Assembly: GCA_002495675.1 (NCBI GenBank)
Contig: DAGH01000001.1
Coordinates: 50,592-114,591 of the forward strand
DNA from: Euryarchaeota archaeon UBA182
GTDB lineage: Archaea; Thermoplasmatota; Poseidoniia; Poseidoniales; Thalassarchaeaceae
DNA length: 64,000 nucleotides
Direction of reading: 5' to 3'
The translations under genes and the position numbers were made by a program. Below, one piece after another: positions 1 through 64,000 of the stretch (the first letter of the stretch is position 1; the number at the start of each line of letters is the position of its first letter). The notes below the pieces were generated by a model. The model was not told the DNA's origin. It made no database searches and saw nothing but the letters and a program-made list of their open reading frames with translations.

Positions 1-1
1 T

Positions 2-3000
2 CATGGATTCGTTCTCCCATACAATGGCTACCAAGATGACTTCACACTTGGACCTCCTACCATCGTTTCCAATGGAAATATCCCAGAGATGTACTGGCAT
101 GTCATGATGAAATGGAGCCCATGGAATGGCAACAACTACTTTGATCTAGATATTGATGGAGACTCTCTGATCAATGGCATTGACGTAGACATAGATGCCG
201 ATGGCGTCCCCAATTGGTGGGACAGGGATGAAGGCTCCGACGGAAGACTGGATGTGAACGATCCAGCATATGGGGGCTCATTGGATGACGGAGAATGCGA
301 CTTGTCCATGTCTTTCCTGTTGGGCTTGGACGACGATCAAATTAGTTGTGGCCTAGCCTTGGCATGGCTCTATGGATTCCCACTCAGTCAAGCTAGATCC
401 AGCAATGGCGTTCCATTCGTCCTACCATACTCCTCCAGACCAGATCCGCTCTACACAGATGGCCCTTACAATGGAGAAAATTCAGCGGGCATAAATGACT
501 TCACCTGTGAAACCAACTGTTTCCACTTTGATTTCCTAGGCCCTGCAGATGCAGGCCCTTCCGCTGCCGTGACATTTGAGGACATAATCAACAACAGGGA
601 TCTATGGACAGCTTATGTTGGAATCAACTTTGGCATGTTCCAATGGGTCTCTGATGGGAATGGGAACCTGTTCCCGGACGAATTTGCGGACCTGTTGGAT
701 AACAACGAAGATCCTGATGACGACTGTGGAGCCCCTGTCACCGGAACCCCGAATCCCTCATGCATGGTCAACGATACAGCCGATCTAGATGACGATTTCG
801 ACGGCGTTTTCGACCATTGGGACGTTGACGATGACAACAACGGCGTTTGGGATTTCTTCGAGGTTGACGTCAACGATGACCTGGATGACGATACCAACAC
901 CGAACCACTGGGGAACTTTTTTACAGGATACAACTGCGATGATCAGGACGATGACGGTACAGATACAGATCCCGATGGGGATGGTTGGTACCAATCGGTT
1001 TGGGATCGAGGCAGGTTAGGACAAGGATTGCTTTTCCCTCAATACTACGACGTTGACAATGACAACGATGGCGTCCCGGATGGGGAGGACCCCGATGACG
1101 ACAACAATGGAGTCTTGGACATCGACCAGGAGTTGATTTGCTTCCAAGGAGAGGAACAGAGCCCATGGGACCACGACAATGACGGTATACCAGATTGGGC
1201 AGACACGGATTGGGATGGCGACGGCTTGTCGAATACCATCGAGCTCGCCGGTGGCGGAGCCTCCCATCCAATCGCCCCATGGGACCACGACAACGATGGC
1301 CTTCGAGATGACATTGATCCTGATGACGATGAAGACGGCATGAACGATGAAGACGAGGTATTGCTTTGGCCGACGAGGTTTAACTCCAATTCTACAAATC
1401 CCTGGGATCATGACGATTATGGAACCGGGTCGGGACTGTATGATCCCACAAACGCGTCCACCGGTCCAGACGCTCAGGATGAAGATGACGACTCGGATGG
1501 CATCCCCGATATCGATTGGGATCACTTGGAAGAGAACGCACTATGCACCGACTCAAGCGGAGCTCAATACCCTTCGAGTGACTGGGACAATGACAATGAC
1601 TGCATATTGGATGCAGATGACAAACCTCCTACCAGAATTACACTCAATCCAATCCAAACCGTCTGGTTGGACGCCCAATTCCCAGCAGTATTCAGCGGCC
1701 GCGTAGATGTTCTCGACATGGAGACTGGAGCATTTGTTCCCGGAACAGATCTGCCCGTTAGGATAGTTATTGAGTACGCAAGGAACTCTACTGAAGCCCT
1801 ACGAACAGTGGAGGTGCTAACCAACGAAATGGGGAACTTCACAGTTGGACAATACCTCTACCCAGAGGACATCGAGGTAGGCCCATCCTCGAGGTACAAC
1901 CTTCGTGCTGATGTGATAGAGATGTTTGCCCACGACGGGTCATCTTCAACCCCCGCCCCCCTCGAGGTCAGGGGGAACACAACAGTCGATTACGTATCCT
2001 GGACTTATTTCAGGAGTGACGAGCAACCCCTCTTCGTGGATTTCAAGGTGCATTATGACGCAGATTGGCAGAGGGGGGTATTCGACAATCGGATAAAACA
2101 TGCTCCAGTCTCATTCACAGTCGCTGGAGGACCATTCGGAAACCGAACAGAACCAACTCTGTTTGATGGATACGGTTTCGGGTACAGGGCGGACTCAAAC
2201 GGTTGGGTGTCACTCACGTTTGTCCAACAACAGGGTGCCCAAGGTTTCTGGAAACAGGTTCGATGGAACTCCACCATGGACAACGGAGTGGGACAACCCA
2301 GCGGTGGATACGAGGAAATCGTGTGGGACGATAACGCAAAACAACACCAATACGTATCAAGATACGAATACACGAACACATCCTTGCCAGTCGGAGATTA
2401 TGAGTTCATAGGCTTCTCGAGACCTGATTTAGGAGCCGAGTGGCCCTTCCCATACCTCAACGGCAGCGAATCAGAGACATTCTACATACGCTCCATGCAC
2501 AGAATGTACATCGAGGCCGTCATTTACACGACCTCATTGAGGCCCGTTTACTTCTGGGATGCCACCCAATTTATCGGATCGTCTTTTGGCGCATGGAGGG
2601 CTGTTTTCCACGCTCCATCACTCCAAGCAGCGAATATATCCTTTGATAATGCCAGCATTGGGAAACCATACCCCATTCTTTGGAATGGAACGTCGGCAGG
2701 GCTCACCGGAGAGGCTGCTAAGCTGAGGCCCTTCCTCTCGGCCAACCTGACTCATTGGTCTATAGCAATGCAAAACGGGGGCGACTTCAATGCCCCACCT
2801 TGTGGCCCTGCAAACCCAGCGGATCCATTCAGTCGAACCCGATGTGAGATTATGCCAGAGTTGTTCACCGGTGAGTCACTTAGGGTGGTAGGGGAAGTCT
2901 TCAATCGAACCTTTGTTCCATGGTCGAGCGACCCGATCGCCCTTCAGGTAGATCTCGATCAGAACCTAATATTCTCCGGCGCTCAAGAAACTGGTTTCGC

Positions 3001-5728
3001 TAGGGTGCCAAACATGGTTGACGGCAAAGCGCAATTTGACTACAACTGGACGTGGTACTCACAGTATGCAGCAGGTACATACGGCATCAAAGCAGATTTC
3101 ACCAACTCCAACTTCTACTTCACGGGCAACCAGTCATCTGTTTTGTCCGCCACTGGCGCTTACATCAACGTATCAGTGATTGGAACGAGCCAATTCTTAC
3201 CGGTTGAGGACTCTAGACTTTATCGTGGAGTAAACAGAACCGTGGAAGTGAGGCTGGTGGACAACTCCTTGCAACCACTGAGAGAGGTCCCAGTCACATA
3301 TTCATGGAACGCAGACGGCACTAATGGACTTACATCAACCGACAAAAATGGAATATTCAGGGTCAATCTCTCAATCGGACAGAATCACCCCCTGGGTGCA
3401 TTCACACTCACCTATGAATACACGGGAGACGCCTTCCACCAATCTTCGACAGGTCAGACGGAACTTTGGGTCGTCTCACGAACCTTCATCGACCTACAAT
3501 CCAGCGTCTCGGGAGGATTGGTGAGTGGTCAAGACTGGTTCTTCACAGCCCAGGTGACCGATGATAATCGAACTGCATTTACGAAGGATTCAGGACAGGC
3601 ATTGGATGGCTGTGGGGAAAACGGAGGAAATATCACCTTGATTCTGGAAGGGTTAGACTTCGAGGATAGGGTTCACAGGAAAATTGTGGAGACACTTTGT
3701 CCGAGCGCTGGTGCCATTACACACCAACTTACTTTGGATCCCGAGATACTCACCTCAGACGCCGAATCATTCCTCCCAGATGGTTTTGGACCAGTAAATG
3801 TCATTCTCAGATTTAATGAAAACCTTCCACATGAGGGATGCGGTCCACTTGGCCCCAACGCCTTGGAGATCGCTGGAGCATGGGACGAATGCACTCTTGA
3901 TATCTACAATGATCATTACAGGAGAGTACTACAGTTCCAAGAAGAGGGATTCTATCTTCTCGGGGGGACATCGTTGAGTGTAGACGAGCAAACAGTCTAC
4001 ACTTCCGAGGCAGATCCCATAACTGGTGAATCTATCCAAAAGCCAATGTCTGTAACCGGCCAATTGGTAGATGAACTTGGGAGGAATCTAAGCTTCCGAA
4101 ATGTGAAGGTCACCTACGAGATGCTAGGAAGTCAGCTAGGAATAAGAACATGCCTTCCTGGCACCACGGATGCCAACGGATTCTTTGAGATACTATGCTC
4201 ACTTGATGGCGTTCAAGCAGGCCAAGCAAAAGTACAGGTGATGTACAACTCATGGGAGAACGCAGATCGTTATCGATATCTGAATGCAACAAAAACCATG
4301 TTATTCCCTGTGTACTCCAACTCTACATTGCAGATGATTGAAATCGGCCCATTCAGGAATGACGTGGATACGTACACCTTCGCGAATGGCAGCACATTCC
4401 CAGTTTTGTACCTCAAGGAATCCTTCCACTTCGATGCAAGACTTACGCAGGTGAATGGAAATCCAGTAGGTGGCAAGTGCCTAAACATCTATCTTGATCC
4501 AGAGACCAATACCAGACCTTTCGCAACAGCAAGGACCAATGACGGAACAGGCTCAGTTGAGTGGTTTTCAGGTGACAAGGATGACAATCCGAGCCAGAGA
4601 GGGGTAGACCCAAGCGGCGACCAGCTTGAAGGCTTCAGAACAGTGAGAGTCGCCTATGAACCTACACGATCTGTCCCAGGAGGGTGTGAGATAGAAAACA
4701 GCCCAGTGATCAATGGCTCTTTCGTGGACGTCGAAGTCCTAGTACAAAGCAGAGTCGATATTCTATTGAGCCAACAATGGGCACGTCCCGAGGGGTATCA
4801 AGTTGGTGAGATTGTTGAGGGTTCGGTCGCAATACTCCGAGATAGGATCGACTTAGCAGTGGAGGGGCAGACCGTAGTATTCTCTCAGTATTACAACAAC
4901 GGAACCGGCTGGGAGCTCTTCAAGGTCTATTTCACTACCACCAATGAGCAGGGTACAGCCAATTTCAGTTTCGAATACACAGGCCGCGATCTGCCAGGGG
5001 AACAATCCGCTATCCTCGGAGGCCCTGAAGCAGTGAATGGAGAATGGAAAATAGAGGTAGAGTTCCAGGGTGATTATCGATTCGTAAGCTCAGATCTCAG
5101 CAACACTCCTAGGATAAAACTCGCAGATCCGGTTGACTCAGACCAACAAAGCTTCTTCACGGCTAGGGTCATGACGGTCTTGGCACTTATCCTAGTCTCG
5201 ACTCTATTGCTGGCTGCATACATGTACAGGAATTACGTCGAAAGAAGGAGAATAGAGGTACTTAGGGGCATATTGACAGATTCGTTGTGGGCCCTGCAGG
5301 GACGAAATTCGTATGTCGAGACTATCTTCAATTGCTACAAGGACTTAGTTAAGTTCTTCAGACAGAGAGGAGCGATGAAGAAAGTTTACGAAACCACTAG
5401 AGAATTCGAATATGCAGTGAATAAGATGCTCGGCGGAATAGCGCCCCCAGAGGATCTATCAGAATTCTTCAGCATATTCGAGGAAGCAAGGTATTCCGAC
5501 CATGAGATCGGAGCAGACCAGAGAGATAGAGCCATAGCGGCCCTTCAAAACATTATCACCCATCTATCAAAATCATTGGGAGAGAGCATGCTCAGCCGAA
5601 TACGCTCTGAGGGCTTAGAGATGTATGGCGCAGCGACCAAGGCTGGAACCTTCGTGGACTCCGAAGGCCAGGTTAGAATTGCCGGAGAGCAGGACGACTC
5701 AGATGAGAAGACGGGATTCAACATATGA
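2..5728 (+). CDS. Giant cell-surface protein, 5'-partial. It has Asp-rich Ca-binding (thrombospondin type-3-like) repeats, a long beta-rich ectodomain, a single C-terminal TM helix and a DUF4129-like cytoplasmic tail.
   Basis: The frame is open from nt 2 to the ATG at 89 with no stop, so the gene probably starts left of the window. The N-terminal 500 aa are full of WDHDNDG.PD / DxDxDG motifs. There are more than 25 N-x-S/T sequons. The TM segment is VMTVLALILVSTLLLAAYMY near nt 5170-5230. The tail (TTREFEYAV...FFSIFEEARYSDHEI) resembles DUF4129. Confidence 0.75.
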   Translation, partial: HGFVLPYNGYQDDFTLGPPTIVSNGNIPEMYWHVMMKWSPWNGNNYFDLDIDGDSLINGIDVDIDADGVPNWWDRDEGSDGRLDVNDPAYGGSLDDGECDLSMSFLLGLDDDQISCGLALAWLYGFPLSQARSSNGVPFVLPYSSRPDPLYTDGPYNGENSAGINDFTCETNCFHFDFLGPADAGPSAAVTFEDIINNRDLWTAYVGINFGMFQWVSDGNGNLFPDEFADLLDNNEDPDDDCGAPVTGTPNPSCMVNDTADLDDDFDGVFDHWDVDDDNNGVWDFFEVDVNDDLDDDTNTEPLGNFFTGYNCDDQDDDGTDTDPDGDGWYQSVWDRGRLGQGLLFPQYYDVDNDNDGVPDGEDPDDDNNGVLDIDQELICFQGEEQSPWDHDNDGIPDWADTDWDGDGLSNTIELAGGGASHPIAPWDHDNDGLRDDIDPDDDEDGMNDEDEVLLWPTRFNSNSTNPWDHDDYGTGSGLYDPTNASTGPDAQDEDDDSDGIPDIDWDHLEENALCTDSSGAQYPSSDWDNDNDCILDADDKPPTRITLNPIQTVWLDAQFPAVFSGRVDVLDMETGAFVPGTDLPVRIVIEYARNSTEALRTVEVLTNEMGNFTVGQYLYPEDIEVGPSSRYNLRADVIEMFAHDGSSSTPAPLEVRGNTTVDYVSWTYFRSDEQPLFVDFKVHYDADWQRGVFDNRIKHAPVSFTVAGGPFGNRTEPTLFDGYGFGYRADSNGWVSLTFVQQQGAQGFWKQVRWNSTMDNGVGQPSGGYEEIVWDDNAKQHQYVSRYEYTNTSLPVGDYEFIGFSRPDLGAEWPFPYLNGSESETFYIRSMHRMYIEAVIYTTSLRPVYFWDATQFIGSSFGAWRAVFHAPSLQAANISFDNASIGKPYPILWNGTSAGLTGEAAKLRPFLSANLTHWSIAMQNGGDFNAPPCGPANPADPFSRTRCEIMPELFTGESLRVVGEVFNRTFVPWSSDPIALQVDLDQNLIFSGAQETGFARVPNMVDGKAQFDYNWTWYSQYAAGTYGIKADFTNSNFYFTGNQSSVLSATGAYINVSVIGTSQFLPVEDSRLYRGVNRTVEVRLVDNSLQPLREVPVTYSWNADGTNGLTSTDKNGIFRVNLSIGQNHPLGAFTLTYEYTGDAFHQSSTGQTELWVVSRTFIDLQSSVSGGLVSGQDWFFTAQVTDDNRTAFTKDSGQALDGCGENGGNITLILEGLDFEDRVHRKIVETLCPSAGAITHQLTLDPEILTSDAESFLPDGFGPVNVILRFNENLPHEGCGPLGPNALEIAGAWDECTLDIYNDHYRRVLQFQEEGFYLLGGTSLSVDEQTVYTSEADPITGESIQKPMSVTGQLVDELGRNLSFRNVKVTYEMLGSQLGIRTCLPGTTDANGFFEILCSLDGVQAGQAKVQVMYNSWENADRYRYLNATKTMLFPVYSNSTLQMIEIGPFRNDVDTYTFANGSTFPVLYLKESFHFDARLTQVNGNPVGGKCLNIYLDPETNTRPFATARTNDGTGSVEWFSGDKDDNPSQRGVDPSGDQLEGFRTVRVAYEPTRSVPGGCEIENSPVINGSFVDVEVLVQSRVDILLSQQWARPEGYQVGEIVEGSVAILRDRIDLAVEGQTVVFSQYYNNGTGWELFKVYFTTTNEQGTANFSFEYTGRDLPGEQSAILGGPEAVNGEWKIEVEFQGDYRFVSSDLSNTPRIKLADPVDSDQQSFFTARVMTVLALILVSTLLLAAYMYRNYVERRRIEVLRGILTDSLWALQGRNSYVETIFNCYKDLVKFFRQRGAMKKVYETTREFEYAVNKMLGGIAPPEDLSEFFSIFEEARYSDHEIGADQRDRAIAALQNIITHLSKSLGESMLSRIRSEGLEMYGAATKAGTFVDSEGQVRIAGEQDDSDEKTGFNI

Positions 5729-5836
5729 GGGAATCGAAGTGCCCATGAGGGCTCAAATTTTCTGAAAATACCCCCGAGAGGTTCTTAACAGGACCTGAGG
5801 TGGCCGAGCCTACCCGAATAACGTCGAGGGAGTCAT

Positions 5837-6202
5837 ATGAGTAAAAAGAACAAGAAGACCAATGATGCCTTGATCGCCCTGATTGGCGATTTGAAGGACC
5901 AGAGTAGGTCTACTGGCGCTGCGATATGGCGAGACGTAGCGCTCAGGCTGGAAACCAGCCGGAGCAACTGGGCTGAGCCGAACCTCAGCCGTCTATCGAG
6001 GACCGCCGCCGATGACGAGACCATACTCGTTCCCGGCAAGCTCCTTGGCAGCGGCGATGTACTCGGTTCCCCCAACGTCGCCGCCTACAGCGTTAGTGCC
6101 AGTGCCCGCTCAAAGATCGAAGCTGCAGGTGGTCGCGTGATGACAATCCGTGACCTGATGAATGACAATCCGAAAGGAACAGGGGTGAGGATAATTGGAT
6201 AG
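5837..6202 (+). CDS. rpl18e: 50S ribosomal protein L18e
   Basis: 121 aa, MSKKNKKTNDALIALIGDLK...AIWRDVALRL...NLSRLSR. It occupies the typical first position of the archaeal L18e-L13-S9-RpoN cluster. Confidence 0.9.
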   Translation: MSKKNKKTNDALIALIGDLKDQSRSTGAAIWRDVALRLETSRSNWAEPNLSRLSRTAADDETILVPGKLLGSGDVLGSPNVAAYSVSASARSKIEAAGGRVMTIRDLMNDNPKGTGVRIIG

Positions 6203-6680
6203 CACAAGCACACTAGTATTTGATGCGAAAGACCAGGTTCTCGGCCGACTAGCCAGCCACGTAGCAAGTACCCTGTTGATCACCCGCAGAGAAGGAAACC
6301 CCAAGAAGGTGATAATCATAAACGCAGAAAATGCCATAGTCACCGGTTCCAGAGACAGGGTTTTAGCGAACTACGATCAAAAATACAAGCTCAACCATCC
6401 AAGGAAGGGCCCCTTCTTCCCGAGGATGCCGGACATGATCCTGAAAAGAACAGTAAGAGGCATGCTACCTTACCAAAAGAAATCAAGTGGTAGGCAGGCT
6501 GTGAAGGACCTAAGGGTCATGATCGGAACCCCCAGCAATCTGGAAGGCGAAGATCTTCCCGAGGGACACGAATGGGGAGACACCACCAAAATTGACCGTC
6601 CACTACCTGACAGTTTTGTTAGACTCGGGGACATAAGTAAGCACTTGGGGGCCAAAACCTCACGATGGGGCGATGCATGA
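6195..6680 (+). CDS. rpl13: 50S ribosomal protein L13 (uL13)
   Basis: [17 protein letters not shown]...[12 protein letters not shown] motif. The start appears to be TTG at 6195, overlapping the L18e stop by 8 nt. Operon context supports the call. Confidence 0.9.
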
Positions 6681-7117
6681 TGGCAAAGAGGCGCAAGAAA
6701 CAGGCAGTTCAGACCAGTGGCAAGAGGAAGACGGCAGTTGCGAGAGCCACAGTAAAAGAGGGCAAGGGTAGAATCAGAGTCAATTCTAAGCCAATCCACA
6801 TCATGGAGCCTGAATTGGCCCGGAGAAAGGCGTTGGAACCTGTTCAGATAGCCGAAGCGATGAACAGGCTGTCGACAGTCGATATCACTGTAGACGTCGC
6901 AGGTGGCGGAATTATGGGGCAAGTGGATGCCGTAAGGACAGCAATTGCCCGAGGTCTAGTGCACTTCAATGACGGAGCTGTGGGAATCGATGAAGAACTT
7001 AGAGACGAGTTCCTCAGATTCGACAGAACACTGTTGGTCAACGACCCCCGACGCAAAGAACCAAAGCATCAAATGGGCAGAGGGGCCAGGAAGAAATGGC
7101 AGAAATCATACAGGTGA
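6677..7117 (+). CDS. rps9: 30S ribosomal protein S9 (uS9)
   Basis: [22 protein letters not shown] and the C-terminal ...KKWQKSYR. The ATG at 6677 forms an ATGA overlap with the L13 stop. The ORF track starts 12 nt earlier, at 6665. Confidence 0.9.
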
Positions 7118-7123
7118 ATTGAG

Positions 7124-7330
7124 ATGTTAATACCCGTTAGATGTTGGAGTTGTGGCAAGGTAGTTGCACACTTATACAAGAACTATACAGAAAGGACAAC
7201 AGCTGGAGAGGACCCCGAAGAAGTACTGGACGACCTCAAACTTCGGCGATACTGTTGTAGAAGGATGTTCGTAGGCCACATCGATCTAATCGATGACATC
7301 GCCCCGTTTAGCCTACCCCGCGATATCTGA
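7124..7330 (+). CDS. rpoN: DNA-directed RNA polymerase subunit N (Rpo10/RpoN)
   Basis: 68 aa, MLIPVRCWSCGKVV...RYCCRRMF zinc-binding signature. Canonical position after S9. Confidence 0.9.
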   Translation: MLIPVRCWSCGKVVAHLYKNYTERTTAGEDPEEVLDDLKLRRYCCRRMFVGHIDLIDDIAPFSLPRDI

Positions 7331-7350
7331 CTGTATCGGCAAGGCTTTGA

Positions 7351-10400
<3,050 letters not shown>

Positions 10401-10464
10401 GATGTCGATGCCTACATCCGATGACATGATGTGCCATGACTGGGAGACCGACATAACCATTGGG

Positions 10465-11655
10465 ATGGCCGAGGGGATAGAGATGGACGAAAACTTCCGT
10501 GCACACCAGTTGTCGCCGTCCTCTTGGAATAGATATGAACAATGCCCAAGGAAATATTGGCTGTCAAGGCAAAAACTACCACGAAAAGCAAGTATGCCAG
10601 CCTCATTGGGTAACGCAGTGCACAACTCAGTGGAAGACATTTGCAATTTGGACCTCAATGGGAGGGATACAGATGAATCTGGATGGATGACGCCAACTGC
10701 GAAGGCTATACTTGATAGACATTGGAAGATTGAGAGGGAGTCTTTTCTCGCTACACCAAGGCATCCGAGATGGAAGGAGGAACTCATAACACAGGCCCAC
10801 GATGGTCTTGTGGGTGCCTTGAATATACTCTGTGGCAAATCAAATCTCTCGACCACAAAACTATCCGAACTCACAATTGGGGACTGGAGGCATGTCCAAT
10901 CCATAGTTTTGGCAAACGAGGGAACGCTGGTTTCTGATTGTGGTAGGTTGATGGGCAGATTAGATCTACTTGTCGCGGATTTAGACTCGGCAGGCCAGTC
11001 CAAGGGATGGATCGTTGCAGACCTCAAAACAGGGCGACCTCCGATAGGGGTTCTAGACCCCAAGGTTAGCCGACAGCTCCGATTCTATCGCGACCTAATA
11101 AAGAGGAACAATCCGAATCACCCGAAGATTAGGGCAGAAGGCTGGTATTCAGCCAATCAGACAATCCATGAGGCCACAGGCCCCAATGTTATCGATGATG
11201 CCTTTGTGGCGTGGGAGGGGATGAGGCCCACTAACATCCCCCTGGAGGGAACGCCAGAGGAATTTGCGTGTGGGTTCTGCGAATGGAAGGCATGGTGCCC
11301 TGATTGGTGGTTAGCTATCGCAGATGGTACCATCGCCGGCAATGGTACATTCAGAGACGAAGTGGTCAGGATAATCAGATACGACTCGGATGGTGGAGCG
11401 GGATTGTTGGAGAGGATGGCTCCTGTAGATGAGAAGGGAGCGGTCGCGCCATCTCCCAAGAGATTTGGATTCACGGTCAAAGATCAAGCGAAACACCAAC
11501 TCGATGGTCTGATGGAAGATGGGTACGAGGGCGCATTGTTCATGGGGAGCGCGAGAGCAACGAGCAAAGTCCTTCACTTGGGCGACTGGAGCGAAATACT
11601 GCCTTGGCAGCCCCTGTTAGAGAGCACCACACTCAATCAAGAAACAGCGTCTTGA
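10465..11655 (+). CDS. Stand-alone Cas4/AddB-type PD-(D/E)XK nuclease with a 4-Cys (Fe-S) cluster and an extra C-terminal domain of about 110 aa
   Basis: First Cys in YEQCPRKYWL. Nuclease motifs are GNAVHNSVED, GRLDLLVAD, VADLKTG and RQLRFY (QxxxY). Distal Cys triad is CGFCEWKAWC (CxxCx5C). The start is uncertain: ATG at 10399, 10465 or 10483. Confidence 0.75.
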   Translation: MAEGIEMDENFRAHQLSPSSWNRYEQCPRKYWLSRQKLPRKASMPASLGNAVHNSVEDICNLDLNGRDTDESGWMTPTAKAILDRHWKIERESFLATPRHPRWKEELITQAHDGLVGALNILCGKSNLSTTKLSELTIGDWRHVQSIVLANEGTLVSDCGRLMGRLDLLVADLDSAGQSKGWIVADLKTGRPPIGVLDPKVSRQLRFYRDLIKRNNPNHPKIRAEGWYSANQTIHEATGPNVIDDAFVAWEGMRPTNIPLEGTPEEFACGFCEWKAWCPDWWLAIADGTIAGNGTFRDEVVRIIRYDSDGGAGLLERMAPVDEKGAVAPSPKRFGFTVKDQAKHQLDGLMEDGYEGALFMGSARATSKVLHLGDWSEILPWQPLLESTTLNQETAS

Positions 11656-12391
11656 GCCGCAGACGGCGCTCCTCTGTGAGCGGGCTTGATTTTGACAAGA
11701 GCCAATCACTGTACTTCGGATCTAAAGACACGATCTTAGGGAATGACAATCCAGAATACTTTCCAAACGATATTATTGCATCATCCCCAGTGCCGCCATC
11801 GTCTGAACCAAAACCACCGCTCCCCTTGTTTGATTGCAACAAATCTTCCACTTTATCTCCAATCAAATCGGAGTATTCATCCAACATTTTCCACAGGAGT
11901 ACTAGAGTTGCCGCCGCATCAGCATCCGCGCTATGAGCCCGATCCAAGATGATCCCGTATCTTTTGCACAGCGAGCCGAGTTTATGTCTCCCAGGTATCC
12001 TAAACTTTCTCGCAAGCTCAAGAGTGTCAATTATGGAGTGGGGGCTTGGTGGTTGAAGACCACATCTGAAGTATTCCATTTCCACGAACTTCCAATCGAA
12101 CCTCTTCACATTGTGTCCGACTATAACGGCCCCGTCAATGATCTCAGTGATGACACCGGCCTGCTCTTTGAAGGGCTGACAGCCCTCGACATCTTTGTTG
12201 CTAATCCCATGTACGCTAGTCGAGGAAGGGGGTATCGCCATGCATGGATCTACCAATGAGTCAATGACGATCTTTTGGCCATCTTCATCCACTCCCACGA
12301 ACGCATATTGAACAATCCTGTCCTTTCTCGGATCGAGACCAGTGGTCTCGGTGTCGAAACCAAGGACTCTGTAACCCGAAAAGCTCTCCAT
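11633..12391 (-). CDS. DnaQ-like DEDDh 3'-5' exonuclease with a C-terminal DUF3820-like tail
   Basis: ExoI is LGFDTETTGL, ExoII is VGHNVKRFDWKF, ExoIII is HSADADAAAT. The C-terminus FGKYSGLSFPKIVSLDPKYSDWLL resembles the ExoX/DUF3820 C-terminal module. The start is taken at MESFSGY (12391). The ORF track extends to 12520. Confidence 0.8.
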   Translation of the reverse strand: MESFSGYRVLGFDTETTGLDPRKDRIVQYAFVGVDEDGQKIVIDSLVDPCMAIPPSSTSVHGISNKDVEGCQPFKEQAGVITEIIDGAVIVGHNVKRFDWKFVEMEYFRCGLQPPSPHSIIDTLELARKFRIPGRHKLGSLCKRYGIILDRAHSADADAAATLVLLWKMLDEYSDLIGDKVEDLLQSNKGSGGFGSDDGGTGDDAIISFGKYSGLSFPKIVSLDPKYSDWLLSKSSPLTEERRLRLKTLFLD

Positions 12392-12467
12392 ATGCCTCCG
12401 ACGGGGTTGGAGATGTTGATGATATCGGCGTGATAAGGCCTTTGTACAACAGCCTTTTCGGCCAAAC

Positions 12468-12821
12468 ATGGTCAAGTCAATGGAAATCACAAAGTCATCG
12501 ATAAGGGAGAGGTTGATCATCGACTCTGAAGTATGGATGCATCACCCCGACGACCATGACTTCCAACCAAGAGCATCGATCGAGGGAAGGATACTATCCA
12601 TACAAAATGCTGGCAAATCAATAGAACCGGCAAATATCGAATTGAGCGACGAGGAGTACATGGTTGCTGAGAGAGACAGGCTGATCGAACTGAGGGTCAA
12701 GTTCGGCGTCACAGGCATGCACGGCGTGTTAACTCACAAGAATCCGAATCCGAGGACAGGCCCGAATGCCAAGAAGTTGGCTGAATCGAGGTGGAAAACA
12801 CTACTTCCACTGAGTCTCTGA
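12468..12821 (+). CDS. Hypothetical protein (117 aa)
   Basis: It is the only sizeable ORF in this interval, and I recognise no motifs. Its coding status is not proven. Confidence 0.3.
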   Translation: MVKSMEITKSSIRERLIIDSEVWMHHPDDHDFQPRASIEGRILSIQNAGKSIEPANIELSDEEYMVAERDRLIELRVKFGVTGMHGVLTHKNPNPRTGPNAKKLAESRWKTLLPLSL

Positions 12822-12864
12822 TCACCGTCGACATTATACCAAATTCTGAGATGGGTGGCATATT

Positions 12865-12941
12865 GGACCCATAGTGTAGCCTGGATATCACATGAGCTTG
12901 CGGAGCTTGTAACCCGTGTTCGAATCGCGGTGGGTCCGCCA
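12865..12941 (+). tRNA. tRNA-Arg (anticodon GCG), CCA encoded
   Basis: Acceptor GGACCCA/TGGGTCC. D arm GTGT-AGCCTGGATA-TCAC. Anticodon stem TGAGC/GCTTG with loop TTGCGGA. T arm CCGTG-TTCGAAT-CGCGG. Ends with G-CCA. Confidence 0.85.
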
Positions 12942-13022
12942 CCCAACCTCAATTTCACATAGATGGAAGATAACACTGGTCTACAATCCGATTTAATTGT
13001 GAGAATCCCCCCCTTATGAACA

Positions 13023-13099
13023 GGACCCATAGTGTAGCCTGGATATCACTCTAGCCTCCGGAGCTGGAAACCCGTGTTCGAATCGCGGTGGGTCCGCCA
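13023..13099 (+). tRNA. tRNA-Arg (anticodon CCG), CCA encoded
   Basis: Acceptor, D and T arms are identical to the upstream tRNA-Arg. Anticodon stem CTAGC/GCTGG with loop CTCCGGA. Confidence 0.85.
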
Positions 13100-13120
13100 T
13101 AGTTCACAGGCGCCGATCGA

Positions 13121-15532
13121 TCACTCTTCTTCGTAGTGGTAATCTTCGTAATCCTCTTCGTAATCCTCTTCGTAGTCATCAGAGTAGTTTGTCTCCATAC
13201 GTCTCCGCTGTCTCCTTTTGTTGTTTTTCCCTAGTCTTGTCTGTAGCACAAATAGTGCACCTAGGCAGACAAGAACGGCAAAGATAACAGGAATGAGAGG
13301 AAAGCTCTCCAAGTCTTCCTGCGTTTGTATTTCTCCATCGTACGGCCTGTAGTCTGAGTTGTCCCCGATTCCATCAAGATCGGAGTCCTTCCACTCATCA
13401 GGATTCATCGGGAACTTGTCACTATTGTCACCCACACGATCTCCGTCAGTGTCCTTCCATTCCGAGGACAGGTCAGGGAAAGCATCCTCATTGTCACCAT
13501 AACCGTCCCTGTCTTTGTCAGAAGACTCATTGGGGTCATCAGGGAAGACATCGCCGTTGTCCCCAACGCCATCGCCATCCGAGTCGGTGGTCTCAGTCGC
13601 GTCATACGGGAAGACATCGCCATTGTCCCCGACGCCATCGCCATCCGAGTCGGTGGTCTCGTTCGGGTCCTCTGGGAAAGCATCCGAGTTGTCACCAAAA
13701 CCATCTCCGTCCGTGTCGTGAGTCTCGAGTGGGTTGCTTGGGAACGCATCAGCATTATTGCCTACGCCATCGTTGTCCATGTCTCCGGTCTCAGTCGCGT
13801 CGTACGGGAAGACATCGCCGTTGTCCCCGACGCCGTCTCCATCGGAATCGACTGTTTCATATGGATTAAGGGGGAATGCATCGCCGTTGTCCCCGACGCC
13901 GTCTCCATCGGAGTCGATCGACTCAGAGGGATCATTGGGGAAGAGGTCTCTGTTGTCTCCGACCCCATCCCCATCGCGATCACGCCAATCCAAGGCATCT
14001 GTGGGGAATGCATCCGCGTTGTCTCCGTAGCCATCCCCATCCGAATCAACAGTCTCCGATGGATCACCCGGGAAGGCGTCTGCGTTGTTGCCCACTCCAT
14101 CACCATCAGTATCTATCGTCTCCGATGGGTCATTGGGGAAGGCGTCTCCATTGTCACCGATACCATCACCGTCGCTATCTGCCCATTCCCCGGGCCACAG
14201 GGGAAACGCGTCTCCATTGTCCCCAACACCATCACCGTCCGAATCTAGGGTTTCCGTAGGGTCCTCTGGGAACAGGTCTGCATTGTCGCCAACACCGTCA
14301 CCGTCAGAATCGAACCACTCGTTGGGATCGCTTGGGAATACATCCACTGGGAAGCAGTACCCGTCGCCGTCACTGTCCCTCCAATCATTCGGGTCGTTGT
14401 CACACTCATCCGTGTTAGAGCCAACCCCATCTCCATCAGCATCAAGCCACTCATCTGGGTTGTAGATGAATGCATCCACATCATCGCGATAACCATCCCC
14501 GTCTGAGTCTCGGACAAAACCCTGGATGGCCCAGTCAAAGGCTTCGTCTGCCCACACGTCGGGTCCATCAAACGGAAAGAAATCGTTGTGCATCCCATCG
14601 TTTATCCTCCAATGAGTGACTCTCTCTCCCGCTCCGCAGTTGGGATAATCAAACACGTCCGTCTCGACTCCGGGCAAGTATGCAGAGAGATCCAGGCTAC
14701 CTTGGAGAACACGATTCTGATCGCATCCATACCTATTTGCCCAGTTGGAAAGAGTGGTATTTGCTCCGGGGTGGGGGGAGGGCCCTATCGGATTCCCAGC
14801 CATTGAGACTTGGGGGGCCCCATCGTAATCAACCCAATCATCGTCTGTAGCATGGACATGTAGGATGTCCGGGCTCCCTGTGTCTAGGCATTTGTTGAAA
14901 TCATTCCAGGTCACCCCATTCAAAGCCACAATCGATTTTATCATACTACCTCTTTCGCACGCCATTCTATGGCTCATGAATGCACCGTTGGAATAGCCCA
15001 TGAAGATGATACCCTCGGGGTCAGCGCCGTAATTTAGAACCGCGTCGTCCACAAGTGATTCCAACCAACTCACGTCATCTGTGTATGTTGGCCCCCAAGA
15101 TCCTCCTTGTATGCAACAAGCATCTGTGGCGTTCCAAAAACGAGGCTGTGGGAAGGCTTGCATGTGCCTCAGACCATCAGGCTTGAGTAGAAGGTGTTCA
15201 TTTTCATGAACGCTGTCGGTTAATACCATTCTGTCTACTATTCTTTGCCCGTACCCCCCAAATCCATGCATGGCTACGACGAGTGGGAGTGGCCGTGAGT
15301 AATCATGGCCTCCGGGCATTTCGAGTACGGCTGTTCGATCCGTTGGACCAACCATTACGGTGGTGTGTGATGCAGTGTACTGTATCGCTGAGCCAGTGTC
15401 CGATGAAGTGTACTTTCTTGATTGATTCTCAAGCTCAACTTCCGACGCTGACATCATCCAGGACAACGAAACTAACAATATCATGACACTCAAAACAAAT
15501 GCTTTCTTCTTTTGTCCGGCACATCTTTGCAT
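13121..15532 (-). CDS. Secreted, membrane-anchored alpha/beta-hydrolase (PHB-depolymerase/LpqC-like esterase) fused to 18 thrombospondin type-3-like Ca-binding repeats
   Basis: N-terminal signal-like segment MQRCAGQKKKAFVLSVMILLVSLSW. Esterase motifs VVAMHGFGGYG and GYSNGAFMS (GxSxG). There are 18 copies of a 22-aa unit, DSDGDGVGDNGDAFPxDPxETx. C-terminal TM is LIPVIFAVLVCLGALFVL, followed by a KNNKRRQRRR and acidic YEEDYEEDYEDY tail. Confidence 0.8.
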   Translation of the reverse strand: MQRCAGQKKKAFVLSVMILLVSLSWMMSASEVELENQSRKYTSSDTGSAIQYTASHTTVMVGPTDRTAVLEMPGGHDYSRPLPLVVAMHGFGGYGQRIVDRMVLTDSVHENEHLLLKPDGLRHMQAFPQPRFWNATDACCIQGGSWGPTYTDDVSWLESLVDDAVLNYGADPEGIIFMGYSNGAFMSHRMACERGSMIKSIVALNGVTWNDFNKCLDTGSPDILHVHATDDDWVDYDGAPQVSMAGNPIGPSPHPGANTTLSNWANRYGCDQNRVLQGSLDLSAYLPGVETDVFDYPNCGAGERVTHWRINDGMHNDFFPFDGPDVWADEAFDWAIQGFVRDSDGDGYRDDVDAFIYNPDEWLDADGDGVGSNTDECDNDPNDWRDSDGDGYCFPVDVFPSDPNEWFDSDGDGVGDNADLFPEDPTETLDSDGDGVGDNGDAFPLWPGEWADSDGDGIGDNGDAFPNDPSETIDTDGDGVGNNADAFPGDPSETVDSDGDGYGDNADAFPTDALDWRDRDGDGVGDNRDLFPNDPSESIDSDGDGVGDNGDAFPLNPYETVDSDGDGVGDNGDVFPYDATETGDMDNDGVGNNADAFPSNPLETHDTDGDGFGDNSDAFPEDPNETTDSDGDGVGDNGDVFPYDATETTDSDGDGVGDNGDVFPDDPNESSDKDRDGYGDNEDAFPDLSSEWKDTDGDRVGDNSDKFPMNPDEWKDSDLDGIGDNSDYRPYDGEIQTQEDLESFPLIPVIFAVLVCLGALFVLQTRLGKNNKRRQRRRMETNYSDDYEEDYEEDYEDYHYEEE
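13322..14509 (-). repeat. In-frame tandem array of about 18 copies of a 66-bp coding repeat (TSP3-like units)
   Basis: The repeat period is read directly from the protein (aa 342-737) and from recurring DNA strings such as gacatcgccgttgtccccgacgcc. The coordinates are approximate. Confidence 0.8.
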
Positions 15533-15631
15533 AGATTAAACCAGTGTCCTTGGTTATATGTCCTTTTCCCAAATATTGAGTCCTCCTAGGGGTGTATATT
15601 CCAATTTTGTTTTTTATATTGACTTGAACGG

Positions 15632-15641
15632 ACTATAATAT
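15632..15641 (+). promoter_or_regulatory. Candidate archaeal TATA box (ctataatata), about 25-33 nt upstream of the ATG at 15665
   Basis: AT-rich element in the intergenic region. The spacing is compatible with a leaderless or short-leader transcript. It is a sequence pattern only. Confidence 0.3.
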
Positions 15642-15664
15642 AGTCAAAGTGATGCCATTGTCGC

Positions 15665-16171
15665 ATGACTCGATTTACTTTCTTGGGTTTGAACATGCCA
15701 CAGATGACAGCAGCGATAGGGTACCTACTGGTCGCACTAGGATCTGTATTCTGGATTTTTACAGGGTATGTCACGGCTTTGTTCCCAGCGCTCTTCGGTG
15801 GGTTGATGGTTTTCTCTTCGCTCGGCTCAAGGATGAGACCAGAGAAGAATGCGCTATTCATGCACATCGCAGTCCTGGCATCGCTTACAGCCACAATCCT
15901 AGGTGTCGTGACGATTGCCATCGATCCTCAGTGGTCAACCTCCGCTGCGGCAGTGGAACAGTTGCTGATGACCGTCTTGTCGGGTTCTCATCTCGGTGTT
16001 TCCATCGCCTCATTCACATACGGGACTCCCGATGACGCGGAGGCGGAAAGGCGCTGCGGTCATGACAGCAACCAATGGGCCATCCCATCCTCAAATAACA
16101 CAATGAATTACCCATCCGCCAACGAGTCATCCATGGCTGCGACGATTTTGCTAACGTCCCCACGCAAGTGA
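15665..16171 (+). CDS. Small integral membrane protein (about 4 TM helices), function unknown
   Basis: Hydrophobic segments are AAIGYLLVALGSVFWIF, ALFPALFGGLMVF, MHIAVLASLTATILGVV and LLMTVLSGSHLGV. It was preferred over the overlapping 128-aa (+) and 111-aa (-) ORFs. Confidence 0.5.
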   Translation: MTRFTFLGLNMPQMTAAIGYLLVALGSVFWIFTGYVTALFPALFGGLMVFSSLGSRMRPEKNALFMHIAVLASLTATILGVVTIAIDPQWSTSAAAVEQLLMTVLSGSHLGVSIASFTYGTPDDAEAERRCGHDSNQWAIPSSNNTMNYPSANESSMAATILLTSPRK

Positions 16172-16227
16172 GTACCCGAAACCCCATCGAACACAAGCGA
16201 TATGAGGGCAATCGCGATAGCCACTCC

Positions 16228-16641
16228 ATGGTATTCAGGTCTTCCCGTGGGATAGACTTCCCCATGGTTGATCTCGCTGGCATAGTTTACTACCCTAGGT
16301 ATTGGGATCTAGCACACGTTTTCTTTGAGGAAATTTGGGAGCCATTGTGCGGGATCAGCTATCCTGCCGTACTCAAGGAAAAGCGGTTGGCATTGCCTTT
16401 GGTACACAGCGAAGCTACATTCCACAAACCCATGATCTATGGTGATGTCGCTCATTGTGAGATATCCGTCATCAAAATGGGAAAGACGTCGATATCTTGG
16501 CGATTCAGGATCCATAATCAATCAAACGAGCTATGCTGGAGTGCGATACAAACTACCGTATGTACAAGTATGGATTCTATTGGCGATAAATTAGAAATCC
16601 CAACGTGGGTCAGAGAAGGCTTGGATCGCATCTTGGAATGA
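16228..16641 (+). CDS. Acyl-CoA thioesterase, 4HBT/YbgC-like hotdog fold
   Basis: VDLAGIVYYPRYWDLAHVFFEE...LPLVHSEATFHKPMIYGD...ISWRFRI matches the YbgC/FadM pattern. The start is taken at MVFRSS. The ORF track starts at 16168. Confidence 0.7.
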   Translation: MVFRSSRGIDFPMVDLAGIVYYPRYWDLAHVFFEEIWEPLCGISYPAVLKEKRLALPLVHSEATFHKPMIYGDVAHCEISVIKMGKTSISWRFRIHNQSNELCWSAIQTTVCTSMDSIGDKLEIPTWVREGLDRILE

Positions 16642-16643
16642 AA

Positions 16644-17042
16644 TCAGGGTTTAGGCCATTTCTTCCCAAGCGCCTTCCTAAGTGAATCGTCCATCTTCGC
16701 GTCCCACCAATTCGCATCCCTCCAAATTGCATACCGTCCACGTATGCCCCTTAGGTCTGTTCCATCCATTTTAGCGCCCTGCATGTTGGAGAGACTCAAC
16801 TTAGCTTTGACGAACCGGGCATCTCTCATGTCAGATCCGTCCAACGCAGCTTTCATCAAATTCGCATGTTTGAAGGAGGCTCCTCGCATGTCGGCACCGG
16901 ATAAATCAGCTCCTTCAAGATCTGATCCATCAAAGATCGCCCGACGCAGGTCAGCACCAGAAAGATCCGCCCCTCTGAGGTCTGCCCGTACATGGGAAGT
17001 GTATGACCAATCCTTCCGCTCATCCTCTTGCTTATTCTTCAC
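16644..17042 (-). CDS. Pentapeptide-repeat protein
   Basis: Runs of A(D/N)LxG units: ADLRGADLSGADLRRAIFDGSDLEGADLSGADMRGASF... The GTG start forms a GTGA overlap with the stop of the upstream gene. Confidence 0.8.
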   Translation of the reverse strand: MKNKQEDERKDWSYTSHVRADLRGADLSGADLRRAIFDGSDLEGADLSGADMRGASFKHANLMKAALDGSDMRDARFVKAKLSLSNMQGAKMDGTDLRGIRGRYAIWRDANWWDAKMDDSLRKALGKKWPKP

Positions 17043-17563
17043 GCTGATAGCCTCTCTAGATGTTCGACCCCCGCGCTTGTAAGTATTACATGCCGGTTTT
17101 TGTCCTTGCCCGGTGGATAGGTTAACAACGGGGTCTTATCGTCTCCGCCCCCTCCCTCGACCATTCTGTTAATGTACAGAGATATGTTCCACTTCTCTAT
17201 GTCTTCCTCCGTCCATTTTCCAGTCGAAGATAACAATTTCTTGAGTACCCTCGGCGGGGAATCGTCTTCCATCTCAACCGTTCGAAGATAGTAGATCGCA
17301 GCTAGAATGAGGTCAGTTGTCCTGTGAAGACCACAATTATCGATCATCCTTGCAAGACCGGCACCCTTCTTCGATGGAAGTTCGTTGTATAGCATGCTTG
17401 CGTCTTGACTTGCCCTCGATATCAGTGCGACAGATGACTTCCAATCATCTTCATCCTTGATGCTTTGCCACCGGTCGTTTATCTCCCTGATGCTTCCACT
17501 GAGTGACACCTCCACATCACCGATCTGTAGGTACAGTCGAGCTTCGTCAACCTCATCCTCCAT
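17039..17563 (-). CDS. Hypothetical protein, possibly with a winged-helix-like C-terminal half
   Basis: The ORF is translationally coupled to the pentapeptide-repeat gene. The start is taken at MEDEVDEARLY (17563) to leave a 103-bp divergent intergenic region. The ORF track extends to 17674. The fold assignment is a guess. Confidence 0.45.
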   Translation of the reverse strand: MEDEVDEARLYLQIGDVEVSLSGSIREINDRWQSIKDEDDWKSSVALISRASQDASMLYNELPSKKGAGLARMIDNCGLHRTTDLILAAIYYLRTVEMEDDSPPRVLKKLLSSTGKWTEEDIEKWNISLYINRMVEGGGGDDKTPLLTYPPGKDKNRHVILTSAGVEHLERLSA

Positions 17564-17666
17564 GGTGACGGCTTGATCGAGGATTATGTTAATTGTTTGT
17601 GCTCGTAAATCGCGAAAGTGAATGACTCCAAACGACCGTTGATTTGAAGATGAGCCAACCACTCCA

Positions 17667-18443
17667 ATGGACATGGCAGACGCAACTGGAGAAGGCTACC
17701 CTCTAGTTCTACAGAGCGGCGCTGACCCTTCGACTCTTGGCGGCGTCGCAGTATGCGGACTGACCACGGTCGGATCAGTGGGTGTTATCGCAGCCTCCCA
17801 CCTCATTGCATCGCTGGGATTGAAGCCTATGGGGACCGTTATACACCCTGAATTCCCAGCAGTCGCTCTAATTCAGGAATCAGTCCCGAAACATCCTGTG
17901 AGGGTGTATCAAGGCGAGGAAATGGGTGTGTTCATATCTGAGATTCAATTCCCCCAAGCAAGCGACTTTCAGTTCGGAAATACAGTATTGGAGTGGTTCC
18001 AAAAAGGAGGCTTTGATAGATTGGTCATCATTGACGGTCTTGTTAGTGAAGATCTTGGGCTCAAAGAAGATGGAGATATTTGGGGCGTGGCATCCCTCCA
18101 GAGCGGTCGAGATGCTTTGGACACAGTGGGTATTCAGCGAATCCAGCAAGGCATTGTGACAGGAGTCTCCGGATTTTTGTTGGCAGAGGGCGAGAGACAA
18201 GGGTTGGACATCACGGTCCTCCTTGCAGAATGCAATCCAGTCTATCCAGATGCCCGGGCAGCTTTGATTGCCGTCGAATCACTATGTGATTTGATGGATA
18301 TCGAAATACCCGTCCAAACCTTGTTGGATGAAGCCAGGGAAATTGAGAACCGTGTCAGGGAAGCGTTCGAGAGGGCCCAATCATCTGCATTGCCAGCGCC
18401 AAAAGACGACCCAGACGATGACGAAATAAGTATGGTGTACTGA
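17667..18443 (+). CDS. PAC2-family protein (second paralog, 258 aa)
   Basis: GGVAVCGLTTVGSVGVIAASHLIASLGLKPMGTV...PAVALI... and the C-terminal helical region are typical of PAC2/PbaA-PbaB proteins. Confidence 0.7.
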   Translation: MDMADATGEGYPLVLQSGADPSTLGGVAVCGLTTVGSVGVIAASHLIASLGLKPMGTVIHPEFPAVALIQESVPKHPVRVYQGEEMGVFISEIQFPQASDFQFGNTVLEWFQKGGFDRLVIIDGLVSEDLGLKEDGDIWGVASLQSGRDALDTVGIQRIQQGIVTGVSGFLLAEGERQGLDITVLLAECNPVYPDARAALIAVESLCDLMDIEIPVQTLLDEAREIENRVREAFERAQSSALPAPKDDPDDDEISMVY

Positions 18444-18450
18444 TTTCTGG

Positions 18451-19014
18451 TCAGTAGAACGGATTAGTACCAGCCGCGTGGTCGGTCGCGTCAATCACCT
18501 CGATTATCTCGGGGACATTCTCCATGATCATTACCTCTACGCCCTGCTTCAGGGTCACGTCAGCCATACCACATCCCTGACATCCACCGCCAAACGCAAT
18601 GATCGCCTTTCCATCGTCTACCCCAACGAGGTCCACATGCCCGCCATGTGAGGCTACAGCGGGATTCACATTTTTGTCGATTACTTCCGCTACTTTCTTT
18701 GACAGATCGTCCAACCAGAGTGGGTTGGGGTTGTCGAAGCTAAAACCCCCTCCCATGAGAGTCTCCTTGAAATCCAGAGTAGCACCATCAAGGTACTTGG
18801 CGCTTCTAGACGCTATTCTGACTTGGAATCCCCTGATTTCTTGGGTCACATCATCCTCTTTCGATTCCTCGCTACTGACGAATTGGAGGTCATACTGAAA
18901 GCCCTTGGGGCCACGTCCTACGATCTCTATTCTCAGAGCCATGGCAACCCCCTCCTCTGCCTGTGCGGAGTAGTGCAATAGCATCTCATGGGCCCTATCG
19001 CTGATCGTTAGCAT
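18451..19014 (-). CDS. NfuA-like Fe-S cluster carrier (degenerate A-type N-domain plus Nfu/NifU C-domain)
   Basis: C-domain VASHGGHVDLVGVDDGKAIIAFGGGCQGCGMADVTLK (CxxC). The start is taken at MLTISDRAHEML. The ORF track extends to 19179. Confidence 0.75.
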   Translation of the reverse strand: MLTISDRAHEMLLHYSAQAEEGVAMALRIEIVGRGPKGFQYDLQFVSSEESKEDDVTQEIRGFQVRIASRSAKYLDGATLDFKETLMGGGFSFDNPNPLWLDDLSKKVAEVIDKNVNPAVASHGGHVDLVGVDDGKAIIAFGGGCQGCGMADVTLKQGVEVMIMENVPEIIEVIDATDHAAGTNPFY

Positions 19015-19096
19015 TGAACTTGGCAAGGGGCAGTGAGACTTGAACCTACTTCTAACCCGGAAGCCTAATTCTGATGGATCGATTGGGCTGGTCGAA

Positions 19097-20089
19097 ATGG
19101 TCACACTCCTAGACAAATTTGGTCGCCCCTTGCGGGACCTGAGGATTTCCGTCACGGACAGGTGTAATTTCAGATGCACTTACTGCATGCCAAAAGAGGT
19201 ATTTGGCAAGGACTTCCCATACCTTGAGAAGAATCACATAATGACTTTTGAAGAAATTGACAGAATCGTCGGCATATTCACTGGGCTTGGCGTAACCAAG
19301 GTTCGGCTCACTGGGGGTGAACCACTTTTGAGAAAGAACCTGTCCGAATTAGTCTCCATCCTTTCGATGAGGGAAATAGAACTTGCATTGACTACAAACG
19401 GGGTGTTGTTGCCACGATACGCACCAGCTCTGTCAGCAGCTGGTTTGGACCGGGTGACAGTAAGTCTGGATGCCATTGATGAGGGCACGTTCGCCTCGAT
19501 TACCGATTCGGGTCACACCGTGGCCGCAGTCCTAGCGGGCATAGAGGCCGCAGAGTCAGTAGGACTCGGACCCATAAAAATCAACACTGTCGTGAAACGG
19601 AATGTGAATGAGAGTGAGATGCTCGATCTGATCGCCAGGTTCTCCAACAGGGATATTGCTGTGAGGTTCATCGAATACATGGACGTTGGAAGCACCAACG
19701 GTTGGAAAATGGACGATGTGGTTCCAGCCCAGGAGATCCGTCAGATCGTTGGTGTGTCAGAGGCCATCACGCCAGATAAGCCCAACGATGTAGCCAAAAT
19801 GTACAGGTTGAAGGACGGAGGCGAAGTGGGTATAATTTCCAGCGTCACTGAGCCATTTTGCGGTACTTGCTCCAGAGCGAGAATATCTGCGGATGGGCGC
19901 CTATTCCTTTGCCTGTTCTCGAACAAGGGTTTGGACCTCTTGAGTCCGTTGAGGCAAGGTCGGAGTGACGAGTACCTGGAGGAGGAGATATCGCGCTTCT
20001 GGAGGTCTAGAAGCGATAGGTACTCGGAGATAAGGACAGACTCACAAAAGGACAGGAACAGAATCGAAATGTCCTACATAGGTGGATGA
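19097..20089 (+). CDS. moaA: GTP 3',8-cyclase MoaA (radical SAM, molybdenum cofactor biosynthesis)
   Basis: LRISVTDRCNFRCTYCMP (CxxxCxxC), the C-terminal Cys cluster CGTCSRARISADG, and the terminal ...IGG. The start is taken at MVTLLDKFGRP. The ORF track starts at 19040. Confidence 0.85.
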   Translation: MVTLLDKFGRPLRDLRISVTDRCNFRCTYCMPKEVFGKDFPYLEKNHIMTFEEIDRIVGIFTGLGVTKVRLTGGEPLLRKNLSELVSILSMREIELALTTNGVLLPRYAPALSAAGLDRVTVSLDAIDEGTFASITDSGHTVAAVLAGIEAAESVGLGPIKINTVVKRNVNESEMLDLIARFSNRDIAVRFIEYMDVGSTNGWKMDDVVPAQEIRQIVGVSEAITPDKPNDVAKMYRLKDGGEVGIISSVTEPFCGTCSRARISADGRLFLCLFSNKGLDLLSPLRQGRSDEYLEEEISRFWRSRSDRYSEIRTDSQKDRNRIEMSYIGG

Positions 20090-20096
20090 TACTCAA

Positions 20097-21368
20097 TCAG
20101 ACTCTGTTTTCATAGAGGTCGACAATCGAGCTCCATGGAGCATCGGTCCTGAAGGAAGGCTCTCCATAGTGCGATACCTCCGCTGAGTGACCCATTGATT
20201 TGAGGCCTTCCGCCATCTTCAGCGGGCTCGGGGGACCACCTCCGCCCAAGAATCCCGGAAGCGAGTCAGTCACAACTAAGTGAGTGCCATGTATGGCATT
20301 GGCCTCCTTTGCGATATTCCTGACTGCTTTCCTCGCGTACTTCTGTTCGTTTGTCTCGAGCGCTGAATCCCCCGATCCGCATATCAGCGAAGCCGCTTCA
20401 CCTGACAGGGATCTCATCACTTCAGCGTTCCCCATGATCCCGGTCCATAGCGGCCCTGAAACATTGGATCTATCGGAGGGGCTTGCACTCAACGGCAGCA
20501 TGAGGTGCATCGGGGTGCTCCCTGAATCATGGGGTGGCAGCAGACCAGCCTCTATCGCCAATTCAACGTCTTTCTGAGAAGGGCTGGCAACTCTCCATCC
20601 GATGGAATCTTGGTGAGCGTTGGCCCCTCTCTTTGACTTATCCACGAGAACTGTGACCCTCAAGTGATGCGAGTCCCAAACGGATAGAAGGGGGGTGATG
20701 ACCCGATCATGTCGCGCCGCTGCGACAGCAGCCGCCGCTAGGAGAACCCTAAGCCCGCTGTCGTGTTTCAGGCTATCTAGACGCACCTGAGCGCCATACC
20801 TCCTTTTCAGCGGCCCCCTGGATGATCCGCTCAATGCGGCTGTGTCCGTCGCACTTATCGAAACTACAGCTCTTCGCGCAGTTGCTTGCATCGCTAGGTC
20901 CAGGAATGGCATCGGAGATCCATAGGGATCTATGTCAATCCAGTGCCAGCCTTGGGAAAGGAGTTCCCTCCTTGCATCCCCCCGAATCACAGATACATTG
21001 TGTCCAAGGGGGTCGTGGCGCAGATTTGAACGAGCCCACTCAAGCGCATTTTCATTCATGTCACACATTTTTACTCTCAGCCTGGATGCTATCGCTCTAG
21101 GGAGTTCGTTCAACCACCGCCTTGTTCTTATTCCCGTTGCGCACATCGAATCGATGGTCTGAATCTTCTGAACCCCCCTCAGCGAGGAATTGGCCAGGTG
21201 TTTGAGCATCAACACACTACGTGTTCTGTTTCCTGACATAGCTGGGTTGAGAAAACCACCCCCGTCCTTGCCCGCAGGACCCCTCCTGCTCCGATCAACG
21301 GCGATAGGGACTCTGTGTTCTGTAGATCCCTCCAGGTAAGGGACCCCCGGCCATCCATGTGGGTCCAT
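20097..21368 (-). CDS. trm1: tRNA (guanine26-N2)-dimethyltransferase Trm1
   Basis: FLNPAMSGNRTRSV, DSMCATGIRTRR and IDIDPYGSPMPFLD motifs. Confidence 0.8.
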   Translation of the reverse strand: MDPHGWPGVPYLEGSTEHRVPIAVDRSRRGPAGKDGGGFLNPAMSGNRTRSVLMLKHLANSSLRGVQKIQTIDSMCATGIRTRRWLNELPRAIASRLRVKMCDMNENALEWARSNLRHDPLGHNVSVIRGDARRELLSQGWHWIDIDPYGSPMPFLDLAMQATARRAVVSISATDTAALSGSSRGPLKRRYGAQVRLDSLKHDSGLRVLLAAAAVAAARHDRVITPLLSVWDSHHLRVTVLVDKSKRGANAHQDSIGWRVASPSQKDVELAIEAGLLPPHDSGSTPMHLMLPLSASPSDRSNVSGPLWTGIMGNAEVMRSLSGEAASLICGSGDSALETNEQKYARKAVRNIAKEANAIHGTHLVVTDSLPGFLGGGGPPSPLKMAEGLKSMGHSAEVSHYGEPSFRTDAPWSSIVDLYENRV

Positions 21369-21409
21369 GCGTGCACGCGGGGCTGGGCATTCATGGATTG
21401 CTCGCTCAA

Positions 21410-22510
21410 TCAGTATTGGTCATAGACTAGATCGAGGGGTGTGTGAACAACCCCGCTTCCCTGGCTGACCTTTCCGATGATCTTCGTGCCGGGGATTCTT
21501 TCTGAGGCCCATTTTTCTATCCCCATCGCTACTGATGGATCCACCACAAGTACCATCCCCATGCCCATATTGAAAACTCGATGCATCTCCCAATCAGAGA
21601 CCTCCCCTTCTGATGCGATCCACTTGAATTCAGGTTGTGGGTCTAGGGGATCTGTGATCAAGAACTGAACAGATTGACTCAACCTAAGGAGATTGGAAAG
21701 CCCCCCTCCGGTTATGTGTGCGATTCCATGTATGCTCTCTCTGTCACAAATCGCCATATCAGTGAATAGAAGCTCTACGATCGGATCGACGTAGATTCTC
21801 GTTGGATTCAACAGGACGCTGCCAAGGTCCCCATGGTCAAACTCAATGGAACGAGACTCGTGCCCGGGGGAGAATGGGCATGGTTCCGTCAGACTCATTC
21901 TGGATTTAGTGACAACTTTTCGAACCAGAGAGAAGCCATTGGAATGAATACCACTACTTGGGAATCCTATCAGAACGTCACCTGGGCGAATATCACTCCC
22001 TGCTATTGCCTTTCCAGCCGGAAGCCATCCGAGTGCAGTCCCCGAGAGGTCTAACTCCGTCACAATCCCAGGCAGAGTTGCAGTCTCCCCTCCCGCTAGG
22101 GTGACGTTTGCACGCATGCAAGCCTCGGAAAGAGACTTCCCGATCCGGCTGTGTGCTTCGTTCGATGGTGCAGGGACGGCGATGTAATCCACAAATGCCA
22201 ATGGCTCGGCCCCGACGCACAAGAGATCATTGACATTCATTGCTACACAATCCATCCCAACACCCTCATAACGGGATAGTGAATTTGCTATCTGTAATTT
22301 CGACCCTACGCCATCCGTCGCAAGTGCCAGCCAATTCGAGCCAAACTCGATTAGCCCTCCGAAACCACCCTGCAAATCAACCGGGGCACCCTTCGTCCCC
22401 TTTTTTCTAGTGGAGTTAGCAAGACTGCTGATTAGAGATGCGACCGCTGATGATTCAGCCTCAATGTCCACCCCTGCACCAGAATAGGTCATTCCACCTT
22501 CTTCGGTCAT
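21410..22510 (-). CDS. purM: Phosphoribosylformylglycinamidine cyclo-ligase (AIR synthetase) PurM
   Basis: MTYSGAGVDIEA..., LATDGVGSKLQIA and the C-terminal AIRS_C pattern. Confidence 0.85.
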   Translation of the reverse strand: MTEEGGMTYSGAGVDIEAESSAVASLISSLANSTRKKGTKGAPVDLQGGFGGLIEFGSNWLALATDGVGSKLQIANSLSRYEGVGMDCVAMNVNDLLCVGAEPLAFVDYIAVPAPSNEAHSRIGKSLSEACMRANVTLAGGETATLPGIVTELDLSGTALGWLPAGKAIAGSDIRPGDVLIGFPSSGIHSNGFSLVRKVVTKSRMSLTEPCPFSPGHESRSIEFDHGDLGSVLLNPTRIYVDPIVELLFTDMAICDRESIHGIAHITGGGLSNLLRLSQSVQFLITDPLDPQPEFKWIASEGEVSDWEMHRVFNMGMGMVLVVDPSVAMGIEKWASERIPGTKIIGKVSQGSGVVHTPLDLVYDQY

Positions 22511-22559
22511 GATTCACCCCAGTGTGGCAGGTTTTTGATACCATCTCTGCGTGTTGGCT

Positions 22560-22709
22560 CATCAATGTGGAGGTGGAAAACATTGGTAGGATTTTGTCCT
22601 ATAATTATTATATTTCGAGTAAATTGGTGCAAATATGTAGAATAAATACGGGGAGAGGATCTAAATAGAGACTATTAACTCAGAAGTATGCTAGGAGCGT
22701 GGATACGCT
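22560..22709. promoter_or_regulatory. AT-rich divergent intergenic region (purM <-> ABC substrate-binding gene) with several TATA-like elements
   Basis: Strings ataattattatattt, aataaata and actattaact, in contrast to the GC-rich flanks. No transcription start can be assigned by eye. Confidence 0.3.
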
Positions 22710-23882
22710 ATGAGAACAATGAAGTTAATTGCAACAATGATGACACTGAGCATGCTTGCAGCAGCCTTTGCTGGATGCCTCGGTGGAGATGATGATGAAG
22801 ACGAAAAGACGACTGTGAAGATCGGTTTCCTCAACCCGATCACTGGACCACTGGAGCCGAATGCTCCCGTGTTCACGTGGAGCGCGAACGAGGCAATCAA
22901 TGATCTGAATGCCATGTACGCTGACTACAACTTTGAGTTGATAGAGCAGGACTCCGGATGCGACGGTGCCGTGGCCGGCCCCGCTGCTCAGACCTTGGTT
23001 GACTCCGGTGTCTACGCTGTTGTGGGCGCGGCTTGCTCCGGTGCCTCGATGGCTGCCAACGGTGTGCTATCCGCTGCTGGGATCCCGATGATCTCCTACG
23101 CGAGCACCAACCCAGGCCTTTCGGACGCATCCGCATACCCGATGTTCTACAGGAACGTGCCAAGCGATGCAATCCAGGGCCCAGCAGGCGCTGATATGAT
23201 GAGAGACGCAGGCGTCGCAGACGGAGCTCTTGCAGTCTTCGGCATGACCAACGACTATGGCGCCGGACTCGCTGACGCTGTTGTCGATGCATGGGGATCG
23301 GACAAGCTATGTGACGTCGGTCGCTATGACTACGCTGAGACGGACACTGACTTCTCGGCAATCGCCGACCAGATGGCTGCCTCCACAACCTGCACTGCCG
23401 TTTACCTGTCATCCTACATCGCTGACGCGGCCCTAATCATCGAGGCTCTCAACGAAGCAGGATGGTCCGGGCACATCTTCGGCGGGGACGGCCCTGCTGG
23501 CGAGGGAATGTACGATGAGATGGAGGACGACTCCCTACTCAACGGCATGACCGTGACCCAGCCACGCGCTGGATCGAGCTTCGGCGACTTCAGCGAGCGC
23601 TATGACGCAAACGCGCCATCCGGTGGCATCAAGGCATACGACCTGACCACCTACGATGGTGTCATGATGGTCGGCATGGCTGCTGTGAACCACAACGGCG
23701 TGTCAGCCGATGAGGGAATCAAGGCTACCGGTAACGGATACGAGGGCGCCTCTGGCGTCATCAACTTCCTCGACAACGGTGACATTGGTGGCAACGGATA
23801 CGACATCTGCTCGTACGATGGTGTCGACCAATACACCTGCTCGAAGTACTGGACAGCCGAGGGCGGCGTCGCAACCGCCTGA
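22710..23882 (+). CDS. ABC transporter substrate-binding lipoprotein, type-I PBP (LivJ/LivK-like, amino-acid/amide family)
   Basis: Signal peptide plus lipobox LAAAFAGC, then an acidic linker. VKIGFLNPITGP and GAACSGAS patterns match the Leu/Ile/Val-binding protein family. It heads a liv-type operon. Confidence 0.8.
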   Translation: MRTMKLIATMMTLSMLAAAFAGCLGGDDDEDEKTTVKIGFLNPITGPLEPNAPVFTWSANEAINDLNAMYADYNFELIEQDSGCDGAVAGPAAQTLVDSGVYAVVGAACSGASMAANGVLSAAGIPMISYASTNPGLSDASAYPMFYRNVPSDAIQGPAGADMMRDAGVADGALAVFGMTNDYGAGLADAVVDAWGSDKLCDVGRYDYAETDTDFSAIADQMAASTTCTAVYLSSYIADAALIIEALNEAGWSGHIFGGDGPAGEGMYDEMEDDSLLNGMTVTQPRAGSSFGDFSERYDANAPSGGIKAYDLTTYDGVMMVGMAAVNHNGVSADEGIKATGNGYEGASGVINFLDNGDIGGNGYDICSYDGVDQYTCSKYWTAEGGVATA

Positions 23883-23916
23883 GTCTAAGATCAATTAGAT
23901 CTGGGAATTACGCAAC

Positions 23917-23950
23917 GCGCCGTGGTGGGCAATCCTGCCTACCACGGCGC
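23917..23950 (+). promoter_or_regulatory. Intercistronic stem-loop (15-bp stem including one G-U pair, 4-nt loop) directly after the substrate-binding gene
   Basis: gcgccgtggtgggca-atcc-tgcctaccacggcgc. It begins 35 nt after the stop at 23882. No oligo-T tract follows. Confidence 0.5.
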
Positions 23951-24016
23951 TTCACCTAACCCTTCTAGCCGGAGTGCCGGCTCCATTCCACAGAAGCCAG
24001 ACATCGGGGACGAAGC

Positions 24017-27000
24017 ATGACGCCACTCGAAAATTTTCGGAGTCGGTGGAGTCAACTCGAGAGATGGAAGCGCCGGTTGTTGGTCTCAGCATTCTTCTTC
24101 ATGGAGTCCACGGCTGGATTGCTGCGACAGTTCGGGGTATTGAACGGCATCGATCTCCTGTTGTTCGACAGCTTGCCAACAGACCTCGTCTGGCTACTCC
24201 AGACCTTCACCCTCATCTGCGTCGGATTCGGGCTGGTCAAGATCGCTTTCGATGACCTCAGTCCGGGCTGGATGCGCTCCAGTGTAATTGCCACATCCCC
24301 CATTCTTCTTTTCCTGTACGTCATTATGTCCCTCCACATCCTCTTGTTGGGGTTGGAAACATCCGCAACGGTATTGATCGACGTAGCATCGTTGGGGACG
24401 AATACCCTGACCTGGTCCTCGACCTACCTCTCGATCGCGGTCGGTCTTACCCTGACCTACAGCGTCCAGAGGTACGGGAACTTTGCACAGTCTGAGTTCT
24501 TCATGATAGGAATGTACGTCGGCGTGGCCTTGATGTGGACAGACTGGTTGTTTCCCCTGAACGAAATACCCTCAGACGGCCATCTCTCTTGGACCCTCTT
24601 CCTGTGGATGCTCTTTGGGGCATTCATCCTAACCGGTATAGCCGGCGTCATAATCGATCGGCTCGTCTACAAGGGCTTCAGGGACCGGAAAGCATCCCCA
24701 GACGTCATGATGATCGCCTCCCTGGGAGTCGCATTGGTCCTCAGGGCACTCACATATCTAAGATTCGGTGGCTCCACGCAGAGATTCGTCCCTGATGCGG
24801 ATTGGATGAGAGGAAGCCAATCATTCGAGTTCCCCACGGTACTCACTCGCCTCAACCTAGGTAAGAGGGACCTGGAGCCAGATGAGGTCTACACCTCGAT
24901 TGACTGCACTGAGTTGGATTCTATACCAGCAGTCGATATCATCACCTCTACGTGCGAGGGGGCAGCTCAGACCACGAACTACGCCTACAACAACGCATTC
25001 TTGCCGATTGTCAGCTTCGCAACGGTGTTCATCCTACTCGCCATCCTAACGAGGACCCGCCTCGGTAGGAGGATGAGGGCAGTCGCGGACAACCCAGAGC
25101 TGGCAGCCAGCAGTGGAATTAACGTCGAGAGAGTCCACATGACGAGCTCCTTCCTTTCCGCTGGAATATCCGGTGTCGGGGGCGGCATTTTTGGCATAAC
25201 TCTGCTCTTCAAGCCCATCACGGCATTCTCCCTACTACTCCCCTCTTTCGCAGTCATAGTGCTCGGGACCATCGGATCCCTACCGGGTGCGATAGCCGCA
25301 GCGGTCATTATCGGGTTCGTCCGGGCAGTTTCAGGTCCGGTCTTGATCGGTATAGGGAACCCAATCGGACGGTCTGGATACAGCGCCTTGGCCGAAGTGA
25401 TGCCCTACGCAATCATAATTGCAATACTCCTCATTGTTCCAAAGGGTATTGGCGACGCATATGACCGTTGGAAAATAGAGCGTCTCCGTGACAGAGCCAA
25501 GTCCACGAAGCCCCCAGATCACCGCCTTTCAGCCATCCTAGGACTCCTACTCGGCCCCCTAGGAGCACACCATTTCCACCAGCGCAGAGCCGGACGCGGA
25601 TTCAGCACACTTCTCGTGACATCCCTCGCCTTCTTCATCGGCAAAGCAACATCATTCATCCGAGACCACTCCTACCCAGCCGGCTCAGTGGTTGCCCCTG
25701 ATAGCGTGGATCCGGGGATAGCGGCGCAATGGGTGTCGCTCATCGAGACTGAGCAATCAGTAATATCCCTGATGGGGACTATTGGCGACATACTTTGGCC
25801 TTGGGTGCCCCTGTTGATATGGGCATTTTGTTTGTATGAGTCCTACTTGATCGCCAATCAACGATACAAAGACCCCATTCAGACACTCAAGGCGAGGTAC
25901 CACTCATTACTCTCCAGCATATCCACTTCGAGAGCCACAACTCGAGAAAAGGGCGACTCACCGATACTGAGGGATAGGATCGAATCACTCAGAACCAATC
26001 TCGACTACAGGCTTACGACCAGAACAACCTCCATCGGAGTTTGGATGGGAGAGAGATCCACAATTCATATGGAGAGAGTTGGGCTCACACAGGGGAGGAG
26101 AACCGAGGCTGGATCGAAATCTGCCTTCAGGATACTGATGGCGGTGCTCCTGCTCTTCGTGGTCTGGCTACCTGTGGACCCAGCCTCCAACTTCATGTTC
26201 GCCAAGACCCTCCAGGTGTCCAACTTGGTGACCTTCCTCTCAATCTACCTCATACTGTCCCTCTCGCTCAACTTGTCCACTGGGTACACAGGGCTGTTGA
26301 ACTTCGGTGTGATTTTCTTTGCGTCCATTGGGGCCATCGGAGTTGGAGTACTTACTGCCCCGAGCGACGTGGCGGGATATGGCTGGCCAATCATCCCGGC
26401 CTTGATATTCAGCATGATCGTAGCAGCCATATCTGGTTGGCTACTGGCCCTCCCGACAGCTCGGTTGAGGGGCGATTACTTCGCCGTTATCACGATCTCC
26501 CTGGGCGAGGTTGTCAGAATCCTCCTGTCGGGGGAGCCCCTCTTGAAGACCGGCACCACTCAGGGTGCCATAGGGGTTCAGAGGTACCCCCAGCCCCTCG
26601 AGGTGTGGTGGTTCTGCGGCCGTGGCAGCAAATTAGACGCCAACGGCGTGGAGCTCTCGCCCTTCGCGTGCAAGAGCGATGAGACCATTGACAGCGTAGC
26701 CAGGACGATTGGCGAGATCCTCAACTTCGGACAGCCCGCACCCTACTACCTCCTCCTGGCGATCATGGGCCTGATTTGCGTTGCAATCGTCTGGCGAGCC
26801 CTCACGATGCTGTACTCTTCACCGTGGGGCAGGATCCTCCGATCGATCAGGGAGGATGAGGACGTCGCACAGCACCACGGCCACGACGTCATGACCCACA
26901 AAGCCTCGGCACTCGCCGTCTCTGCCGCAATCGCAGCATTCGCTGGAGCATTGTTCGCGTGGTACCTCGGCTCCCTGCAACCCTCATTCATGCAACCCTC

Positions 27001-27496
27001 GAGAACGACATTCCTTGTCTGGGCAGCCTTCGTCATCGGAGGGGCGGGGAACAACAGGGGCATGCTTGTCGGAGCGATGATCATCACCTTGAACGAGTTC
27101 GTCATCAACAGACTCGTGGCAGCCCAGTCAAGCTCGAGCCAACCTCTTCACGAACTCGCTGTATCCATCGACACCGTTTTTGCATGGCTCGTCTCAGAAC
27201 CACTCCAAGTCGCCCTGCTTATGTTGACAGTATCCGTCATCGGGTATCTCTTCAAGAGGAACGCCATTGCCGAGTCGTCTGCATGGATGGGTTCAGTGTT
27301 CTTGCTGATGGTATGGCTCCTTCACCAGCGATCCATCGACGAGGTCTTCAGGGGCGACATACAAGTCAACCTCGCTTACGTCAAGGTGTTGATCATTGGC
27401 CTCATCATCGTGATATCCCTGAAGTTCAACGAGAGGGGCCTCCTCCCAGAGGTGCCATACCGGCCTGAAAGGCCAAGCAGAGGTGATCCGTCGTGA
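24017..27496 (+). CDS. Fused branched-chain-amino-acid-type ABC permease (LivH-like plus LivM-like) with a TM2-like domain in the linker
   Basis: A 1159-aa polytopic protein. The LivH-like half includes RLGRRMRAVADNPELAASSGINV. The LivM-like half includes RLRGDYFAVITISLGEV and WGRILRSIREDEDVAQHHGHDV. The linker contains LSAILGLLLGPLGAHHFHQRRAGRGFSTLL (TM2-domain pattern). Confidence 0.8.
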   Translation: MTPLENFRSRWSQLERWKRRLLVSAFFFMESTAGLLRQFGVLNGIDLLLFDSLPTDLVWLLQTFTLICVGFGLVKIAFDDLSPGWMRSSVIATSPILLFLYVIMSLHILLLGLETSATVLIDVASLGTNTLTWSSTYLSIAVGLTLTYSVQRYGNFAQSEFFMIGMYVGVALMWTDWLFPLNEIPSDGHLSWTLFLWMLFGAFILTGIAGVIIDRLVYKGFRDRKASPDVMMIASLGVALVLRALTYLRFGGSTQRFVPDADWMRGSQSFEFPTVLTRLNLGKRDLEPDEVYTSIDCTELDSIPAVDIITSTCEGAAQTTNYAYNNAFLPIVSFATVFILLAILTRTRLGRRMRAVADNPELAASSGINVERVHMTSSFLSAGISGVGGGIFGITLLFKPITAFSLLLPSFAVIVLGTIGSLPGAIAAAVIIGFVRAVSGPVLIGIGNPIGRSGYSALAEVMPYAIIIAILLIVPKGIGDAYDRWKIERLRDRAKSTKPPDHRLSAILGLLLGPLGAHHFHQRRAGRGFSTLLVTSLAFFIGKATSFIRDHSYPAGSVVAPDSVDPGIAAQWVSLIETEQSVISLMGTIGDILWPWVPLLIWAFCLYESYLIANQRYKDPIQTLKARYHSLLSSISTSRATTREKGDSPILRDRIESLRTNLDYRLTTRTTSIGVWMGERSTIHMERVGLTQGRRTEAGSKSAFRILMAVLLLFVVWLPVDPASNFMFAKTLQVSNLVTFLSIYLILSLSLNLSTGYTGLLNFGVIFFASIGAIGVGVLTAPSDVAGYGWPIIPALIFSMIVAAISGWLLALPTARLRGDYFAVITISLGEVVRILLSGEPLLKTGTTQGAIGVQRYPQPLEVWWFCGRGSKLDANGVELSPFACKSDETIDSVARTIGEILNFGQPAPYYLLLAIMGLICVAIVWRALTMLYSSPWGRILRSIREDEDVAQHHGHDVMTHKASALAVSAAIAAFAGALFAWYLGSLQPSFMQPSRTTFLVWAAFVIGGAGNNRGMLVGAMIITLNEFVINRLVAAQSSSSQPLHELAVSIDTVFAWLVSEPLQVALLMLTVSVIGYLFKRNAIAESSAWMGSVFLLMVWLLHQRSIDEVFRGDIQVNLAYVKVLIIGLIIVISLKFNERGLLPEVPYRPERPSRGDPS

Positions 27497-28284
27497 AAAC
27501 ACCCGCCCTGCGTGTCGATGGCCTCAGAAAGGAGTTCGGTGGACTCGTTGCCGTAAAGGATGTCTCGTTTGACGTTCAAGAGGGCGAATTCGTCGGTCTG
27601 ATCGGCCCAAACGGATGTGGTAAATCCACAACCTTCAATTGCATCTCGGGACTACTAGACCAGACCGAAGGCAGTGTTGAGGTCTTTGGGACCGATGTTT
27701 CGAAGATGCGGCCGGACCAGATCCAGAACCTCGGAATGACAAGGACGTTCCAGCATACTAGGCTCTGGCGTGAGATGACCGTCATTGAGAACCTACTTGT
27801 CCCCCCGAGGAATCAGTTCTCACCAAGTTTCCTCGACGTAGTAAGGTCAGGTCGCTCACATCCGTCTGAGGTCGATAGGCTCGAGAGGGCGTTCCAGGTG
27901 CTCGACCTACTTGAGGTCCCTCACATGGCGAACAACCTCACCAGCGAGCTCTCGGGCGGCCAGAGCAAACTCGTCGATATCGGACGATCGATGATGGGGG
28001 AACCACGCCTCCTACTCCTCGACGAGCCCGTCGCGGGGGTAGCAGGACCGTTGGCGATGAAGATATTCTCGAATCTGCGAAAAATTGTCTCGGAGACCGG
28101 AATCTCAGTACTGATTATTGAGCATAACATGGATTTCATCTTGAGACAAGGCGTCGATAGGATAGTTGTCATGAACGAGGGTGAGATACTCATGGTTGGG
28201 ACACCGGATGAAGTTAGGTCAAACAGAGCGGTAATAGAGGCATATCTTGGATCAGATGGCCGAGGCGGGGGTGTCGAGAATTGA
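27493..28284 (+). CDS. livG: ABC transporter ATP-binding protein, LivG-like
   Basis: Walker A GPNGCGKST, signature LSGGQSKLVD, Walker B LLLDEP. It overlaps the permease stop by 4 nt. Confidence 0.85.
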   Translation: MKTPALRVDGLRKEFGGLVAVKDVSFDVQEGEFVGLIGPNGCGKSTTFNCISGLLDQTEGSVEVFGTDVSKMRPDQIQNLGMTRTFQHTRLWREMTVIENLLVPPRNQFSPSFLDVVRSGRSHPSEVDRLERAFQVLDLLEVPHMANNLTSELSGGQSKLVDIGRSMMGEPRLLLLDEPVAGVAGPLAMKIFSNLRKIVSETGISVLIIEHNMDFILRQGVDRIVVMNEGEILMVGTPDEVRSNRAVIEAYLGSDGRGGGVEN

Positions 28285-29000
28285 CGCGTGTATTGGATGT
28301 CAAGGGCCTCACCGGCGGTTACGGATCTGTGCAGATACTGTATGGCATCGACATGCACATCGATGAGGGCGAATTCGTAACAATAATCGGCCCAAATGGA
28401 TGTGGGAAGTCCACGTTCATCAAAGCCATATTCGGTATCGCTGATTACTACGAGGGACAGGTAAGTTACAAGGAGAGGAGAATCTCTGGGATGCGTACCG
28501 ATCAGTTGGTTAATCTGGGCATTGCATATGTTCCTCAGGTAAACAACGTCTTCCCATCGCTCTCCGTTGAAGAGAACCTCCAGATGGGGGGAAACTCACT
28601 ATCTGGGAACATCCTCTCTCAACGCATCGAGCGAGCCTTGGACATGTTCCCTGACCTCCAATCTAGGGAACATGACTTGGCAGCATCCCTCTCAGGGGGA
28701 GAACGCCAGATGCTAGCAATTTCACGGGCCCTCATTTCAGATCCAAATTTCCTGTTGTTGGACGAGCCTACGGCTGCACTCTCGCCGTTGTACCAACAAC
28801 AAATCATAGAGAGGATTGACGCCCTCAGGGAACAGGGGATAACCGTACTAATCGTCGAGCAGAACGCGAGATTGAGTCTTGCCAGATCCGATAGGGGCTA
28901 TATCATGTCCAATGGCAAGGTCGTCCACACAGGGGATGCGAAGGACATTTTGTCCGACCCGGAAATTGGGAAGTATTTCCTAGGCACTCATGACGATTAG
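28281..29000 (+). CDS. livF: ABC transporter ATP-binding protein, LivF-like
   Basis: Walker A GPNGCGKST, signature LSGGERQMLAI, Walker B LLLDEPT. It overlaps livG by 4 nt. Confidence 0.85.
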   Translation: MTRVLDVKGLTGGYGSVQILYGIDMHIDEGEFVTIIGPNGCGKSTFIKAIFGIADYYEGQVSYKERRISGMRTDQLVNLGIAYVPQVNNVFPSLSVEENLQMGGNSLSGNILSQRIERALDMFPDLQSREHDLAASLSGGERQMLAISRALISDPNFLLLDEPTAALSPLYQQQIIERIDALREQGITVLIVEQNARLSLARSDRGYIMSNGKVVHTGDAKDILSDPEIGKYFLGTHDD

Positions 29001-29606
29001 TCAGTCAAGTACCATGGAGACAAGATCCCGCAGTAACTCTAGACTCTCTCCCAACCTATGTCCATCGTCGACCTCTACGATTTCGACGAATGGTGAGGAT
29101 CTCATGAACACTCGAGAACTTTCGATCGGCACCACATCATCCAGTAGTCCATGTAAGATGACCGTCCTATGATTCACCTCAGGCCAGCCCAAACGACGAG
29201 CGTCTTCCATGAATGTCCATGGAATTGATACATCTTCGTCCCAGCCTAGCGGATGGAAGGTTTTGATCCCGACTTTCTTCCACTCCCCTAGTTCAGAATC
29301 ACCGATTTGCTCCGATAAGGTGTCATACACTCCAAAAGCAGGTGCTAAGAGGACTAACCGCAGGTCTTCTGAATACTCTTTCACCGCATTTGCAATCGCA
29401 AGCCCACCGAACGAGGATCCCATCAGTACATCAAAGGGACCATCATTGTCGATGGCCTCTCTCACGGTCTTGACCTGGGACGACAATTCCCACCCGTTTC
29501 GCCTCATTTCCAGACTGGTAACTTCCCACCCCAGTTCATTTTGCATGTATTGTGGCTTTGTACCATCTGGGAAGCTCCACAGCCCATGACAAAACAACAC
29601 GCGCAA
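29001..29606 (-). CDS. Small alpha/beta-fold hydrolase (YqiA-like esterase)
   Basis: MRVLFCHGL..., nucleophile elbow LMGSSFGG, and distal DD..P....H. Confidence 0.6.
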   Translation of the reverse strand: MRVLFCHGLWSFPDGTKPQYMQNELGWEVTSLEMRRNGWELSSQVKTVREAIDNDGPFDVLMGSSFGGLAIANAVKEYSEDLRLVLLAPAFGVYDTLSEQIGDSELGEWKKVGIKTFHPLGWDEDVSIPWTFMEDARRLGWPEVNHRTVILHGLLDDVVPIESSRVFMRSSPFVEIVEVDDGHRLGESLELLRDLVSMVLD

Positions 29607-29618
29607 GTTCCGACCTCC

Positions 29619-30149
29619 TTATGTTTGATCGAATTCAAGCCCAAGGAGCTCGACCCCCTCCAACGGGCAACGGGTCATCGAAGCATGCTTCATCACTCTA
29701 ATGTGGATTTCTGCAACAACATGCACTGTCGATTGAAACATATGTCCGGCATGAACATTATTGTCATCATCCGACCAACAACAGTGTATGTGGGTGAACG
29801 CCTCTCCAGATTGCTTCCTAGCCACATTCCCGGATAAGCTAACTAATTCGGAAGGCTGGTCCAACATTCGCCTCTGGTACACGCCATCCTCATCCATGAA
29901 TCCATACAAGTTGCCTCGAGTTCGGCCTATACCGCTTGTGATGGCAGCGGCATCGAACCCTAGATCATCTGCTAGTATCTTCAAGGCAGCATGTATCTCT
30001 TCGCCGGGATCGAGCCTAACGAACAGATCACTATCAGAGCGAGTGTAATCCACGACACCACGAGTATGATCAAGTCCCTCAAGTTTCCCCACTCGGAGAA
30101 CAAGTGAAATTCCTGCAAAAGAAGACAAAGCGAATTTGAGTGAATGCAT
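29619..30149 (-). CDS. PPC/DUF296-domain protein
   Basis: FVRLDPGEEIHAAL...ITSGIGRTRG...LVSLSGNV...HIHCCWSDDDNNVHAGHM fits the PPC (DUF296) fold pattern. Confidence 0.6.
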   Translation of the reverse strand: MHSLKFALSSFAGISLVLRVGKLEGLDHTRGVVDYTRSDSDLFVRLDPGEEIHAALKILADDLGFDAAAITSGIGRTRGNLYGFMDEDGVYQRRMLDQPSELVSLSGNVARKQSGEAFTHIHCCWSDDDNNVHAGHMFQSTVHVVAEIHIRVMKHASMTRCPLEGVELLGLEFDQT

Positions 30150-30242
30150 GCTTCTCCACCGGAAACAAGGGGGTGTAGGAACCTATCCGGTTTCTTCATA
30201 GGCCTCCAGCGCTGGGAACGAAAGACCGACCGAGGAAACCAC

Positions 30243-32420
30243 ATGACCCTACTAGCTCCTGATGCGAAGCCCAGATGGCGGTCCTTCCTCGAGGACGTAG
30301 TGTCAGATGAAGTCCAGAGAATAGTCTCCGGTCAAACCAATCACTTGGAGCTCAAATTCCACCAAATACAAGCCTTCGATCCTGATTTTGCGGACATCTT
30401 ACTCCTCCAACCCGATCACATACTCAGGGAGGGATCGAATGCCCTGAGAACTTATTGCATGGAAATGGGCTCCCAGCAACAAAACGATCCATTCATCCGA
30501 GTCAGTAACCTTCCCCTAGATAGTAGAAGGGTATTGAGGAGCGTTGGCCATGCAGACGTTCAGAAGCTAATCAGTTCTGAGGTTATTGCCACCAAGGTCA
30601 GTGAAATCAAACCACGCATCCATCGAGCTGTATTCCAATGCTCATGCGATTATGAAACCGAGATCATGCAAAGGGATCACACTGAATTGGAGGAGCCACT
30701 CCAATGTGGCGGATGTGGTGAAAGGAAGGGCCGTGTGAAATTCACCCTCGTCAAGGAAAAATGCTCCTTGGTAGACAATCAGAAGATAGAGATCCAAGAG
30801 ATTCCGGAACGAGTGCCCAGTGGGGCCCAACCTAGCAGTGGGATGGTAATCTTGGAGGGTGATCTGGTAAACAGAGTCCTCCCCGGGACAAGAATAATCG
30901 CAAACATGGTGCCTCAGATGCACTCCGAGAGAAAAGGAGCAAGGAAAACTCCCCTGTTTGAGATATTCTACAACATGGTAAGCATGGAGACCGAGACCGA
31001 ACCTTTTACCGAGATCAACATAGACCAAGAAGACATCGAGAAGATACTGAAACTAGTCAATGACCATCCCGAGCCGGAACTCCTCAAACTCGTGACCTCC
31101 TCGATTGCACCCTCCATATTCGCGACTCCCGGACTCTATCAGGTTAAGAGGTCACTCGCGCTTCAGTTGTTCGGCGGCGTATCCAGAATCTCACCCGATG
31201 GAACGCGCACTAGAGGGGATATCCACATTCTTCTGATGGGGGATCCGGGTGTGGCAAAGTCCCAACTATTGACTTACATGTCCAATCTATCTCCTCGAGG
31301 AAAGTTTGCCTCTGGAGGCTCAGTCACATCAGCAGGACTCACTGCAGCTGCGGTAAAAGACGGGTTCTCGGATGGGAGATTTGCATTGGAGGCGGGCGTT
31401 TTACCTCTTTCAGATCGAGGATTAGCCGCGATCGACGAGTTCGATAAAATTGGAAAACAGGAGAGAAGCGCGATACACCCTGCAATGGAACAACAAAAAG
31501 TAAGGGTTGCAAAAGGAGGGATTACTGCCACTCTCAACTCTCGATGCGCAGTTTTGGCTGCTGCCAATCCGAAAAGCGGACGATTCGAGTATAGGGGAGG
31601 CAATGCGAGCATAATGCAATCCTTCGCCGAGACAGATCTTGAGGCACCTTTGGCGTCTAGGTTCGACCTAATCTGGCTCTTGAGCGACATACCCGATAGA
31701 GGCCTAGATGAACGGATAGCTACCCACATCATCAGGAACAGGGCTTCTGGGTCGAGCGAACTCCAGATCGAGGATCAAATGGGCAGCATCGTAAATATAG
31801 AATCCGAAGAAATGACAGAAACCGGCCTCGATGATAACGATCACCTAACAACCGGATTCCTCAGGAAGTATATCGCCTACGCAAAGAAGAACATACATCC
31901 AACCATTGACACAGAGGCTCAATCCGAGATCGTGAAATACTATATTCAAACCAGGCAGAATTACCAAAAAGGCATGATAAATCCGGCAAGCAGTGATTAC
32001 AGCCTGAATTCTACGAAGGGCGAAAACCAAACAGAAATATCTGTGACTGCTAGAGCACTTGAAGCACTGATGAGACTCACAGAAGCTCATGCTAGGATGC
32101 ACCTTAGAGAAGTCGCAACGATCACAGATGCAAAAATGGCAATCAGCATATTCAAACATTGGAGAGAAGAGTCAAACATCAGGGATGAGGCTGAACTCCA
32201 AACAGGAATAAGCAAGGCAGGACAAAGCAGCATCGTAAAGCAAATCATGAGGGAAATATCAGTCGAAAACGATGGAAAGATGCCCATTAGTAAAATTCTG
32301 GACCGCGCGATGCTGAGTGGAGTTGATGAGGCCACAGTCCGGACTCTTGTGAGTAAGATGCAGCAAAATGGAATTATCTACCAACCACCTAACACCCCCG
32401 GAACTTACGAATTCGTATGA
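30243..32420 (+). CDS. mcm: Replicative helicase MCM
   Basis: Zn motif CSCDYE...CGGCGE. Walker A GDIHILLMGDPGVAKSQLL. Walker B AAIDEFDK. Arginine finger SRFDLIW. C-terminal winged helix. The start is taken at MTLLAPDAKP. The ORF track starts at 30144. Confidence 0.9.
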   Translation: MTLLAPDAKPRWRSFLEDVVSDEVQRIVSGQTNHLELKFHQIQAFDPDFADILLLQPDHILREGSNALRTYCMEMGSQQQNDPFIRVSNLPLDSRRVLRSVGHADVQKLISSEVIATKVSEIKPRIHRAVFQCSCDYETEIMQRDHTELEEPLQCGGCGERKGRVKFTLVKEKCSLVDNQKIEIQEIPERVPSGAQPSSGMVILEGDLVNRVLPGTRIIANMVPQMHSERKGARKTPLFEIFYNMVSMETETEPFTEINIDQEDIEKILKLVNDHPEPELLKLVTSSIAPSIFATPGLYQVKRSLALQLFGGVSRISPDGTRTRGDIHILLMGDPGVAKSQLLTYMSNLSPRGKFASGGSVTSAGLTAAAVKDGFSDGRFALEAGVLPLSDRGLAAIDEFDKIGKQERSAIHPAMEQQKVRVAKGGITATLNSRCAVLAAANPKSGRFEYRGGNASIMQSFAETDLEAPLASRFDLIWLLSDIPDRGLDERIATHIIRNRASGSSELQIEDQMGSIVNIESEEMTETGLDDNDHLTTGFLRKYIAYAKKNIHPTIDTEAQSEIVKYYIQTRQNYQKGMINPASSDYSLNSTKGENQTEISVTARALEALMRLTEAHARMHLREVATITDAKMAISIFKHWREESNIRDEAELQTGISKAGQSSIVKQIMREISVENDGKMPISKILDRAMLSGVDEATVRTLVSKMQQNGIIYQPPNTPGTYEFV

Positions 32421-32462
32421 TAGCAGCATCGAACCTATGAGCAACCATCACTTGGGAGACAC

Positions 32463-34574
32463 ATGGTGACCCTAGGCCCCTCTGGCGACGTGGGTAACCC
32501 TGATGGTCTGATTCCCGAAGAATTAGGCTTCATGTGTGGCATCGAAATCCATCAACAACTTTCCTCGGGGAAGTTGCATTCCCGCCAGGATGGACTCTTG
32601 TATGAATTAAATCTGAAAGAAATTCCAAATGATTGGAATAGAGTTAGAAGGAAGCAACGTGCAGCACGCGGCGAAGAGGGAAAAATCGATACTGCGGCGG
32701 TTTTTGAACAAAAAAGAAACAGATCTTTCATCTACGTTCAAACACCAAATTCGGGTCTGATTGAGCTTGACGAGGCGCCTCCCCTACCACTTGACCCGAA
32801 AGCACTTGAAACAACCCTTCAGATTTCCGCGATGCTCAACGCAACCCCCGCCCCTCATCTCCAAGTCATGAGAAAAACGGTAGTTGATGGATCGAATACC
32901 AGCGGCTTTCAGAGAACAACGCTGGTAGCGACTGGCGGAAAATTTGAGGTCGAAGGGACTGAGGTTGGAATATCCGTAATTTGTCTGGAAGAGGATTCAG
33001 CCAGAAAACTGGGGGAACAAACCAACCCAGAAGGACAAGAGGTGACCTATTCACTGGACAGGTTGGGGATCCCATTGGTCGAAATAGCAACCGATCCTGA
33101 CATAATTTCTCCAGAACACGCTGAGGCAGTGTCGAGGTATCTGGGGGGGCGTCTTAGGGACACTCGTAGCGTACGTCGGGGCTTGGGCAGCATCCGGCAG
33201 GACCTCAACGTAAGCATCGCGTGTGGCGACAGAGTGGAAATAAAAGGATGCCAGGATCTGGAATGGATCCCAAGAATCATCCGTATCGAGATGGCCAGGC
33301 AACTCCACTTTTTTCGCCTTGCAAACGAACTCAGGGCGGAACAGGGGTACGAACCACTCCCTGACGATCGAAGGCTAGACGATGAAGAAGACGAGGCTAG
33401 GATAAGGACCCTCGTCGAGAAAATACTAGGTGGAGGAATTCTAGATATAACCGAGACATTGGAAGGGATAGAAACCAAGATGATCGCTTCTGCCATCCGG
33501 TCAGACCATGGCATATTCGCCATGCCTTTGGAGGGCCTATCTGGCCGCTTGGGGTCAAAGAAAGTAGAATCAGGTGGCATTCAACTCCCTCGCCTTGGTA
33601 GAGAGCTCTCAGGCGCTGCGAAACGGGCTGGTGTGAAGGGAATTATCCACTCTGACGAATTGCCCGGTTATGGAATAGAGAAGAAGCACGTTGAGTCAAT
33701 AAAAAGAAAATTAGGAACAAGAAAAAATGACGCCTTTGTCCTGTGCATCGCACCAGAATGGCAGGCACGACTGTCACTGGACGCCGTCCTAACAAGAGCA
33801 AGAATGGCTTACCATAGAATACCGAAAGAAGTTAGAAATGTGGTACTGAAGAAGGGCCAACCAGCGGATGGTACGACCATGCCCTTGCGCCCACTACCGG
33901 GAGGGGCTAGAATGTACCCTGAGACTGACATCCCTCTTGTAAAAATCGAAAGAGAATCATGGTTGCATGCGATAGAATCCATTCCAATGGAATCATCAGA
34001 GCGATTGGATCGATTGATCTCTACAGGCCTGTCCTCCACACAATGTGAAGCTATTTTGGGAGCGCAATTGGATGACATCCTGTACGATTGCTCGAGCGGA
34101 TATTTCCATGACTTACCACCACAAAAACCTCAGTCAGTGGCAACTGCCCTTCTTGATCAAACAATAAACGAAGCATCAAAGGAAGCAGGGGTTGATCCCT
34201 CTAAGTTCCCCATGCTTTCCTTACTCGATGCAATCCACGCTCGAGATCAAGATCTAATTACCAGAGATGGAGTCACCAAGATCTCTTCATTACACGCCAA
34301 TTACTCTGATATACATAAAATGCCACTCAAACAAAGGATCGATTGGATTCGCCTCCAAGCTGAGGCCCTAGGCTTCGTACCTGCGGACGAATCTATCGTT
34401 TCATCCATTGTTGAAGAGGTCGTGTTGGAGAACATGTCCTTGGTTGGCGAAAGGGGCGAGAATTCAATCGGGCCACTCATGGGCCAGGTAATGAAAAGGT
34501 TGGGCGGGGCGGCCGACGGAAAAGTCGTGAGCCGTATTTTGAAAGAAAAAATTAGATCGACGTTTAAAGAATAA
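32463..34574 (+). CDS. gatE: Glutamyl-tRNA(Gln) amidotransferase subunit E (GatE)
   Basis: GFMCGIEIHQQL...KL N-terminus, an AspRS-like insertion and a GatB/YqeY-like tail. At 703 aa it is somewhat longer than the usual 620-640 aa. Confidence 0.85.
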   Translation: MVTLGPSGDVGNPDGLIPEELGFMCGIEIHQQLSSGKLHSRQDGLLYELNLKEIPNDWNRVRRKQRAARGEEGKIDTAAVFEQKRNRSFIYVQTPNSGLIELDEAPPLPLDPKALETTLQISAMLNATPAPHLQVMRKTVVDGSNTSGFQRTTLVATGGKFEVEGTEVGISVICLEEDSARKLGEQTNPEGQEVTYSLDRLGIPLVEIATDPDIISPEHAEAVSRYLGGRLRDTRSVRRGLGSIRQDLNVSIACGDRVEIKGCQDLEWIPRIIRIEMARQLHFFRLANELRAEQGYEPLPDDRRLDDEEDEARIRTLVEKILGGGILDITETLEGIETKMIASAIRSDHGIFAMPLEGLSGRLGSKKVESGGIQLPRLGRELSGAAKRAGVKGIIHSDELPGYGIEKKHVESIKRKLGTRKNDAFVLCIAPEWQARLSLDAVLTRARMAYHRIPKEVRNVVLKKGQPADGTTMPLRPLPGGARMYPETDIPLVKIERESWLHAIESIPMESSERLDRLISTGLSSTQCEAILGAQLDDILYDCSSGYFHDLPPQKPQSVATALLDQTINEASKEAGVDPSKFPMLSLLDAIHARDQDLITRDGVTKISSLHANYSDIHKMPLKQRIDWIRLQAEALGFVPADESIVSSIVEEVVLENMSLVGERGENSIGPLMGQVMKRLGGAADGKVVSRILKEKIRSTFKE

Positions 34575-34636
34575 TAATACAACATATGGCATTTGTCAAC
34601 TAACTTATTAGACTGGATCGATTTGGTTGATAATCC

Positions 34637-35095
34637 ATGACCAGCACACTGAACCAAGCCATCTTAATTTCTATGTTGGTTTTCTCGAGCGCACTTGCCG
34701 GCTGCACACAAGAAACAGAAGCACTGACAGACGATGAAATCGGAGAACTCAGCGTTGTAGTCACCTTGGATTTTCTAGGTGAAGGTAACCAAACCACAAA
34801 TCTTGCAGACCGACTCTCGAATGGGAGTATAACGTTTGATCCGGTACTAGTGGCCGAGAATGTCTCGGCGTATCGTGTAATGGAAGCCTTGCAACTGAGA
34901 GAGAACTTCACGATAGACGTGACCTACTATGTCGGTATGGGGGCATTCATCCACACAATAGATGGAGTTTCGGGAGCAGAGGACTGGTCCACATACTGGG
35001 GCTTCTATCAAGATGGTGTGATGGCAGAAGTGGGCGCGTCAACGCTCTTGATCACATCAGATACCAATCTTAGTTGGGTGATCACACCGGCATAA
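34637..35095 (+). CDS. Secreted lipoprotein with a DUF4430 (transcobalamin-like) domain
   Basis: Lipobox LVFSSALAGC. GAFIHTIDGVSG...WSTYWGFYQDGVMAEVGAS matches the DUF4430 pattern. Confidence 0.6.
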   Translation: MTSTLNQAILISMLVFSSALAGCTQETEALTDDEIGELSVVVTLDFLGEGNQTTNLADRLSNGSITFDPVLVAENVSAYRVMEALQLRENFTIDVTYYVGMGAFIHTIDGVSGAEDWSTYWGFYQDGVMAEVGASTLLITSDTNLSWVITPA

Positions 35096-35153
35096 CTACT
35101 GGTATGATCCGCAACAGAGAGGCAATATCCCAAGAAGGACTATGTAGGGAGCA

Positions 35154-35822
35154 ATGGGTGGCTGGTTCATGTACAATTTCCACAACTTCTCCCTCACTCC
35201 AGAGCAGGATTTGGTTGTGAACATCACGATTTTCGCCGTACTAATCTATTCAATAATCAAGGGTGAAAGGAAACTATCGGATACAAGTCCATTGGTCACT
35301 TTACTTTTAATCACCTTTTTTTGCATTGCTGGGAGGGTTTTGCTCCAATCCCTTCCAAATGTCCAGCCCGTCACAGTCACTGTGATCCTCGTGGGGATCT
35401 ATTATGGCACTCCGTGGGCAATCGCTCTTTCCGGGTGCGTTGCCCTTAGCACTAACATGCTCTTCCTTGGGCACGGACCTTGGACGCTTTTCCAATTCGT
35501 AGGATGGAGCCTTGTCGGAATTATGGGCTCGGCGTTTTCAAATAAAATTCTGATAGATGGGAAGATCGCTATTGGGAGGCTGACAGCCCTATCCGTGGTC
35601 TCAGCCTTCGCTTTCGACTGGATAGTTTCGGCAAGCATACTCCTAAACCAAGACTACTCTACATTTCTGACATATCTTGCGAATGGACTTGTTTTTGATC
35701 TGTATCACGCCATTGGGAATGTCGTATTCGTTATCCTACTCTCCACATCTCTTGGGGACATCATGGCTCGCAAAAATACAATCAAACAAGACCGCGCGGT
35801 GATTAGACTTGTCACAAGTTGA
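35154..35822 (+). CDS. Six-TM membrane protein, ECF-transporter S-component-like
   Basis: 222 aa and hydrophobic throughout (LPNVQPVTVTVILVGIYYG...). Genes of this type are frequently paired with DUF4430 genes. The substrate is unknown. Confidence 0.5.
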   Translation: MGGWFMYNFHNFSLTPEQDLVVNITIFAVLIYSIIKGERKLSDTSPLVTLLLITFFCIAGRVLLQSLPNVQPVTVTVILVGIYYGTPWAIALSGCVALSTNMLFLGHGPWTLFQFVGWSLVGIMGSAFSNKILIDGKIAIGRLTALSVVSAFAFDWIVSASILLNQDYSTFLTYLANGLVFDLYHAIGNVVFVILLSTSLGDIMARKNTIKQDRAVIRLVTS

Positions 35823-35826
35823 TGAA

Positions 35827-36174
35827 ATGACCATGGTTATAGTGACTCGCAGAGATCTAAAACTCTCTGTAGGTAAACTTGCTGCGCAATGTGGCCATGC
35901 TGTCATGGAGTGCGCCCTTAGGGCGAGAAAGGAGATACCCCGATCCCTCGAGAGATATCGCCGAGAAGGAGCTCGTAAGATAGTTCTCACAGTCAAGAAT
36001 CTGAAGGATCTGGAGTTGCTATACAACCAAATCCAGGGTTATGGGATGATATGCCATCTAGTCAGGGATGCCGGACATACAGAGATACCCTCCGGAACAG
36101 TCACGGTGTTGGGGATTGGACCAGCATCAAGAAAAGAGATAGACAAATTCACCTCAGAACTCCAATTGCATTAG
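35827..36174 (+). CDS. pth2: Peptidyl-tRNA hydrolase, archaeal type (Pth2)
   Basis: MVIVTRRDLKLSVGKLAAQCGHA...VRDAGHTEIPSGTVTVLGIGP. Confidence 0.9.
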   Translation: MTMVIVTRRDLKLSVGKLAAQCGHAVMECALRARKEIPRSLERYRREGARKIVLTVKNLKDLELLYNQIQGYGMICHLVRDAGHTEIPSGTVTVLGIGPASRKEIDKFTSELQLH

Positions 36175-36223
36175 ACAATTGCGACAGCAACAATAATGTC
36201 CAAGCCTCTTAGATAGAGAAGCG

Positions 36224-36748
36224 ATGGTACAGCAACTTGAGGTCGACATCCAAGAAAGGCATGACCTCTTGAGGTCATGTCCGGGCATGACTGATCTGGT
36301 ATCATGGCTAGATTCAATCGACAGGAGACCGGGCTTGAATGAACTAGAAGTCAGGCTGAAATCAAATCAGTTCAACCTCGATGCACTCAGAAAATGTATC
36401 AGATCCACAGACGACGGTTACCAAAGGAATGTAATTAAGCGGACTGATCATTATGAGTTAGTAGCAATCTGTTGGAAACCGGGTCAAATCACTCCCATTC
36501 ACGATCACAAAGGTAGCGACTGCGCATTTATAATCCTCGAGGGAACTTCGACAGAAAGAACATTCGAAATAGATAATTCAGGAATGGCGGTGCATGCGTC
36601 GACTAGGCACTACATGCCTGGGGAGGTCTGTGCCGCAGATGAGCCCGATATTCACCAGGTCGTGAACGAGCAGACTGTTGAGTTGGTCAACCTGCATGTA
36701 TACACCCCCCCGTTGAGTAATTTCACAATTTACGAGTCGGGGAATTAA
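36224..36748 (+). CDS. Cysteine dioxygenase type I-like cupin
   Basis: VAICWKPGQITPIHDHKGSDCAFIILEGTSTERTF aligns with the animal CDO segment [34 protein letters not shown]. The third His context is IHQVVN...LHVYTPPL. Confidence 0.75.
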   Translation: MVQQLEVDIQERHDLLRSCPGMTDLVSWLDSIDRRPGLNELEVRLKSNQFNLDALRKCIRSTDDGYQRNVIKRTDHYELVAICWKPGQITPIHDHKGSDCAFIILEGTSTERTFEIDNSGMAVHASTRHYMPGEVCAADEPDIHQVVNEQTVELVNLHVYTPPLSNFTIYESGN

Positions 36749-38013
36749 GCCACTTGTGCTCTATATTCTTCCAATACTCTACTAAAGAGCTCGATATCCG
36801 ACTCAAAACTCTCGGGAAGAAGTGGGCCGAATGAGAACCTGAAGAATCGACCGTAAGGAGTCTCATATCCCGGGTCCTTGGAGTGAGGCCTGTCCATGTC
36901 ACAATCAGAAGCACATAATATAGCAGCACCATGTTTGAAAAGACGTTCGTTGAGGCCTTTGCTATCGAGTCCCTCGGGCAACTCTAACCAATGGTAGAAC
37001 CCACCATTTCCTGTGTAAACACCCAAACCCATTTCCTCAAATGCTTGACCATAACGATTTCTTTGCCAGTTGTAATGTAGTTCAACTGCTTTCCGGGCCC
37101 TTCTCACACGATTGGGCTCAAGCAACTCAACAGCATAGTGCTGGGATGGATGACTGACTCCTCCCATGCCAAAGCTAGAGTAGTTCGCCATGGTCTCGAT
37201 ATTTTTCTTGCTTGCGATTACCCATCCAATTCGAATACCTGGGGACTGCAATCCCTTCGTGCAGGCGCCTGCAAGGAAGATATTGCTGTTATCAAGATCC
37301 TTGACAAATTCGATACCGCTGACTGAGGGGCTGTGAAACATCTCATACGCCTCGTCCAATAACAATCCATTACCAGGTTTCTCAGCCATTTCGATCAGGT
37401 CCCTGAGTTCCGGTCCATGTCTTGTCTGGCCAGAAGGATTTTGTGGATTAGATATCACTGGCATGATGAATGTCCCGTCATCGATTTTCGTTCTATCAAA
37501 ATATTCAGAATTTTTGGGCCGAAATCCATTCTCTTTCGTGAATGGAACTGTTTCATATTCTGTATCGGTTTGAGTTAGAATGTCCAGATATGCTGGCCAC
37601 TCAATGCTTCCTATTCTCACTCTGACTTTCTCCTTCAAGAAGGCCATGATTGTGTATATTCCAGGTCTCCCGCCTGCGAAAACCATAACATTCTCAGGGG
37701 TGATCTTGGATCCATATCGTTCATTGTAGTAATCCACTATCGAAGATCTCAGTTTAGGATGGCCCCAAGCTTTGGGGTAGAATCTGTCTTCCCACGTGAC
37801 CCGAACCTCATCAGGCAGGGGCGGGCCATCGAACATCTCCAACTGCCTTGTCAGCGGGAATCCCTGAGACCATGGATGCGTCCCCTCAGTTCCCATAAAA
37901 CTGCCAAATGCATTCCTAAATGCGTAAAGCGTCTCATATATCCCCATAGGAGGGCAGTTATCTGACAGGAAAGACTCTCTTCCTCCGGCCGTCTCGAAGT
38001 CGATCATGTTCAT
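36745..38013 (-). CDS. PLP-dependent aminotransferase, class I/II
   Basis: 422 aa. GRPGIYT, NPQNPSG and the Lys region ACTKGLQSPGIRIGW (SxSK...GxRxG-like). It is convergent with the CDO-like gene, overlapping it by 4 nt. Confidence 0.75.
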   Translation of the reverse strand: MNMIDFETAGGRESFLSDNCPPMGIYETLYAFRNAFGSFMGTEGTHPWSQGFPLTRQLEMFDGPPLPDEVRVTWEDRFYPKAWGHPKLRSSIVDYYNERYGSKITPENVMVFAGGRPGIYTIMAFLKEKVRVRIGSIEWPAYLDILTQTDTEYETVPFTKENGFRPKNSEYFDRTKIDDGTFIMPVISNPQNPSGQTRHGPELRDLIEMAEKPGNGLLLDEAYEMFHSPSVSGIEFVKDLDNSNIFLAGACTKGLQSPGIRIGWVIASKKNIETMANYSSFGMGGVSHPSQHYAVELLEPNRVRRARKAVELHYNWQRNRYGQAFEEMGLGVYTGNGGFYHWLELPEGLDSKGLNERLFKHGAAILCASDCDMDRPHSKDPGYETPYGRFFRFSFGPLLPESFESDIELFSRVLEEYRAQVA

Positions 38014-38158
38014 GCCAAGGGCACCGCATAAATCATGATGTCCATTCGATCAACTATCATCGATACTGCAGAATAAGCACGGATAGCTGAAACTAAACTT
38101 TCGTGAGACATATCGTAAATGCGAATACCCTAATTGGGGGGCACGCTCTGGATCATTC

Positions 38159-39205
38159 GTGCTTCACATAGATAGCGATAGGGTCGATCTGCGAAGTGAC
38201 ACCATAACACAACCCACGCCCGGTATGAGGAAAGCAATGGCTAGTGCTACCGTCGGTGACGATGTTTTGGGCGACGATCCAACTGTCATAGAGCTACAAA
38301 ATAGACTGGCCTCAATCTTCAACAAGGAATCGGCATTATTTGTCCCATCGGGCACTATGTCCAATGCAATCGCTATCAAGGCTCAGACTAACCCCGGAGA
38401 CGAGATCATAACAGAAGGACACAGTCACATCTACATCTATGAGGGAGGGGGTTATGCAGCTCTTTCAGGTTGCTCCATCGCTCTAGTCCCAAGTCACAAT
38501 GGAATTATGAGTCCGAATGATGTAGAGAAAGCCATCAGGAAAGAGAAAGGCAGTCTAGGACACTATCCCAATGGGGCCATGGTCTGCGTTGAGAACACTT
38601 CTAATCGAGGGGGCGGGACAGTCTATCCACAATCACATCTAGATTCGATTTGTGGGATAGCAAAGAAAAAACAATGCTCATCCCATCTAGACGGAGCACG
38701 AATTTTCAATGCGGCTGTCGCATCAGGAACGCCGTTGGATCGTATGGTCAGGGATTTCGATTCAATCTCTGTATGTTTGTCCAAGGGACTTGGAGCGCCA
38801 GTCGGATCCGTATTGTTATCCTCAAGGGAGACAATCAGTCTTGCTCACAGATGGAGGAAGATGTTTGGTGGGGGCATGCGCCAAGCGGGCATCATCGCCG
38901 CAGCAGGGATCTATGCCATTGAAAATCACGTTGACAGATTGACTCAGGACCATGATTATGCAAAAATGCTGGCAGAATCAATAAACAACATGCCAGCTTT
39001 CCAAGTTGATTTAGATTCCGTGGCGACAAACATGGTCTACGTCCACTCGGAAGAAATTCAATCTCACCAACTTCAGGAGAGCCTATCCGAGAGAGGAATC
39101 GACGTCCTCACAATAGATGACTCAACCATCAGATTAGTAACCCACCTACACATAAACCAAGACGATGTACGAAGAGCGATAAGCGCATTCGAATCAATAT
39201 CCTGA
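38159..39205 (+). CDS. ltaE: Low-specificity L-threonine aldolase
   Basis: DLRSDTITQPTPGMRKAM...GDDVLGDDPTV..LQ...FVPSGTMSNAIAI and the Lys region CLSKGLGAPVGS. GTG start. Confidence 0.85.
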   Translation: MLHIDSDRVDLRSDTITQPTPGMRKAMASATVGDDVLGDDPTVIELQNRLASIFNKESALFVPSGTMSNAIAIKAQTNPGDEIITEGHSHIYIYEGGGYAALSGCSIALVPSHNGIMSPNDVEKAIRKEKGSLGHYPNGAMVCVENTSNRGGGTVYPQSHLDSICGIAKKKQCSSHLDGARIFNAAVASGTPLDRMVRDFDSISVCLSKGLGAPVGSVLLSSRETISLAHRWRKMFGGGMRQAGIIAAAGIYAIENHVDRLTQDHDYAKMLAESINNMPAFQVDLDSVATNMVYVHSEEIQSHQLQESLSERGIDVLTIDDSTIRLVTHLHINQDDVRRAISAFESIS

Positions 39206-39245
39206 ATGCGAACCCTTCTTATTTTCAACACACCGGCCGCTGATC

Positions 39246-40190
39246 ATGGAAATTAAGACCATTGTGACAATACTGTTTCTTTCCATGTTGGGACTTTCCC
39301 TAGGGGCCAATGCATCAACCATTTCCTCTGATGAGCCTTGGGTAGATGCCACTGAAGGAATCACCGGCGGATCAACGGCAATCACGTGGTTCCCTGCCAA
39401 CCAGAATAGCTCATCATCGAGTACCTTGGACCATGCTCAGACAATCATAGAGGTCTACACAGCAACTTGGTGCGAGACCTGCATTCCTGCTGAGGAAGCA
39501 TTGAATGCATCAATTACGGATCATGCTGTGAAAGTTGTGAAGTATCACAGGCACTTGTTCGAAACAGAGGACCCGTTTGGAAACAATAACACCGAAGGGC
39601 GTTGGCTTAGCAGGTACGGCCCTTCCGCGGTCCAGGCTGATTTCAATGCCAGGACTCCACCAACGGTAATTTTTGGTGGCGAAAGGATGCATATTGGCTC
39701 TCATCCGACCGCTGGCGTCTCTCTCGAGGAGGAGTACTCTATCAGCCTCAATAGCATCATGCGACCCCCGATATCCAATTCCTCAGAGTTCACATTCACA
39801 TGGGAGGATGGCACCTTTGAATGGTCTTGGAATTGGGAGGAAGACATCACTGCCTGCAGATCGAATTGCGATACTGTTTCCACAGAACTGTACATGATGA
39901 TTGTTGAGGACACAGCGTTTTTCCCAGAAGGATCTAACGGCGAAGAATATTATCACAGAATTTTAAGGGATGTCATTCCTTTAGGAAACAACTCGATCGA
40001 GTATATTCTTCCCCAGGCTTGGGACGACGATGATGTATCCATCATGATCGTCTTGGACTGGCAAGAGTCGCAGTCGGAAGAAACATTTCTTGAGGTTATA
40101 CCCTCACTCGCCGTAGAATTAGTAATAATAGGACTCGTCTTTACAGCCTTTATCACGCCAACAGAGGCAGAAAAACGCCGGGTTCAATAA
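39246..40190 (+). CDS. Secreted, C-terminally anchored protein with a thioredoxin-like CxxC motif
   Basis: N-terminal signal sequence. IEVYTATWCETCIPAEEAL (WCxxC). C-terminal TM is LAVELVIIGLVFTAFI. The function is inferred only from the motif. Confidence 0.45.
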   Translation: MEIKTIVTILFLSMLGLSLGANASTISSDEPWVDATEGITGGSTAITWFPANQNSSSSSTLDHAQTIIEVYTATWCETCIPAEEALNASITDHAVKVVKYHRHLFETEDPFGNNNTEGRWLSRYGPSAVQADFNARTPPTVIFGGERMHIGSHPTAGVSLEEEYSISLNSIMRPPISNSSEFTFTWEDGTFEWSWNWEEDITACRSNCDTVSTELYMMIVEDTAFFPEGSNGEEYYHRILRDVIPLGNNSIEYILPQAWDDDDVSIMIVLDWQESQSEETFLEVIPSLAVELVIIGLVFTAFITPTEAEKRRVQ

Positions 40191-40216
40191 CCCTCGATAT
40201 TTTTTGAACTTTTAGT

Positions 40217-43200
40217 ATGTCACGCAGAATGGGGTTGTCAGTTGAGGAAGTGCCCCCCGGCCCCCTGCCAAAGTGGGTTTTAGACCACGCCGTCAATCAG
40301 GCAAAGCTCAGTTTAACAAAGAGTGAAAATAGCAAGATACTCTTCATACACCCAAACCAAGCATCGAGGAATGAAGTTCTGGACAATCTGAGTCGTTCCG
40401 TAGCGGTTTTCGACAGATCAGCGCACCATACAATCCATTCACTGTCGCGAGTGATTGGAGAAGACCTGCGAATCAAAAGACCCATCGAAGCTGACCCGGT
40501 GTTGGAAGAGTCGATACATATGCTGGCAATTCGAGCTGCGGAAAATCTCAGATTCCCAATCCTCCATCCGGACAATAATAGAAAATGGCACAGAGGGAAA
40601 ACGGAAGCGATCAGGGGACTCCACAACGCATTATTGTTCGAGAACCTACTGCAATCATGGGATGGAGCCCATGAGGCACTAGAGTTCAACAAAATACTGG
40701 AGGAAGCTTCCAAGCCTTTGGGCGGACTCCACCCCGATTTATTCATGTTGGAAGTCATCAAGCAACTCGAAAATGAGAATCAGGACACACCCTTCACCCT
40801 CGAGGGGGCAGATGGCATATTGATGCTGGACCACGACCCAACGCTCCCAAAATTAGAATTGAGATTTGTTAGAAGTTTACTCCGCTATCTACCCATTCAC
40901 CAATTATCTCACACAGGAAGTTACCGACTCGGAGAACACGGATTTCAAATTGAAGACATATTCCCTGTGGACAAAAAGGAACAATTGCCTAGTTGGATTC
41001 CCGCCCACACACCCTCATCAACAAGACCTAGTCACGAACCGCGTGAGATCCCGATTCGACTCGAAAGGCAGACCGTTGCCACCGTTAAACAATTTATGAA
41101 AAAAAAGCGAGAGCAGGATCCAAATGCCTCGATTATGATTATCGATCCGTCCTGGGCAAAGAGAGAACACGTATGGAACAGATGTATTTCATCGATCCGG
41201 TCCATGATCGATCCAAACATAGAATCAAACCCTAAGAATCCTATCCTGACATCGTTAATTTCTGACATGACAATCGCCATTGGCAGCCGCGGATTCTCGC
41301 TAGAAAAGATTCGAGAGTTGGGAAAAAGGGGAATTGTGTTCGAATTGTTCGAAACCCCAACGCACCCGGAGGACCCAGACATTATCCCATATTTTCATCC
41401 AGACCTCATCGAAGCTTCAGCAATAAAAAGTCACATAGTTGGCGGACAAGGTTCACTCGTCGAATGGCTCAAATCCCTCTCAATGACATCTGATGATGAT
41501 AGGGACTCACTAAGAAGAGAGCAAACCCAATGGTGGATGCTGATCGTAGCGAACAATCTCTCTCCGCTACTGTCAAAGGAAGATCATGAGACCTTGAGAA
41601 ATCCAAAATTCAGAAGGGGATGTATGAGTGGGGTGGATCTACCATTACCCTCACAATCATCCGATGCCAATGATTGGTTGGAGAGATACCTGCAGATCAT
41701 TGAGGCAAGGGGCCTATCTCACGACAGTGATGCCATCGCAAATGATTGTGAAGAAGCTATAGAGTACGTGACTAGGAGAATGAGGAAATTCGAAATGATG
41801 ACTAGGTCATTGGACCTCGAGACCACAACCACGGGGGAAAAATGGGTAGAAAGAACTCAAAGAATACTTTCGGGATTCAAAAGGAAAAACAGCAACGTCA
41901 GGGACCCAAACATTCGCATCATGACCCCCAAACAGGCGCTTGGATGCACAGCAGACCTAGTCTTACTCACACACCTTTCGGTAGACTGGTCCATGCAAGT
42001 GAATAAACCTCCCTATCTCAGTGAACAAGATAGACTCACGCTGAATATATCAAGTCCGGATAATGAGATAAAGTCAGCCAGACACTCGATGCAGCATCTC
42101 CTCAACGCAGCACCTGAGGTATGTGTGATTCATGCGACCAGCGATGACCTAGCACCCCCATCATTCATTCTCGATGAGTGGTTGAGTCAAAGACCTGAGC
42201 AGGATGCCAGACATCTGGAGACAGAATTAGAGCCACACGGCCCACGGGACCGATTGATCAAAGATGGTAGGAGAATAATGAGGGGGGAGCCAGCCTCGAG
42301 AAAACCACTCAGTGGCTTCGGCCCGCTGCTGAATCTAGACCTTGACTTGGCTAATGATATAGCATCTAGGTCCCCTACAATACCAGATTTTGATGGCTTC
42401 CTGCCCGATAGTTCAGTCCCCAGAGTCATAACTCCACCAATCAAAGATATCGCAAATCCAACCTCAAAGGCCAAGAGAAACCCTCCAAGGAAGAATGGAA
42501 GATGGCCCGTAATCGGTGCGAGGAGCACCGGATTCTTGAGTGCTACCGTAGACCCTAGGCCAATCCAAGGATGGAAAACCGATATACACCAAAGAGAGTC
42601 AAGGCAGGGGCACACCGGTATCAGGATGAATCGGAAAAAATGGTCCCCACACAGATTGAATAATTGGCTGGAATGCCCGAGAAAAGGATGGTTGACAGAC
42701 AAGCAGAACCTCTCAGAGGATGAGCGAACAAACCAAGACCTCGACTCAAGAACCTACGGTAACATATTGCACGGGATCCATCATGATGTAATGTTTGAGA
42801 TCTTGGGATTGAAGGAAGGGGAGGAATGCACGTTGAACGACCTACATTCTCGAAAAAAATCCATCAAATCAAGCAATCACAACCAAGACGAGGTCATGAT
42901 GATAGCCTTGACATCGTTATCAAGGAGGGCACCGTGGCTATCGAGATCTAATGCAACTTGCACTCAGAAACTTTGGATGCTCACCGGGATGAATACAGAT
43001 GAGTGGGAAACCTGGCTGGCTAACCCCAAGCCGATCAGACCCAACGGGAGGGTAGGATCGATAGTTGATGCCGAGATGCGAACGGAAGGGTCAGCTCCGA
43101 TAGCGATAGAATGGGTCCTATCCAAGGATTCCGCGAAAATCGAGATTGAAATACCAAATGAATTGGTAGAAAAACACAGGAAGATCATGCCATTCACGGC

Positions 43201-43786
43201 TAGTGGAGTTATCGACAGAGTAGATCTCGTACCCTTCGACGCACAAGGGGAACAGTGGCACGACGAAGAGGGATCCAACCAAGTTGCGCCCCTCAGGTTG
43301 TTCGGATCTGGCTGGAAACCAAGGCGCATGGTCATTATCAGGGATCTAAAGTCGAGGGAGGATTTCGAAAAGCCGAAGGATAGGCATGAAAGGGCATTGT
43401 TTGGCGAACTACAGCTGGGACTCTATTCCAGAGCATGGGAATTATCACATCCAGGCGACCTTGTGGTTGGAGCTGGCATCACCACTTTGGGCTTTGACTC
43501 GAATCATTACATAGAGGTCTCAGGGCTTGCACCAAGTAGGGTCTTCGAGGGTAGTTTCGGGGAGGCCACAACATTGACCCGCGACATGTTTCGTTTTGCT
43601 GATGAAGGACCAGATACCAAATCAGATTACTTTCGTGCTTGGTTGACCCATAGAATGACTGTGGCATCAAGCGTTGTTCACAATGCAAATTTAGGCCTAT
43701 ACAACCCCACCCCCGATCCATCTATCTGTCGTTATTGCAGAGTGTCCAGTGTGTGTGACCAAGGTAAATATGGAGGACATTCGTAA
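40217..43786 (+). CDS. addB: AddB-like subunit: inactivated helicase-like body plus a C-terminal Fe-S PD-(D/E)XK nuclease
   Basis: 1189 aa with no Walker A. The C-terminal nuclease has WLECPRKGWL (Cys1), ILHGIHHDV, GVIDRVDLV, IIRDLKS, ELQLGLYS (QxxxY) and CRYCRVSSVC (CxxCx5C). Its stop overlaps the start of the next gene (TAATG). Confidence 0.75.
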   Translation: MSRRMGLSVEEVPPGPLPKWVLDHAVNQAKLSLTKSENSKILFIHPNQASRNEVLDNLSRSVAVFDRSAHHTIHSLSRVIGEDLRIKRPIEADPVLEESIHMLAIRAAENLRFPILHPDNNRKWHRGKTEAIRGLHNALLFENLLQSWDGAHEALEFNKILEEASKPLGGLHPDLFMLEVIKQLENENQDTPFTLEGADGILMLDHDPTLPKLELRFVRSLLRYLPIHQLSHTGSYRLGEHGFQIEDIFPVDKKEQLPSWIPAHTPSSTRPSHEPREIPIRLERQTVATVKQFMKKKREQDPNASIMIIDPSWAKREHVWNRCISSIRSMIDPNIESNPKNPILTSLISDMTIAIGSRGFSLEKIRELGKRGIVFELFETPTHPEDPDIIPYFHPDLIEASAIKSHIVGGQGSLVEWLKSLSMTSDDDRDSLRREQTQWWMLIVANNLSPLLSKEDHETLRNPKFRRGCMSGVDLPLPSQSSDANDWLERYLQIIEARGLSHDSDAIANDCEEAIEYVTRRMRKFEMMTRSLDLETTTTGEKWVERTQRILSGFKRKNSNVRDPNIRIMTPKQALGCTADLVLLTHLSVDWSMQVNKPPYLSEQDRLTLNISSPDNEIKSARHSMQHLLNAAPEVCVIHATSDDLAPPSFILDEWLSQRPEQDARHLETELEPHGPRDRLIKDGRRIMRGEPASRKPLSGFGPLLNLDLDLANDIASRSPTIPDFDGFLPDSSVPRVITPPIKDIANPTSKAKRNPPRKNGRWPVIGARSTGFLSATVDPRPIQGWKTDIHQRESRQGHTGIRMNRKKWSPHRLNNWLECPRKGWLTDKQNLSEDERTNQDLDSRTYGNILHGIHHDVMFEILGLKEGEECTLNDLHSRKKSIKSSNHNQDEVMMIALTSLSRRAPWLSRSNATCTQKLWMLTGMNTDEWETWLANPKPIRPNGRVGSIVDAEMRTEGSAPIAIEWVLSKDSAKIEIEIPNELVEKHRKIMPFTASGVIDRVDLVPFDAQGEQWHDEEGSNQVAPLRLFGSGWKPRRMVIIRDLKSREDFEKPKDRHERALFGELQLGLYSRAWELSHPGDLVVGAGITTLGFDSNHYIEVSGLAPSRVFEGSFGEATTLTRDMFRFADEGPDTKSDYFRAWLTHRMTVASSVVHNANLGLYNPTPDPSICRYCRVSSVCDQGKYGGHS

Positions 43787-46700
43787 TGATTCGACTCAAC
43801 TCCGGTCAGAGGTTAGCCCTCAATCTCGACTCGCACATAGCAGTGGACGCAGGAGCGGGAACAGGAAAAACCAGAACTATCGTTGAGCGCGTGATCCAAC
43901 ACTACCTCTCACGAAGGCAGAGGGCTACAGAAATACTTCCAATGCCGGAAAGACCTCGAAGAATATCACTCAGTAGAGTGAGAAACGATACGAATGAACT
44001 TACGGACCCAAGCGAGTGGGAGGGACTCCTCCCAGGGGAGGTTGTACTACTTACATTCACAAATTTAGCAGCGGAGGAAATGAAAGGAAGGCTTCGAGAT
44101 AGAATAAAGCAACTCTCAACTGGTTCGTTGGGCTCAACCCTAGAGGCCGACCCAAGACTGCGTTCGGAGGCAGACAAAGAGCAATTGATGATGCTGCTTG
44201 AAGATGCGCCAATTGGCACCATAGATTCATTTTTCACTAGACTAATCAGACCACATCTCGCCTCTCTCGGTGAACTCATGGATGCAGAGATAGTCACCGA
44301 TGCGCAGAGGGGAACATTGGAAATGGACACCATTGATGCATTCTGGTCACTTCCATCCAACCCGAATCATTTCACATACCTTGACTCTGAATTATTGCAA
44401 ACCGACCAAACTAGAAGGATACTTGAATCCAGAGATCGTCTGATTAAGACTTACTCAGGTAGAAACAGGCTCAACAAAATTTTGAACGGCCTTATGTCAA
44501 ACTCAATATTGGTTGAGGAAGCGACGAGAAACCTCACTGTCGGCGACTCATTCTCGGCATCACTCTTGACAAAAGCCATGCTTAGCAGCGTCTATTTACC
44601 AAAAATAGACCAAGCATTCACTGAACTACAATCAGATTCTAGAGAAACTATTGAGATACTCAAGAGCTATCGACACATTTTCTCTAGATCTGGTTGGAAC
44701 GAGGGTACCAGAGTGGACATGTTGGATATCCTGGCCTCTCAAAATCCAGAGTCCCACGAGGATAAAATCTACTGGATTTCAAAACTCCTTGCAATCTCCA
44801 GAAAGAATCTATTTGGCGATGGGAAGACATTCCCGAGGGACAGCATACCAACATCAGAAACATGGCCATCTGGCATATTGACTTACACAGGGATGGGGTC
44901 AAGCAAGGAAGCCAAGTTGGCCAAGAAAAAACTACAACAATCGATTTCTAAAATCAAACGAACGATGTCGAGCAAGGTAAACACACAGATCATGGAGATT
45001 GCGAAGATATTCATGTGCTATATCGAAGTACCAGGATTGGCCCATATTTCATACCCCCCACCAAGTAGAGTCAGTGTTGAGGAGAATAAGGATTCATTTG
45101 CTCTTGATCTAGGCTCAGAATCCAGACACCTCCAAGATCTTAGCACGGCGATGATTGGACTTCTGGAAATTTCAAGGAATTTGAAGTTCAGACGAAAACT
45201 CAGGGATTTTGACGACGTTTCAAGACTTGCTGGGGAACTCCTCCTCCTCAGATGTCCCCGTGTTTGCAAGATAAGCCACTTCTATCCACGCAAAGTAATA
45301 GAAATACTCGATCATGGTCCCTCAGAACCGTGGCTGGATGACCACATTGAAATGGCATTTTATGAGTTGCAAAAATCAATCGAATCCGGAAGCGGTGATC
45401 ATTTACAACAAAATGCCGAAAGGGCATATTCTGACTTGAACAAAAGATGGGCTACCCTGAGGTCCATACGACGAAGGTTTCGGGCTTTTATCATCGATGA
45501 GGCTCAGGACAACTCGCCCCTGCAGTGGAGACTGTTAGCGAGACTATGGGGACCACGAGAGATTAAACTCGATGAGAAAAACATTCCAGAGACACCCTGG
45601 CAACCTACGATTTGTTATGTGGGAGATGTCAAGCAGTCAATCTACGCTTTCAGGCACGCTGAGGCATCGAGATTTCGGGAATTTACAAATCATTTGAGAT
45701 CGATAAACAACTGGGAGTTGAGGAACATCCCGGCTCTGACCCATGAGCCCCCACTGAGGACCAAGGAGATGAGTAGAGACCCACGACACGATCACAACTC
45801 ACCCTTTACCACTGCTTCGAATATGAGGATCGCATCTGGAAGGGACCTCGAGCCGTGGGTCAGATTCGATCAGGTTGATAGCGTCGATGAGAAGTTAGTT
45901 GAAAGTGACATAATCGCTAGGAAGGAGGGTCTGATTCGTTTAGATGTCAATTTCAGGACGAAATCCGGTTTGCTGGAGGAAATGAACACTTGGTGGAGAG
46001 AGATATTCTCCGAAAAACACAGGACAATTCCTGAAGGTGGATGGTATGCGGATGCGCAAGACCTTAGATCCCCTAGTCCGAATGATCTGACTTACGGAGA
46101 GATGGAATCCACGGACCCTGCACTGAGTGCAATTGAAGAATTGCAGGGAGAAGGCCATCTGGAGTGGATATGTCCAGTTATGGATCCTGACCTCTCAGAC
46201 CCATCGCATGACTTGAGCATTCAAATGAATCCCCTTGCAAGCGGCCTATCAGATAGAATCGATAGAAACGCCAGATTGATCGCTTTGAGGGTAAAGGCTC
46301 TCATGGACGGGACCCCCGTCAAGATCAAGGGGGCAAGCGGAGAGTGGAAAGTGATAGAATCAGACCCAGTAGAGCCTGACGATATCATGATCCTGATGGC
46401 AACCAGAACAGGAATTAGGGACGCATTATTGAGGGAATTTAGACAATTGGAAGTACCCGCTCATGCGGACTTGGAGGGCGATCTGTTCGATCAGCCTGTA
46501 GCGATGGCCATAGAAGCGCTGGTCCAATTGTGTGCGCGCCCAAACTCACGGCACCATCTAGCTTGGGTGGCAAGATCACCCCTGATAGGCATGGCAGATA
46601 GTGAATTGGACGATTTCCTTGCCTCTGCATATCAAGAACAGAACTTACTCAAGAGCCTATCAGATTATCTTGGAGATACCCCATTGGGCAGTTTGGCCAG

Positions 46701-48543
46701 TAGATGGCTGGACCTATCACGATCCGATAGAATCGTCCAAATGTTGGAAGAGACATTGGACCATTCGGATCTCTTAATCGCCTATCCAGATGACTCTGAT
46801 AGGCAGAATGCCGAGCGAGCAGTCACGGTAATCAAAGAAACTCTAGACAGAGAAGAGGGATCACTGTTGGCAGTTGCCGATGCCCTGAGGTCCCTCAGAG
46901 AGGACAATCGAGGTGGAGTCCGAAGCATAACGAAACCTCCATCTGATACAGTCAGGCTGATGTCGATCCACAAGTCGAAGGGCCTGGAGGCAAAGGTCGT
47001 GATCTTAGCAGACCTGTTCAGCGAGAGGCAAGTCGGGAATAAGCATCAGTCGCAGATGCGTTTTGGCGTATCCTCAGATATATTCTCTGGGAATCCGAAG
47101 CCATGGGGAGGGAATCGGACATTGAGATCAGGCGTATGGAATTATTCGAGTTTAATCAACAGATCAAGAAGGGACGCAGAGAACAGGAGATTACTATACG
47201 TCGCAGCGACCAGGGCAAGGGACAGTCTGATAATCGTGGGAGCACCTGATGGAAACAAATCATCAGAGTGGATAAACGGGCAAGGAGTATCATTTACCCA
47301 CGATTCTAGGAAATATCCGCCATTGGGGCACATGATAACCAACTCAAAGAGACATCTAGATTGGGTGAATCGGAATCATGATTCCCAATGGTTGACATCA
47401 GACGACAAAGAAAGTACTGAGGTGCCATTCGAGAGAGGAACGATAGTTTTCGACCCTATTTCGCTCCATGAGGACCATGATGGGACCAAAGGAAGGAAAG
47501 GAACAACATTCGTTTTGCTACACAGCCACGAGTGCATGTCCCAAAGCAAAAACAATACTACGCCATATATCCGAATGAAAAAGGCGTTAGATGCTATTTC
47601 ACTATCCCCCGATAGGGAGAAACTCGACTTTTGTCCCGTCGAATCTCCACCGAGATACATAAGGATCGCACCGTCATCCTTGCATTTTCCAACAGACGAT
47701 TCAGATCCCGGTATACTCGAACAGAGGAAACGAAAAAGGAATTTTAATGAGACGTTGACACCTACAGAATTGGGCACCATTGTTCACCGAGTGGTGGAGG
47801 TCGGTATTGGCAATTGTGGGACAGATCCAACCCCTCCCCTACCACACTCTTGGACGACTAGGAGACCAAATCGATTGAACGATAGGACTCTTCTGAACAC
47901 CGTACTCAAAGAGACTGGGGTAGGACCAACGAACGAATCCATGATAGAGGCGATTTCTGAATTGATGAAGAACATCGAGGATGGTTACCTGGGTAGAATC
48001 ACTAGAGGTGAGACCGTCAAAGGACACACATTGCAAGGACTTCGGACAGAACTTCCGTTCTTGCTCTCGAAGGAAGTGGAGTTTGAACCCCTGATTCATA
48101 GTCTGTGGACTCCGGATGGCAAGTGGGCAACGACCTTGGAAAGTAGAGCAATTGTCCAGATGGAGGGGTTCATCGACATTGTGATCTGCACTCAGGATCC
48201 AGAGGGTAGGCCAACGATGAGGGCGGTCGACATAAAGACCGACTCAACAATGAGAACGTTGTTGGCAGAGCATAATAGCGATCCCCATAACCCAAGCCTT
48301 GACTTTGAGAATCGAATGTTACTCCGTCATGGGATTCAACTCGCAATATATCATAATGCACTTGTAGCGATGAACGAGCAACTCCCGATAAAAGCGCGGA
48401 GATTGCTACTGCCTCCTGCAATAGTCTGGGCAGGGAACGGAAGGATGGTAGAATACCCAATCGAAGTCTTGGAAAATCTCAATTCGATGCTCGAATCTAT
48501 CCTCGTCGAGACGGCTAGGGAGCACTTAGCTCCCTCGAGTTGA
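43786..48543 (+). CDS. addA: AddA/RecB-like SF1 UvrD-family helicase with a C-terminal RecB-type nuclease
   Basis: Helicase motifs are VDAGAGTGKTRT (I), FIIDEAQDNSPLQW (II), CYVGDVKQSIYAFRHA (III), SIHKSKGLEAKVVIL and RLLYVAATRARDSLII (VI). Nuclease motifs are GTIVHRVVE, GFIDIVIC, AVDIKTD and IQLAIYHN. 1585 aa. Confidence 0.85.
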   Translation: MIRLNSGQRLALNLDSHIAVDAGAGTGKTRTIVERVIQHYLSRRQRATEILPMPERPRRISLSRVRNDTNELTDPSEWEGLLPGEVVLLTFTNLAAEEMKGRLRDRIKQLSTGSLGSTLEADPRLRSEADKEQLMMLLEDAPIGTIDSFFTRLIRPHLASLGELMDAEIVTDAQRGTLEMDTIDAFWSLPSNPNHFTYLDSELLQTDQTRRILESRDRLIKTYSGRNRLNKILNGLMSNSILVEEATRNLTVGDSFSASLLTKAMLSSVYLPKIDQAFTELQSDSRETIEILKSYRHIFSRSGWNEGTRVDMLDILASQNPESHEDKIYWISKLLAISRKNLFGDGKTFPRDSIPTSETWPSGILTYTGMGSSKEAKLAKKKLQQSISKIKRTMSSKVNTQIMEIAKIFMCYIEVPGLAHISYPPPSRVSVEENKDSFALDLGSESRHLQDLSTAMIGLLEISRNLKFRRKLRDFDDVSRLAGELLLLRCPRVCKISHFYPRKVIEILDHGPSEPWLDDHIEMAFYELQKSIESGSGDHLQQNAERAYSDLNKRWATLRSIRRRFRAFIIDEAQDNSPLQWRLLARLWGPREIKLDEKNIPETPWQPTICYVGDVKQSIYAFRHAEASRFREFTNHLRSINNWELRNIPALTHEPPLRTKEMSRDPRHDHNSPFTTASNMRIASGRDLEPWVRFDQVDSVDEKLVESDIIARKEGLIRLDVNFRTKSGLLEEMNTWWREIFSEKHRTIPEGGWYADAQDLRSPSPNDLTYGEMESTDPALSAIEELQGEGHLEWICPVMDPDLSDPSHDLSIQMNPLASGLSDRIDRNARLIALRVKALMDGTPVKIKGASGEWKVIESDPVEPDDIMILMATRTGIRDALLREFRQLEVPAHADLEGDLFDQPVAMAIEALVQLCARPNSRHHLAWVARSPLIGMADSELDDFLASAYQEQNLLKSLSDYLGDTPLGSLASRWLDLSRSDRIVQMLEETLDHSDLLIAYPDDSDRQNAERAVTVIKETLDREEGSLLAVADALRSLREDNRGGVRSITKPPSDTVRLMSIHKSKGLEAKVVILADLFSERQVGNKHQSQMRFGVSSDIFSGNPKPWGGNRTLRSGVWNYSSLINRSRRDAENRRLLYVAATRARDSLIIVGAPDGNKSSEWINGQGVSFTHDSRKYPPLGHMITNSKRHLDWVNRNHDSQWLTSDDKESTEVPFERGTIVFDPISLHEDHDGTKGRKGTTFVLLHSHECMSQSKNNTTPYIRMKKALDAISLSPDREKLDFCPVESPPRYIRIAPSSLHFPTDDSDPGILEQRKRKRNFNETLTPTELGTIVHRVVEVGIGNCGTDPTPPLPHSWTTRRPNRLNDRTLLNTVLKETGVGPTNESMIEAISELMKNIEDGYLGRITRGETVKGHTLQGLRTELPFLLSKEVEFEPLIHSLWTPDGKWATTLESRAIVQMEGFIDIVICTQDPEGRPTMRAVDIKTDSTMRTLLAEHNSDPHNPSLDFENRMLLRHGIQLAIYHNALVAMNEQLPIKARRLLLPPAIVWAGNGRMVEYPIEVLENLNSMLESILVETAREHLAPSS

Positions 48544-48594
48544 GGCCATACATTATTGGGAATTCTCAATGTACTTGCGCATAGTGGGTGACAC

Positions 48595-50004
48595 ATGCTG
48601 GACTACGAGTCACTACTGAAATGGTCAGACAAACAATGGGAAAACTCCATCTTGCCCAGTCTCTGCGAGTTCATCTCAATTGAGGCCTTGTCCCCTGGTT
48701 TTGAGCCGAGATGGGAAGAGAAGGGAGAGCTCTCGGCTACATTGGATCTCTTCCAGAATTGGGCCGATATCCAAGGAATAGAGGGACTTGAATCTCATAG
48801 ATTCAAACTAGATGGGAGGACTCCGCTGTTGATTATCAAAGTAAAAGGATCACTTCCGGGTGAGATACTTTTCTACTCGCATTTGGATAAACAACCGTCA
48901 AAACCAGACCTATGGTCGGATGGTTTGAGTCCATTTGTTGGGAAAAGACGGGGGGAATGGCTCTACGGCAGGGGCTCCATAGATGACGGATACGGGGGGT
49001 ATCTCTGCATCAGTGCGATCAAGGCACTCCAAGCCCATGGAATGGACCACCCATCCGCGACATTCCTTATCGAAACTTGTGAGGAATCAGGTTCATATGA
49101 TCTACCCGCTTATCTGGATCACTGCACACCATACCTTGGCAACCCAGATCTGGTGGTGGTCATGGATAGCGGGGGCCCTGACTACGACCACATTTGGAAA
49201 ACCGATGCTTTGCGGGGCTTAATACATGGAACATTGAGGGTTCGTGTCTCCAATGAGGGAGTCCATTCAGGAATGGCAGGAGGAGCGATTCCGTCCTCAT
49301 TCAGAATAGCGAGAATTCTGCTCGATCGAATTGAGGATTCTCGGACTGGTAAAATTCTGATTCCTTCATTTCACACAGAAATCAATGATTCCCAAATCAA
49401 AACAGCAGGGGCAATAGCAGAAGTTGTAGGAGAAAGTTTGTGGGAATCCCTGCCAGTAGTAGAAACCCTTGTGCCTCACAACACCGATACTGCCCAGATG
49501 TTGCTCGATGTAAATTGGAGGCCAGCGCTCTCTGTAATTGGGGCAGGAGGATTACCACCGATCGAGTCAGCTGGCAATGTTCTAAGAACTCACACTGATC
49601 TTGCTTTGAGTCTACGCATTCCTCCCGGAGTCGACTCACAAAAGGCGGTGATCGAGTTGACAGAGGCTCTAGAGAAGGACCCCCCATTCGGTGCTGAAGT
49701 TAAGTTTGAGGCATACCCTCCTGCAGATGGTTTCAGAGCCCCACCCCTTCCTCCAAATGTTGCAGAGGAACTTGAAAAAGCATCCAGTTCTCTAACAGGA
49801 AAACCCTCTCACACAACTTGGGTCGGGGGAACCATCCCATTCATGGCTATGATGCAATCAAAGTATCCTGATTCAGCATTTTTGTGTACTGGAGCCGCTG
49901 GACCCGGCAATAACGCCCACGGCCCAGACGAAAAACTACACATTCCAACCGCGAAAAGACTCACAGCAGCCATCGCTGCTGTCTCATGGTCGGTTGGAAA
50001 TTGA
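48595..50004 (+). CDS. M20-family metallopeptidase (dipeptidase-like)
   Basis: YSHLDKQP, GRGSIDDGYG, ETCEESGS and the distal H in the NNAHGPDE motifs. Confidence 0.8.
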   Translation: MLDYESLLKWSDKQWENSILPSLCEFISIEALSPGFEPRWEEKGELSATLDLFQNWADIQGIEGLESHRFKLDGRTPLLIIKVKGSLPGEILFYSHLDKQPSKPDLWSDGLSPFVGKRRGEWLYGRGSIDDGYGGYLCISAIKALQAHGMDHPSATFLIETCEESGSYDLPAYLDHCTPYLGNPDLVVVMDSGGPDYDHIWKTDALRGLIHGTLRVRVSNEGVHSGMAGGAIPSSFRIARILLDRIEDSRTGKILIPSFHTEINDSQIKTAGAIAEVVGESLWESLPVVETLVPHNTDTAQMLLDVNWRPALSVIGAGGLPPIESAGNVLRTHTDLALSLRIPPGVDSQKAVIELTEALEKDPPFGAEVKFEAYPPADGFRAPPLPPNVAEELEKASSSLTGKPSHTTWVGGTIPFMAMMQSKYPDSAFLCTGAAGPGNNAHGPDEKLHIPTAKRLTAAIAAVSWSVGN

Positions 50005-50073
50005 GTAAAACCATACTCAGAAGACGGTCAAATAGCATTAGGGTTCATATCATTCAGGACACAGGGTCCCCTG

Positions 50074-50754
50074 ATGTCCGAGGAACGTGTTCAGCAGTTG
50101 GAAGGGAGACTTGCAGAGGAAACCCAACGCTTGGAGAAGCTGTATGTTGCATACAGAGGGCTTGAGGAAGAACTTCAGGAGAAAAATGCAGTCATTGACG
50201 TCTTGGAGAAAGAAGCCATAGACAAGGAGATAGAGCGAGAGGGGCTGGAGTCATTATTGAGTGAGAAGGACTCTAGGATAAGAGATCTGGAAATGGATCA
50301 TGCTAAAGCGAGAAAGAGGATTCAGCACCTAGAACCCGATCTCGAGAAAATGGAAGAGATGTACACCAGAGAGTCAGCAAGGCTAGGGCGCGTTTTCGAG
50401 GTAGCCGAGGAATTGGACGAATCACTGAGAGTCTCACAGGCAGAACTCAATGCCAGAGACAATTGGTATGAGTCCCACATGAGTCTTTTCGAGCAACTCA
50501 ATGAGGCAATCCAGACTCGATTTAACATGATTGAGAGAGCGGTCGAAGCTGTGAAAGAACAACAAGAAAAACAGGCAGCTTTCAAAGACCAGATGGAGAA
50601 CGCACAAGACGCCGTCTCCAAGGAAAAAATAGAGGATCCCGGCGACGGTTTGGAAAAAATGAAGGTCGCTGAACTTAGGGCGATTCTTATCGAGCAGGGC
50701 ATGGATGCCAAAGGGAAGAAAGCAGATCTGATAGAACGTATTCGCAAGGCCTAA
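50074..50754 (+). CDS. Coiled-coil protein with a C-terminal SAP/Rho_N-like helix-extended-helix domain
   Basis: About 190 aa of heptad-rich E/K/L sequence, followed by MKVAELRAILIEQGMDAKGKKADLIERIRKA. Confidence 0.6.
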   Translation: MSEERVQQLEGRLAEETQRLEKLYVAYRGLEEELQEKNAVIDVLEKEAIDKEIEREGLESLLSEKDSRIRDLEMDHAKARKRIQHLEPDLEKMEEMYTRESARLGRVFEVAEELDESLRVSQAELNARDNWYESHMSLFEQLNEAIQTRFNMIERAVEAVKEQQEKQAAFKDQMENAQDAVSKEKIEDPGDGLEKMKVAELRAILIEQGMDAKGKKADLIERIRKA

Positions 50755-51473
50755 CTAGGCTTGCTACCGTCCGCCTTCCTGATACACTTCGCAGGAATAC
50801 CGCCCCAGGTTTCACCATCCGGGATCTCCGTCCACTTCGGTACAACTGCTCTTGACGCGATGACAGCATTTGCTCCAATCTTGCACCCTGGCTGGATTAC
50901 AGAACCACCTCCAACCAAGGAACCGCTTCCAATGGACACTGGGGCTAGGACTAATTCATTCATTTCAACCAGATGCCCGTTTATTGTAGCATCCCCTCCT
51001 ACAACAACTCCATCACCGAGCGTAATCATTGGCGCGTCATTGATTCTCGAGGAGTTTATGATTACCCCCTTTCCCATATTCAGTCCCATCAGTTTGTAGT
51101 ATAGGGTGGAAAACATGGATGGTACTATCGTCGATAGGAACAATAAGGCAACGCGATGGAAAACCAATGCAATTCCCCACCTAATCGTAATCATGGATTT
51201 CAGTGGGAAGCGACCTTCACGCCCCCTCAAGGCGAAAATTGCCCCAAAAACGCCTGTGACCAAAACAACTCCAAGGCCACCCCCAATGTACCCCATTCCG
51301 AGACCAATACAAAACCACAATGAGTGAATTAACCCATCATTACCAGCAGAAACACTCCAGTTTTCCACAGCGGTGAACATCAGATAACCCGGAAAGATGC
51401 CAATCCCTATCAGAACGCCAAAGAAGGGAAGGATCAACAAAGTAAGTAGTCGTTGTACCATTGAAAAACTCAC
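50751..51473 (-). CDS. Membrane-anchored hexapeptide-repeat (left-handed beta-helix) acyltransferase-like protein
   Basis: Three to four N-terminal TM helices, then imperfect hexapeptide repeats: GVIINSSRINDAPMITLGDGVVVGGDATINGH...IGSGSLVGGGSVIQPGCKIGANAVIA. Confidence 0.6.
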   Translation of the reverse strand: MSFSMVQRLLTLLILPFFGVLIGIGIFPGYLMFTAVENWSVSAGNDGLIHSLWFCIGLGMGYIGGGLGVVLVTGVFGAIFALRGREGRFPLKSMITIRWGIALVFHRVALLFLSTIVPSMFSTLYYKLMGLNMGKGVIINSSRINDAPMITLGDGVVVGGDATINGHLVEMNELVLAPVSIGSGSLVGGGSVIQPGCKIGANAVIASRAVVPKWTEIPDGETWGGIPAKCIRKADGSKPS

Positions 51474-51484
51474 TGACTCTCACC

Positions 51485-53227
51485 TCACATTTCATCTGAC
51501 GATTCCCAGGCATTAGAGTCCACAGATGCCGCAACAGCCTTACCTTCTTCTAAATCGACAATTGTCAACAGGGCGGTGCCTGCGAGGATTACGATCATTA
51601 TCGTGAAGACGGCAACCCTTGAATTGTACACGTTTGCCGTCAGTCCGTAAATTATGGGCCCAATGAAAGCGGCGGCCTTACCTATAAAACCAAAGAAACC
51701 GAAAAACTCTGCAGCCTTGGTTTTGGGAGTCATCATTACCATCATACTACGTGCTTGCGCACCAACGGTGCCCATCACAATTCCAACCATGGTACCAAGA
51801 AGAATCCACTGAGAGTTAACCCCAAAACCAAGGGGTTCCCATAGGTTATCCCTCAAAGCCTTCGGCCACCAGCTTAGCTCACCATCTCCGATGTTTGTAG
51901 GATGCCGATCCCCCACCGAATTTTCTCCGTTTAGATCTCCCCCCCTGAATGAAAAACTGAATCTATGATCCAACTCATCATTCATCGAGGATGCAAGAAT
52001 AGATGCCCTTTCGATAGTCAAGTGCTCGATCTCAGTCCCATTGTCCTCCTGTAGGTAAGTCATGAAAGCATCTCTGAACGCAGCATCGCCGTCCCCCGAA
52101 TCGCTCACCCAAGAATCTACACCGCGGTCATAGAGCGTGGATAACATGTAAACCTCGTTGTCCTCGGACCAATCATACTGAAAATCATACCTCTCGTGGT
52201 CATCTTCCAATTCCAATGGAGCGAATCCGACCGCAAGTATTGCGACTACGCAATACACACCAAGCGCTGCGGTCAACACACGCTTGGTACCAAAACGCCT
52301 GGCAGCCCTCCCACCAAGTATTGTCATCGGTATCGCGACTATGTTAACCATCAGAAGAAGCACGAAATTCATGGTCTGTGATAATCTTAGTACAGACTCT
52401 CCATATGCTGAGGCAACACCTCCGATCGTATTTACACCGTCAAAGAATAGGAGATACGAAACCAAGAAAACGGAGAGTGACCTGTATTTCTTTATCTCCC
52501 TGAAAGAATGGATCACTTCACTCATTCCATCTCTTATGGCCGCAAACGCACTATCGTATTCCTTCGGATCAGGGAGTTTGGGCTCAGGGGTTTTCAAAAA
52601 CAGTTGATAACCCCACCCAAGCCACCAGAGTGCGCTGGAAACGAATATGAATGCAAGAATATTTGCAGTGAATCCAAACGTGAGACCCAATCCAAGGTGG
52701 ACTATCAGTATCGTGGAACCTCCCATGAATCCATATGCATAACCCCAACTAGAGACATGATCAGCATCTTCCTTACTCGTGACATATGGCATGAATGCGT
52801 AGTAAATCACATTCCCGCCAGCGAACCCGATGTTGCCAATCACAAGGCAAACAGCGAGAAACATGTAGTCAGTTCCTTCGCCAAGAAATGGGGCTAGCCC
52901 CATCATTGCAGTGAAAATGACCCCAACTATTGTGTAGGCCCAAAGGATCTTCTTTTTGATTTCTATTCTATCGGCGATGGCACCCAAGACTGGACTTACA
53001 ACCGCTACGAACAAACTGGAAACTCCCAGTACCAAGGCGTAAAAGGAATCTCCTGTCTGAGTCCCCGTTGCGGTATTGTACATGCTAGCAGTCAGTGCAG
53101 GTACGACGACCGTTAGAACGGTCAACGCAAATGCTTGATTAGCCCAATCGTACCAATACCACGCTTGCAGGGCACTTTTTTCTTCATCATTTTTCGCCAC
53201 GCTGGTCGACGCAGAGAGGATGCTCAT
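51485..53227 (-). CDS. MFS transporter, UMF1/Atg22-like, with a hydrophilic insertion of about 140 aa
   Basis: ALQAWYWYDWANQAFALTV N-terminal signature and 12 or more hydrophobic helices. The start is taken at MSILSAST. The ORF track extends to 53299. Confidence 0.7.
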   Translation of the reverse strand: MSILSASTSVAKNDEEKSALQAWYWYDWANQAFALTVLTVVVPALTASMYNTATGTQTGDSFYALVLGVSSLFVAVVSPVLGAIADRIEIKKKILWAYTIVGVIFTAMMGLAPFLGEGTDYMFLAVCLVIGNIGFAGGNVIYYAFMPYVTSKEDADHVSSWGYAYGFMGGSTILIVHLGLGLTFGFTANILAFIFVSSALWWLGWGYQLFLKTPEPKLPDPKEYDSAFAAIRDGMSEVIHSFREIKKYRSLSVFLVSYLLFFDGVNTIGGVASAYGESVLRLSQTMNFVLLLMVNIVAIPMTILGGRAARRFGTKRVLTAALGVYCVVAILAVGFAPLELEDDHERYDFQYDWSEDNEVYMLSTLYDRGVDSWVSDSGDGDAAFRDAFMTYLQEDNGTEIEHLTIERASILASSMNDELDHRFSFSFRGGDLNGENSVGDRHPTNIGDGELSWWPKALRDNLWEPLGFGVNSQWILLGTMVGIVMGTVGAQARSMMVMMTPKTKAAEFFGFFGFIGKAAAFIGPIIYGLTANVYNSRVAVFTIMIVILAGTALLTIVDLEEGKAVAASVDSNAWESSDEM

Positions 53228-53333
53228 AGCCGTTGCAAATGAGCCTGAACGTTTGAAAGGTCCTACAATGGACCAATTCCTCACTACACGATTTTTCACC
53301 TATGTTCAATACAAAGAAGACAGACGACCCCTC

Positions 53334-54461
53334 ATGGTGGCACCCTTGATGGAAAGAACCACCCCCCCGAAACGGCTACATGAACTGATCAAGGCTCCAG
53401 AGAACCTCCCATCCTCCATAGAAAGAAGGGAGTCGTGGGATGCCACAAAGCCCGCGACAGTCTATCTGACTCCGGAGGTCCTTCCGGATGGAACACCATG
53501 CACAGCTGCAACAGTGATATTGAGGACGAAAGGTTGTACATGGTGGTGGAAATCAGGTTGTACATTTTGCGGGTATTTCAATGACGTCAGAGATGATGTC
53601 ACAGCGGAGGATATGCTTTCCCAATGGTCCGATGCGAAGAGAATGACGAATGATTTCGAGGGCTGCAAAATGGTAAAGGTCTACACATCTGGAACGTTTT
53701 TCGAGGACAGAGAGAACCCGATAGATTGGCAAGAGACAGTACTTCGTGAGACATATGAGATGAACCTACATCTAATAATAGAGGCACAAGCACATCTGTG
53801 CAAGGATGACAAGCTATCATGGGTTTCTTCAATTCACCCAGGATGCACCGTTGCAATCGGCCTGGAAGCATACGATGATGCTGTTCTGAGGTTCCATGTC
53901 AACAAGGGATTCAATCTAAAGACTTGGCATGCAGCAGTTGAAAGATTGAGGAAGTATAAACTTAGAGTCAAGACATACCTCATGTTCAAACCCCCTTTTA
54001 TGTCAGAGGGAGATGCTCTTTCACATTCAGTTAGATGGATTCAGGAGGTCTCTCAACTTAGCGATGAGGTGTCTATAAATCCCATGAATATACAGAAGAA
54101 AACCATTGTAGACAGAATTCACAGAAATCGAGAATATAGGCCGCCTTGGCTTTGGTCGCTTGTCAAGATGATCCAGGAAAGTCACAATGCAGTGAAAGAA
54201 TCTAGCTGTAGAGTAATTGTTCATCCGACAGCAGGAGGAAAGATCAGGGGGGCGCACAATTGCGGTAAATGCGACAAGGAAGTGGTTGCAGCGATTGAGA
54301 GGTACTCCGTATCCTCAGAAATAGACGAATTTTCAGACTTGAGTTGTGAATGCCAGTCTGTATGGTTAGACGAAATTAATTCCGATATCCTCACGCCAGC
54401 CCAGTTTGGGACAGGGATTTCGAGACGCGGTAGCCCCCTAAGGTCGATGCTTGCTCCATGA
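53334..54461 (+). CDS. Radical SAM protein of the TIGR01210/RaSEA-like type (possible archaeosine-pathway enzyme)
   Basis: VILRTKGCTWWWKSGCTFCGYFND cysteine motif and TIM-barrel-like periodicity. The start is uncertain (53220, 53268, 53334 or 53349). The family assignment is from memory of the motif. Confidence 0.55.
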   Translation: MVAPLMERTTPPKRLHELIKAPENLPSSIERRESWDATKPATVYLTPEVLPDGTPCTAATVILRTKGCTWWWKSGCTFCGYFNDVRDDVTAEDMLSQWSDAKRMTNDFEGCKMVKVYTSGTFFEDRENPIDWQETVLRETYEMNLHLIIEAQAHLCKDDKLSWVSSIHPGCTVAIGLEAYDDAVLRFHVNKGFNLKTWHAAVERLRKYKLRVKTYLMFKPPFMSEGDALSHSVRWIQEVSQLSDEVSINPMNIQKKTIVDRIHRNREYRPPWLWSLVKMIQESHNAVKESSCRVIVHPTAGGKIRGAHNCGKCDKEVVAAIERYSVSSEIDEFSDLSCECQSVWLDEINSDILTPAQFGTGISRRGSPLRSMLAP

Positions 54462-54540
54462 ATACTCGCCTCATCTCGCCCAAGGCTTAAGGACACAATG
54501 AAAGTGGTCAGAGCACCCGAAAGGGTGGGTTCGTGTCCAT

Positions 54541-54810
54541 ATGGCTAATTCCGATCCAAGCGTCGATGTTTTCATGCAGGCAAATGCAGAGCCGAAATCT
54601 TCCTGGCTGCTATTGGTGCTTGGTTTTATCATCGTATTACTTTCACTTACAATACACTCCATTGTCTTCCCTGGTCAGAACTTGCCTGTTATCTCAGATC
54701 TCGAAACTTTCGGCTCACTTCAGGGACAAGTATGGATATTTATTCTGGGAATGCTGGTAGGGACTATGATGATCCTATCGACTCTGTTGACAGAGGTAAC
54801 GAGGGAGTGA
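54541..54810 (+). CDS. Small two-TM membrane protein
   Basis: 89 aa with SWLLLVLGFIIVLLSLTI and VWIFILGMLVGTMMILSTLL. It ends 4 nt before the next membrane gene. Confidence 0.5.
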   Translation: MANSDPSVDVFMQANAEPKSSWLLLVLGFIIVLLSLTIHSIVFPGQNLPVISDLETFGSLQGQVWIFILGMLVGTMMILSTLLTEVTRE

Positions 54811-54814
54811 AAAC

Positions 54815-56476
54815 ATGTTCATGGATATACAAAGCCTCTTGATTTTCTGGGGGGTGCTGGTAGGGTTCTTTATTCTCACGAGCCGAGGGCTTGGCGTCTT
54901 GGGGGATGTATTGAGGCCGACAGGTCTGTTCTTGCTTGAGAAAGCCCTTGGCCCAGCAATCGATTTCGCTGAGGGGAAACCCGGCTCAGCAGCGCGGGCG
55001 TGGATCATCCTAGGAACGCTTTGGCTGTTCGTGTCAATCTGCTTTACCTTCCTCGGCGTTTGGGTCGGTCATGATCCATATGCTTTGATTTCCTTGTCGG
55101 GTTGGGGCTACAGTCCATCGTCACCCACCCTGATATCTGCTGGTACAGTTGCTGGATTGTATGGGTTCATCGGGATGGTGATCATTGGCTCATCATTCCA
55201 CGTTCTACCGATACTCTGTGGAACTCCGGGAGGACTGCCAAGCGAGAGGAACGGCACTCTGGTCTCAACACCTTGGACAGTGGGTGTTCTGATATTGTTC
55301 ATTGCAGCCCACAATCCCACCCCGTTTGGAATCGATATAACATTAGTCGGTGTAGCAGTAATGGCGCTTGCCTATGGTGCAGTCTTGGTAAATCTACTAT
55401 TGACACTTGCTAATAGAACTCAGAGTCCCAAAGAACCGGGTTGGCTCCTGATCCTAGCTTTCATCGCCGGACCTGCATCCCTCATTGCGTCCTCGATAAC
55501 AAACGGACCCTCCTTGCTGGCAGATCCATGGCTTGTAACCAAGCTACTCGCAGTTCCTTTCTTCCTTTGGTCCGTAGCAGCCCTTTCGCTATATTCAGCA
55601 GCGATAGGCTCTAATTCCCCTCTTTGGTCCAGAACTCTGAGTGGAACCCTGCTCGTTGGATTGATCATAACTTCATCCGCCTACCAGAGCCTGGATGGAG
55701 GTTTGTTCTCTGATTTGATAACTCAAGTATCTGCTGTACCAGACGTTTCAGATTCAACTAGGATGTTTGGCACCTTTCTGATCGCTCTTTCATTAGCTCC
55801 CATGATTGCCCTGTCTGCAAACATAATCGGAACGGTTCGGGCCGGTGGGAAATCACCAGAGATTACCAATGGAATGGCGATCCTGGTCACCTCCTCAATG
55901 GCATTGGTAATTCTTTGGCTACTGAATTATGCGTTCAGATCCCCATCTATCGCGGGCTTGAATACTTATGAGCCCCTATTGGGAACGATTGAGCTAATGA
56001 CTCTCTGGCTTTTCTTCATACCCATGGCTATGGGGATACAGCTGCATCTCTATCCATCGATTACAAAGAGATCGCTGCCGTCCCCAGAAAGAACTAGGAT
56101 TGGATATTGGATGTTTGTAACCGCTACATCTGCTGGACTGATCTGCATGCTAATCTCAGAGTCGATCAACATATCAACATCCCAACTTGAAGTAGAGTTC
56201 AACTCAACACTGTCAGACAGATTCGCGGTTGTCGGTTCAGTCATCTTCTATGGTGCGGTTATTGCCATTATACTTCATACTGTCAATGTTTTGAGAGGGT
56301 TATTTCACGGAAGAATACAACTTGAAAGCTCAATGTCAGATATCAGAAAAATAGAGACCTTTACGATAGCAGAATCAATAACGATTCGCTCGATTCTGAC
56401 GGCCGGTGCGGATGTGGACACTATGTTGGTTCCAGTATCTGATACCGAAATACCGGGCGCTCCTACCGAATTGTAA
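54815..56476 (+). CDS. Polytopic membrane protein (12-14 predicted TM helices), function unknown
   Basis: 553 aa and hydrophobic throughout. The hydrophilic C-terminal tail is about 60 aa. I could not assign it to a family. Confidence 0.6.
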   Translation: MFMDIQSLLIFWGVLVGFFILTSRGLGVLGDVLRPTGLFLLEKALGPAIDFAEGKPGSAARAWIILGTLWLFVSICFTFLGVWVGHDPYALISLSGWGYSPSSPTLISAGTVAGLYGFIGMVIIGSSFHVLPILCGTPGGLPSERNGTLVSTPWTVGVLILFIAAHNPTPFGIDITLVGVAVMALAYGAVLVNLLLTLANRTQSPKEPGWLLILAFIAGPASLIASSITNGPSLLADPWLVTKLLAVPFFLWSVAALSLYSAAIGSNSPLWSRTLSGTLLVGLIITSSAYQSLDGGLFSDLITQVSAVPDVSDSTRMFGTFLIALSLAPMIALSANIIGTVRAGGKSPEITNGMAILVTSSMALVILWLLNYAFRSPSIAGLNTYEPLLGTIELMTLWLFFIPMAMGIQLHLYPSITKRSLPSPERTRIGYWMFVTATSAGLICMLISESINISTSQLEVEFNSTLSDRFAVVGSVIFYGAVIAIILHTVNVLRGLFHGRIQLESSMSDIRKIETFTIAESITIRSILTAGADVDTMLVPVSDTEIPGAPTEL

Positions 56477-56516
56477 AAATCGGTAGATTGTTGACAATCA
56501 AGCCTTAGGGTCAACC

Positions 56517-57785
56517 ATGAGGGTGGGCCTCGTAGGCAAGCCAAATGTTGGCAAATCAACAGCATTTTCATCACTTACCAGCACGTTGGTAGAGATAGCT
56601 GATTACCCCTTTACAACCATAGAACCCAATATTGGGATTGCATGGATACCAGTGCCAGATCCATGCAGGTGTGCTGACTTACCCACTAGGACCTCAAAAA
56701 GCCAAGACTCACAGGGGGATGGTGGAGGTAGCACATGCAATCCAAGGACAGGTTCTTGCAAAGACTTTCGACGTTTAATCCCAATAACACTGGTTGACGT
56801 CGCAGGCCTCGTACCAGGAGCGAGCGAGGGAAGGGGGAGAGGGAACCAATTCCTATCAGACCTGTCGCGATGTGATGCATTGATCCAAATTGTAGATGGA
56901 TCAATGTCAACCGATTTGGAGGGGAATCATTCAGAGCCATTAGCCTCGACTCCTATTGACGAATACAACTTCCTAACCGAGGAGATCGAACTCTGGCTCG
57001 CTGGCATACTCAAACAAGGCTGGTCCAGAGGAGCCCGTAGAGCCCAATCTGGAGGTGAGAGGGCCCTATTAGACCTCATTACTAACCTCATAAGCGGCCT
57101 AGGTGGCACGGAAAAGGACGCAATTCTTGGCCTACAGGCCGCGAGGGAAATCGCATCTGACAACCAGCCATGGGACTGGGGCGATACTGTGATCAGAAGG
57201 ATGGCATCTGAAATAAGACGTTCAATGTTCCCAGTGGCTGTTGCAATAAACAAGGCGGATAAGGTAGAGCCCAACAAATTAAAATCAACTATCAAGGATT
57301 TTGAGGATTTGAGCCTGCTTTGCCTACCGACATCAGCGGAGGTTGAACTTGCATTGAACAAAGCGAAAAAAGCGGGTTTGATATCGTATTCAGTTGGGGA
57401 TAGCCCCGCTAAATTCAACCTAGAACCTCAAAATAATCCCTCAGATTCACAGAGAGGCATTTTGGAGAAGATACAGAATAAGATGTCAAGTATTGAAGGC
57501 GCTGGATTGGTTGATCTCTTGTCACAGGTCGTTTTTTCTAGTTTGTCGAGAATTGTCGTCTATCCAGTCTCTGACGAGGGAAGGTGGACTGACGCAGAAA
57601 ACAGAATCCTTCCGGATGCCATATTGCTCCCACAAGGATCAACCGCCAGGGACCTTGCATACGCGGTGCACACTGACTTGGGCAATGGTTTCATCAGGGC
57701 AACTAATGCAGTTTCAGGCAGATCAATACGAGGGGACTCAGAATTGTCCATGTCTGACGTAGTCAAGATACACTCTAAGTCATAG
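56517..57785 (+). CDS. YchF/OLA1-family P-loop GTPase/ATPase with a C-terminal TGS domain (archaeal type)
   Basis: G1 is GKPNVGKST, G2 is YPFTTIEPN, G3 is DVAGLV and G4 is NKAD. A Cys-rich insert reads CRC...C...C. The TGS-like C-terminus is LPQGSTARDLAYAVHTDLG. Confidence 0.8.
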   Translation: MRVGLVGKPNVGKSTAFSSLTSTLVEIADYPFTTIEPNIGIAWIPVPDPCRCADLPTRTSKSQDSQGDGGGSTCNPRTGSCKDFRRLIPITLVDVAGLVPGASEGRGRGNQFLSDLSRCDALIQIVDGSMSTDLEGNHSEPLASTPIDEYNFLTEEIELWLAGILKQGWSRGARRAQSGGERALLDLITNLISGLGGTEKDAILGLQAAREIASDNQPWDWGDTVIRRMASEIRRSMFPVAVAINKADKVEPNKLKSTIKDFEDLSLLCLPTSAEVELALNKAKKAGLISYSVGDSPAKFNLEPQNNPSDSQRGILEKIQNKMSSIEGAGLVDLLSQVVFSSLSRIVVYPVSDEGRWTDAENRILPDAILLPQGSTARDLAYAVHTDLGNGFIRATNAVSGRSIRGDSELSMSDVVKIHSKS

Positions 57786-57843
57786 GCCAATTATTGTTCA
57801 CACTAACAGGGGTTTCCCGATTGTAGCACTAATGATGTTGCAC

Positions 57844-58158
57844 TTAGCCAAAGAGGGAGCCCAGGCCTTCAAACCCGGAGTCATCCTCCTCTTCCTCTTC
57901 AGCAGCTTCCTCAGCTGGGGCTGCTGCTTCAGAGGATCCACCACCAGATCCTGCGGCGGGGGTCGCCGCGGCCACTGGTGCTGCGATTGCTGTGGACATC
58001 GCTTCCTCAATGTCAACCGACGCAAGTGAGGCAACTAGCCCCTTGACTCGCGCAGCGTCTACATCTACTCCTGCGGATTCGAGAACCGCAGTAATGCCCT
58101 TTTCGTCAATCGTCTTTCCTGCTGAGTGCAGTATCATTGCAGCGTATACATACTCCAT
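57844..58158 (-). CDS. rpl12: 50S ribosomal stalk protein P1 (L12e)
   Basis: MEYVYAAMILHSAGK...EEEEEDDSGFEGLGSLFG. The ORF track starts 9 nt upstream. Confidence 0.9.
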   Translation of the reverse strand: MEYVYAAMILHSAGKTIDEKGITAVLESAGVDVDAARVKGLVASLASVDIEEAMSTAIAAPVAAATPAAGSGGGSSEAAAPAEEAAEEEEEDDSGFEGLGSLFG

Positions 58159-58173
58159 TTCTTTCACCTTTTT

Positions 58174-59256
58174 TTATCCAAAGAGGTCACCGAGTCCTCC
58201 GAACCCTGCATCCTCCTCTTCCTCCTCTTCCTCTTCTTCGGATTGAGAATCCGAATCACCTTCGTCAGATGAGGAATCTGACGAATTACCGCTCTCTGTT
58301 GAGATCGAAGTGCTTTCATCTAGCATGGCGACGATCTCTTCGTCAAGTGCGATGGAATCTAATTGACTAGCAAGCCCTAGGGCTTGGGATTTTACTTTAG
58401 AGAGAATCAATGCTGAGGTTTCATCATTGATTATCGTGGAATTAACTGCTACGGAAAGTGCCTCACCCTTTGCTTTGGCTATCAAGGAAGGCATCGTCTG
58501 AGGAGTGAAGTACGTTATTTGACATGCAAGATTGAACGCACTAGAAACAGCGCTAATCAGATCGTTCCTCACATCCTCCGTATTGATGTCTAGGTCATCC
58601 GCCATCAAGACAAGGCCATCCTCCATGGCTCCTGTGAGTATAATCCCTATTTCGATGGGATTTATGTCCAGTTTTGAGAGCATGATCCCGAGATCTGCGG
58701 ATATCGGCTGGCCCTTTTCCACAGCCGTGACAGTCTTTTGAATTGCGACTTTGCCCTTGTCGATCTTAGCTGGTATGCCAACGGCATTGAACTCTCCAAC
58801 AATAGGGCCAGGACCGAACGGAGTCGGACCCTTTTCCACGACGATGTCCATCGGAGCAAGCTCCCCTTCCTTTGCCGCACGACCTTGGCGAGTTTTCGAT
58901 AGTTCTGCGCTTAGCTCGAAAGCGTTCATTGAATTAGTGTGAACAATAGCGGGTTGGGTTGAAGATTCAAACAGCTGTTCTAGGGTTTCGGAGTCTTTCC
59001 CGGATGACTCCCATGCCCTTCTAATGAGGGTTTTTTTGGCCATTGTGATGGTTAACTTCGATCTCAATGAGGCGCGCATGTCGAGCATGTTCTTGCCAGG
59101 AACGCCATCTATGTCCACGATCCCTATCACTCCATCTGATCCAAGGATCTCAACCAACTCGTCAACTCTGGTCCGCTTCCATGGAGCGACTTTTGGAGAG
59201 ATCAAGATACCACCTCTAACTTCACAGACGGGCCCATTGAAGTCTTGATATAGCAT
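58174..59256 (-). CDS. rpl10: 50S ribosomal stalk protein P0 (uL10)
   Basis: APWKRTRVDELVEIL...C-terminal EEEEEEEEDAGFGGLGDLFG. The start may instead be the TTG at 59205, which forms a TTGA overlap with the L1 stop. Confidence 0.9.
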   Translation of the reverse strand: MLYQDFNGPVCEVRGGILISPKVAPWKRTRVDELVEILGSDGVIGIVDIDGVPGKNMLDMRASLRSKLTITMAKKTLIRRAWESSGKDSETLEQLFESSTQPAIVHTNSMNAFELSAELSKTRQGRAAKEGELAPMDIVVEKGPTPFGPGPIVGEFNAVGIPAKIDKGKVAIQKTVTAVEKGQPISADLGIMLSKLDINPIEIGIILTGAMEDGLVLMADDLDINTEDVRNDLISAVSSAFNLACQITYFTPQTMPSLIAKAKGEALSVAVNSTIINDETSALILSKVKSQALGLASQLDSIALDEEIVAMLDESTSISTESGNSSDSSSDEGDSDSQSEEEEEEEEEDAGFGGLGDLFG

Positions 59257-59858
59257 GACCGTATGTTCATGGAACCACGCTCCAACTTACCGATGACTCT
59301 GTTCCAGACTGCTAATGCGTTTCTCGTTAGTTCCTCTAGAGTCTGGTCTTTGGTACCGAATGCTGCGTGGAAAGTCATTCGATCTCTTGACCTCACGATG
59401 GTCGTGTCGCTGAGGCCAGCAGCCATCATCCCCGGGTCTAGGTTCGGAGGCACAGGACGAGGCATTTTCCCCCTCGGCCCTAGCACTATCCCGAGATAGC
59501 GCCCTACTGTTCCCATGTGGGGGATCTCGGATAGGAAGAAATCCATTTTGTTTGCCAACTTTCTGGCTTTCTGCCTGTTTCCACCAAGATCTTCGATTGT
59601 TGTGGGATCAATAATCTCCAGACCTGCGGCTTGTGCCTTGGTAGCCATCTCTCCACCGGCGAACATTGCGATTTTTACGGATCTGCCTCGTCCAGCCGGT
59701 AGCCGAACCTCTTCCTGGATTCTGTTTGCTGGATTCTTCAGATCCACGTCCTTGATGGTGAAAGCTATTTCTAGGCTTTCTGTGAACTTACGCTCTTTCG
59801 AAGATCCGATTGCGGATTCTATTGCATTTCTCAGTAATTCTTCCATGTTATTTTTCAC
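59202..59858 (-). CDS. rpl1: 50S ribosomal protein L1 (uL1)
   Basis: KERKFTESLEIAFTIKDVDLKNP...LGPRGKMPRPVPP. Confidence 0.9.
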   Translation of the reverse strand: MKNNMEELLRNAIESAIGSSKERKFTESLEIAFTIKDVDLKNPANRIQEEVRLPAGRGRSVKIAMFAGGEMATKAQAAGLEIIDPTTIEDLGGNRQKARKLANKMDFFLSEIPHMGTVGRYLGIVLGPRGKMPRPVPPNLDPGMMAAGLSDTTIVRSRDRMTFHAAFGTKDQTLEELTRNALAVWNRVIGKLERGSMNIRSCYIKTSMGPSVKLEVVS

Positions 59859-59903
59859 CCCTGCGGTCTGCGAGGCTCACCTCTCCCGCAATTCGTGTTT
59901 CCC

Positions 59904-60185
59904 CTATGCAAAATGCTCGTTAAATCTCCCTTCCTTTGTGGCCTTGATGGCTTCTCTGGCGTGCATGCCCTCTACCTTGATTCTCATGGCAACACATGTG
60001 CCCATGACTTCTCTGCACATTGCGGAGATATCTGAGCCTGTTAGTTTGGATTTCTGCTTTCCAACAACTGACTTGATCTGCTCAATGGTGATATTCTCAG
60101 TAGCGCTATCGACATCACCGTTGCATTTCTTCAGACCCAATTCTTGAAGGATCAGATGAGGAGTTTCATTACGGTCGGACATCAC
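59904..60185 (-). CDS. rpl11: Ribosomal protein L11 (uL11), C-terminal rRNA-binding domain only
   Basis: 93 aa. TPHLILQELGLKKCNG...ITIEQIKSV...REVMGTCVAMRIKVEG aligns with L11 residues from about 70 to the end. The N-terminal domain (PGGKATPGPPLGPALG) is absent. Only 70 nt separate this ORF from the spt5 stop, and an in-frame TAA lies at 60225-60227. Confidence 0.7.
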   Translation of the reverse strand: MMSDRNETPHLILQELGLKKCNGDVDSATENITIEQIKSVVGKQKSKLTGSDISAMCREVMGTCVAMRIKVEGMHAREAIKATKEGRFNEHFA

Positions 60186-60256
60186 AAAACACCTCGTCGC
60201 GGTTCCGGCCCACCTACTCTTCCTTTATGAGCGTGATGCAAACCAGAACGACCCTT

Positions 60257-61150
60257 TCACTCCACTCGTTGTGTCACCCTTACTTGATCGGCCCTGACTG
60301 TCAATGCAACGGGCACCAGTGCCTCGTAGAGCTCCACCGTCACTTCTTCCTTCGATTCTGTGACCCTGACTACACGTGCTGATTGGCCTCGGAAGGCCCC
60401 ACCCGTGATCTCAACTATGCAACCCTCCTCTATGCCAGCAGTGGCTGCCTTAGGCTCAAGGTACGGGAGTACATCCTCGAGTGGCGATTCCCCATCGAGT
60501 ACCTTCCTGCAGTTCTTCATGGGCGTGGTGCTCATCCCGGTTCTGCCGATCACCTTCTCGACGTGATGCTTGGCAGATGCTTCTACGAAGACATACCCCT
60601 TCATGTGTTGTGGTTGCAATACGCTGAATATCTCATCTTGGATGTCCTCTAGCGATCCAGTCCCTGAGAGCCTCGCCCTGATCTCCTTCGCGACATTCTG
60701 CTCCTGACCTATCGAGGTTTTTAGGATGTAAAGGAAAGAGGCGACGTCACCGTATAACTCGCTCAGTCGTGGCATTGAGTACTCCTTTTCACCAATCCTC
60801 CCGGGGTCTATCCATTCACAGTTTTTGTAAATCGTTTTAGCCGAAATGTCGGCCTTGTCCCCCAAGAAGAGCAGCGGAGTGACCTCGACTAGCCTTGCAG
60901 GTGCGCTGGAGGTTTTTCCGAACGAGATACCACGTGCAGCACCTGATCTGACGTATGTGAGCGCATCAGCTTCGATGCCTGTACATTCTGATATTCTTGA
61001 AATTACTGCTTCGATGTCATCTGGGTCACCGGCTCCATATACCCCGTCCCAGGCACCTGGGAGATCTCCGATATCGTCTGATCTTTGCATCAACAATACT
61101 CTATCTTCTGACCGAACAAAGGCTACAAACGCTTCTGACATGCAAATCAC
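60257..61150 (-). CDS. spt5: Transcription elongation factor Spt5 (NGN plus KOW) with a roughly 140-aa N-terminal Nudix-like extension
   Basis: The NGN domain is LYILKTSIGQEQNVAKEI...KGYVFVEA. The KOW domain is GCIVEITGGAFRGQSARVVRV. N-terminal residues 1-125 read FVRSEDRVLLMQRSDD..LPGAWDGVYGAGDPDDIEAVISRISECTGI, which is a Nudix-fold pattern with a degenerate box. Confidence 0.8.
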   Translation of the reverse strand: MICMSEAFVAFVRSEDRVLLMQRSDDIGDLPGAWDGVYGAGDPDDIEAVISRISECTGIEADALTYVRSGAARGISFGKTSSAPARLVEVTPLLFLGDKADISAKTIYKNCEWIDPGRIGEKEYSMPRLSELYGDVASFLYILKTSIGQEQNVAKEIRARLSGTGSLEDIQDEIFSVLQPQHMKGYVFVEASAKHHVEKVIGRTGMSTTPMKNCRKVLDGESPLEDVLPYLEPKAATAGIEEGCIVEITGGAFRGQSARVVRVTESKEEVTVELYEALVPVALTVRADQVRVTQRVE

Positions 61151-61157
61151 CCCACTC

Positions 61158-61427
61158 TTAAGACCCGGTTAACCATCCAAAGAAAGATGGTAAGGCATTG
61201 TCCATGAGGGCCAACACGACGAATCCAATAGCCCCAAGAACGAACATCCCAATTCCACAGACGATTACCGTCTGCCTAAACTCCAACTTGGAAGGCTTCT
61301 TTGCCATCTTCAGGATCCTTGCTGTTGATCCTGTTTGCAGTCTACGTACTCGTCCCTCAATCTCATCCTGCCATGTTTGAACACGAGTTTCTATTGGTCC
61401 TCTTTGACTAGTCTCGATGGCCATCAC
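61158..61427 (-). CDS. secE: Preprotein translocase subunit SecE (Sec61 gamma)
   Basis: ARILKMAKKPSKLEFRQTVIVCGIGMFVLGAIGFVV. Canonical position upstream of spt5. Confidence 0.85.
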   Translation of the reverse strand: MMAIETSQRGPIETRVQTWQDEIEGRVRRLQTGSTARILKMAKKPSKLEFRQTVIVCGIGMFVLGAIGFVVLALMDNALPSFFGWLTGS

Positions 61428-61497
61428 TTACACCTTGGGTGAAGCGGCCGATCGATGGAGTCCATTTAAGCACGCCGACTTCAACCGCCCCCAAATC

Positions 61498-62616
61498 TCA
61501 TCCAATGAATTGTATCGATCTAGCCCGCGCATCAACGAGGTCCGTCCTCTTCCTAGAGCCGTGAATCTGTTCGCTTCGGACTCCAGTTAACACAACTAGG
61601 ACCCTAACATACCCCTCGTGTTCCGAGGCCTCAGTAGTTGCACCCCAAATGATTCTTGCATGGGGGGCAATCCTACTGCCGATAATCTTGGCACATTCTT
61701 CTGCCTCTCCGAGCGTCAAATCGTTGCCTCCCACGACATTGATCAGTGCACCTTTAGCATCACTTACGTCCAATTCTAGCAACGGCGAGGATAGAGCCTC
61801 ATCGGTTGCGATCCTTATTCGATCTCCGCCGGTAGCTTCTCCATGTCCTATCATCGCTACACCACCACCATTCATCATTACGGACCGAAGATCCTCAAAG
61901 TCCAGATTCACAATCCCCTCCTTGGCGATCATGTCGGACACTCCCCTTATGCTCTGCAACAGGAGCTCGTCAGCCACCCTGAAGGCTGCATCAAGGGGTA
62001 GATCTCTTACACCTTCGACAGACAATAATTTCTCATTGGGGAGTACTATGACCGTGTCGCATACCTCGGTGAGTCTCTCAAGCCCCCAATCCGCATTCTG
62101 TTTTCTAGTCGAGCCTTCTGAGGAAAATGGGTAAGTCACAATTGCAATGGTTAAGGCCCCTGCAGACTTACAAAGTCTGGCCACTACGTGGGCCGACCCA
62201 GTGCCAGTGCCACCACCCAACCCAGCAGTAATGAATGCTAGGTCACAGCCTTCGACTTCCTTGGCCAACATCGGCTCAGATTCAAATGCTGCTTGCTCTC
62301 CTTTTTCAGGGTCTCCTCCAGCCCCTCTCCCCCGAGCAGTCCTTCCAATCAGCATTTTTTCTGCAACGTTGACACGTAATAGGTGCTGAGCGTCGGTATT
62401 TACAGCCAAGCCCCGAACTTTTTCTCTGTTGAACAATCCTTCTGAACTCAATCTGGCGATTGTGTTTGATCCACAACCCCCGCAACCAAACACCCTGATG
62501 TTGGGTTGGAGGGTTTCCAGCAGCCTCTCTAAATCTTCGTCATTAGAAGCCCCATCATTTGGATGTTCTTCTGGAGAAGGCTCTTGCTCCGATAATCTAT
62601 CTATGAGGTGCTTCAC
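61498..62616 (-). CDS. ftsZ: Cell division protein FtsZ
   Basis: Tubulin signature GLGGGTGTGSAHVVA, plus NTDAQHL and IVTYPFSSEG. Confidence 0.9.
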   Translation of the reverse strand: MKHLIDRLSEQEPSPEEHPNDGASNDEDLERLLETLQPNIRVFGCGGCGSNTIARLSSEGLFNREKVRGLAVNTDAQHLLRVNVAEKMLIGRTARGRGAGGDPEKGEQAAFESEPMLAKEVEGCDLAFITAGLGGGTGTGSAHVVARLCKSAGALTIAIVTYPFSSEGSTRKQNADWGLERLTEVCDTVIVLPNEKLLSVEGVRDLPLDAAFRVADELLLQSIRGVSDMIAKEGIVNLDFEDLRSVMMNGGGVAMIGHGEATGGDRIRIATDEALSSPLLELDVSDAKGALINVVGGNDLTLGEAEECAKIIGSRIAPHARIIWGATTEASEHEGYVRVLVVLTGVRSEQIHGSRKRTDLVDARARSIQFIG

Positions 62617-62682
62617 GATACCTTGTCCACATCAACAGCAGAATAACGATTCCCCCCACAACGATTCCTAACAACTCAATTT

Positions 62683-63150
62683 GTGATGATATCGAAATCC
62701 TCCGAGGCTCCTGACTGTTCAACACCGGTTCAAATAACTAGGGGGGATCCTCAAGCCAACATGACAACAGACCTCAGAGGGTGGATTGGAGGTTCTGCGA
62801 TACTGGCATCAATGTGCTGCCTGCCGTCTGTTATATGGGTTCTCTTTGCTGGGAGTTCCGCGATAGTCGCTGCAGATCAATTGTCGAATAGTCTGTACTA
62901 CTCATGGGCAAGGTGGGCTTTGTATGCTGCCTCGCTTTCGATGTTGTCGTACGGGCTAATCCTCTTTTTCAGGTCAAAAGGGATTTGCACGCTCGATGAC
63001 GTCTCGAGGGAGCGAAGAAGGGTAATCAACACGACACTGGCGACGTTTACCATCTCCATACTGTTCTATTTGGTTTGGAATTACGTCGTTCTGGAAATTG
63101 CAGGGATCGCGGTTGGCCTACCTTGGGAGGATTCAGCCTTCTGGAATTGA
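62683..63150 (+). CDS. Small membrane protein with a CC motif in the first TM helix
   Basis: GGSAILASMCCLPSVIWVLFAG followed by three more hydrophobic helices. The start may be the ATG at 62761 (MTTDLRGW). Confidence 0.45.
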   Translation: MMISKSSEAPDCSTPVQITRGDPQANMTTDLRGWIGGSAILASMCCLPSVIWVLFAGSSAIVAADQLSNSLYYSWARWALYAASLSMLSYGLILFFRSKGICTLDDVSRERRRVINTTLATFTISILFYLVWNYVVLEIAGIAVGLPWEDSAFWN

Positions 63151-63822
63151 CTGGATTAACATCGCTCTCGCTGAAAGGAATCTCGTTACAAATGTGTATA
63201 ATCCACCGTACGCGGAGAAAACGACAGCCAAACCAAATCCATTCATTTGATCAAGCCCTAGCATAGCATACCCACCGACATCCCCTGGTATGACTACAGA
63301 GAAACTGACAAGATCGGCGGCATGGAGGCCCGCTAGACACATTCCAATAATCGTAATCACCATCCTGTCCGCTCTAGAGAAGCCGCCGTAGATCCTACCG
63401 AGCCCTACTGACTGGGCTTGAGTGCCCATGTATGACCCCATCAGTGTGAGTAGTGCCGCTCCAAAACCCAAAGAAGGACCAACCCCAAAATCTGAGTTAA
63501 ATCCAATAGCGACGATTATTCCTACATCGACCACACGATCAATGGTATGGTCCAGGAAGTCCCCATAGGGACCAGCATTGCCTTGATGCCGTGCAAGATC
63601 CCCGTCTAGAGCATCCATGACCCCCGCCAATCCAATCATCAAGATTGAGCCAAAAATCAGGAGAGCGCCGGAGGAATCCATGGAAGCATTGGCAATCATC
63701 CAAAACGAGACACAGGAGACAACCAGACTAGACCATGTTAGTATGTTTGGGTCTGTATCCCCCAATTTCACGATTATGGGGTGAGTCAGACTCGACCATC
63801 TTTTTCTCAAGCGCTCGAACAT
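63133..63822 (-). CDS. CDP-alcohol phosphatidyltransferase (archaeal polar-lipid head-group synthase)
   Basis: DALDGDLARHQGNAGPYGDFLDHTIDRVVD equals Dx2DGx2ARx8Gx3Dx3D. The ATG at 63822 overlaps the upstream stop (TGATG). The ORF track starts at 63849. Confidence 0.8.
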   Translation of the reverse strand: MFERLRKRWSSLTHPIIVKLGDTDPNILTWSSLVVSCVSFWMIANASMDSSGALLIFGSILMIGLAGVMDALDGDLARHQGNAGPYGDFLDHTIDRVVDVGIIVAIGFNSDFGVGPSLGFGAALLTLMGSYMGTQAQSVGLGRIYGGFSRADRMVITIIGMCLAGLHAADLVSFSVVIPGDVGGYAMLGLDQMNGFGLAVVFSAYGGLYTFVTRFLSARAMLIQSIPEG

Positions 63823-64000
63823 CACAACCCTCCGATATCTTCGGCCCAATCCAACACGGATGAAGATTCGGTACCATCCAATTCCGAACCTAGGGATTTT
63901 TCAATCAAATCACAGATTTCCTCCGGCCCTGAGAAAGTGGTGTCAAACTCGATCCATGGCACATGGTCAGGTCCCATCTCATTCCATGGGCCACCAAGTA
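63822..64000 (-). CDS. 3' end of an unidentified CDS whose start lies beyond the window
   Basis: An open frame runs from the window edge (..PWNEMGPDHVPWIEFDTTFSGPEEICDLIEKSLGSELDG...DIGGL*). It ends in a TGA that overlaps the start of the downstream gene. Confidence 0.4.
   Translation of the reverse strand, partial: LGGPWNEMGPDHVPWIEFDTTFSGPEEICDLIEKSLGSELDGTESSSVLDWAEDIGGL

Follow-up and report, generated by a model that had tools for sequence, protein, structure and literature searches.

Two very large open reading frames, ORF1 and ORF2, lie in tandem on the forward strand of the window, by which we mean the whole 64-kb stretch of archaeal DNA that was analysed. The earlier note had described them as overlapping at a TAATG sequence, and both coordinates and sequence agree with that description. 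The locus comprises the following features:

40191..40216, + strand: A/T-rich intergenic spacer of 26 nt (…CCCTCGATATTTTTTGAACTTTTAGT) between orf314 and ORF1 (sequence).
40217..43786, + strand: ORF1, AddB-like subunit, 1189 aa (ORF list, Pfam, AF2 model, Foldseek).
40217..42628, + strand: degenerate SF1 helicase-like region, ORF1 aa 1–804 (AF2 fold match).
42629..43771, + strand: AddB-type 'iron-staple' nuclease domain, ORF1 aa 805–1185 (hhalign, residue conservation).
43784..43788, + strand: TAATG, where the ORF1 stop overlaps the ORF2 start, 1 nt shared (sequence).
43786..48543, + strand: ORF2, AddA-like subunit, 1585 aa (ORF list, Pfam, NCBIfam, phmmer, Foldseek).
43786..47250, + strand: helicase core 1A/1B/2A/2B, ORF2 aa 1–1155 (motif positions, homologue invariance, AF2).
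47743..48411, + strand: RecB-family PD-(D/E)XK nuclease, ORF2 aa 1320–1542 (Pfam PDDEXK_1, 1.9e-5).

Both are genuine genes and not chance ORFs, since they are full-length in more than 80 species and their catalytic residues and cysteines are invariant. The TAATG junction suggests that ORF1 and ORF2 are translationally coupled. Elsewhere in Poseidoniales the two genes mostly overlap by 4 nt (ATGA) at this point; adjacency with a 1-nt or 4-nt overlap is kept across nearly all loci, and genes overlap by 1–16 nt in nearly all loci where both were recovered and their starts cleanly called. The addB–addA order with overlap also occurs in the bacterial pair of Paenibacillus and the haloarchaeal pair of Halobacterium. 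By analogy, the products of ORF1 and ORF2 would form a heterodimer.

The motif content of ORF2 points to an active-looking SF1A UvrD-type motor followed by a C-terminal RecB-family nuclease. Pfam searches returned UvrD-helicase (E = 4.9e-32), UvrD_C (4.4e-13) and PDDEXK_1 (1.9e-5). All the motifs quoted for ORF2 in the earlier note were located: motif I, AGAGTGKT, at aa 22 (GTGKT, K28); motif II, DEAQD, at 571–575; motif III, GDVKQSIYAFRHA, at 613 (GDVKQSIYAFR, 613–623); motif V, HKSKGLE, at 1062; motif VI, YVAATRAR, at 1138; and, in the nuclease, GFIDIV at 1461, VDIKTD at 1481 and QLAIY at 1518. The helicase motifs were invariant in 20–28 homologues of 36–77% identity. Invariant residues of the protein include K28, D571/E572, Q617, R1143, D1464, D1482, K1484, Q1518 and Y1522, the last five of which make up the nuclease residues together with H1334.

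The best NCBIfam matches of ORF2 were addA_alphas (134.2 bits), addA_Gpos (131.3 bits) and recB (124 bits), all far under the curated equivalog cutoffs (TIGR02784, 860.75; TIGR02785, 707.65; recB, 696). Because the AddA models rank first yet score so far under their cutoffs, ORF2 is, judged by sequence, a distant AddA homologue and no equivalog by NCBI criteria. A phmmer search of the PDB gave B. subtilis AddA (3u44_A) as the best match (E = 2.3e-11, covering part of ORF2 only), followed by RecB (2.2e-7). The AF2 model of ORF2 spans aa 1–1200 at a pLDDT of 73.4; the ATP-site motifs (aa 15–27 and 567–628) are modelled with low confidence. Its best Foldseek match was chain A of AddA (4cej_A; E = 1.6e-22, TM 0.49/0.50), and the top four matches were all AddA chains (E 1.6e-22 to 3.4e-18, TM 0.44–0.50), ahead of RecB (5e-16), UvrD (2e-9) and AdnB (7e-7).

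As the earlier note had remarked, ORF2 is considerably longer than its bacterial counterpart (1585 against 1232 aa for B. subtilis AddA, 3u44_A). The excess is spread over at least four places rather than forming one domain. Insertions relative to AddA, with sizes inferred from aligned coordinates, amount to +34 aa between motifs I and Ia, ~+150 aa before motif III and ~+100 aa after it. The AF2 model shows an expanded helical accessory region (~aa 180–560) and low-confidence loops (~587–692 and 800–822), which speak a little for the 'novel insertions' that had been suggested; no recognisable extra domain was found in the added length by Pfam, PDB alignment or the AF2 profile.

ORF1 has no Walker A motif ([AG]xxxxGK[ST]) anywhere in its sequence and carries a nuclease domain with 1+3 cysteines, so that this part of the earlier description also stands, with every motif recovered: ECPRKGW at 819, IDRVDLV at 999, RDLKS at 1042, QLGLY at 1066 and CRYCRVSSVC at 1171. 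Pfam places PDDEXK_1 at the C-terminus (aa 1039–1181, E = 1e-9). In an alignment of 39 sequences of 23–90% identity, C820, H852, D1000, K1045, Q1066, Y1070, C1171 and C1174 were invariant, and C1180 and D1043 were conserved in at least 90%. The signature CPRxGW plus CxYCx5C occurs in nearly every locus with a whole ORF1 homologue. With hhalign, the nuclease aligned to that of a haloarchaeal AddB-like protein with all motifs in register (96.4% probability, E = 1e-9) and to Paenibacillus AddB at 83% (E = 8.6e-6). C820 and C1171/C1174/C1180 correspond in sequence to the AddB-type staple on a PD-(D/E)XK nuclease, which may bind an Fe-S cluster by analogy with the 4Fe-4S cluster that AddB needs to bind DNA ends.

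The rest of ORF1 is far more divergent. No NCBIfam family matched ORF1 at E≤0.1, including the AddB/RexB models TIGR02773, TIGR02786 and TIGR02774; the HMM searches that the earlier note had proposed found the three Pfam domains, whereas the AddA models stayed under cutoff and the AddB models went unmatched. A sequence search with the N-terminal region found no PDB chain, and a family profile at E≤10 found none either. Its relationship emerges from the full-length AF2 model (pLDDT 85.8), for which AddB of B. subtilis (4cei_B) was the best Foldseek match (E = 2.6e-20, TM 0.49/0.50). The top five matches were AddB chains aligned over the full length (E 2.6e-20 to 1.8e-17, TM 0.45–0.50), followed by AdnA (8e-14) and RecC (2e-10), and folds ranked in the order AddB > AdnA > UvrD > RecC. 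The model supports an AddB-like fold for the N-terminal 800 residues, at ~10% identity and a TM of only ~0.5. In this predicted structure the region has the form of an inactivated UvrD-like helicase fold with four subdomains, its motifs lost. A Pro-rich loop, VPPGPLP (aa 12–18), occupies the place equivalent to Walker A between the first strand and the first helix (E7–12, loop, H19–34 in the AF2 model), and E10, P13, G15, P18 and W20 were invariant in a 17-sequence alignment.

The haloarchaeal AddB-like protein likewise has no Walker A, whereas Paenibacillus AddB has one. It was reportedly noted by Cromie in 2009 that the motif occurs in a subset of AddB proteins only, so Walker A may be no defining mark of the AddB family as a whole. 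B. subtilis AddB keeps its Walker A, and the site stabilises Chi recognition (PMC3321194).

Taken together, the two genes most closely resemble B. subtilis AddAB (3U44, 4CEH/4CEI/4CEJ), which likewise has two subunits encoded addB-then-addA. There, AddA combines an SF1A UvrD-type motor with a RecB-family nuclease, like ORF2, and AddB combines an inactivated helicase fold with an active nuclease bearing one N-terminal and three C-terminal cysteines, like ORF1. The differences are substantial: identity in structural alignments is ~10–15%, ORF1 is undetectable by sequence outside the nuclease domain and has no Walker A ATP site, and ORF2 is ~350 aa longer owing to loops and an enlarged accessory region.

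Outside the family, the nearest relatives found by sequence are pairs on haloarchaeal megaplasmids, such as that on plasmid PHS3 of Halobacterium salinarum R1 (OE_RS12980, PD-(D/E)XK, 1018 aa; OE_RS12975, UvrD-helicase, 1211 aa), with ORF2 at 27% identity (E = 1e-27). They share an archaeal host, gene order and overlap with ORF1/ORF2, and their AddB-like subunit has the 1+3 cysteines of ORF1. They are nearer to bacterial AddAB, however: the AddA scores 357 bits on TIGR02784, and the AddB matches AddB TIGRFAMs at 1e-16. The haloarchaeal pair is also plasmid-borne and smaller, whereas the Marine Group II (MGII) pair is chromosomal, syntenic across the order and far more divergent. Family profiles built on the AddA and AddB sides rank known proteins alike for both subunits, with the haloarchaeal pair first (153 / 24.8 bits), then Paenibacillus (97 / 6.4 bits) and E. 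coli RecB/RecC last (53 / 0.5 bits).

The AddAB reading is supported, since the best structural match of the full-length ORF1 model is AddB and that of the ORF2 model is AddA. The earlier note's central proposal, a single-motor, dual-nuclease pair of AddAB type in an archaeal genome, is borne out by these matches and by the nuclease alignments. Probably, ORF1 and ORF2 are the two subunits of an AddAB-type heterodimeric helicase–nuclease that forms a core, vertically inherited pair of Poseidoniales.

The earlier note had taken the pair for a horizontal acquisition, partly on a hand-counted contrast in GC content. The measured values dispel that contrast: GC is 0.479 in ORF1 and 0.475 in ORF2, like the flanks and close to mcm (0.487), gatE (0.490), ThrAld (0.477) and M20 (0.493), with the liv permease (0.555) as the sole higher value among the genes compared. 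In tetranucleotide profile the pair region and the remainder of the window agree at r = 0.90 (all 8-kb windows: mean 0.864, s.d. 0.056), and in codon usage, too, the region is one of the best-correlated parts of the window. The composition of the pair is native to the host genome. The neighbours are archaeal housekeeping genes, as had been noted (MCM, GatE, Trm1, L10P, Spt5 and FtsZ in the window).

A relative is encoded in 247 GTDB species representatives, and the best 80 of these are all Poseidoniales or unclassified Euryarchaeota/Thermoplasmatota MAGs. In these 80 species loci of Poseidoniales (MGII), the block ThrAld–orf314–AddB–AddA–M20–SAP is identical throughout (80/80), with the pair at 36–90% identity. 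The same block recurs in a deep relative of 71% GC on a 3.0-Mb contig, where the pair has the composition of that host. The two genes co-occur at identities from 23% to 98%. Classification of the closest MAG, UBA487, places it in Poseidoniales, and to either side of the pair the contig runs colinear with independent MAGs. Searches of viral contigs gave two weak generic matches only and no viral carrier. The pair belongs to the core genes of the order Candidatus Poseidoniales (Marine Group II), has been passed down vertically and predates the diversification of the order. The earlier note had allowed that it might prove an ordinary, vertically inherited feature already described for this lineage; vertical inheritance was found, while no description of the pair was found in the MGII literature searched. 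It is a highly divergent archaeal AddAB member. The subunits evolve much faster than the genes around them (33–43% identity for ORF1/ORF2 against 56–86% for flanking genes), which is unusual for a plain housekeeping enzyme.

A foreign origin, either by recent transfer from Bacteria or through a bacterial/archaeal assembly chimera, has several points to recommend it. The AddAB/RecBCD design is typically bacterial, resection in archaea is canonically the work of Mre11-Rad50-HerA-NurA (PMC7690668), addAB has been proposed to have moved 'even into the archaea' (PMC2887965), and a bacterial-type NAD-dependent ligase also lies in the window. Against this stand the GC content shared with the flanks, mcm and gatE, a tetranucleotide correlation above the window average, codon usage among the best-correlated and the single syntenic block in all 80 loci and the 71%-GC relative. 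Identity to the reference Paenibacillus AddA is only 22% over aligned columns, and B. subtilis AddA matches at E 2e-11 with partial coverage only, which leaves no recent donor. Colinearity with independent MAGs on both sides excludes a chimera, a risk that had been raised at the outset. We consider a foreign pair scarcely tenable. An ancient interdomain transfer from Bacteria is possible, with no donor nameable because the pair is too divergent. Whether the complex instead serves mainly in antiviral or anti-foreign-DNA defence, in the manner of RecBCD or Gabija, and is no recombinational repair enzyme, is a different matter, and this we regard as improbable. The rapid evolution of both subunits relative to their flanks would fit an arms race, for instance with viral inhibitors like those of RecBCD; of these, GamS, gp5.9 and Abc2 appeared among the Foldseek PDB matches of ORF2; ORF2 is weakly GajB-like; and RecBCD and AddAB degrade linear phage DNA. 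However, no PADLOC GajB match exceeds 58 bits; all lie within the generic UvrD core and score below those to AddA. PADLOC gave no match for ORF1 or orf314, and no GajA-like or other defence partner adjoins the pair. Defence islands are typically variable, whereas the pair occupies one fixed locus amid housekeeping genes in every species locus examined, and in bacterial AddAB and RecBCD the two roles are compatible.

Two further readings concern the kind of complex, and both appear very unlikely. In one, the pair is of RecBC(D) or AdnAB type, and ORF1 is either a second motor like AdnA or, like RecC, a scaffold without catalytic activity. E. coli RecBCD shares the overall task and fold families, with RecB resembling ORF2 and RecC resembling ORF1; ORF1 has no ATP-binding motifs, like RecC (PMC3321194), the recB score of ORF2 (124 bits) is near those of the addA models (131–134 bits), RecB ranks second structurally for ORF2, and AdnA and RecC are the next structural matches for ORF1. 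Mycobacterial AdnAB is likewise a heterodimer of UvrD-like-plus-nuclease subunits, and its Fe-S cluster sits in AdnA, the AddB-equivalent subunit (PMC8789073). Yet the equivalent domain of RecC is nuclease-like but no active nuclease (PMC3321194) and lacks an Fe-S cluster, whereas ORF1 retains a complete PD-(D/E)XK set and four staple cysteines, and no RecD-like gene for a second motor flanks the pair. Both AdnAB subunits retain Walker A and B motifs, while ORF1 has neither; without Walker A it cannot be an AdnA-like ATPase (PMC3321194). Foldseek and profile scores place AddA/AddB above RecB/RecC and AdnB/AdnA for both subunits, RecC ranking lower for ORF1 and AdnB matching ORF2 only distantly. 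In the other reading the proteins are independent, ORF2 being a stand-alone UvrD–Cas4-like helicase–nuclease and ORF1 an unrelated large nuclease. Fusions of this kind, a UvrD-type SF1 helicase with a PF12705 nuclease carrying Cas4-like cysteines, exist as stand-alone genes in many genomes of bacteria and mesophilic archaea, in non-conserved contexts (Hudaiberdiev et al., 2017; PMC5704561), and most Poseidoniales ORF2 homologues have such cysteines. The Poseidoniales protein, by contrast, is always coupled to an AddB-like partner, and the window's ORF2 has lost the cysteines. Independence is further opposed by the adjacency and 1–16 nt overlap in nearly every locus with both genes, by co-occurrence across the full identity range, and by subunit-specific best matches that are the two chains of one crystal complex.

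For the AddAB-type complex, a mechanism can be drawn by homology with B. subtilis AddAB. The complex would bind double-strand DNA ends that are blunt or almost so, with the stapled nuclease domain of ORF1 helping in binding, and the single SF1A motor of ORF2 would move 3'→5' and unwind the duplex. The RecB-type nuclease of ORF2 would cut the 3' strand and the nuclease of ORF1 the 5' strand. The N-terminal region of ORF1 (aa 1–804), with no nucleotide-binding loop, most likely scans the single-stranded 3' strand for a Chi-like signal, by analogy with the scanning role of AddB and RecC (PMC3321194). This would yield a single-stranded 3' tail to be handed to the archaeal recombinase RadA, the presumed counterpart here of bacterial RecA. 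Linear DNA devoid of the signal, viral DNA for example, would be broken down. The strand assignment of the nucleases, the Chi-like control and the hand-off to RadA are all modelled on the bacterial enzyme. In archaea, Mre11-Rad50 and HerA-NurA prepare double-strand breaks for RadA by generating 3' tails (PMC7690668). The presumed task is the same, but that system works by an unrelated mechanism with unrelated proteins, HerA being a hexameric translocase and NurA a nuclease. No Mre11-Rad50 or HerA-NurA genes lie within the 64-kb window.

A second staple distinguishes most of the family. Across most of Poseidoniales, the AddA-like nuclease has four cysteines of the Cas4/AddB-like kind, which covary strictly in a 1+3 or a 2+2 pattern, a feature that B. 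subtilis AddA and the haloarchaeal AddA-like nuclease do not share. The (D/E)CxRxxW motif with its C-terminal CxxC...C tail is absent in the window's ORF2 and the recovered proteins of the loci L001–L009, and present in L010–L080 and L084. From the tree, we infer that the AddA staple cysteines were lost once, in the window's clade. No characterised AddAB, AdnAB or RecBCD was found described with a double-staple arrangement. A more speculative proposal, which we would place on the doubtful side, is that the ancestral Poseidoniia enzyme was a 'double iron-staple' AddAB with a four-cysteine metal cluster on each nuclease, and that it is the principal double-strand-break resection machine, feeding RadA in place of or alongside HerA-NurA. 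If so, the window's clade, in which the AddA staple is gone and the active site kept, and the subgroup in which one ligand has moved (from 1+3 to 2+2) would offer natural experiments on the role of the staple, in hosts that are abundant mesophilic archaea of the ocean.

The spacer upstream of ORF1 (40191..40216) could possibly contain an archaeal TATA-like promoter giving a near-leaderless addB–addA transcript. A promoter scan with the bacterial sigma-70 consensus remained at chance level. Positions 40180–40193 contain a small hairpin followed by a T-rich stretch.

We regard the pair formed by ORF1 (the AddB-like subunit) and ORF2 (the AddA-like subunit) as a new archaeal member of the AddAB kind, very divergent and order-wide in its distribution. 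The two genes are as follows.

40217–43786, + strand: ORF1, 1189 aa; sole Pfam domain PDDEXK_1 at aa 1039–1181 (1.1e-9)
43786–48543, + strand: ORF2, 1585 aa; Pfam UvrD-helicase (4.9e-32), UvrD_C, UvrD_C_2, AAA_19 and PDDEXK_1

The earlier note had described two long ORFs coupled by a TAATG overlap. Both ORFs and the overlap, at 43784–43788, were confirmed, and all motifs quoted for the two proteins were found at sensible positions. Pfam searches recovered UvrD-helicase, UvrD_C and PDDEXK_1 in ORF2 and PDDEXK_1 in ORF1. Among the dedicated models, those for AddA ranked top for ORF2, and ORF1 had no match in NCBIfam. A promoter and terminator scan, with bacterial models that are unsuited to an archaeal host, gave chance-level results.

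The best NCBIfam matches of ORF2 were alphaproteobacterial AddA (134 bits), Gram-positive AddA (131 bits) and RecB (124 bits), all far below the equivalog cutoffs of the AddA and RecB models (696–861 bits). Its closest solved structure by sequence was B. subtilis AddA (3u44_A, E 2.3e-11), with RecB behind (2.2e-7). An AlphaFold2 model covering residues 1–1200 only (pLDDT 73.4, pTM 0.65) likewise matched AddA chain A best (E 1.6e-22, TM 0.49/0.50), followed by RecB (5e-16), UvrD (2e-9) and AdnB (7e-7). Homologues at 36–77% identity retain the motor residues K28, D571/E572, Q617 and R1143, as well as the nuclease residues H1334, D1464, D1482, K1484, Q1518 and Y1522. Compared with AddA, ORF2 carries ~350 extra residues, of which ~34 lie between motifs I and Ia, ~150 before motif III, ~100 after it and ~80 in the C-terminal part; a Pfam search found no further domain in this extra length. 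In the model, an expanded all-helical region at ~aa 180–560 is well predicted, and loops at 587–692 and 800–822 have low confidence.

ORF1 is far more divergent in sequence. Neither a single-sequence phmmer search of the PDB nor an hmmsearch of the PDB at E ≤ 10 with a 17-member family profile found a matching chain. When 1.84 billion representative proteins were searched exhaustively with a profile, only 312 matched, all apparently family members or fragments thereof (~40 full-length proteins of 1160–1375 aa, the remainder fragments), and by sequence the ORF1 family appears to be closed. A model built from a 39-sequence family alignment (pLDDT 85.8, pTM 0.63) had as its five best PDB matches chain B (AddB) of B. 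subtilis AddAB crystal structures (E 2.6e-20 to 1.8e-17), aligned over the whole length at ~10% identity and TM 0.45–0.50. AdnA (8e-14), then UvrD and RecC (2e-10), followed. As ORF1 fits the AddB chain best and ORF2 the AddA chain, the two proteins correspond reciprocally to the pair of chains in a single known complex.

The ORF1 nuclease domain (aa 805–1185) aligned by hhalign with a haloarchaeal AddB-like protein (96.4% probability, E 1e-9) and with Paenibacillus AddB (83% probability, E 8.6e-6). In the haloarchaeal alignment, the first Cys, the His, IDRVD, DxK, QLxxY and CxxCx5C all fell in register. The connection of ORF1 to AddB comes from two sources only, these nuclease-domain alignments and the predicted structure. 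C820, H852, D1000, K1045, Q1066, Y1070, C1171 and C1174 do not vary across 39 homologues at 23–90% identity; D1043 and C1180 reach at least 90% conservation. As the earlier note had stated, ORF1 has no Walker A-like sequence anywhere; the Pro-rich VPPGPLP fills the place of the P-loop between the first strand and the first helix. A second motor as in AdnAB is therefore ruled out for ORF1. In B. subtilis AddB, an ATP site stabilises Chi binding (PMC3321194); ORF1 differs in lacking this site, as does the haloarchaeal AddB-like protein.

When reference proteins were scored with the family HMMs, both subunits gave the same ranking, with haloarchaeal AddA/AddB ahead of Paenibacillus AddA/AddB and E. 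coli RecB/RecC last (153, 97 and 53 bits on the AddA side; 24.8, 6.4 and 0.5 bits on the AddB side). Together, the subunit-specific structural matches, the nuclease alignment and the residue conservation support the AddAB-type reading. Public annotations are generic, namely 'UvrD-helicase domain-containing protein' and 'PD-(D/E)XK nuclease family protein'; ORF1-type proteins carry only the latter name in genome annotation and are missed by every AddB model.

Archaeal AddAB-like genes are not new in principle, and Cromie reportedly described archaeal addAB in 2009. A passage in Reuter et al. (2010) cites that work for addAB transfer 'even into the archaea' (PMC2887965). The nearest sequence relatives that the Marine Group II (MGII) pair has outside its own family are overlapping PD-(D/E)XK and UvrD-helicase pairs on haloarchaeal megaplasmids, found on Halobacterium salinarum R1 plasmid PHS3 (NC_010368.1, 203712–210396) and about 30 other plasmids. 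These score as distant AddB/AddA (AddA 357 bits, TIGR02784), far better than the MGII proteins do, and are annotated only generically. Our literature search found no paper combining MGII or Poseidoniales with AddAB or Rad50, and nothing useful on haloarchaeal AddAB. The pair is not mentioned in two large comparative studies of MGII genomes (Rinke 2019; Tully 2019), and AddAB is absent from a 2020 review of archaeal DNA repair (PMC7690668).

Most Poseidoniales AddA-like nucleases carry a staple of their own, being bracketed by four cysteines of the Cas4/AddB type (syntenic loci L010–L080 and the 71%-GC relative L084; locus positions ~10001–14900). The upstream motif, (D/E)CxRRxW, lies ahead of the His motif, and the C-terminal tail occurs in two spacings, CxxCx9C or CxCxxC. 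Proteins with a single upstream cysteine (CxRRxW) have three in the tail, and 16 species with two upstream cysteines (CPRCHW) have exactly two (CxxC); two species show a 2+3 arrangement. The 1+3 and 2+2 forms show strict covariation, and compensating shifts of cysteines between them are what four ligands of a single putative metal cluster would be expected to show. The protein of the window and those that could be scored in loci L001–L009 (eight of nine) have neither the upstream cysteine nor the tail motif, with all catalytic residues kept.

In a neighbour-joining tree of the AddA-like proteins (1550 columns, 200 bootstraps), this zero-cysteine clade is monophyletic (100%) and sister to a cysteine-bearing MGII clade (97.5%). 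The 2+2 group is also monophyletic (100%), nested by topology among the 1+3 forms, and the 71%-GC lineage, with a CxxC…C tail, lies outside all other groups (100%). Read most simply, this means an ancestral second staple with a single loss, in the clade of the window. What iron-sulfur staples do in AddB, Dna2 and Cas4-type nucleases is still debated, and this series of four, four rearranged and zero cysteines could help to clarify it. For the characterised AddAB and AdnAB enzymes, the cluster has been described only in AddB (PMC3378879; PMC3321194) and only in AdnA (PMC8789073), respectively. The AddA nuclease regions of the haloarchaeal and Paenibacillus proteins are without such a set of cysteines. 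The novelty of the second staple is provisional, since stand-alone UvrD-Cas4-like fusions are known (PMC5704561) and the bacterial AddA compared was that of Paenibacillus.

The earlier note had proposed that the pair was acquired horizontally, pointing to archaeal housekeeping neighbours and a low GC content relative to the mcm and liv genes. The first observation is correct: MCM, GatE, Trm1, ribosomal L10P/P0, Spt5 and FtsZ, as well as PAC2, are all archaeal. The GC contrast did not hold up, as ORF1 (0.479) and ORF2 (0.475) are close to mcm (0.487), gatE (0.490), threonine aldolase (0.477) and M20 peptidase (0.493); among the genes compared, only the liv transporter segment (0.555) lies above this level. 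The tetranucleotide profile of 40217–48543 has a correlation of r = 0.90 with the remainder of the window (mean of all 8-kb windows 0.864, sd 0.056), and codon usage of both ORFs is among the most typical of the window. A compositional anomaly or a chimeric contig was rejected on these three measures, and the argument for horizontal acquisition is not supported, given the native composition and conserved synteny. Viral or mobile carriage was rejected, IMG/VR giving just two weak, generic UvrD-core matches, and so was membership in a defence system, for which PADLOC gave only generic GajB similarity (≤58 bits) and nothing for ORF1.

A relative is encoded by 247 species among the GTDB representatives, of which the best 80 all belong to Poseidoniales/MGII or to unclassified 'Euryarchaeota/Thermoplasmatota' MAGs; the closest of these 80, UBA487 (90%), is assigned to Candidatus Poseidoniales. 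For ORF2, homologous clusters number at least 269, and the 120 listed are all 1554–1684 aa long and 36–90% identical, one being named Candidatus Thalassarchaeaceae. The gene order threonine aldolase–orf314–AddB-like–AddA-like–M20 peptidase–SAP is kept in 80 of 80 loci wherever the contig reaches, and the AddB-like stop and AddA-like start overlap across loci, usually as ATGA. The most divergent ORF1 relative examined (~25% identity) lies in L084, on a 3.0-Mb contig of 71% GC. Its GatE is 48% identical to that of the window, and it retains MCM–GatE…AddB-like–AddA-like–M20–SAP together with the ATGA overlap. The pair has thus stayed with its host genome while base composition shifted completely. 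This locus (ENA ERZ26167216, 1–23495) is on a contig exceeding the other Poseidoniales contigs examined and may belong to an unusual lineage of high GC that is related to Poseidoniales. The order-wide synteny, the L084 locus and the IMG/VR and PADLOC results argue for old, vertically inherited core genes and weigh against a transfer of recent date, a chimeric contig or a defence island. In loci L010–L080, the AddB-like and AddA-like genes are the fastest-evolving of the block, with 33–43% identity to Thalassarchaeaceae against 56–86% for their neighbours (aminotransferase, threonine aldolase, M20 peptidase and g413), which relaxed constraint or an arms race against viral inhibitors might explain.

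For the function of the pair, an AddAB mechanism is the best-supported proposal. In this scheme, the two subunits would act as a complex that binds DNA ends, aided by the stapled, putatively metal-binding ORF1 nuclease, and the single ORF2 motor would unwind the duplex. ORF2 would cut the 3' strand and ORF1 the 5' strand, while the dead helicase domain of ORF1 would scan the 3' strand, perhaps under a Chi-like control. The resulting 3' tail would serve RadA, and breaking down linear foreign DNA would be a secondary role. MGII rank with the most numerous archaea in the surface ocean and are still uncultured, and DNA-break resection in mesophilic archaea is poorly defined. Archaeal resection has been called 'historically unclear' (PMC7690668). 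A single-motor, dual-nuclease pair conserved across the order is a testable candidate for break repair and linear viral DNA degradation in MGII, and raises the question of how a bacterial-style machine hands over to the archaeal recombinase RadA.

Two further genes accompany the pair. The gene orf314 (39246–40190, +), which carries hydrophobic segments in its N- and C-terminal parts along with a WCETC motif and has no match in Pfam or PADLOC, adjoins the AddB-like gene upstream in every locus long enough to show it (30–91% identity; inverted in L084). A 226-aa coiled-coil protein (50074–50754, +) ends in a SAP/HeH DNA-binding domain (PF02037, 1.4e-10), best known from eukaryotic chromatin proteins, and is kept two genes downstream of the pair, past the M20 peptidase, in most loci.

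The true compositional outlier of the window is a branched-chain amino-acid ABC transporter cluster at ~20000–28000, especially 22710–23882 and 24017–27496 (GC 0.55–0.57, GC3 0.68–0.69, and a tetranucleotide r of only 0.68 to the rest of the window). A fused 1159-aa double permease (BPD_transp_2 x2) belongs to this cluster, which makes a better case for acquired DNA than the AddAB pair does. LigA, a bacterial-type NAD-dependent DNA ligase (7369–9627, +) with an adenylation domain (1e-53), OB, HhH and BRCT, is a second DNA enzyme of 'bacterial style' in this archaeal window. Its mechanical ORF start overlaps tRNA-Pro(GGG) (7376–7453, +), so the true start is probably downstream; the Pfam match begins at aa 56. 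A giant 1879-aa ORF (89–5728, +), whose Big_1 match stays under the threshold (34.4 bits; cutoff 34.9) and which also matches DUF4129, is probably a surface protein. The window also holds two PAC2 (proteasome assembly chaperone-like) paralogues (9624–11063, −; 17667–18443, +) and a DnaQ-like RNase_T exonuclease (11633–12520, −).

Follow-up and report, generated by a model that had tools for sequence, protein, structure and literature searches.

Gene content of the uL11 locus

The window, by which we mean the whole 64-kb stretch of DNA analyzed here, belongs to a Marine Group IIb (MGIIb) archaeon of the Thalassarchaeaceae (Poseidoniales). An initial annotation, made from the sequence, placed its uL11 gene in a conserved secE-spt5-L11-L1-P0-P1 block, an arrangement borne out by the ORFs of the window and their Pfam matches (Table 1), and this archaeal gene order is present in all related loci as well. 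No rRNA gene was found within the 64-kb window.

The Spt5 protein encoded immediately upstream of the uL11 gene matches the Pfam Spt5-NGN (residues 140–202) and KOW (residues 245–273) domains and has an N-terminal NUDIX-like extension of ∼135 aa, with a weak NUDIX match. Downstream, uL1 begins 57 nt past the stop codon of the uL11 gene. The start of P0 is probably a TTG overlapping the L1 stop, a placement based on eight related loci (L001–L008) in which L1 and L10 were called with a 4-nt overlap.

Table 1. Features of the uL11 region, in coordinates of the 64-kb window
Feature	Position	Strand	Details
ftsZ	61498-62616	-	
secE	61158-61427	-	
Spt5/NusG (NGN + KOW)	60257-61150	-	Stop codon 60257-60259; upstream neighbor of the L11 gene
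Conserved intergenic element CATCACG-CTCATAAAGG-AAGAGTAGGTGGGCCGG	60205-60238	-	TATA-like box, then GGGAG..GGTCGGC; includes TAA 60225-60227
Shine-Dalgarno-like motif GAGGTG	60190-60195	-	7 nt upstream of the ATG; read from sequence
In-frame GTG	60183-60185	-	Start used by the mechanical ORF caller and the initial annotation
uL11 C-domain-only gene (L11C)	59904-60182	-	ATG 60182-60180; TAG stop 59904-59906; 92 aa
uL1	59202-59846	-	PF00687, E 1.8e-41; start placed from alignment A1
P0 (uL10)	58174-~59205	-	Ribosomal_L10 and RL10P_insert; start probable
P1 (aL12) stalk protein	57844-58167	-	ORF translation, acidic ...EEEEEDDSGFEGLGSLFG tail; orthologue matching PF00428 in L001 and others

Start codon and upstream signals of L11C

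The length of 93 aa first assigned to the uL11 ORF holds when it is read from the GTG, and the conserved ATG directly downstream gives 92 aa. An ATG matching that of the window is the start in 82 of 85 orthologues, and the codon preceding it varies among them (AGC, TTC, AGT, TGT, and others). Since only the ATG of these two codons is conserved, we take the protein to be 92 aa long, beginning MSDRNETPH; on this comparison of orthologues, the GTG is probably not a real start codon. The gap to the spt5 stop, originally given as 70 nt, is 71 nt when counted from the GTG and 74 nt from the ATG, too short for an N-domain of ∼70 codons. Nor can a mis-called start restore the domain, as the initial annotation had argued, since the in-frame TAA that it located upstream of the ORF is present and closes the frame. 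An upstream extension of the ORF was rejected on the same ground, and the upstream open frame is L11-like in no orthologue.

The intergenic region carries candidate expression signals. G-rich motifs occur in orthologous intergenic regions at the spot equivalent to the Shine-Dalgarno-like motif of the window. Aligned with one another, 76 distinct intergenic regions from MGIIb gave the consensus CAtCAc.cTCAaAtAGGGAgAGcAGGTCGgCggG, in which a TATA-like element and GGGAG..GGTCGGC lie 25–60 nt upstream of the ATG, and MGIIa-like loci have a related form, ATTATATAGGGGAGTTTAGTCGGC, at the equivalent position. This element is likely a promoter or control region of an L11C-L1-P0-P1 operon, and it suggests that L11C heads its own L11C-L1-P0-P1 transcription unit. 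An Rfam search of the operon region matched no known ribosomal leader, and a scan for bacterial-type promoters and terminators, models that do not apply to archaea, returned nothing.

Domain content and predicted fold

The 92-aa protein matches PF00298 (Ribosomal_L11) over residues 8–71 (E 5.4e-8; 33.6 bits against a cut-off of 21.4 bits), and the Pfam search gave no match to PF03946 (Ribosomal_L11_N), in agreement with the original description of a C-terminal domain from which the N-terminal one is missing. Residues 8–92 align with residues 73–158 of Pyrococcus furiosus L11 (4v6u_BH; E 1.2e-9) and with the equivalent part of the Methanocaldococcus jannaschii and Haloarcula marismortui proteins. 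The alignment begins exactly at the inter-domain linker (TPHLILQELGL in the window, TSQLIKKELGL in P. furiosus), and these structure-sequence alignments thus bear out the earlier reading of an ORF homologous to L11 from the linker to the C-terminus. A profile built from 21 homologues and compared with the L11 chains of the PDB recovered residues 73–159 of P. furiosus L11 at E 1.7e-16.

Against NF002232, the NCBIfam equivalog model of archaeal L11, the protein scores 58.4 bits and covers only profile positions 73–158 of 164, compared with 248.7 bits for a Thermoplasmata control L11. Because its score falls below the 162-bit cut-off of this model, the NCBI name of the protein is “hypothetical protein.”

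The AF2 model of the 92-aa protein has a mean pLDDT of 77.8, with residues 1–5 alone disordered. In a Foldseek comparison with the PDB, the best match was L11 of M. jannaschii within the P-stalk base complex (5d8h_C; TMq 0.78, rmsd 2.0 Å), with H. marismortui L11 (4v9f_I) at TMq 0.77; 1mms is matched as well, as are L11 C-domain structures solved in isolation by crystallography or NMR (1hc8, with GAC RNA; 1y39; 1fow). The predicted fold is that of the L11 C-domain. Two sequence features stand out. In the recognition helix, the conserved S-M-G motif has its glycine replaced by an invariant arginine in Poseidoniales (AMR in MGIIb, SMR in a deeper lineage described below). In MGIIb, the N-terminal nonapeptide MS.RNETPH hardly varies despite predicted disorder in its first five residues, a pattern that hints at a binding partner, in principle a trans-acting domain.

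Conservation across Poseidoniales

A word-indexed homologue search of 5.8 billion protein clusters returned 55 homologous clusters, nearly all of 92 aa and reaching down to 54% identity, whose names, where given, are Thalassarchaeaceae or Poseidoniales. Some of the 92-aa clusters occur on hundreds of contigs, the longest of 1.6–1.7 Mb. Eight metagenome contigs that span this diversity share the order ftsZ-secE-spt5 (288–299 aa)-L11C (92 aa)-L1-L10-L12. In a synteny survey anchored on an L1 alignment, we collected 80 GTDB species-representative loci, all of MGIIb type and with an L1 70–100% identical to that of the window; they include a single contig of 1.6 Mb (JBJLBP010000001.1), and the UBA487 and UBA558 MAGs are essentially identical to the window.

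A 92-codon L11C, 85–90 nt after the spt5 stop, was found in 85 of the 85 loci that cover the region, among them ∼76 GTDB species representatives. These loci are independent assemblies drawn from independent projects and assemblers, and include long-read single-contig MAGs and single-cell genomes. Comparison with orthologous loci in relatives had been proposed with the initial annotation as a check, and the N-domain-less gene stands at the equivalent place in every locus compared; a normal L11 at this position in relatives was the result envisaged as contradicting the annotation, and all 85 Poseidoniales-type loci have instead a gene of 92–93 aa. The median Nei–Gojobori (NG86) dN/dS, from ten pairs with unsaturated dS, was 0.07, a value that also speaks against the pseudogene considered at the outset, and 27 columns are invariant when 21 homologues are aligned (A3). 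Judged by these substitution patterns, the 92-aa gene is under purifying selection.

In a deeper Poseidoniales lineage, the protein is 93 aa long (P0058/P0115), is 45–46% identical to the window protein, and belongs to a cluster of 272 members named “Candidatus Poseidoniales archaeon.” Its locus reads secE-spt5 (304 aa)-L11C-L1-L10-L12, with L1 64% and Spt5 47% identical to those of the window and a GC content of 44%. This lineage is probably MGIIa. The presence of the short form there implies that the truncation is older than the split within Poseidoniales.

Searches for a separately encoded N-domain

Within the 64-kb window, tblastn with three full-length L11 sequences recovered the C-domain only. 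When an N-domain HMM was run with hmmsearch against six-frame translations of the window and 96 loci (732 kb), equivalent to ∼4% of one genome and numerous copies of a single locus, only the positive controls L093 and L094 matched. No unknown ORF in the neighborhood matched L11_N, and neither did the NUDIX-like extension of Spt5. Further candidate hiding places for the domain, namely a pair of unknown ORFs that follow L12 in other MGIIb loci and another pair inserted in one further locus (L090), were rejected, with tblastn, Pfam, and the six-frame HMM all against them.

In public data, a profile search found 1408 short N-domain proteins, the best 120 of which are sporadic single-contig fragments or partial proteins. 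Among these best 120, none carries the Tara tag or occurs on as many contigs as abundant Poseidoniales proteins typically do, although a diverged N-domain-only protein from Poseidoniales would rank lower. The mid-contig N-domain-only ORFs of L093 and L094 come from unrelated lineages, and each is directly followed by a C-domain ORF, an arrangement that resembles a local frameshift or an adjacent N/C split and differs from that of Poseidoniales.

C-domain-only uL11 outside Poseidoniales

Searching 1.84 billion representatives exhaustively with HMMER yielded further C-domain-only forms. In one abundant low-GC marine lineage (L091/L092), an 89-aa form overlaps the stop codon of an spt5 of normal length (149 aa). 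In two other loci, the C-domain is followed by a Lys/Glu/Ala-rich tail, giving proteins of 162 aa (L095) and 159 aa (L098, a MAG named “Candidatus Nanoarchaeia archaeon”), both in the order FKBP-ftsZ-secE-spt5-L11C. The gene order shared with L098, together with one named homologue, suggests that L091/L092 may be assigned to DPANN/Nanoarchaeia. N-domain-less uL11 genes in the canonical position are thus present in three Nanoarchaeia-type loci (L092, L095, and L098). A 94-aa form follows a 261-aa Spt5 in L096, and a Micrarchaeota MAG (L097) has a 93-aa form placed after S3-L29. The N-domain HMM scan found no N-domain in the L097 and L098 loci. Thermoplasmata MAGs have an ordinary two-domain L11 of 158–160 aa.

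Every truncated form starts at, or a few residues from, one linker position (NF002232 profile positions 67–71). The DPANN-type forms resemble the window protein in being C-domain-only, in starting in the linker at nearly the same place and, for most of them, in lying directly after spt5. They differ from it in that they are only 28–34% identical to it, retain the glycine of the S-M-G motif where Poseidoniales have arginine, in several cases carry the Lys/Glu/Ala-rich C-terminal tail, and occur in lineages with a normal-length Spt5. Given this low identity, the DPANN-type losses of the N-domain were probably independent of the loss in Poseidoniales. A 3417-aa protein (P0061) matched by the C-domain query proved spurious: it is a type IX secretion (T9SS) surface protein whose HYR repeats gave weak matches that added up.

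Origin of the short uL11 and alternative explanations

An artefact of assembly collapse or deletion, or a decaying gene, specific to the window contig is ruled out. The unusual length of the gene is all that would speak for it, whereas all 85 loci, which come from independent projects and assemblers, show one gene structure with conserved start and stop positions, and dN/dS is ∼0.07; with this structure found again in dozens of separate assemblies, long-read single-contig MAGs among them, a deletion introduced by assembly is implausible. A full-length L11 elsewhere in the genome, with the 92-aa protein serving as an accessory or regulatory paralogue, has the precedent that L11 paralogues are known in some bacteria. 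We nevertheless hold it to be quite improbable: the 92-aa gene fills the canonical spt5-L11-L1-P0-P1 slot in every locus, C-domain searches return only 92–93-aa forms under Poseidoniales or Thalassarchaeaceae names, and strong purifying selection fits an essential single-copy ribosomal gene. Among the best 120 matches listed there is also no named full-length L11 from Poseidoniales, itself weak evidence.

More credible than a second copy, though still unlikely, is a split gene, in which the N-domain would be supplied by a separate gene or a fusion and join the ribosome non-covalently beside the 92-aa C-domain. The near-invariant peptide MS.RNETPH, with its first five residues predicted to be disordered, could be a docking site, and N-domain-only ORFs do exist in public data. 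The domain is, however, absent from the window and from the 732 kb of related loci, and no unknown neighboring ORF matches L11_N. The two mid-contig N-domain ORFs sit next to their C-domain ORFs, which is not the Poseidoniales situation, and the best 120 of the 1408 short N-domain proteins lack the marks of an abundant Poseidoniales protein. An untethered N-domain would also be mechanistically unattractive, because the domain makes few RNA contacts and is normally held by the linker (PMC1802607).

We therefore favor, as the probable explanation, a natural N-domain-less uL11 left by an ancient in-place deletion without replacement. In an ancestor of Poseidoniales, the deletion would have removed the first ∼66–70 codons, which encode the factor- and thiopeptide-binding N-domain, and left a new start codon in the inter-domain linker. 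The remnant would be expressed from the canonical spt5-L11-L1-P0-P1 slot with its own Shine-Dalgarno motif and promoter-like element. By analogy with known L11, the 92-aa protein would be incorporated into ribosomes, where it may bind and stabilize 23S rRNA helices 43/44 at the GTPase-associated center, next to P0, as the RNA clamp of the stalk base; the C-domain alone is known to bind and stabilize the tertiary fold of the GTPase-region (GAC) rRNA (PMC1802607). With no N-domain supplied in trans, as we infer, Poseidoniales ribosomes would carry the uL11 C-domain alone, and the P0/P1 stalk and the sarcin-ricin loop would be left to recruit factors and activate GTPases with no mobile uL11 N-domain.

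We also lean, a little more cautiously, towards a broader proposal. The whole order Poseidoniales would be without a uL11 N-domain, with no relocated copy or paralogue, a state stable since before the MGIIa/MGIIb split and reached independently in some DPANN archaea; its ribosomes would have no pocket for thiopeptides (thiostrepton and micrococcin), and aEF1A, aEF2, aIF5B, and release or rescue factors would be cycled by the P-stalk and the sarcin-ricin loop only.

Significance

To our knowledge, uL11 is universally conserved and its two-domain architecture has been treated as invariant. The Poseidoniales protein fails this two-domain family definition and keeps the position and the fold, and presumably also the RNA-clamp function. 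A full-text literature search, of incomplete coverage, turned up no account of an L11 without its N-domain, either in MGII/Poseidoniales or in DPANN.

Poseidoniales (Marine Group II) are among the most abundant archaea of the surface ocean, and the loss of the factor-contacting domain of a universal protein across a major free-living order would be unexpected to ribosome specialists. If our reading is correct, the N-domain is dispensable in nature without genome reduction or parasitism, and the order offers both a natural experiment on what this domain is for and a natural minimal GTPase-associated center for structural comparison with canonical archaeal ribosomes. The L11 N-domain, a mobile element of the stalk base that shifts with every translation factor, forms half of the thiopeptide antibiotic pocket; with the pocket lost, we predict intrinsic thiopeptide insensitivity for this major marine group. 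A practical consequence concerns genome quality control: the PF03946 marker will look missing, which could bias completeness estimates of Poseidoniales genomes.

Comparison with known systems

Canonical archaeal uL11, as seen in P. furiosus (4v6u_BH), M. jannaschii (5col/5d8h), and H. marismortui (1s72_I), is homologous to the window protein over the full length of the C-domain, including the archaeal C-terminal helix, occupies the same slot after spt5 and before L1-P0-P1, and has the same fold as that predicted here. It differs in possessing the N-domain (∼residues 1–68, with the PGPPLGP motif), which is wholly absent from the window protein. In the canonical protein this domain is mobile, shifts position with EF-G, EF-Tu, and release factors, and forms the thiostrepton site (PMC1802607).

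The closest structural parallel is the laboratory fragment L11-C76 (1hc8, 1y39, and 1fow), of which the window protein is effectively a natural version. L11-C76, which has been used in vitro both with and without the 58-nt RNA of the GTPase center, is an engineered truncation of a two-domain bacterial protein, whereas the window form is genomically encoded and lineage-wide, and is longer by six conserved residues at its N-terminus and by the archaeal C-terminal helix.

Functional parallels come from mutants whose ribosomes work without the uL11 N-domain or without uL11 altogether. In thiostrepton-resistant bacterial mutants, L11 is missing or its N-domain is altered. For yeast, cells without both uL11 genes (RPL12A/B) are reported to be viable, though very slow to grow (PMC2175356). 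In such L11-deficient or N-domain-mutant strains, as predicted for Poseidoniales, the loss removes the thiopeptide-binding pocket. The mutants, however, are laboratory strains with growth defects, whereas the Poseidoniales state appears fixed in a free-living order and maintained under purifying selection.

A conserved intergenic element 5' of truncated L11

The intergenic region 5' of the gene for truncated L11 (L11C, the C-terminal rRNA-binding domain only) carries a strongly conserved element in which GGGAG(N5-6)GGTCGGC comes after a TATA-like box; its MGIIb consensus is CAtCAc.cTCAaAtAGGGAgAGcAGGTCGgCggG. It still adjoins L11C in one contig of the MGIIa-like lineage (L090; a deeper Poseidoniales lineage, probably MGIIa), despite two inserted ORFs of 161 and 129 aa between spt5 and the truncated gene, which gave no significant Pfam match and are missing from the otherwise similar locus L089. 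The element itself had no match in an Rfam search. It could combine a promoter with the site of a regulator, or else serve L1-type autoregulation. Gathering-level Rfam matches in the window were limited to three tRNA genes; the 64 kb contain no rRNA gene and hence no 23S rRNA binding site for L11.

Coordinates of features in the window and at related loci
Feature	Locus	Position	Strand	Remark
Conserved intergenic element	window	60205-60238	-	
Same element	L001 (MGIIb)	~9930-9975		
Same element	L089/L090	~4935-4970		
Two inserted ORFs	L090	4008-4884		
Spt5 N-terminal extension, ~135 aa	window	60749-61150	-	weak NUDIX-domain match
Extended Spt5 gene	L001	9015-9914		
Extended Spt5 gene	L089	3904-4818		
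S-M-G motif site	window	about 59982-59987	-	residues 66-67 of the 92-aa protein
tRNA genes	window	7376-7450, 12865-12938, 13023-13096	+	Rfam gathering-level matches
Two-ORF pair after P1	L001	12504-13728		compare window 57786-57843
Two-ORF pair after P1	L005 (MGIIb)	6504-7826		
Two-ORF pair after P1	L007 (MGIIb)	6322-7612		
YchF/Obg-like GTPase gene	window	56517-57785		
Multi-pass membrane protein, 553 aa	window	54815-56476	+	ortholog L001 15088-16752
uL11 gene without N-domain	L091/L092 (low-GC marine)	5001-5270		
uL11 gene without N-domain	L095 (DPANN/Nanoarchaeia-type)	4001-4489		
uL11 gene without N-domain	L098 (DPANN/Nanoarchaeia-type)	2946-3425		
uL11 gene without N-domain	L096	4001-4285		
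uL11 gene without N-domain	L097 (Micrarchaeota)	3001-3282		

Neighboring genes

Spt5/NusG proteins are 288–304 aa long in MGIIb and the MGIIa-like lineage, compared with 149–158 aa in the DPANN-type loci examined, and the Spt5 of L096, a further locus encoding a 94-aa L11C, is likewise extended (261 aa). The N-terminal extension is kept in both Poseidoniales lineages (47% identity across the full-length protein), and its match to the NUDIX domain is weak (E = 0.0095, under the Pfam cut-off).

Downstream of P1, most MGIIb loci carry two conserved ORFs (about 158–177 and 223–248 aa) without a Pfam match, and the pair is present in part in MGIIa-like loci. The window's clade lacks the pair at this position, where a convergent gene for a YchF/Obg-like GTPase directly follows P1. 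Throughout MGIIb, the GTPase gene has as a conserved neighbor the gene for the multi-pass membrane protein, for which no Pfam family was recorded at the orthologous loci.

uL11 without the N-terminal domain outside Poseidoniales

Genes for uL11 without the N-domain are also present beyond Poseidoniales. An abundant low-GC marine lineage encodes an 89-aa form whose gene overlaps the spt5 stop, Nanoarchaeia-type MAGs encode the C-domain with a Lys/Glu/Ala-rich C-terminal tail (159–165 aa), and the 93-aa form of a Micrarchaeota MAG is located after S3-L29. No L11 N-domain was found in the 3–5-kb flanks of these genes. The L11 C-domain search of protein representatives also returned P0061 (E = 2e-13), a 3417-aa bacterial surface protein from outside the window that contains HYR_4C repeats as well as a CHU_C signal for type IX secretion (T9SS); we rejected it as a false positive rather than a homologue, its score being the sum of 13 weak repeat matches.

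The truncated forms can be compared at the S-M-G motif of the L11 RNA-recognition helix. Its widely conserved glycine is retained in the DPANN-type forms and is replaced by an invariant arginine in Poseidoniales (AMR/SMR), a residue that may make a compensatory RNA contact.

What the first reader, a model, noticed from the sequence alone, without database searches (positions are those of the whole stretch)
60257..61150. Spt5 fused to a Nudix-like N-terminal domain
Seen in sequence:
- Archaeal Spt5 is normally about 150 aa (NGN plus KOW). Here the ORF is 297 aa.
- It starts 7 nt after secE, so there is no room for a separate gene.
- Residues 1-125 read like a Nudix fold: ..VRSEDRVLLMQRSDD..LPGAWDGVYGAGDPDDIEAVISRISECTGI ... 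CEWIDP.
- The Nudix box is degenerate. The consensus REUxEExGU is replaced by RISECTGI, so only some of the catalytic glutamates remain.
- The only internal ATG that would give a normal-length Spt5 is at 60775. Using it would leave 375 nt of uninterrupted, protein-like open frame unused.

Inference: the domain may be a nucleotide- or metabolite-sensing or cap/NAD-cap-related module attached to the universal elongation factor.
Basis: partly seen in the sequence, partly recalled or inferred. Interest (0 to 1): 0.6.

Follow-up and report, generated by a model that had tools for sequence, protein, structure and literature searches.

The report
Spt5 with a degenerate Nudix domain
The only copy of the universal transcription elongation factor Spt5 in this marine archaeon, and in its whole order (Marine Group II), carries an extra N-terminal domain that is a real Nudix fold but has lost most of its catalytic residues; no paper found here describes this architecture.

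Summary
ORF 60257-61150 (minus strand; the real start is probably the ATG at 61141, giving 294 aa) encodes a Nudix-fold domain (residues 1 to about 131) fused in frame to a complete Spt5 (NGN plus KOW).

- **Nudix identity.** Pfam alone is sub-threshold. An exhaustive phmmer search, a profile-profile comparison (99.4%, E 2e-21) and an AlphaFold model (pLDDT 85) all point to Nudix. The top 50 PDB matches to the model are all Nudix hydrolases.
- **Degenerate box.** REUxEExGU has become x-R-[IV]-x-E-[CAVST]-T-G-[IL]. Only one of the three glutamates remains.
- **Distribution.** The fusion is present in all three sampled families of Ca. Poseidoniales (Marine Group II). It is the only Spt5 in each of those genomes. 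It is absent from the sister order and from the rest of the Thermoplasmatota, which carry a stand-alone canonical relative of 132-144 aa.
- **Selection and start.** dN/dS is about 0.05. Shine-Dalgarno-like motifs precede the N-terminal ATG in 16 of 16 genes. No internal start is conserved.
- **Function.** I infer a mainly non-catalytic binding or sensor module on the RNA polymerase-bound factor. This was not tested.
- **Neighbour.** The adjacent L11 gene lacks its N-terminal domain in every Marine Group II genome searched.

The parts
60257..61141 (-). Full Nudix-Spt5 gene: 294 aa from ATG 61141, stop codon at 60257-60259. The alternative GTG at 61150 would give 297 aa.
61146..61153 (-). Shine-Dalgarno-like GGGGTGAT, ending 4 nt before the ATG at 61141 (spacer TTGC). 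Equivalent GGTGA/GGAGG motifs precede the N-terminal ATG in 16 of 16 orthologues.
60749..61141 (-). N-terminal Nudix-fold domain (residues 1-131, numbered from the ATG Met). The last helix, PRLSELY, leads directly into the NGN domain.
   Evidence: AlphaFold pLDDT 84.7, pTM 0.79. Foldseek top 50 are all Nudix, best E 1.8e-8, TM up to 0.74. hhalign 99.4% to canonical Nudix relatives.
60974..61045 (-). Degenerate Nudix box, G33-I56: GVYGAGDPDDIEAVISRISECTGI. Compared with the canonical GX5EX7REUXEEXGU it is two residues shorter, RE has become x-R49, and EE has become E52 followed by C/A/V/S/T.
60266..60730 (-). Spt5 core (NGN plus KOW), matched by TIGR00405 at residues 141-295 of the GTG-numbered protein. 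The Pfam NGN match spans 60545-60733.
60332..60418 (-). KOW motif (Pfam PF00467, residues 245-273 in GTG numbering).
61158..61427 (-). secE, directly upstream (context).
59904..60185 (-). Ribosomal protein L11, directly downstream (context). It has only the C-terminal RNA-binding domain (93 aa).

Best explanation
This is the single Spt5 gene of a Marine Group II archaeon (Ca. Poseidoniales, family Thalassarchaeaceae). Its product has three domains: a Nudix-fold domain, then NGN, then KOW.

Origin (shown). The Nudix domain descends from a small stand-alone canonical Nudix hydrolase family that is widespread in Thermoplasmatota. [quoted passage not shown] The domain was joined to Spt5 once, in the ancestor of the order. 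It then evolved fast along the stem branch. It lost the first Glu and the second Glu of the EE pair of the REx2EE signature, and a downstream Glu that is conserved among its canonical relatives. It gained invariant Arg49, Arg70 and Asp32.

Translation (supported). The domain is translated as part of Spt5 from a conserved N-terminal start and is under purifying selection.

Mechanism (inference, about 35-40% within this statement). The NGN and KOW part works as ordinary Spt5: with Spt4 it binds the RNA polymerase clamp. The remodelled Nudix pocket no longer hydrolyses a substrate. Instead it binds a phosphate-bearing ligand, either a nucleotide-derived metabolite or a nucleotide-like 5' end of the nascent RNA. 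This places a ligand-reading module on the elongation complex, in the way inactive Nudix domains act in NrtR regulators.
For: Fusion and sole copy.
- One uninterrupted frame of 288-320 aa in 39 of 41 relatives. The other two genomes lack the Spt5 locus altogether.
- 64 of 64 in-order genomes hit by the profile scan.
- 97 of 101 fetched loci give complete 280-309 aa ORFs.
- Exactly one significant TIGR00405 match per genome, and it is always the fused gene; two genomes add only a weak sub-cut-off match (E about 3e-3).

Nudix homology.
- phmmer against 1.8 billion representative proteins gives hits at E 1e-6 to 1e-4 covering residues 8-133. These are bona fide NUDIX proteins by Pfam (E 1e-7 to 1e-19), and many are NUDIX plus IF-2B fusions.
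- hhalign 99.4%, E 2e-21, 119 aligned columns.
- 15 of 21 N-terminal domains match Pfam NUDIX at E <= 0.1.
- AlphaFold model plus Foldseek.

Degenerate site, in 82 unique sequences.
- The position of the canonical Arg is A/S/T/K.
- The position of the first Glu is Arg in 81 of 82.
- The EE pair is Glu (80 of 82) followed by C/A/V/S/T, never Glu.
- The WE[HN] Glu of canonical relatives is replaced by an invariant Tyr105.
- Invariant residues: R10, R20, W31, D32, G33, G36, T54, R70, G71.

Single origin. The fused domains form one group with 100/100 support on a long branch. Outside the order the best profile score is 64 bits, against 145-203 bits inside it. Those outside hits lie mostly in stand-alone frames of 133-180 aa (a few in longer frames), and the seven I read have canonical REVEEETGI-type boxes. 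The sister order has a standard Spt5.

Selection and start. dN/dS is 0.049 at dS 1.7. A Shine-Dalgarno-like motif precedes the N-terminal ATG in 16 of 16 genes, and no internal start is conserved.

Spt4 is present in 41 of 41 genomes.
Against: Several acidic residues remain conserved near the old active site: D32, D39, D42, D/E44, E52 and D112. A non-canonical metal site with residual hydrolysis therefore cannot be excluded.

The domain is very acidic (median pI 4.35, net charge about -13). That argues against broad nucleic-acid binding and leaves only a specific pocket.

The full-length AlphaFold model failed in the NGN region (pLDDT below 50 for residues 126-232). The position of the Nudix domain relative to NGN and RNA polymerase is therefore unknown.

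The conserved residues were not mapped in three dimensions.
Confidence: 0.55

Rival explanations
1. Structural or docking module. The Nudix fold has lost both catalysis and ligand binding. It serves only as a folded, acidic N-terminal appendage that contacts RNA polymerase, Spt4, chromatin proteins or the ribosome, or that stabilises the NGN domain. This would be loosely comparable to the acidic N-terminal region of eukaryotic Spt5.
For: Three of the four signature residues are lost, and an Arg replaces a metal-binding Glu. That Arg could pair with the newly invariant Asp32 and fill the pocket. The domain is strongly acidic. A long stem branch indicates a change of function. The last helix of the domain runs straight into the first NGN strand with no long linker.
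Against: Four invariant arginines (R10, R20, R49, R70) plus the invariant W31-D32-G33 and T54-G55 lie in the box region of the sequence. This looks more like a maintained pocket than a surface patch. Spt4 is still present, so no partner needed replacing. No interdomain contact could be modelled.
Confidence: 0.25
2. Active enzyme tethered to RNA polymerase. The domain still hydrolyses a substrate through a non-canonical metal site. Candidates are removal of pyrophosphate or an NAD-type cap from nascent 5' ends (as RppH and NudC do), or cleaning of damaged NTPs next to the polymerase (as MutT does).
For: Foldseek matches include RppH, BdRppH, NudC, MutT and Ap4A hydrolases at TM 0.55-0.74. The conserved acidic residues D39, D42, D/E44 and E52 remain on the loop and helix of the box. 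In Marine Group II genomes the fused copy is the only member of this Nudix subfamily, so any ancestral activity would have to reside in it.
Against: The Glu of RE is Arg in 81 of 82 sequences, and the second Glu of EE is never acidic. E52 is Gln in some Poseidoniales-type members (P0136, P0151). The box is two residues shorter than canonical. The genome has six other Nudix matches that reach the Pfam cut-off and could cover housekeeping functions.
Confidence: 0.15
3. Two products, or an annotation artefact. A normal-length Spt5 is made from an internal start (ATG 60775 in this genome), and the upstream frame is a separate, untranslated or rarely translated region.
For: In this genome an AAGGAG sequence lies 6 nt upstream of ATG 60775. 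That start would yield a 172-aa Spt5.
Against: The AAGGAG sequence simply encodes the conserved Lys-Glu. The Met is Leu or Val in congeners and Thr or Ile in other genera. Two orthologues (L014, L021) have no ATG, GTG or TTG anywhere near the domain boundary. The upstream part is under strong purifying selection and folds confidently. No stop codon separates the parts in any of the loci read; the one apparent break (G001) is a run of masked N.
Confidence: 0.03

Closest known systems
Archaeal Spt5 (Pyrococcus furiosus Spt4/5, PDB 3P8B and 3QQC; Methanocaldococcus jannaschii, PDB 4ZN1)
   Same: NGN plus KOW core (profile E 1e-22 to 1e-25). The secE-spt5-rpl11-rpl1-rplP0 gene order. A single copy per genome. 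Spt4 present.
   Different: Those proteins are 147-163 aa. This one has an extra N-terminal Nudix-fold domain of about 131 aa and two small insertions in the NGN domain.
[quoted passage not shown]
   Same: Homologous over the whole domain: hhalign 99.4%, 32% identity over 119 columns. Same length, and the whole domain aligns.
   Different: They keep the canonical E-x2-EE box and the WE[HN] motif and are not attached to Spt5. Their substrate is not known to me.
NrtR (Nudix-related transcriptional regulators of bacteria); from my own knowledge, not tested here
   Same: A Nudix-fold domain with a degenerate box, fused to a transcription protein and used as a ligand (ADP-ribose) sensor rather than an enzyme. 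This is the functional analogy I favour.
   Different: NrtR is a DNA-binding repressor with a winged-helix domain that acts at initiation. Here the partner is the elongation factor. No specific sequence relation was found or sought.
RppH, BdRppH and NudC (RNA 5'-end Nudix hydrolases)
   Same: Same fold. They are among the best structural matches (TM 0.53-0.70). They act on nascent or mature RNA 5' ends, which is a plausible target for a polymerase-tethered domain.
   Different: They have complete catalytic boxes. Sequence identity is only 11-21%.
CFIm25/NUDT21 and the MutY C-terminal domain (non-catalytic Nudix folds that read RNA or DNA); from my own knowledge. MUTYH 7EF9 appears at rank 47.
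   Same: A Nudix fold reused as a binding module in nucleic-acid transactions.
   Different: The domain here is very acidic (net charge about -13), which fits poorly with extended nucleic-acid binding.

Membership tests
Spt5/NusG (TIGR00405, archaeal Spt5) | NGN domain | tested here: met
   PF03439 E 2.9e-14, 53.2 bits against a cut-off of 22.4. TIGR00405 117.2 bits against a cut-off of 69.95. Aligns to solved Spt5 chains at E 1e-22 to 1e-25.
Spt5/NusG (TIGR00405, archaeal Spt5) | C-terminal KOW domain | tested here: met
   PF00467 24.4 bits against a cut-off of 22.3. AlphaFold predicts five beta strands at residues 242-291 with pLDDT 75-84.
Spt5/NusG (TIGR00405, archaeal Spt5) | Conserved secE-spt5-rpl11 context, and the only copy in the genome | tested here: met
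Spt5/NusG (TIGR00405, archaeal Spt5) | Binds the RNA polymerase clamp together with Spt4 | not testable with these tools
   Spt4 (PF06093) is present in 41 of 41 genomes. Binding itself was not tested.
Nudix superfamily (PF00293) | Nudix alpha/beta/alpha fold | tested here: met
   AlphaFold pLDDT 84.7, pTM 0.79. Foldseek against the PDB gives 345 hits at E <= 1e-3; the top 50 are all Nudix, best E 1.8e-8, TM up to 0.74.
Nudix superfamily (PF00293) | Sequence homology to family members | tested here: met
   The window protein itself is below the Pfam cut-off (14.3-16.4 bits against 21.1). However, phmmer reaches verified NUDIX proteins at E 1e-6 and hhalign gives 99.4%.
Nudix superfamily (PF00293) | Nudix box GX5EX7REUXEEXGU with its catalytic glutamates | tested here: not met
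   RE has become x-Arg (81 of 82 sequences). EE has become Glu followed by C/A/V/S/T. The loop is two residues shorter. It is therefore a member of the fold and superfamily by descent, but it is not a canonical Nudix hydrolase.
Nudix superfamily (PF00293) | Pyrophosphohydrolase activity | not testable with these tools
   Needs an enzyme assay.
Non-catalytic Nudix sensors (NrtR-like logic) | Binds a nucleotide-derived effector without hydrolysing it, and thereby changes the activity of the fused partner | not testable with these tools
   Only indirect evidence: lost catalytic residues together with invariant R10, R20, R49 and R70.

The most novel reading that the evidence does not exclude
The remodelled Nudix pocket is a ligand-reading input on the universal elongation factor. 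It would sense either a nucleotide-derived metabolite (of the ADP-ribose, NAD or Ap4A type) or the chemical state of the nascent RNA 5' end (ppp or an NAD cap). The abundant ocean archaea of Marine Group II would then gate elongation, or transcription-translation coupling, through Spt5 itself. This change may have evolved together with the loss of the factor-binding N-terminal domain of ribosomal protein L11, which is encoded by the next gene and is missing from every Marine Group II genome searched.
Probability: 0.15. Interest if true: 0.85.

Novelty: new variant of a known kind. Interest (0 to 1): 0.66.

Why it matters
Spt5/NusG is the only transcription factor conserved in all three domains of life, and archaeal Spt5 is treated as the minimal NGN-KOW form. 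Here a whole order that dominates surface-ocean archaeal plankton has no minimal Spt5. Its only copy carries a conserved, selectively maintained pseudo-Nudix domain.

If the domain binds a ligand or an RNA 5' end, it would be a direct metabolic or RNA-status input into elongation in a prokaryote. It would parallel the way eukaryotic Spt5 recruits cap-related enzymes.

Public annotation calls these proteins plain 'Spt5' or 'NusG', and the precomputed Pfam domains list only NGN and KOW. Five full-text literature searches found no description of the fusion.

The domain can be expressed on its own, so the hypothesis can be tested without culturing the organism.

Tried and rejected
1. Full-length AlphaFold model, to see how the Nudix domain sits on NGN. 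The NGN region came out at pLDDT below 50, so it gave no information.
2. Idea that the Nudix domain replaces Spt4. Rejected: Spt4 is present in 41 of 41 genomes.
3. Idea that the domain is a recent copy of a resident Nudix gene. Rejected: a profile of the domain finds none of the six other Nudix loci of this genome. Each Marine Group II genome has only the fused copy of this subfamily.
4. Idea that fusion followed from gene adjacency. In the sister order the stand-alone relative is on a different contig from spt5.
5. Apparent split gene in genome G001. This is an artefact of masked N runs.
6. Internal start at 60775. It is not conserved.
8. Naming the canonical subfamily. NCBIfam gives only weak sub-threshold matches to NudI, NudB and NudG-type models. 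Neighbours of the stand-alone relatives give no clear substrate hint: a PIN-ATPase-KH gene in some genomes, and a DEAD-box helicase plus ribosomal protein L10e in others.
9. Literature. Five searches found nothing on a Nudix-Spt5 fusion.

Full report
**What is there.** On the minus strand, ORF 60257..61150 (297 aa from GTG) lies between secE (61158..61427) and the ribosomal genes L11, L1 and P0; ftsZ lies upstream of secE.
- Pfam finds Spt5-NGN at residues 140-202 (E 2.9e-14) and KOW at 245-273. It finds only a sub-threshold NUDIX match at residues 7-68 (E 0.041, 14.3 bits against a cut-off of 21.1).
- TIGR00405 (archaeal Spt5) covers residues 141-295 at 117 bits.
- A family profile aligns to solved archaeal Spt5 chains of 147-163 aa only over its C-terminal half.

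**Start codon.**
- All close homologues begin at MSEAF or MSDAF.
- On the coding strand the sequence upstream of ATG 61141 reads GAGTGGGGTGATTTGC-ATG. This is a GGGGTGAT Shine-Dalgarno-like motif, and the GTG at 61150 lies inside it.
- In 16 diverse orthologues from all three families, a GGTGA, GGAGG or GAGGTGA-type motif sits just upstream of the equivalent ATG, within about 10 nt.
- The internal ATG at 60775 is Met only in some members of this genus. It is Leu or Val in congeners and Thr or Ile elsewhere. Two orthologues have no ATG, GTG or TTG anywhere near the domain boundary.
- The likely product is therefore 294 aa and includes the N-terminal domain.

**Is the N-terminal part a real protein domain?**
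- 670 database proteins of 288-294 aa match over 99% of the length. They come from marine 'Thermoplasmatota' or 'Euryarchaeota' metagenome-assembled genomes. Where named, they are called only Spt5 or NusG, and the precomputed Pfam domains are NGN with or without KOW.
- Against a congener, the N-terminal domain has dN 0.084 and dS 1.7 (ratio 0.049). The Spt5 core has dN 0.003. The domain evolves faster than the core but is clearly constrained.

**Is it Nudix?**
- An exhaustive phmmer search with residues 1-135 against 1.84 billion representative proteins gave 82 hits. Apart from two long repetitive proteins (P0139, P0157) that I did not pursue, the strong ones I checked are fused Spt5 proteins or fragments of them.
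- From E 1e-6 onwards, the hits cover residues 8-133 in proteins that Pfam confirms as NUDIX (E 1e-7 to 1e-19). Many of these are NUDIX plus IF-2B-domain fusions.
- A profile of 21 diverse N-terminal domains against a profile of 12 of those canonical proteins gives hhalign probability 99.4%, E 2e-21, 119 columns and 32% identity.
- 15 of the 21 N-terminal domains match Pfam NUDIX at E <= 0.1 when scanned individually.
- AlphaFold2 on the 21-sequence alignment gives pLDDT 84.7 and pTM 0.79, with a beta-sheet core and a 12-residue helix at the box position.
- Foldseek against the PDB returns 345 matches at E <= 1e-3. The top 50 are all Nudix enzymes (NudI, MutT, Ap4A hydrolases, RppH, BdRppH, NudC and others). 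The best E is 1.8e-8 and TM reaches 0.74.
- The fold assignment is therefore solid.

**State of the active site.** All residue numbers here count from the ATG Met.
- Aligned with its canonical relatives, the box GX5EX7REUXEEXGU reads G33-VYGAG-D39-...-S48-R49-I-S-E52-C53-T54-G55-I56 and is two residues shorter.
- In 82 unique orthologues: the canonical Arg position is A/S/T/K; the first Glu is Arg in 81 of 82; the EE pair is Glu (80 of 82, Asp in 2) followed by C35/A18/V14/S13/T2.
- Two members outside that set of 82 have Gln at position 52.
- The WE[HN] Glu of canonical relatives is an invariant Tyr105.
- Invariant in all 82 sequences: R10, R20, W31, D32, G33, G36, T54, R70, G71, P89, Y105, W110, D112, Y130 and G131.
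- Of these, R49, R70, D32 and Y105 are specific to the fused family.
- The domain is very acidic (median pI 4.35, net charge about -13).
- My reading is that the metal-dependent hydrolase site has been dismantled and rebuilt around arginines. This is an inference, because the residues were not mapped in three dimensions.

**Distribution and origin.**
- The window's genome has 1.37 Mb in 28 contigs. Record titles of relatives name Ca. Poseidoniales, Thalassarchaeaceae, Thalassarchaeum and Marine Group II. A scan of the collection of one genome per species found 265 loci encoding a relative.
- The domain is present in 39 of 41 relatives across three families, always in an open frame (stop to stop) of about 290-390 aa apart from the masked G001 (470 aa). 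The two genomes without it also lack any Spt5 locus.
- Each genome has exactly one significant Spt5 match, the fused gene; two genomes add only a weak sub-cut-off match.
- In a sample of 301 genomes from the phylum, the profile scores 145-203 bits in all 64 in-order genomes that were hit. Outside the order it scores at most 64 bits, mostly in stand-alone frames of 133-180 aa. The seven I read have canonical boxes, for example REVEEETGI in the sister order.
- Sister-order genomes have an Spt5 that matches the model over about 158 aa (for example a 179-aa ORF in L033), with the Nudix relative on another contig.
- In a maximum-likelihood tree, the fused domains are one group with 100/100 support, separated from all stand-alone relatives by about 2.7 changes per site.
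- This fits a single fusion in the ancestor of the order, followed by rapid remodelling. The stand-alone copy of this subfamily is absent from Marine Group II genomes.

**Mechanism.**
- Shown: the architecture, the homology, the loss of signature residues, the conservation, the sole-copy status and the presence of Spt4.
- Inferred: the NGN-KOW core acts as ordinary Spt5 on the RNA polymerase clamp. The N-terminal domain is a mainly non-hydrolytic binding module. I favour a phosphate-bearing ligand or a 5'-end-reading role (about 35-40%) over a pure docking role (about 25%) or residual enzymatic activity (about 15%).
- The position of the domain relative to NGN and the polymerase could not be obtained, because the full-length model failed in the NGN region.

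**Comparison with what is known.**
- It is a member of the Spt5 family: all testable features are met.
- It is a descendant of the Nudix superfamily that fails the defining box test. I therefore file it as a pseudo-Nudix domain, not as a Nudix hydrolase.
- Functionally, the nearest analogues I know are NrtR regulators (an inactive Nudix domain acting as an ADP-ribose sensor on a transcription factor), and CFIm25 and the MutY C-terminal domain (Nudix folds that read nucleic acids). These comparisons come from my own knowledge and were not tested here.
- Five full-text searches found no paper describing a Nudix-Spt5 or Nudix-NusG fusion.
- Earlier first-stage notes in this scan flagged the same architecture in two other genomes. 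They repeat the same reading and are not independent evidence.

**Verdict.** This is a real, order-wide and apparently undescribed variant of the universal elongation factor. Its function is open but can be tested in vitro. Interest 0.66; new variant of a known kind.

Noticed in passing
window 59904-60185 (-): Ribosomal protein L11 is only 93 aa. It matches positions 73-158 of the 164-position L11 model, so the N-terminal factor-binding domain is missing. PF03946 (L11_N) is absent from this genome and from all 41 relatives of the order. It is found in all 14 control genomes and in 39 sister-order genomes, and in none of the Marine Group II genomes in that class sample. A sister-order locus has a full 156-aa L11 next to a standard Spt5. 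The L11 truncation and the Nudix-Spt5 fusion, in adjacent genes, showed the same distribution in every genome sampled.
   Followed up: yes
L041:2974-5147, L042:2355-4563, L043:1223-3399, L046:1205-3390: In four non-Marine-Group-II Thermoplasmatota genomes, the stand-alone canonical relative of the domain lies directly after a gene of about 595 aa, sometimes overlapping it. That gene has PIN, PilT-like ATPase and KH domains; Pfam was run only on the L043 copy. In the sister order the relative follows a DEAD-box helicase and ribosomal protein L10e (L044). This may hint at an ancestral role in nucleic-acid metabolism.
   Followed up: partly
L049 (G000:C20:9565-10728), L048, L050: Marine Group II genomes carry a homologue of that ATPase in an open frame of 457-459 aa. 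It matches only residues about 130-520 of the 593-aa protein, so it appears to lack the PIN and KH ends.
   Followed up: no
protein P0151 (385 aa): One Poseidoniales-type Spt5 variant has about 85 further N-terminal residues in front of the Nudix domain. These include an acidic stretch and a C2H2-like motif, CSWCGEKLASARELADHKLLH.
   Followed up: no
L009, L013, L016 (family f3); L011, L012 (genera g3, g7): There are lineage-specific insertions between the second helix of the Nudix domain and the junction helix. Family f3 has a DYNCIFSNLDMEN-type insertion of about 9 residues. Two f1 genera have an acidic insertion of about 16 residues.
   Followed up: no
window 60775 region (-): An AAGGAG sequence lies 6 nt upstream of the internal ATG at 60775 in this genome. 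It encodes the conserved Lys-Glu and is probably a coincidence. A minor short Spt5 isoform in this genus cannot be excluded.
   Followed up: partly
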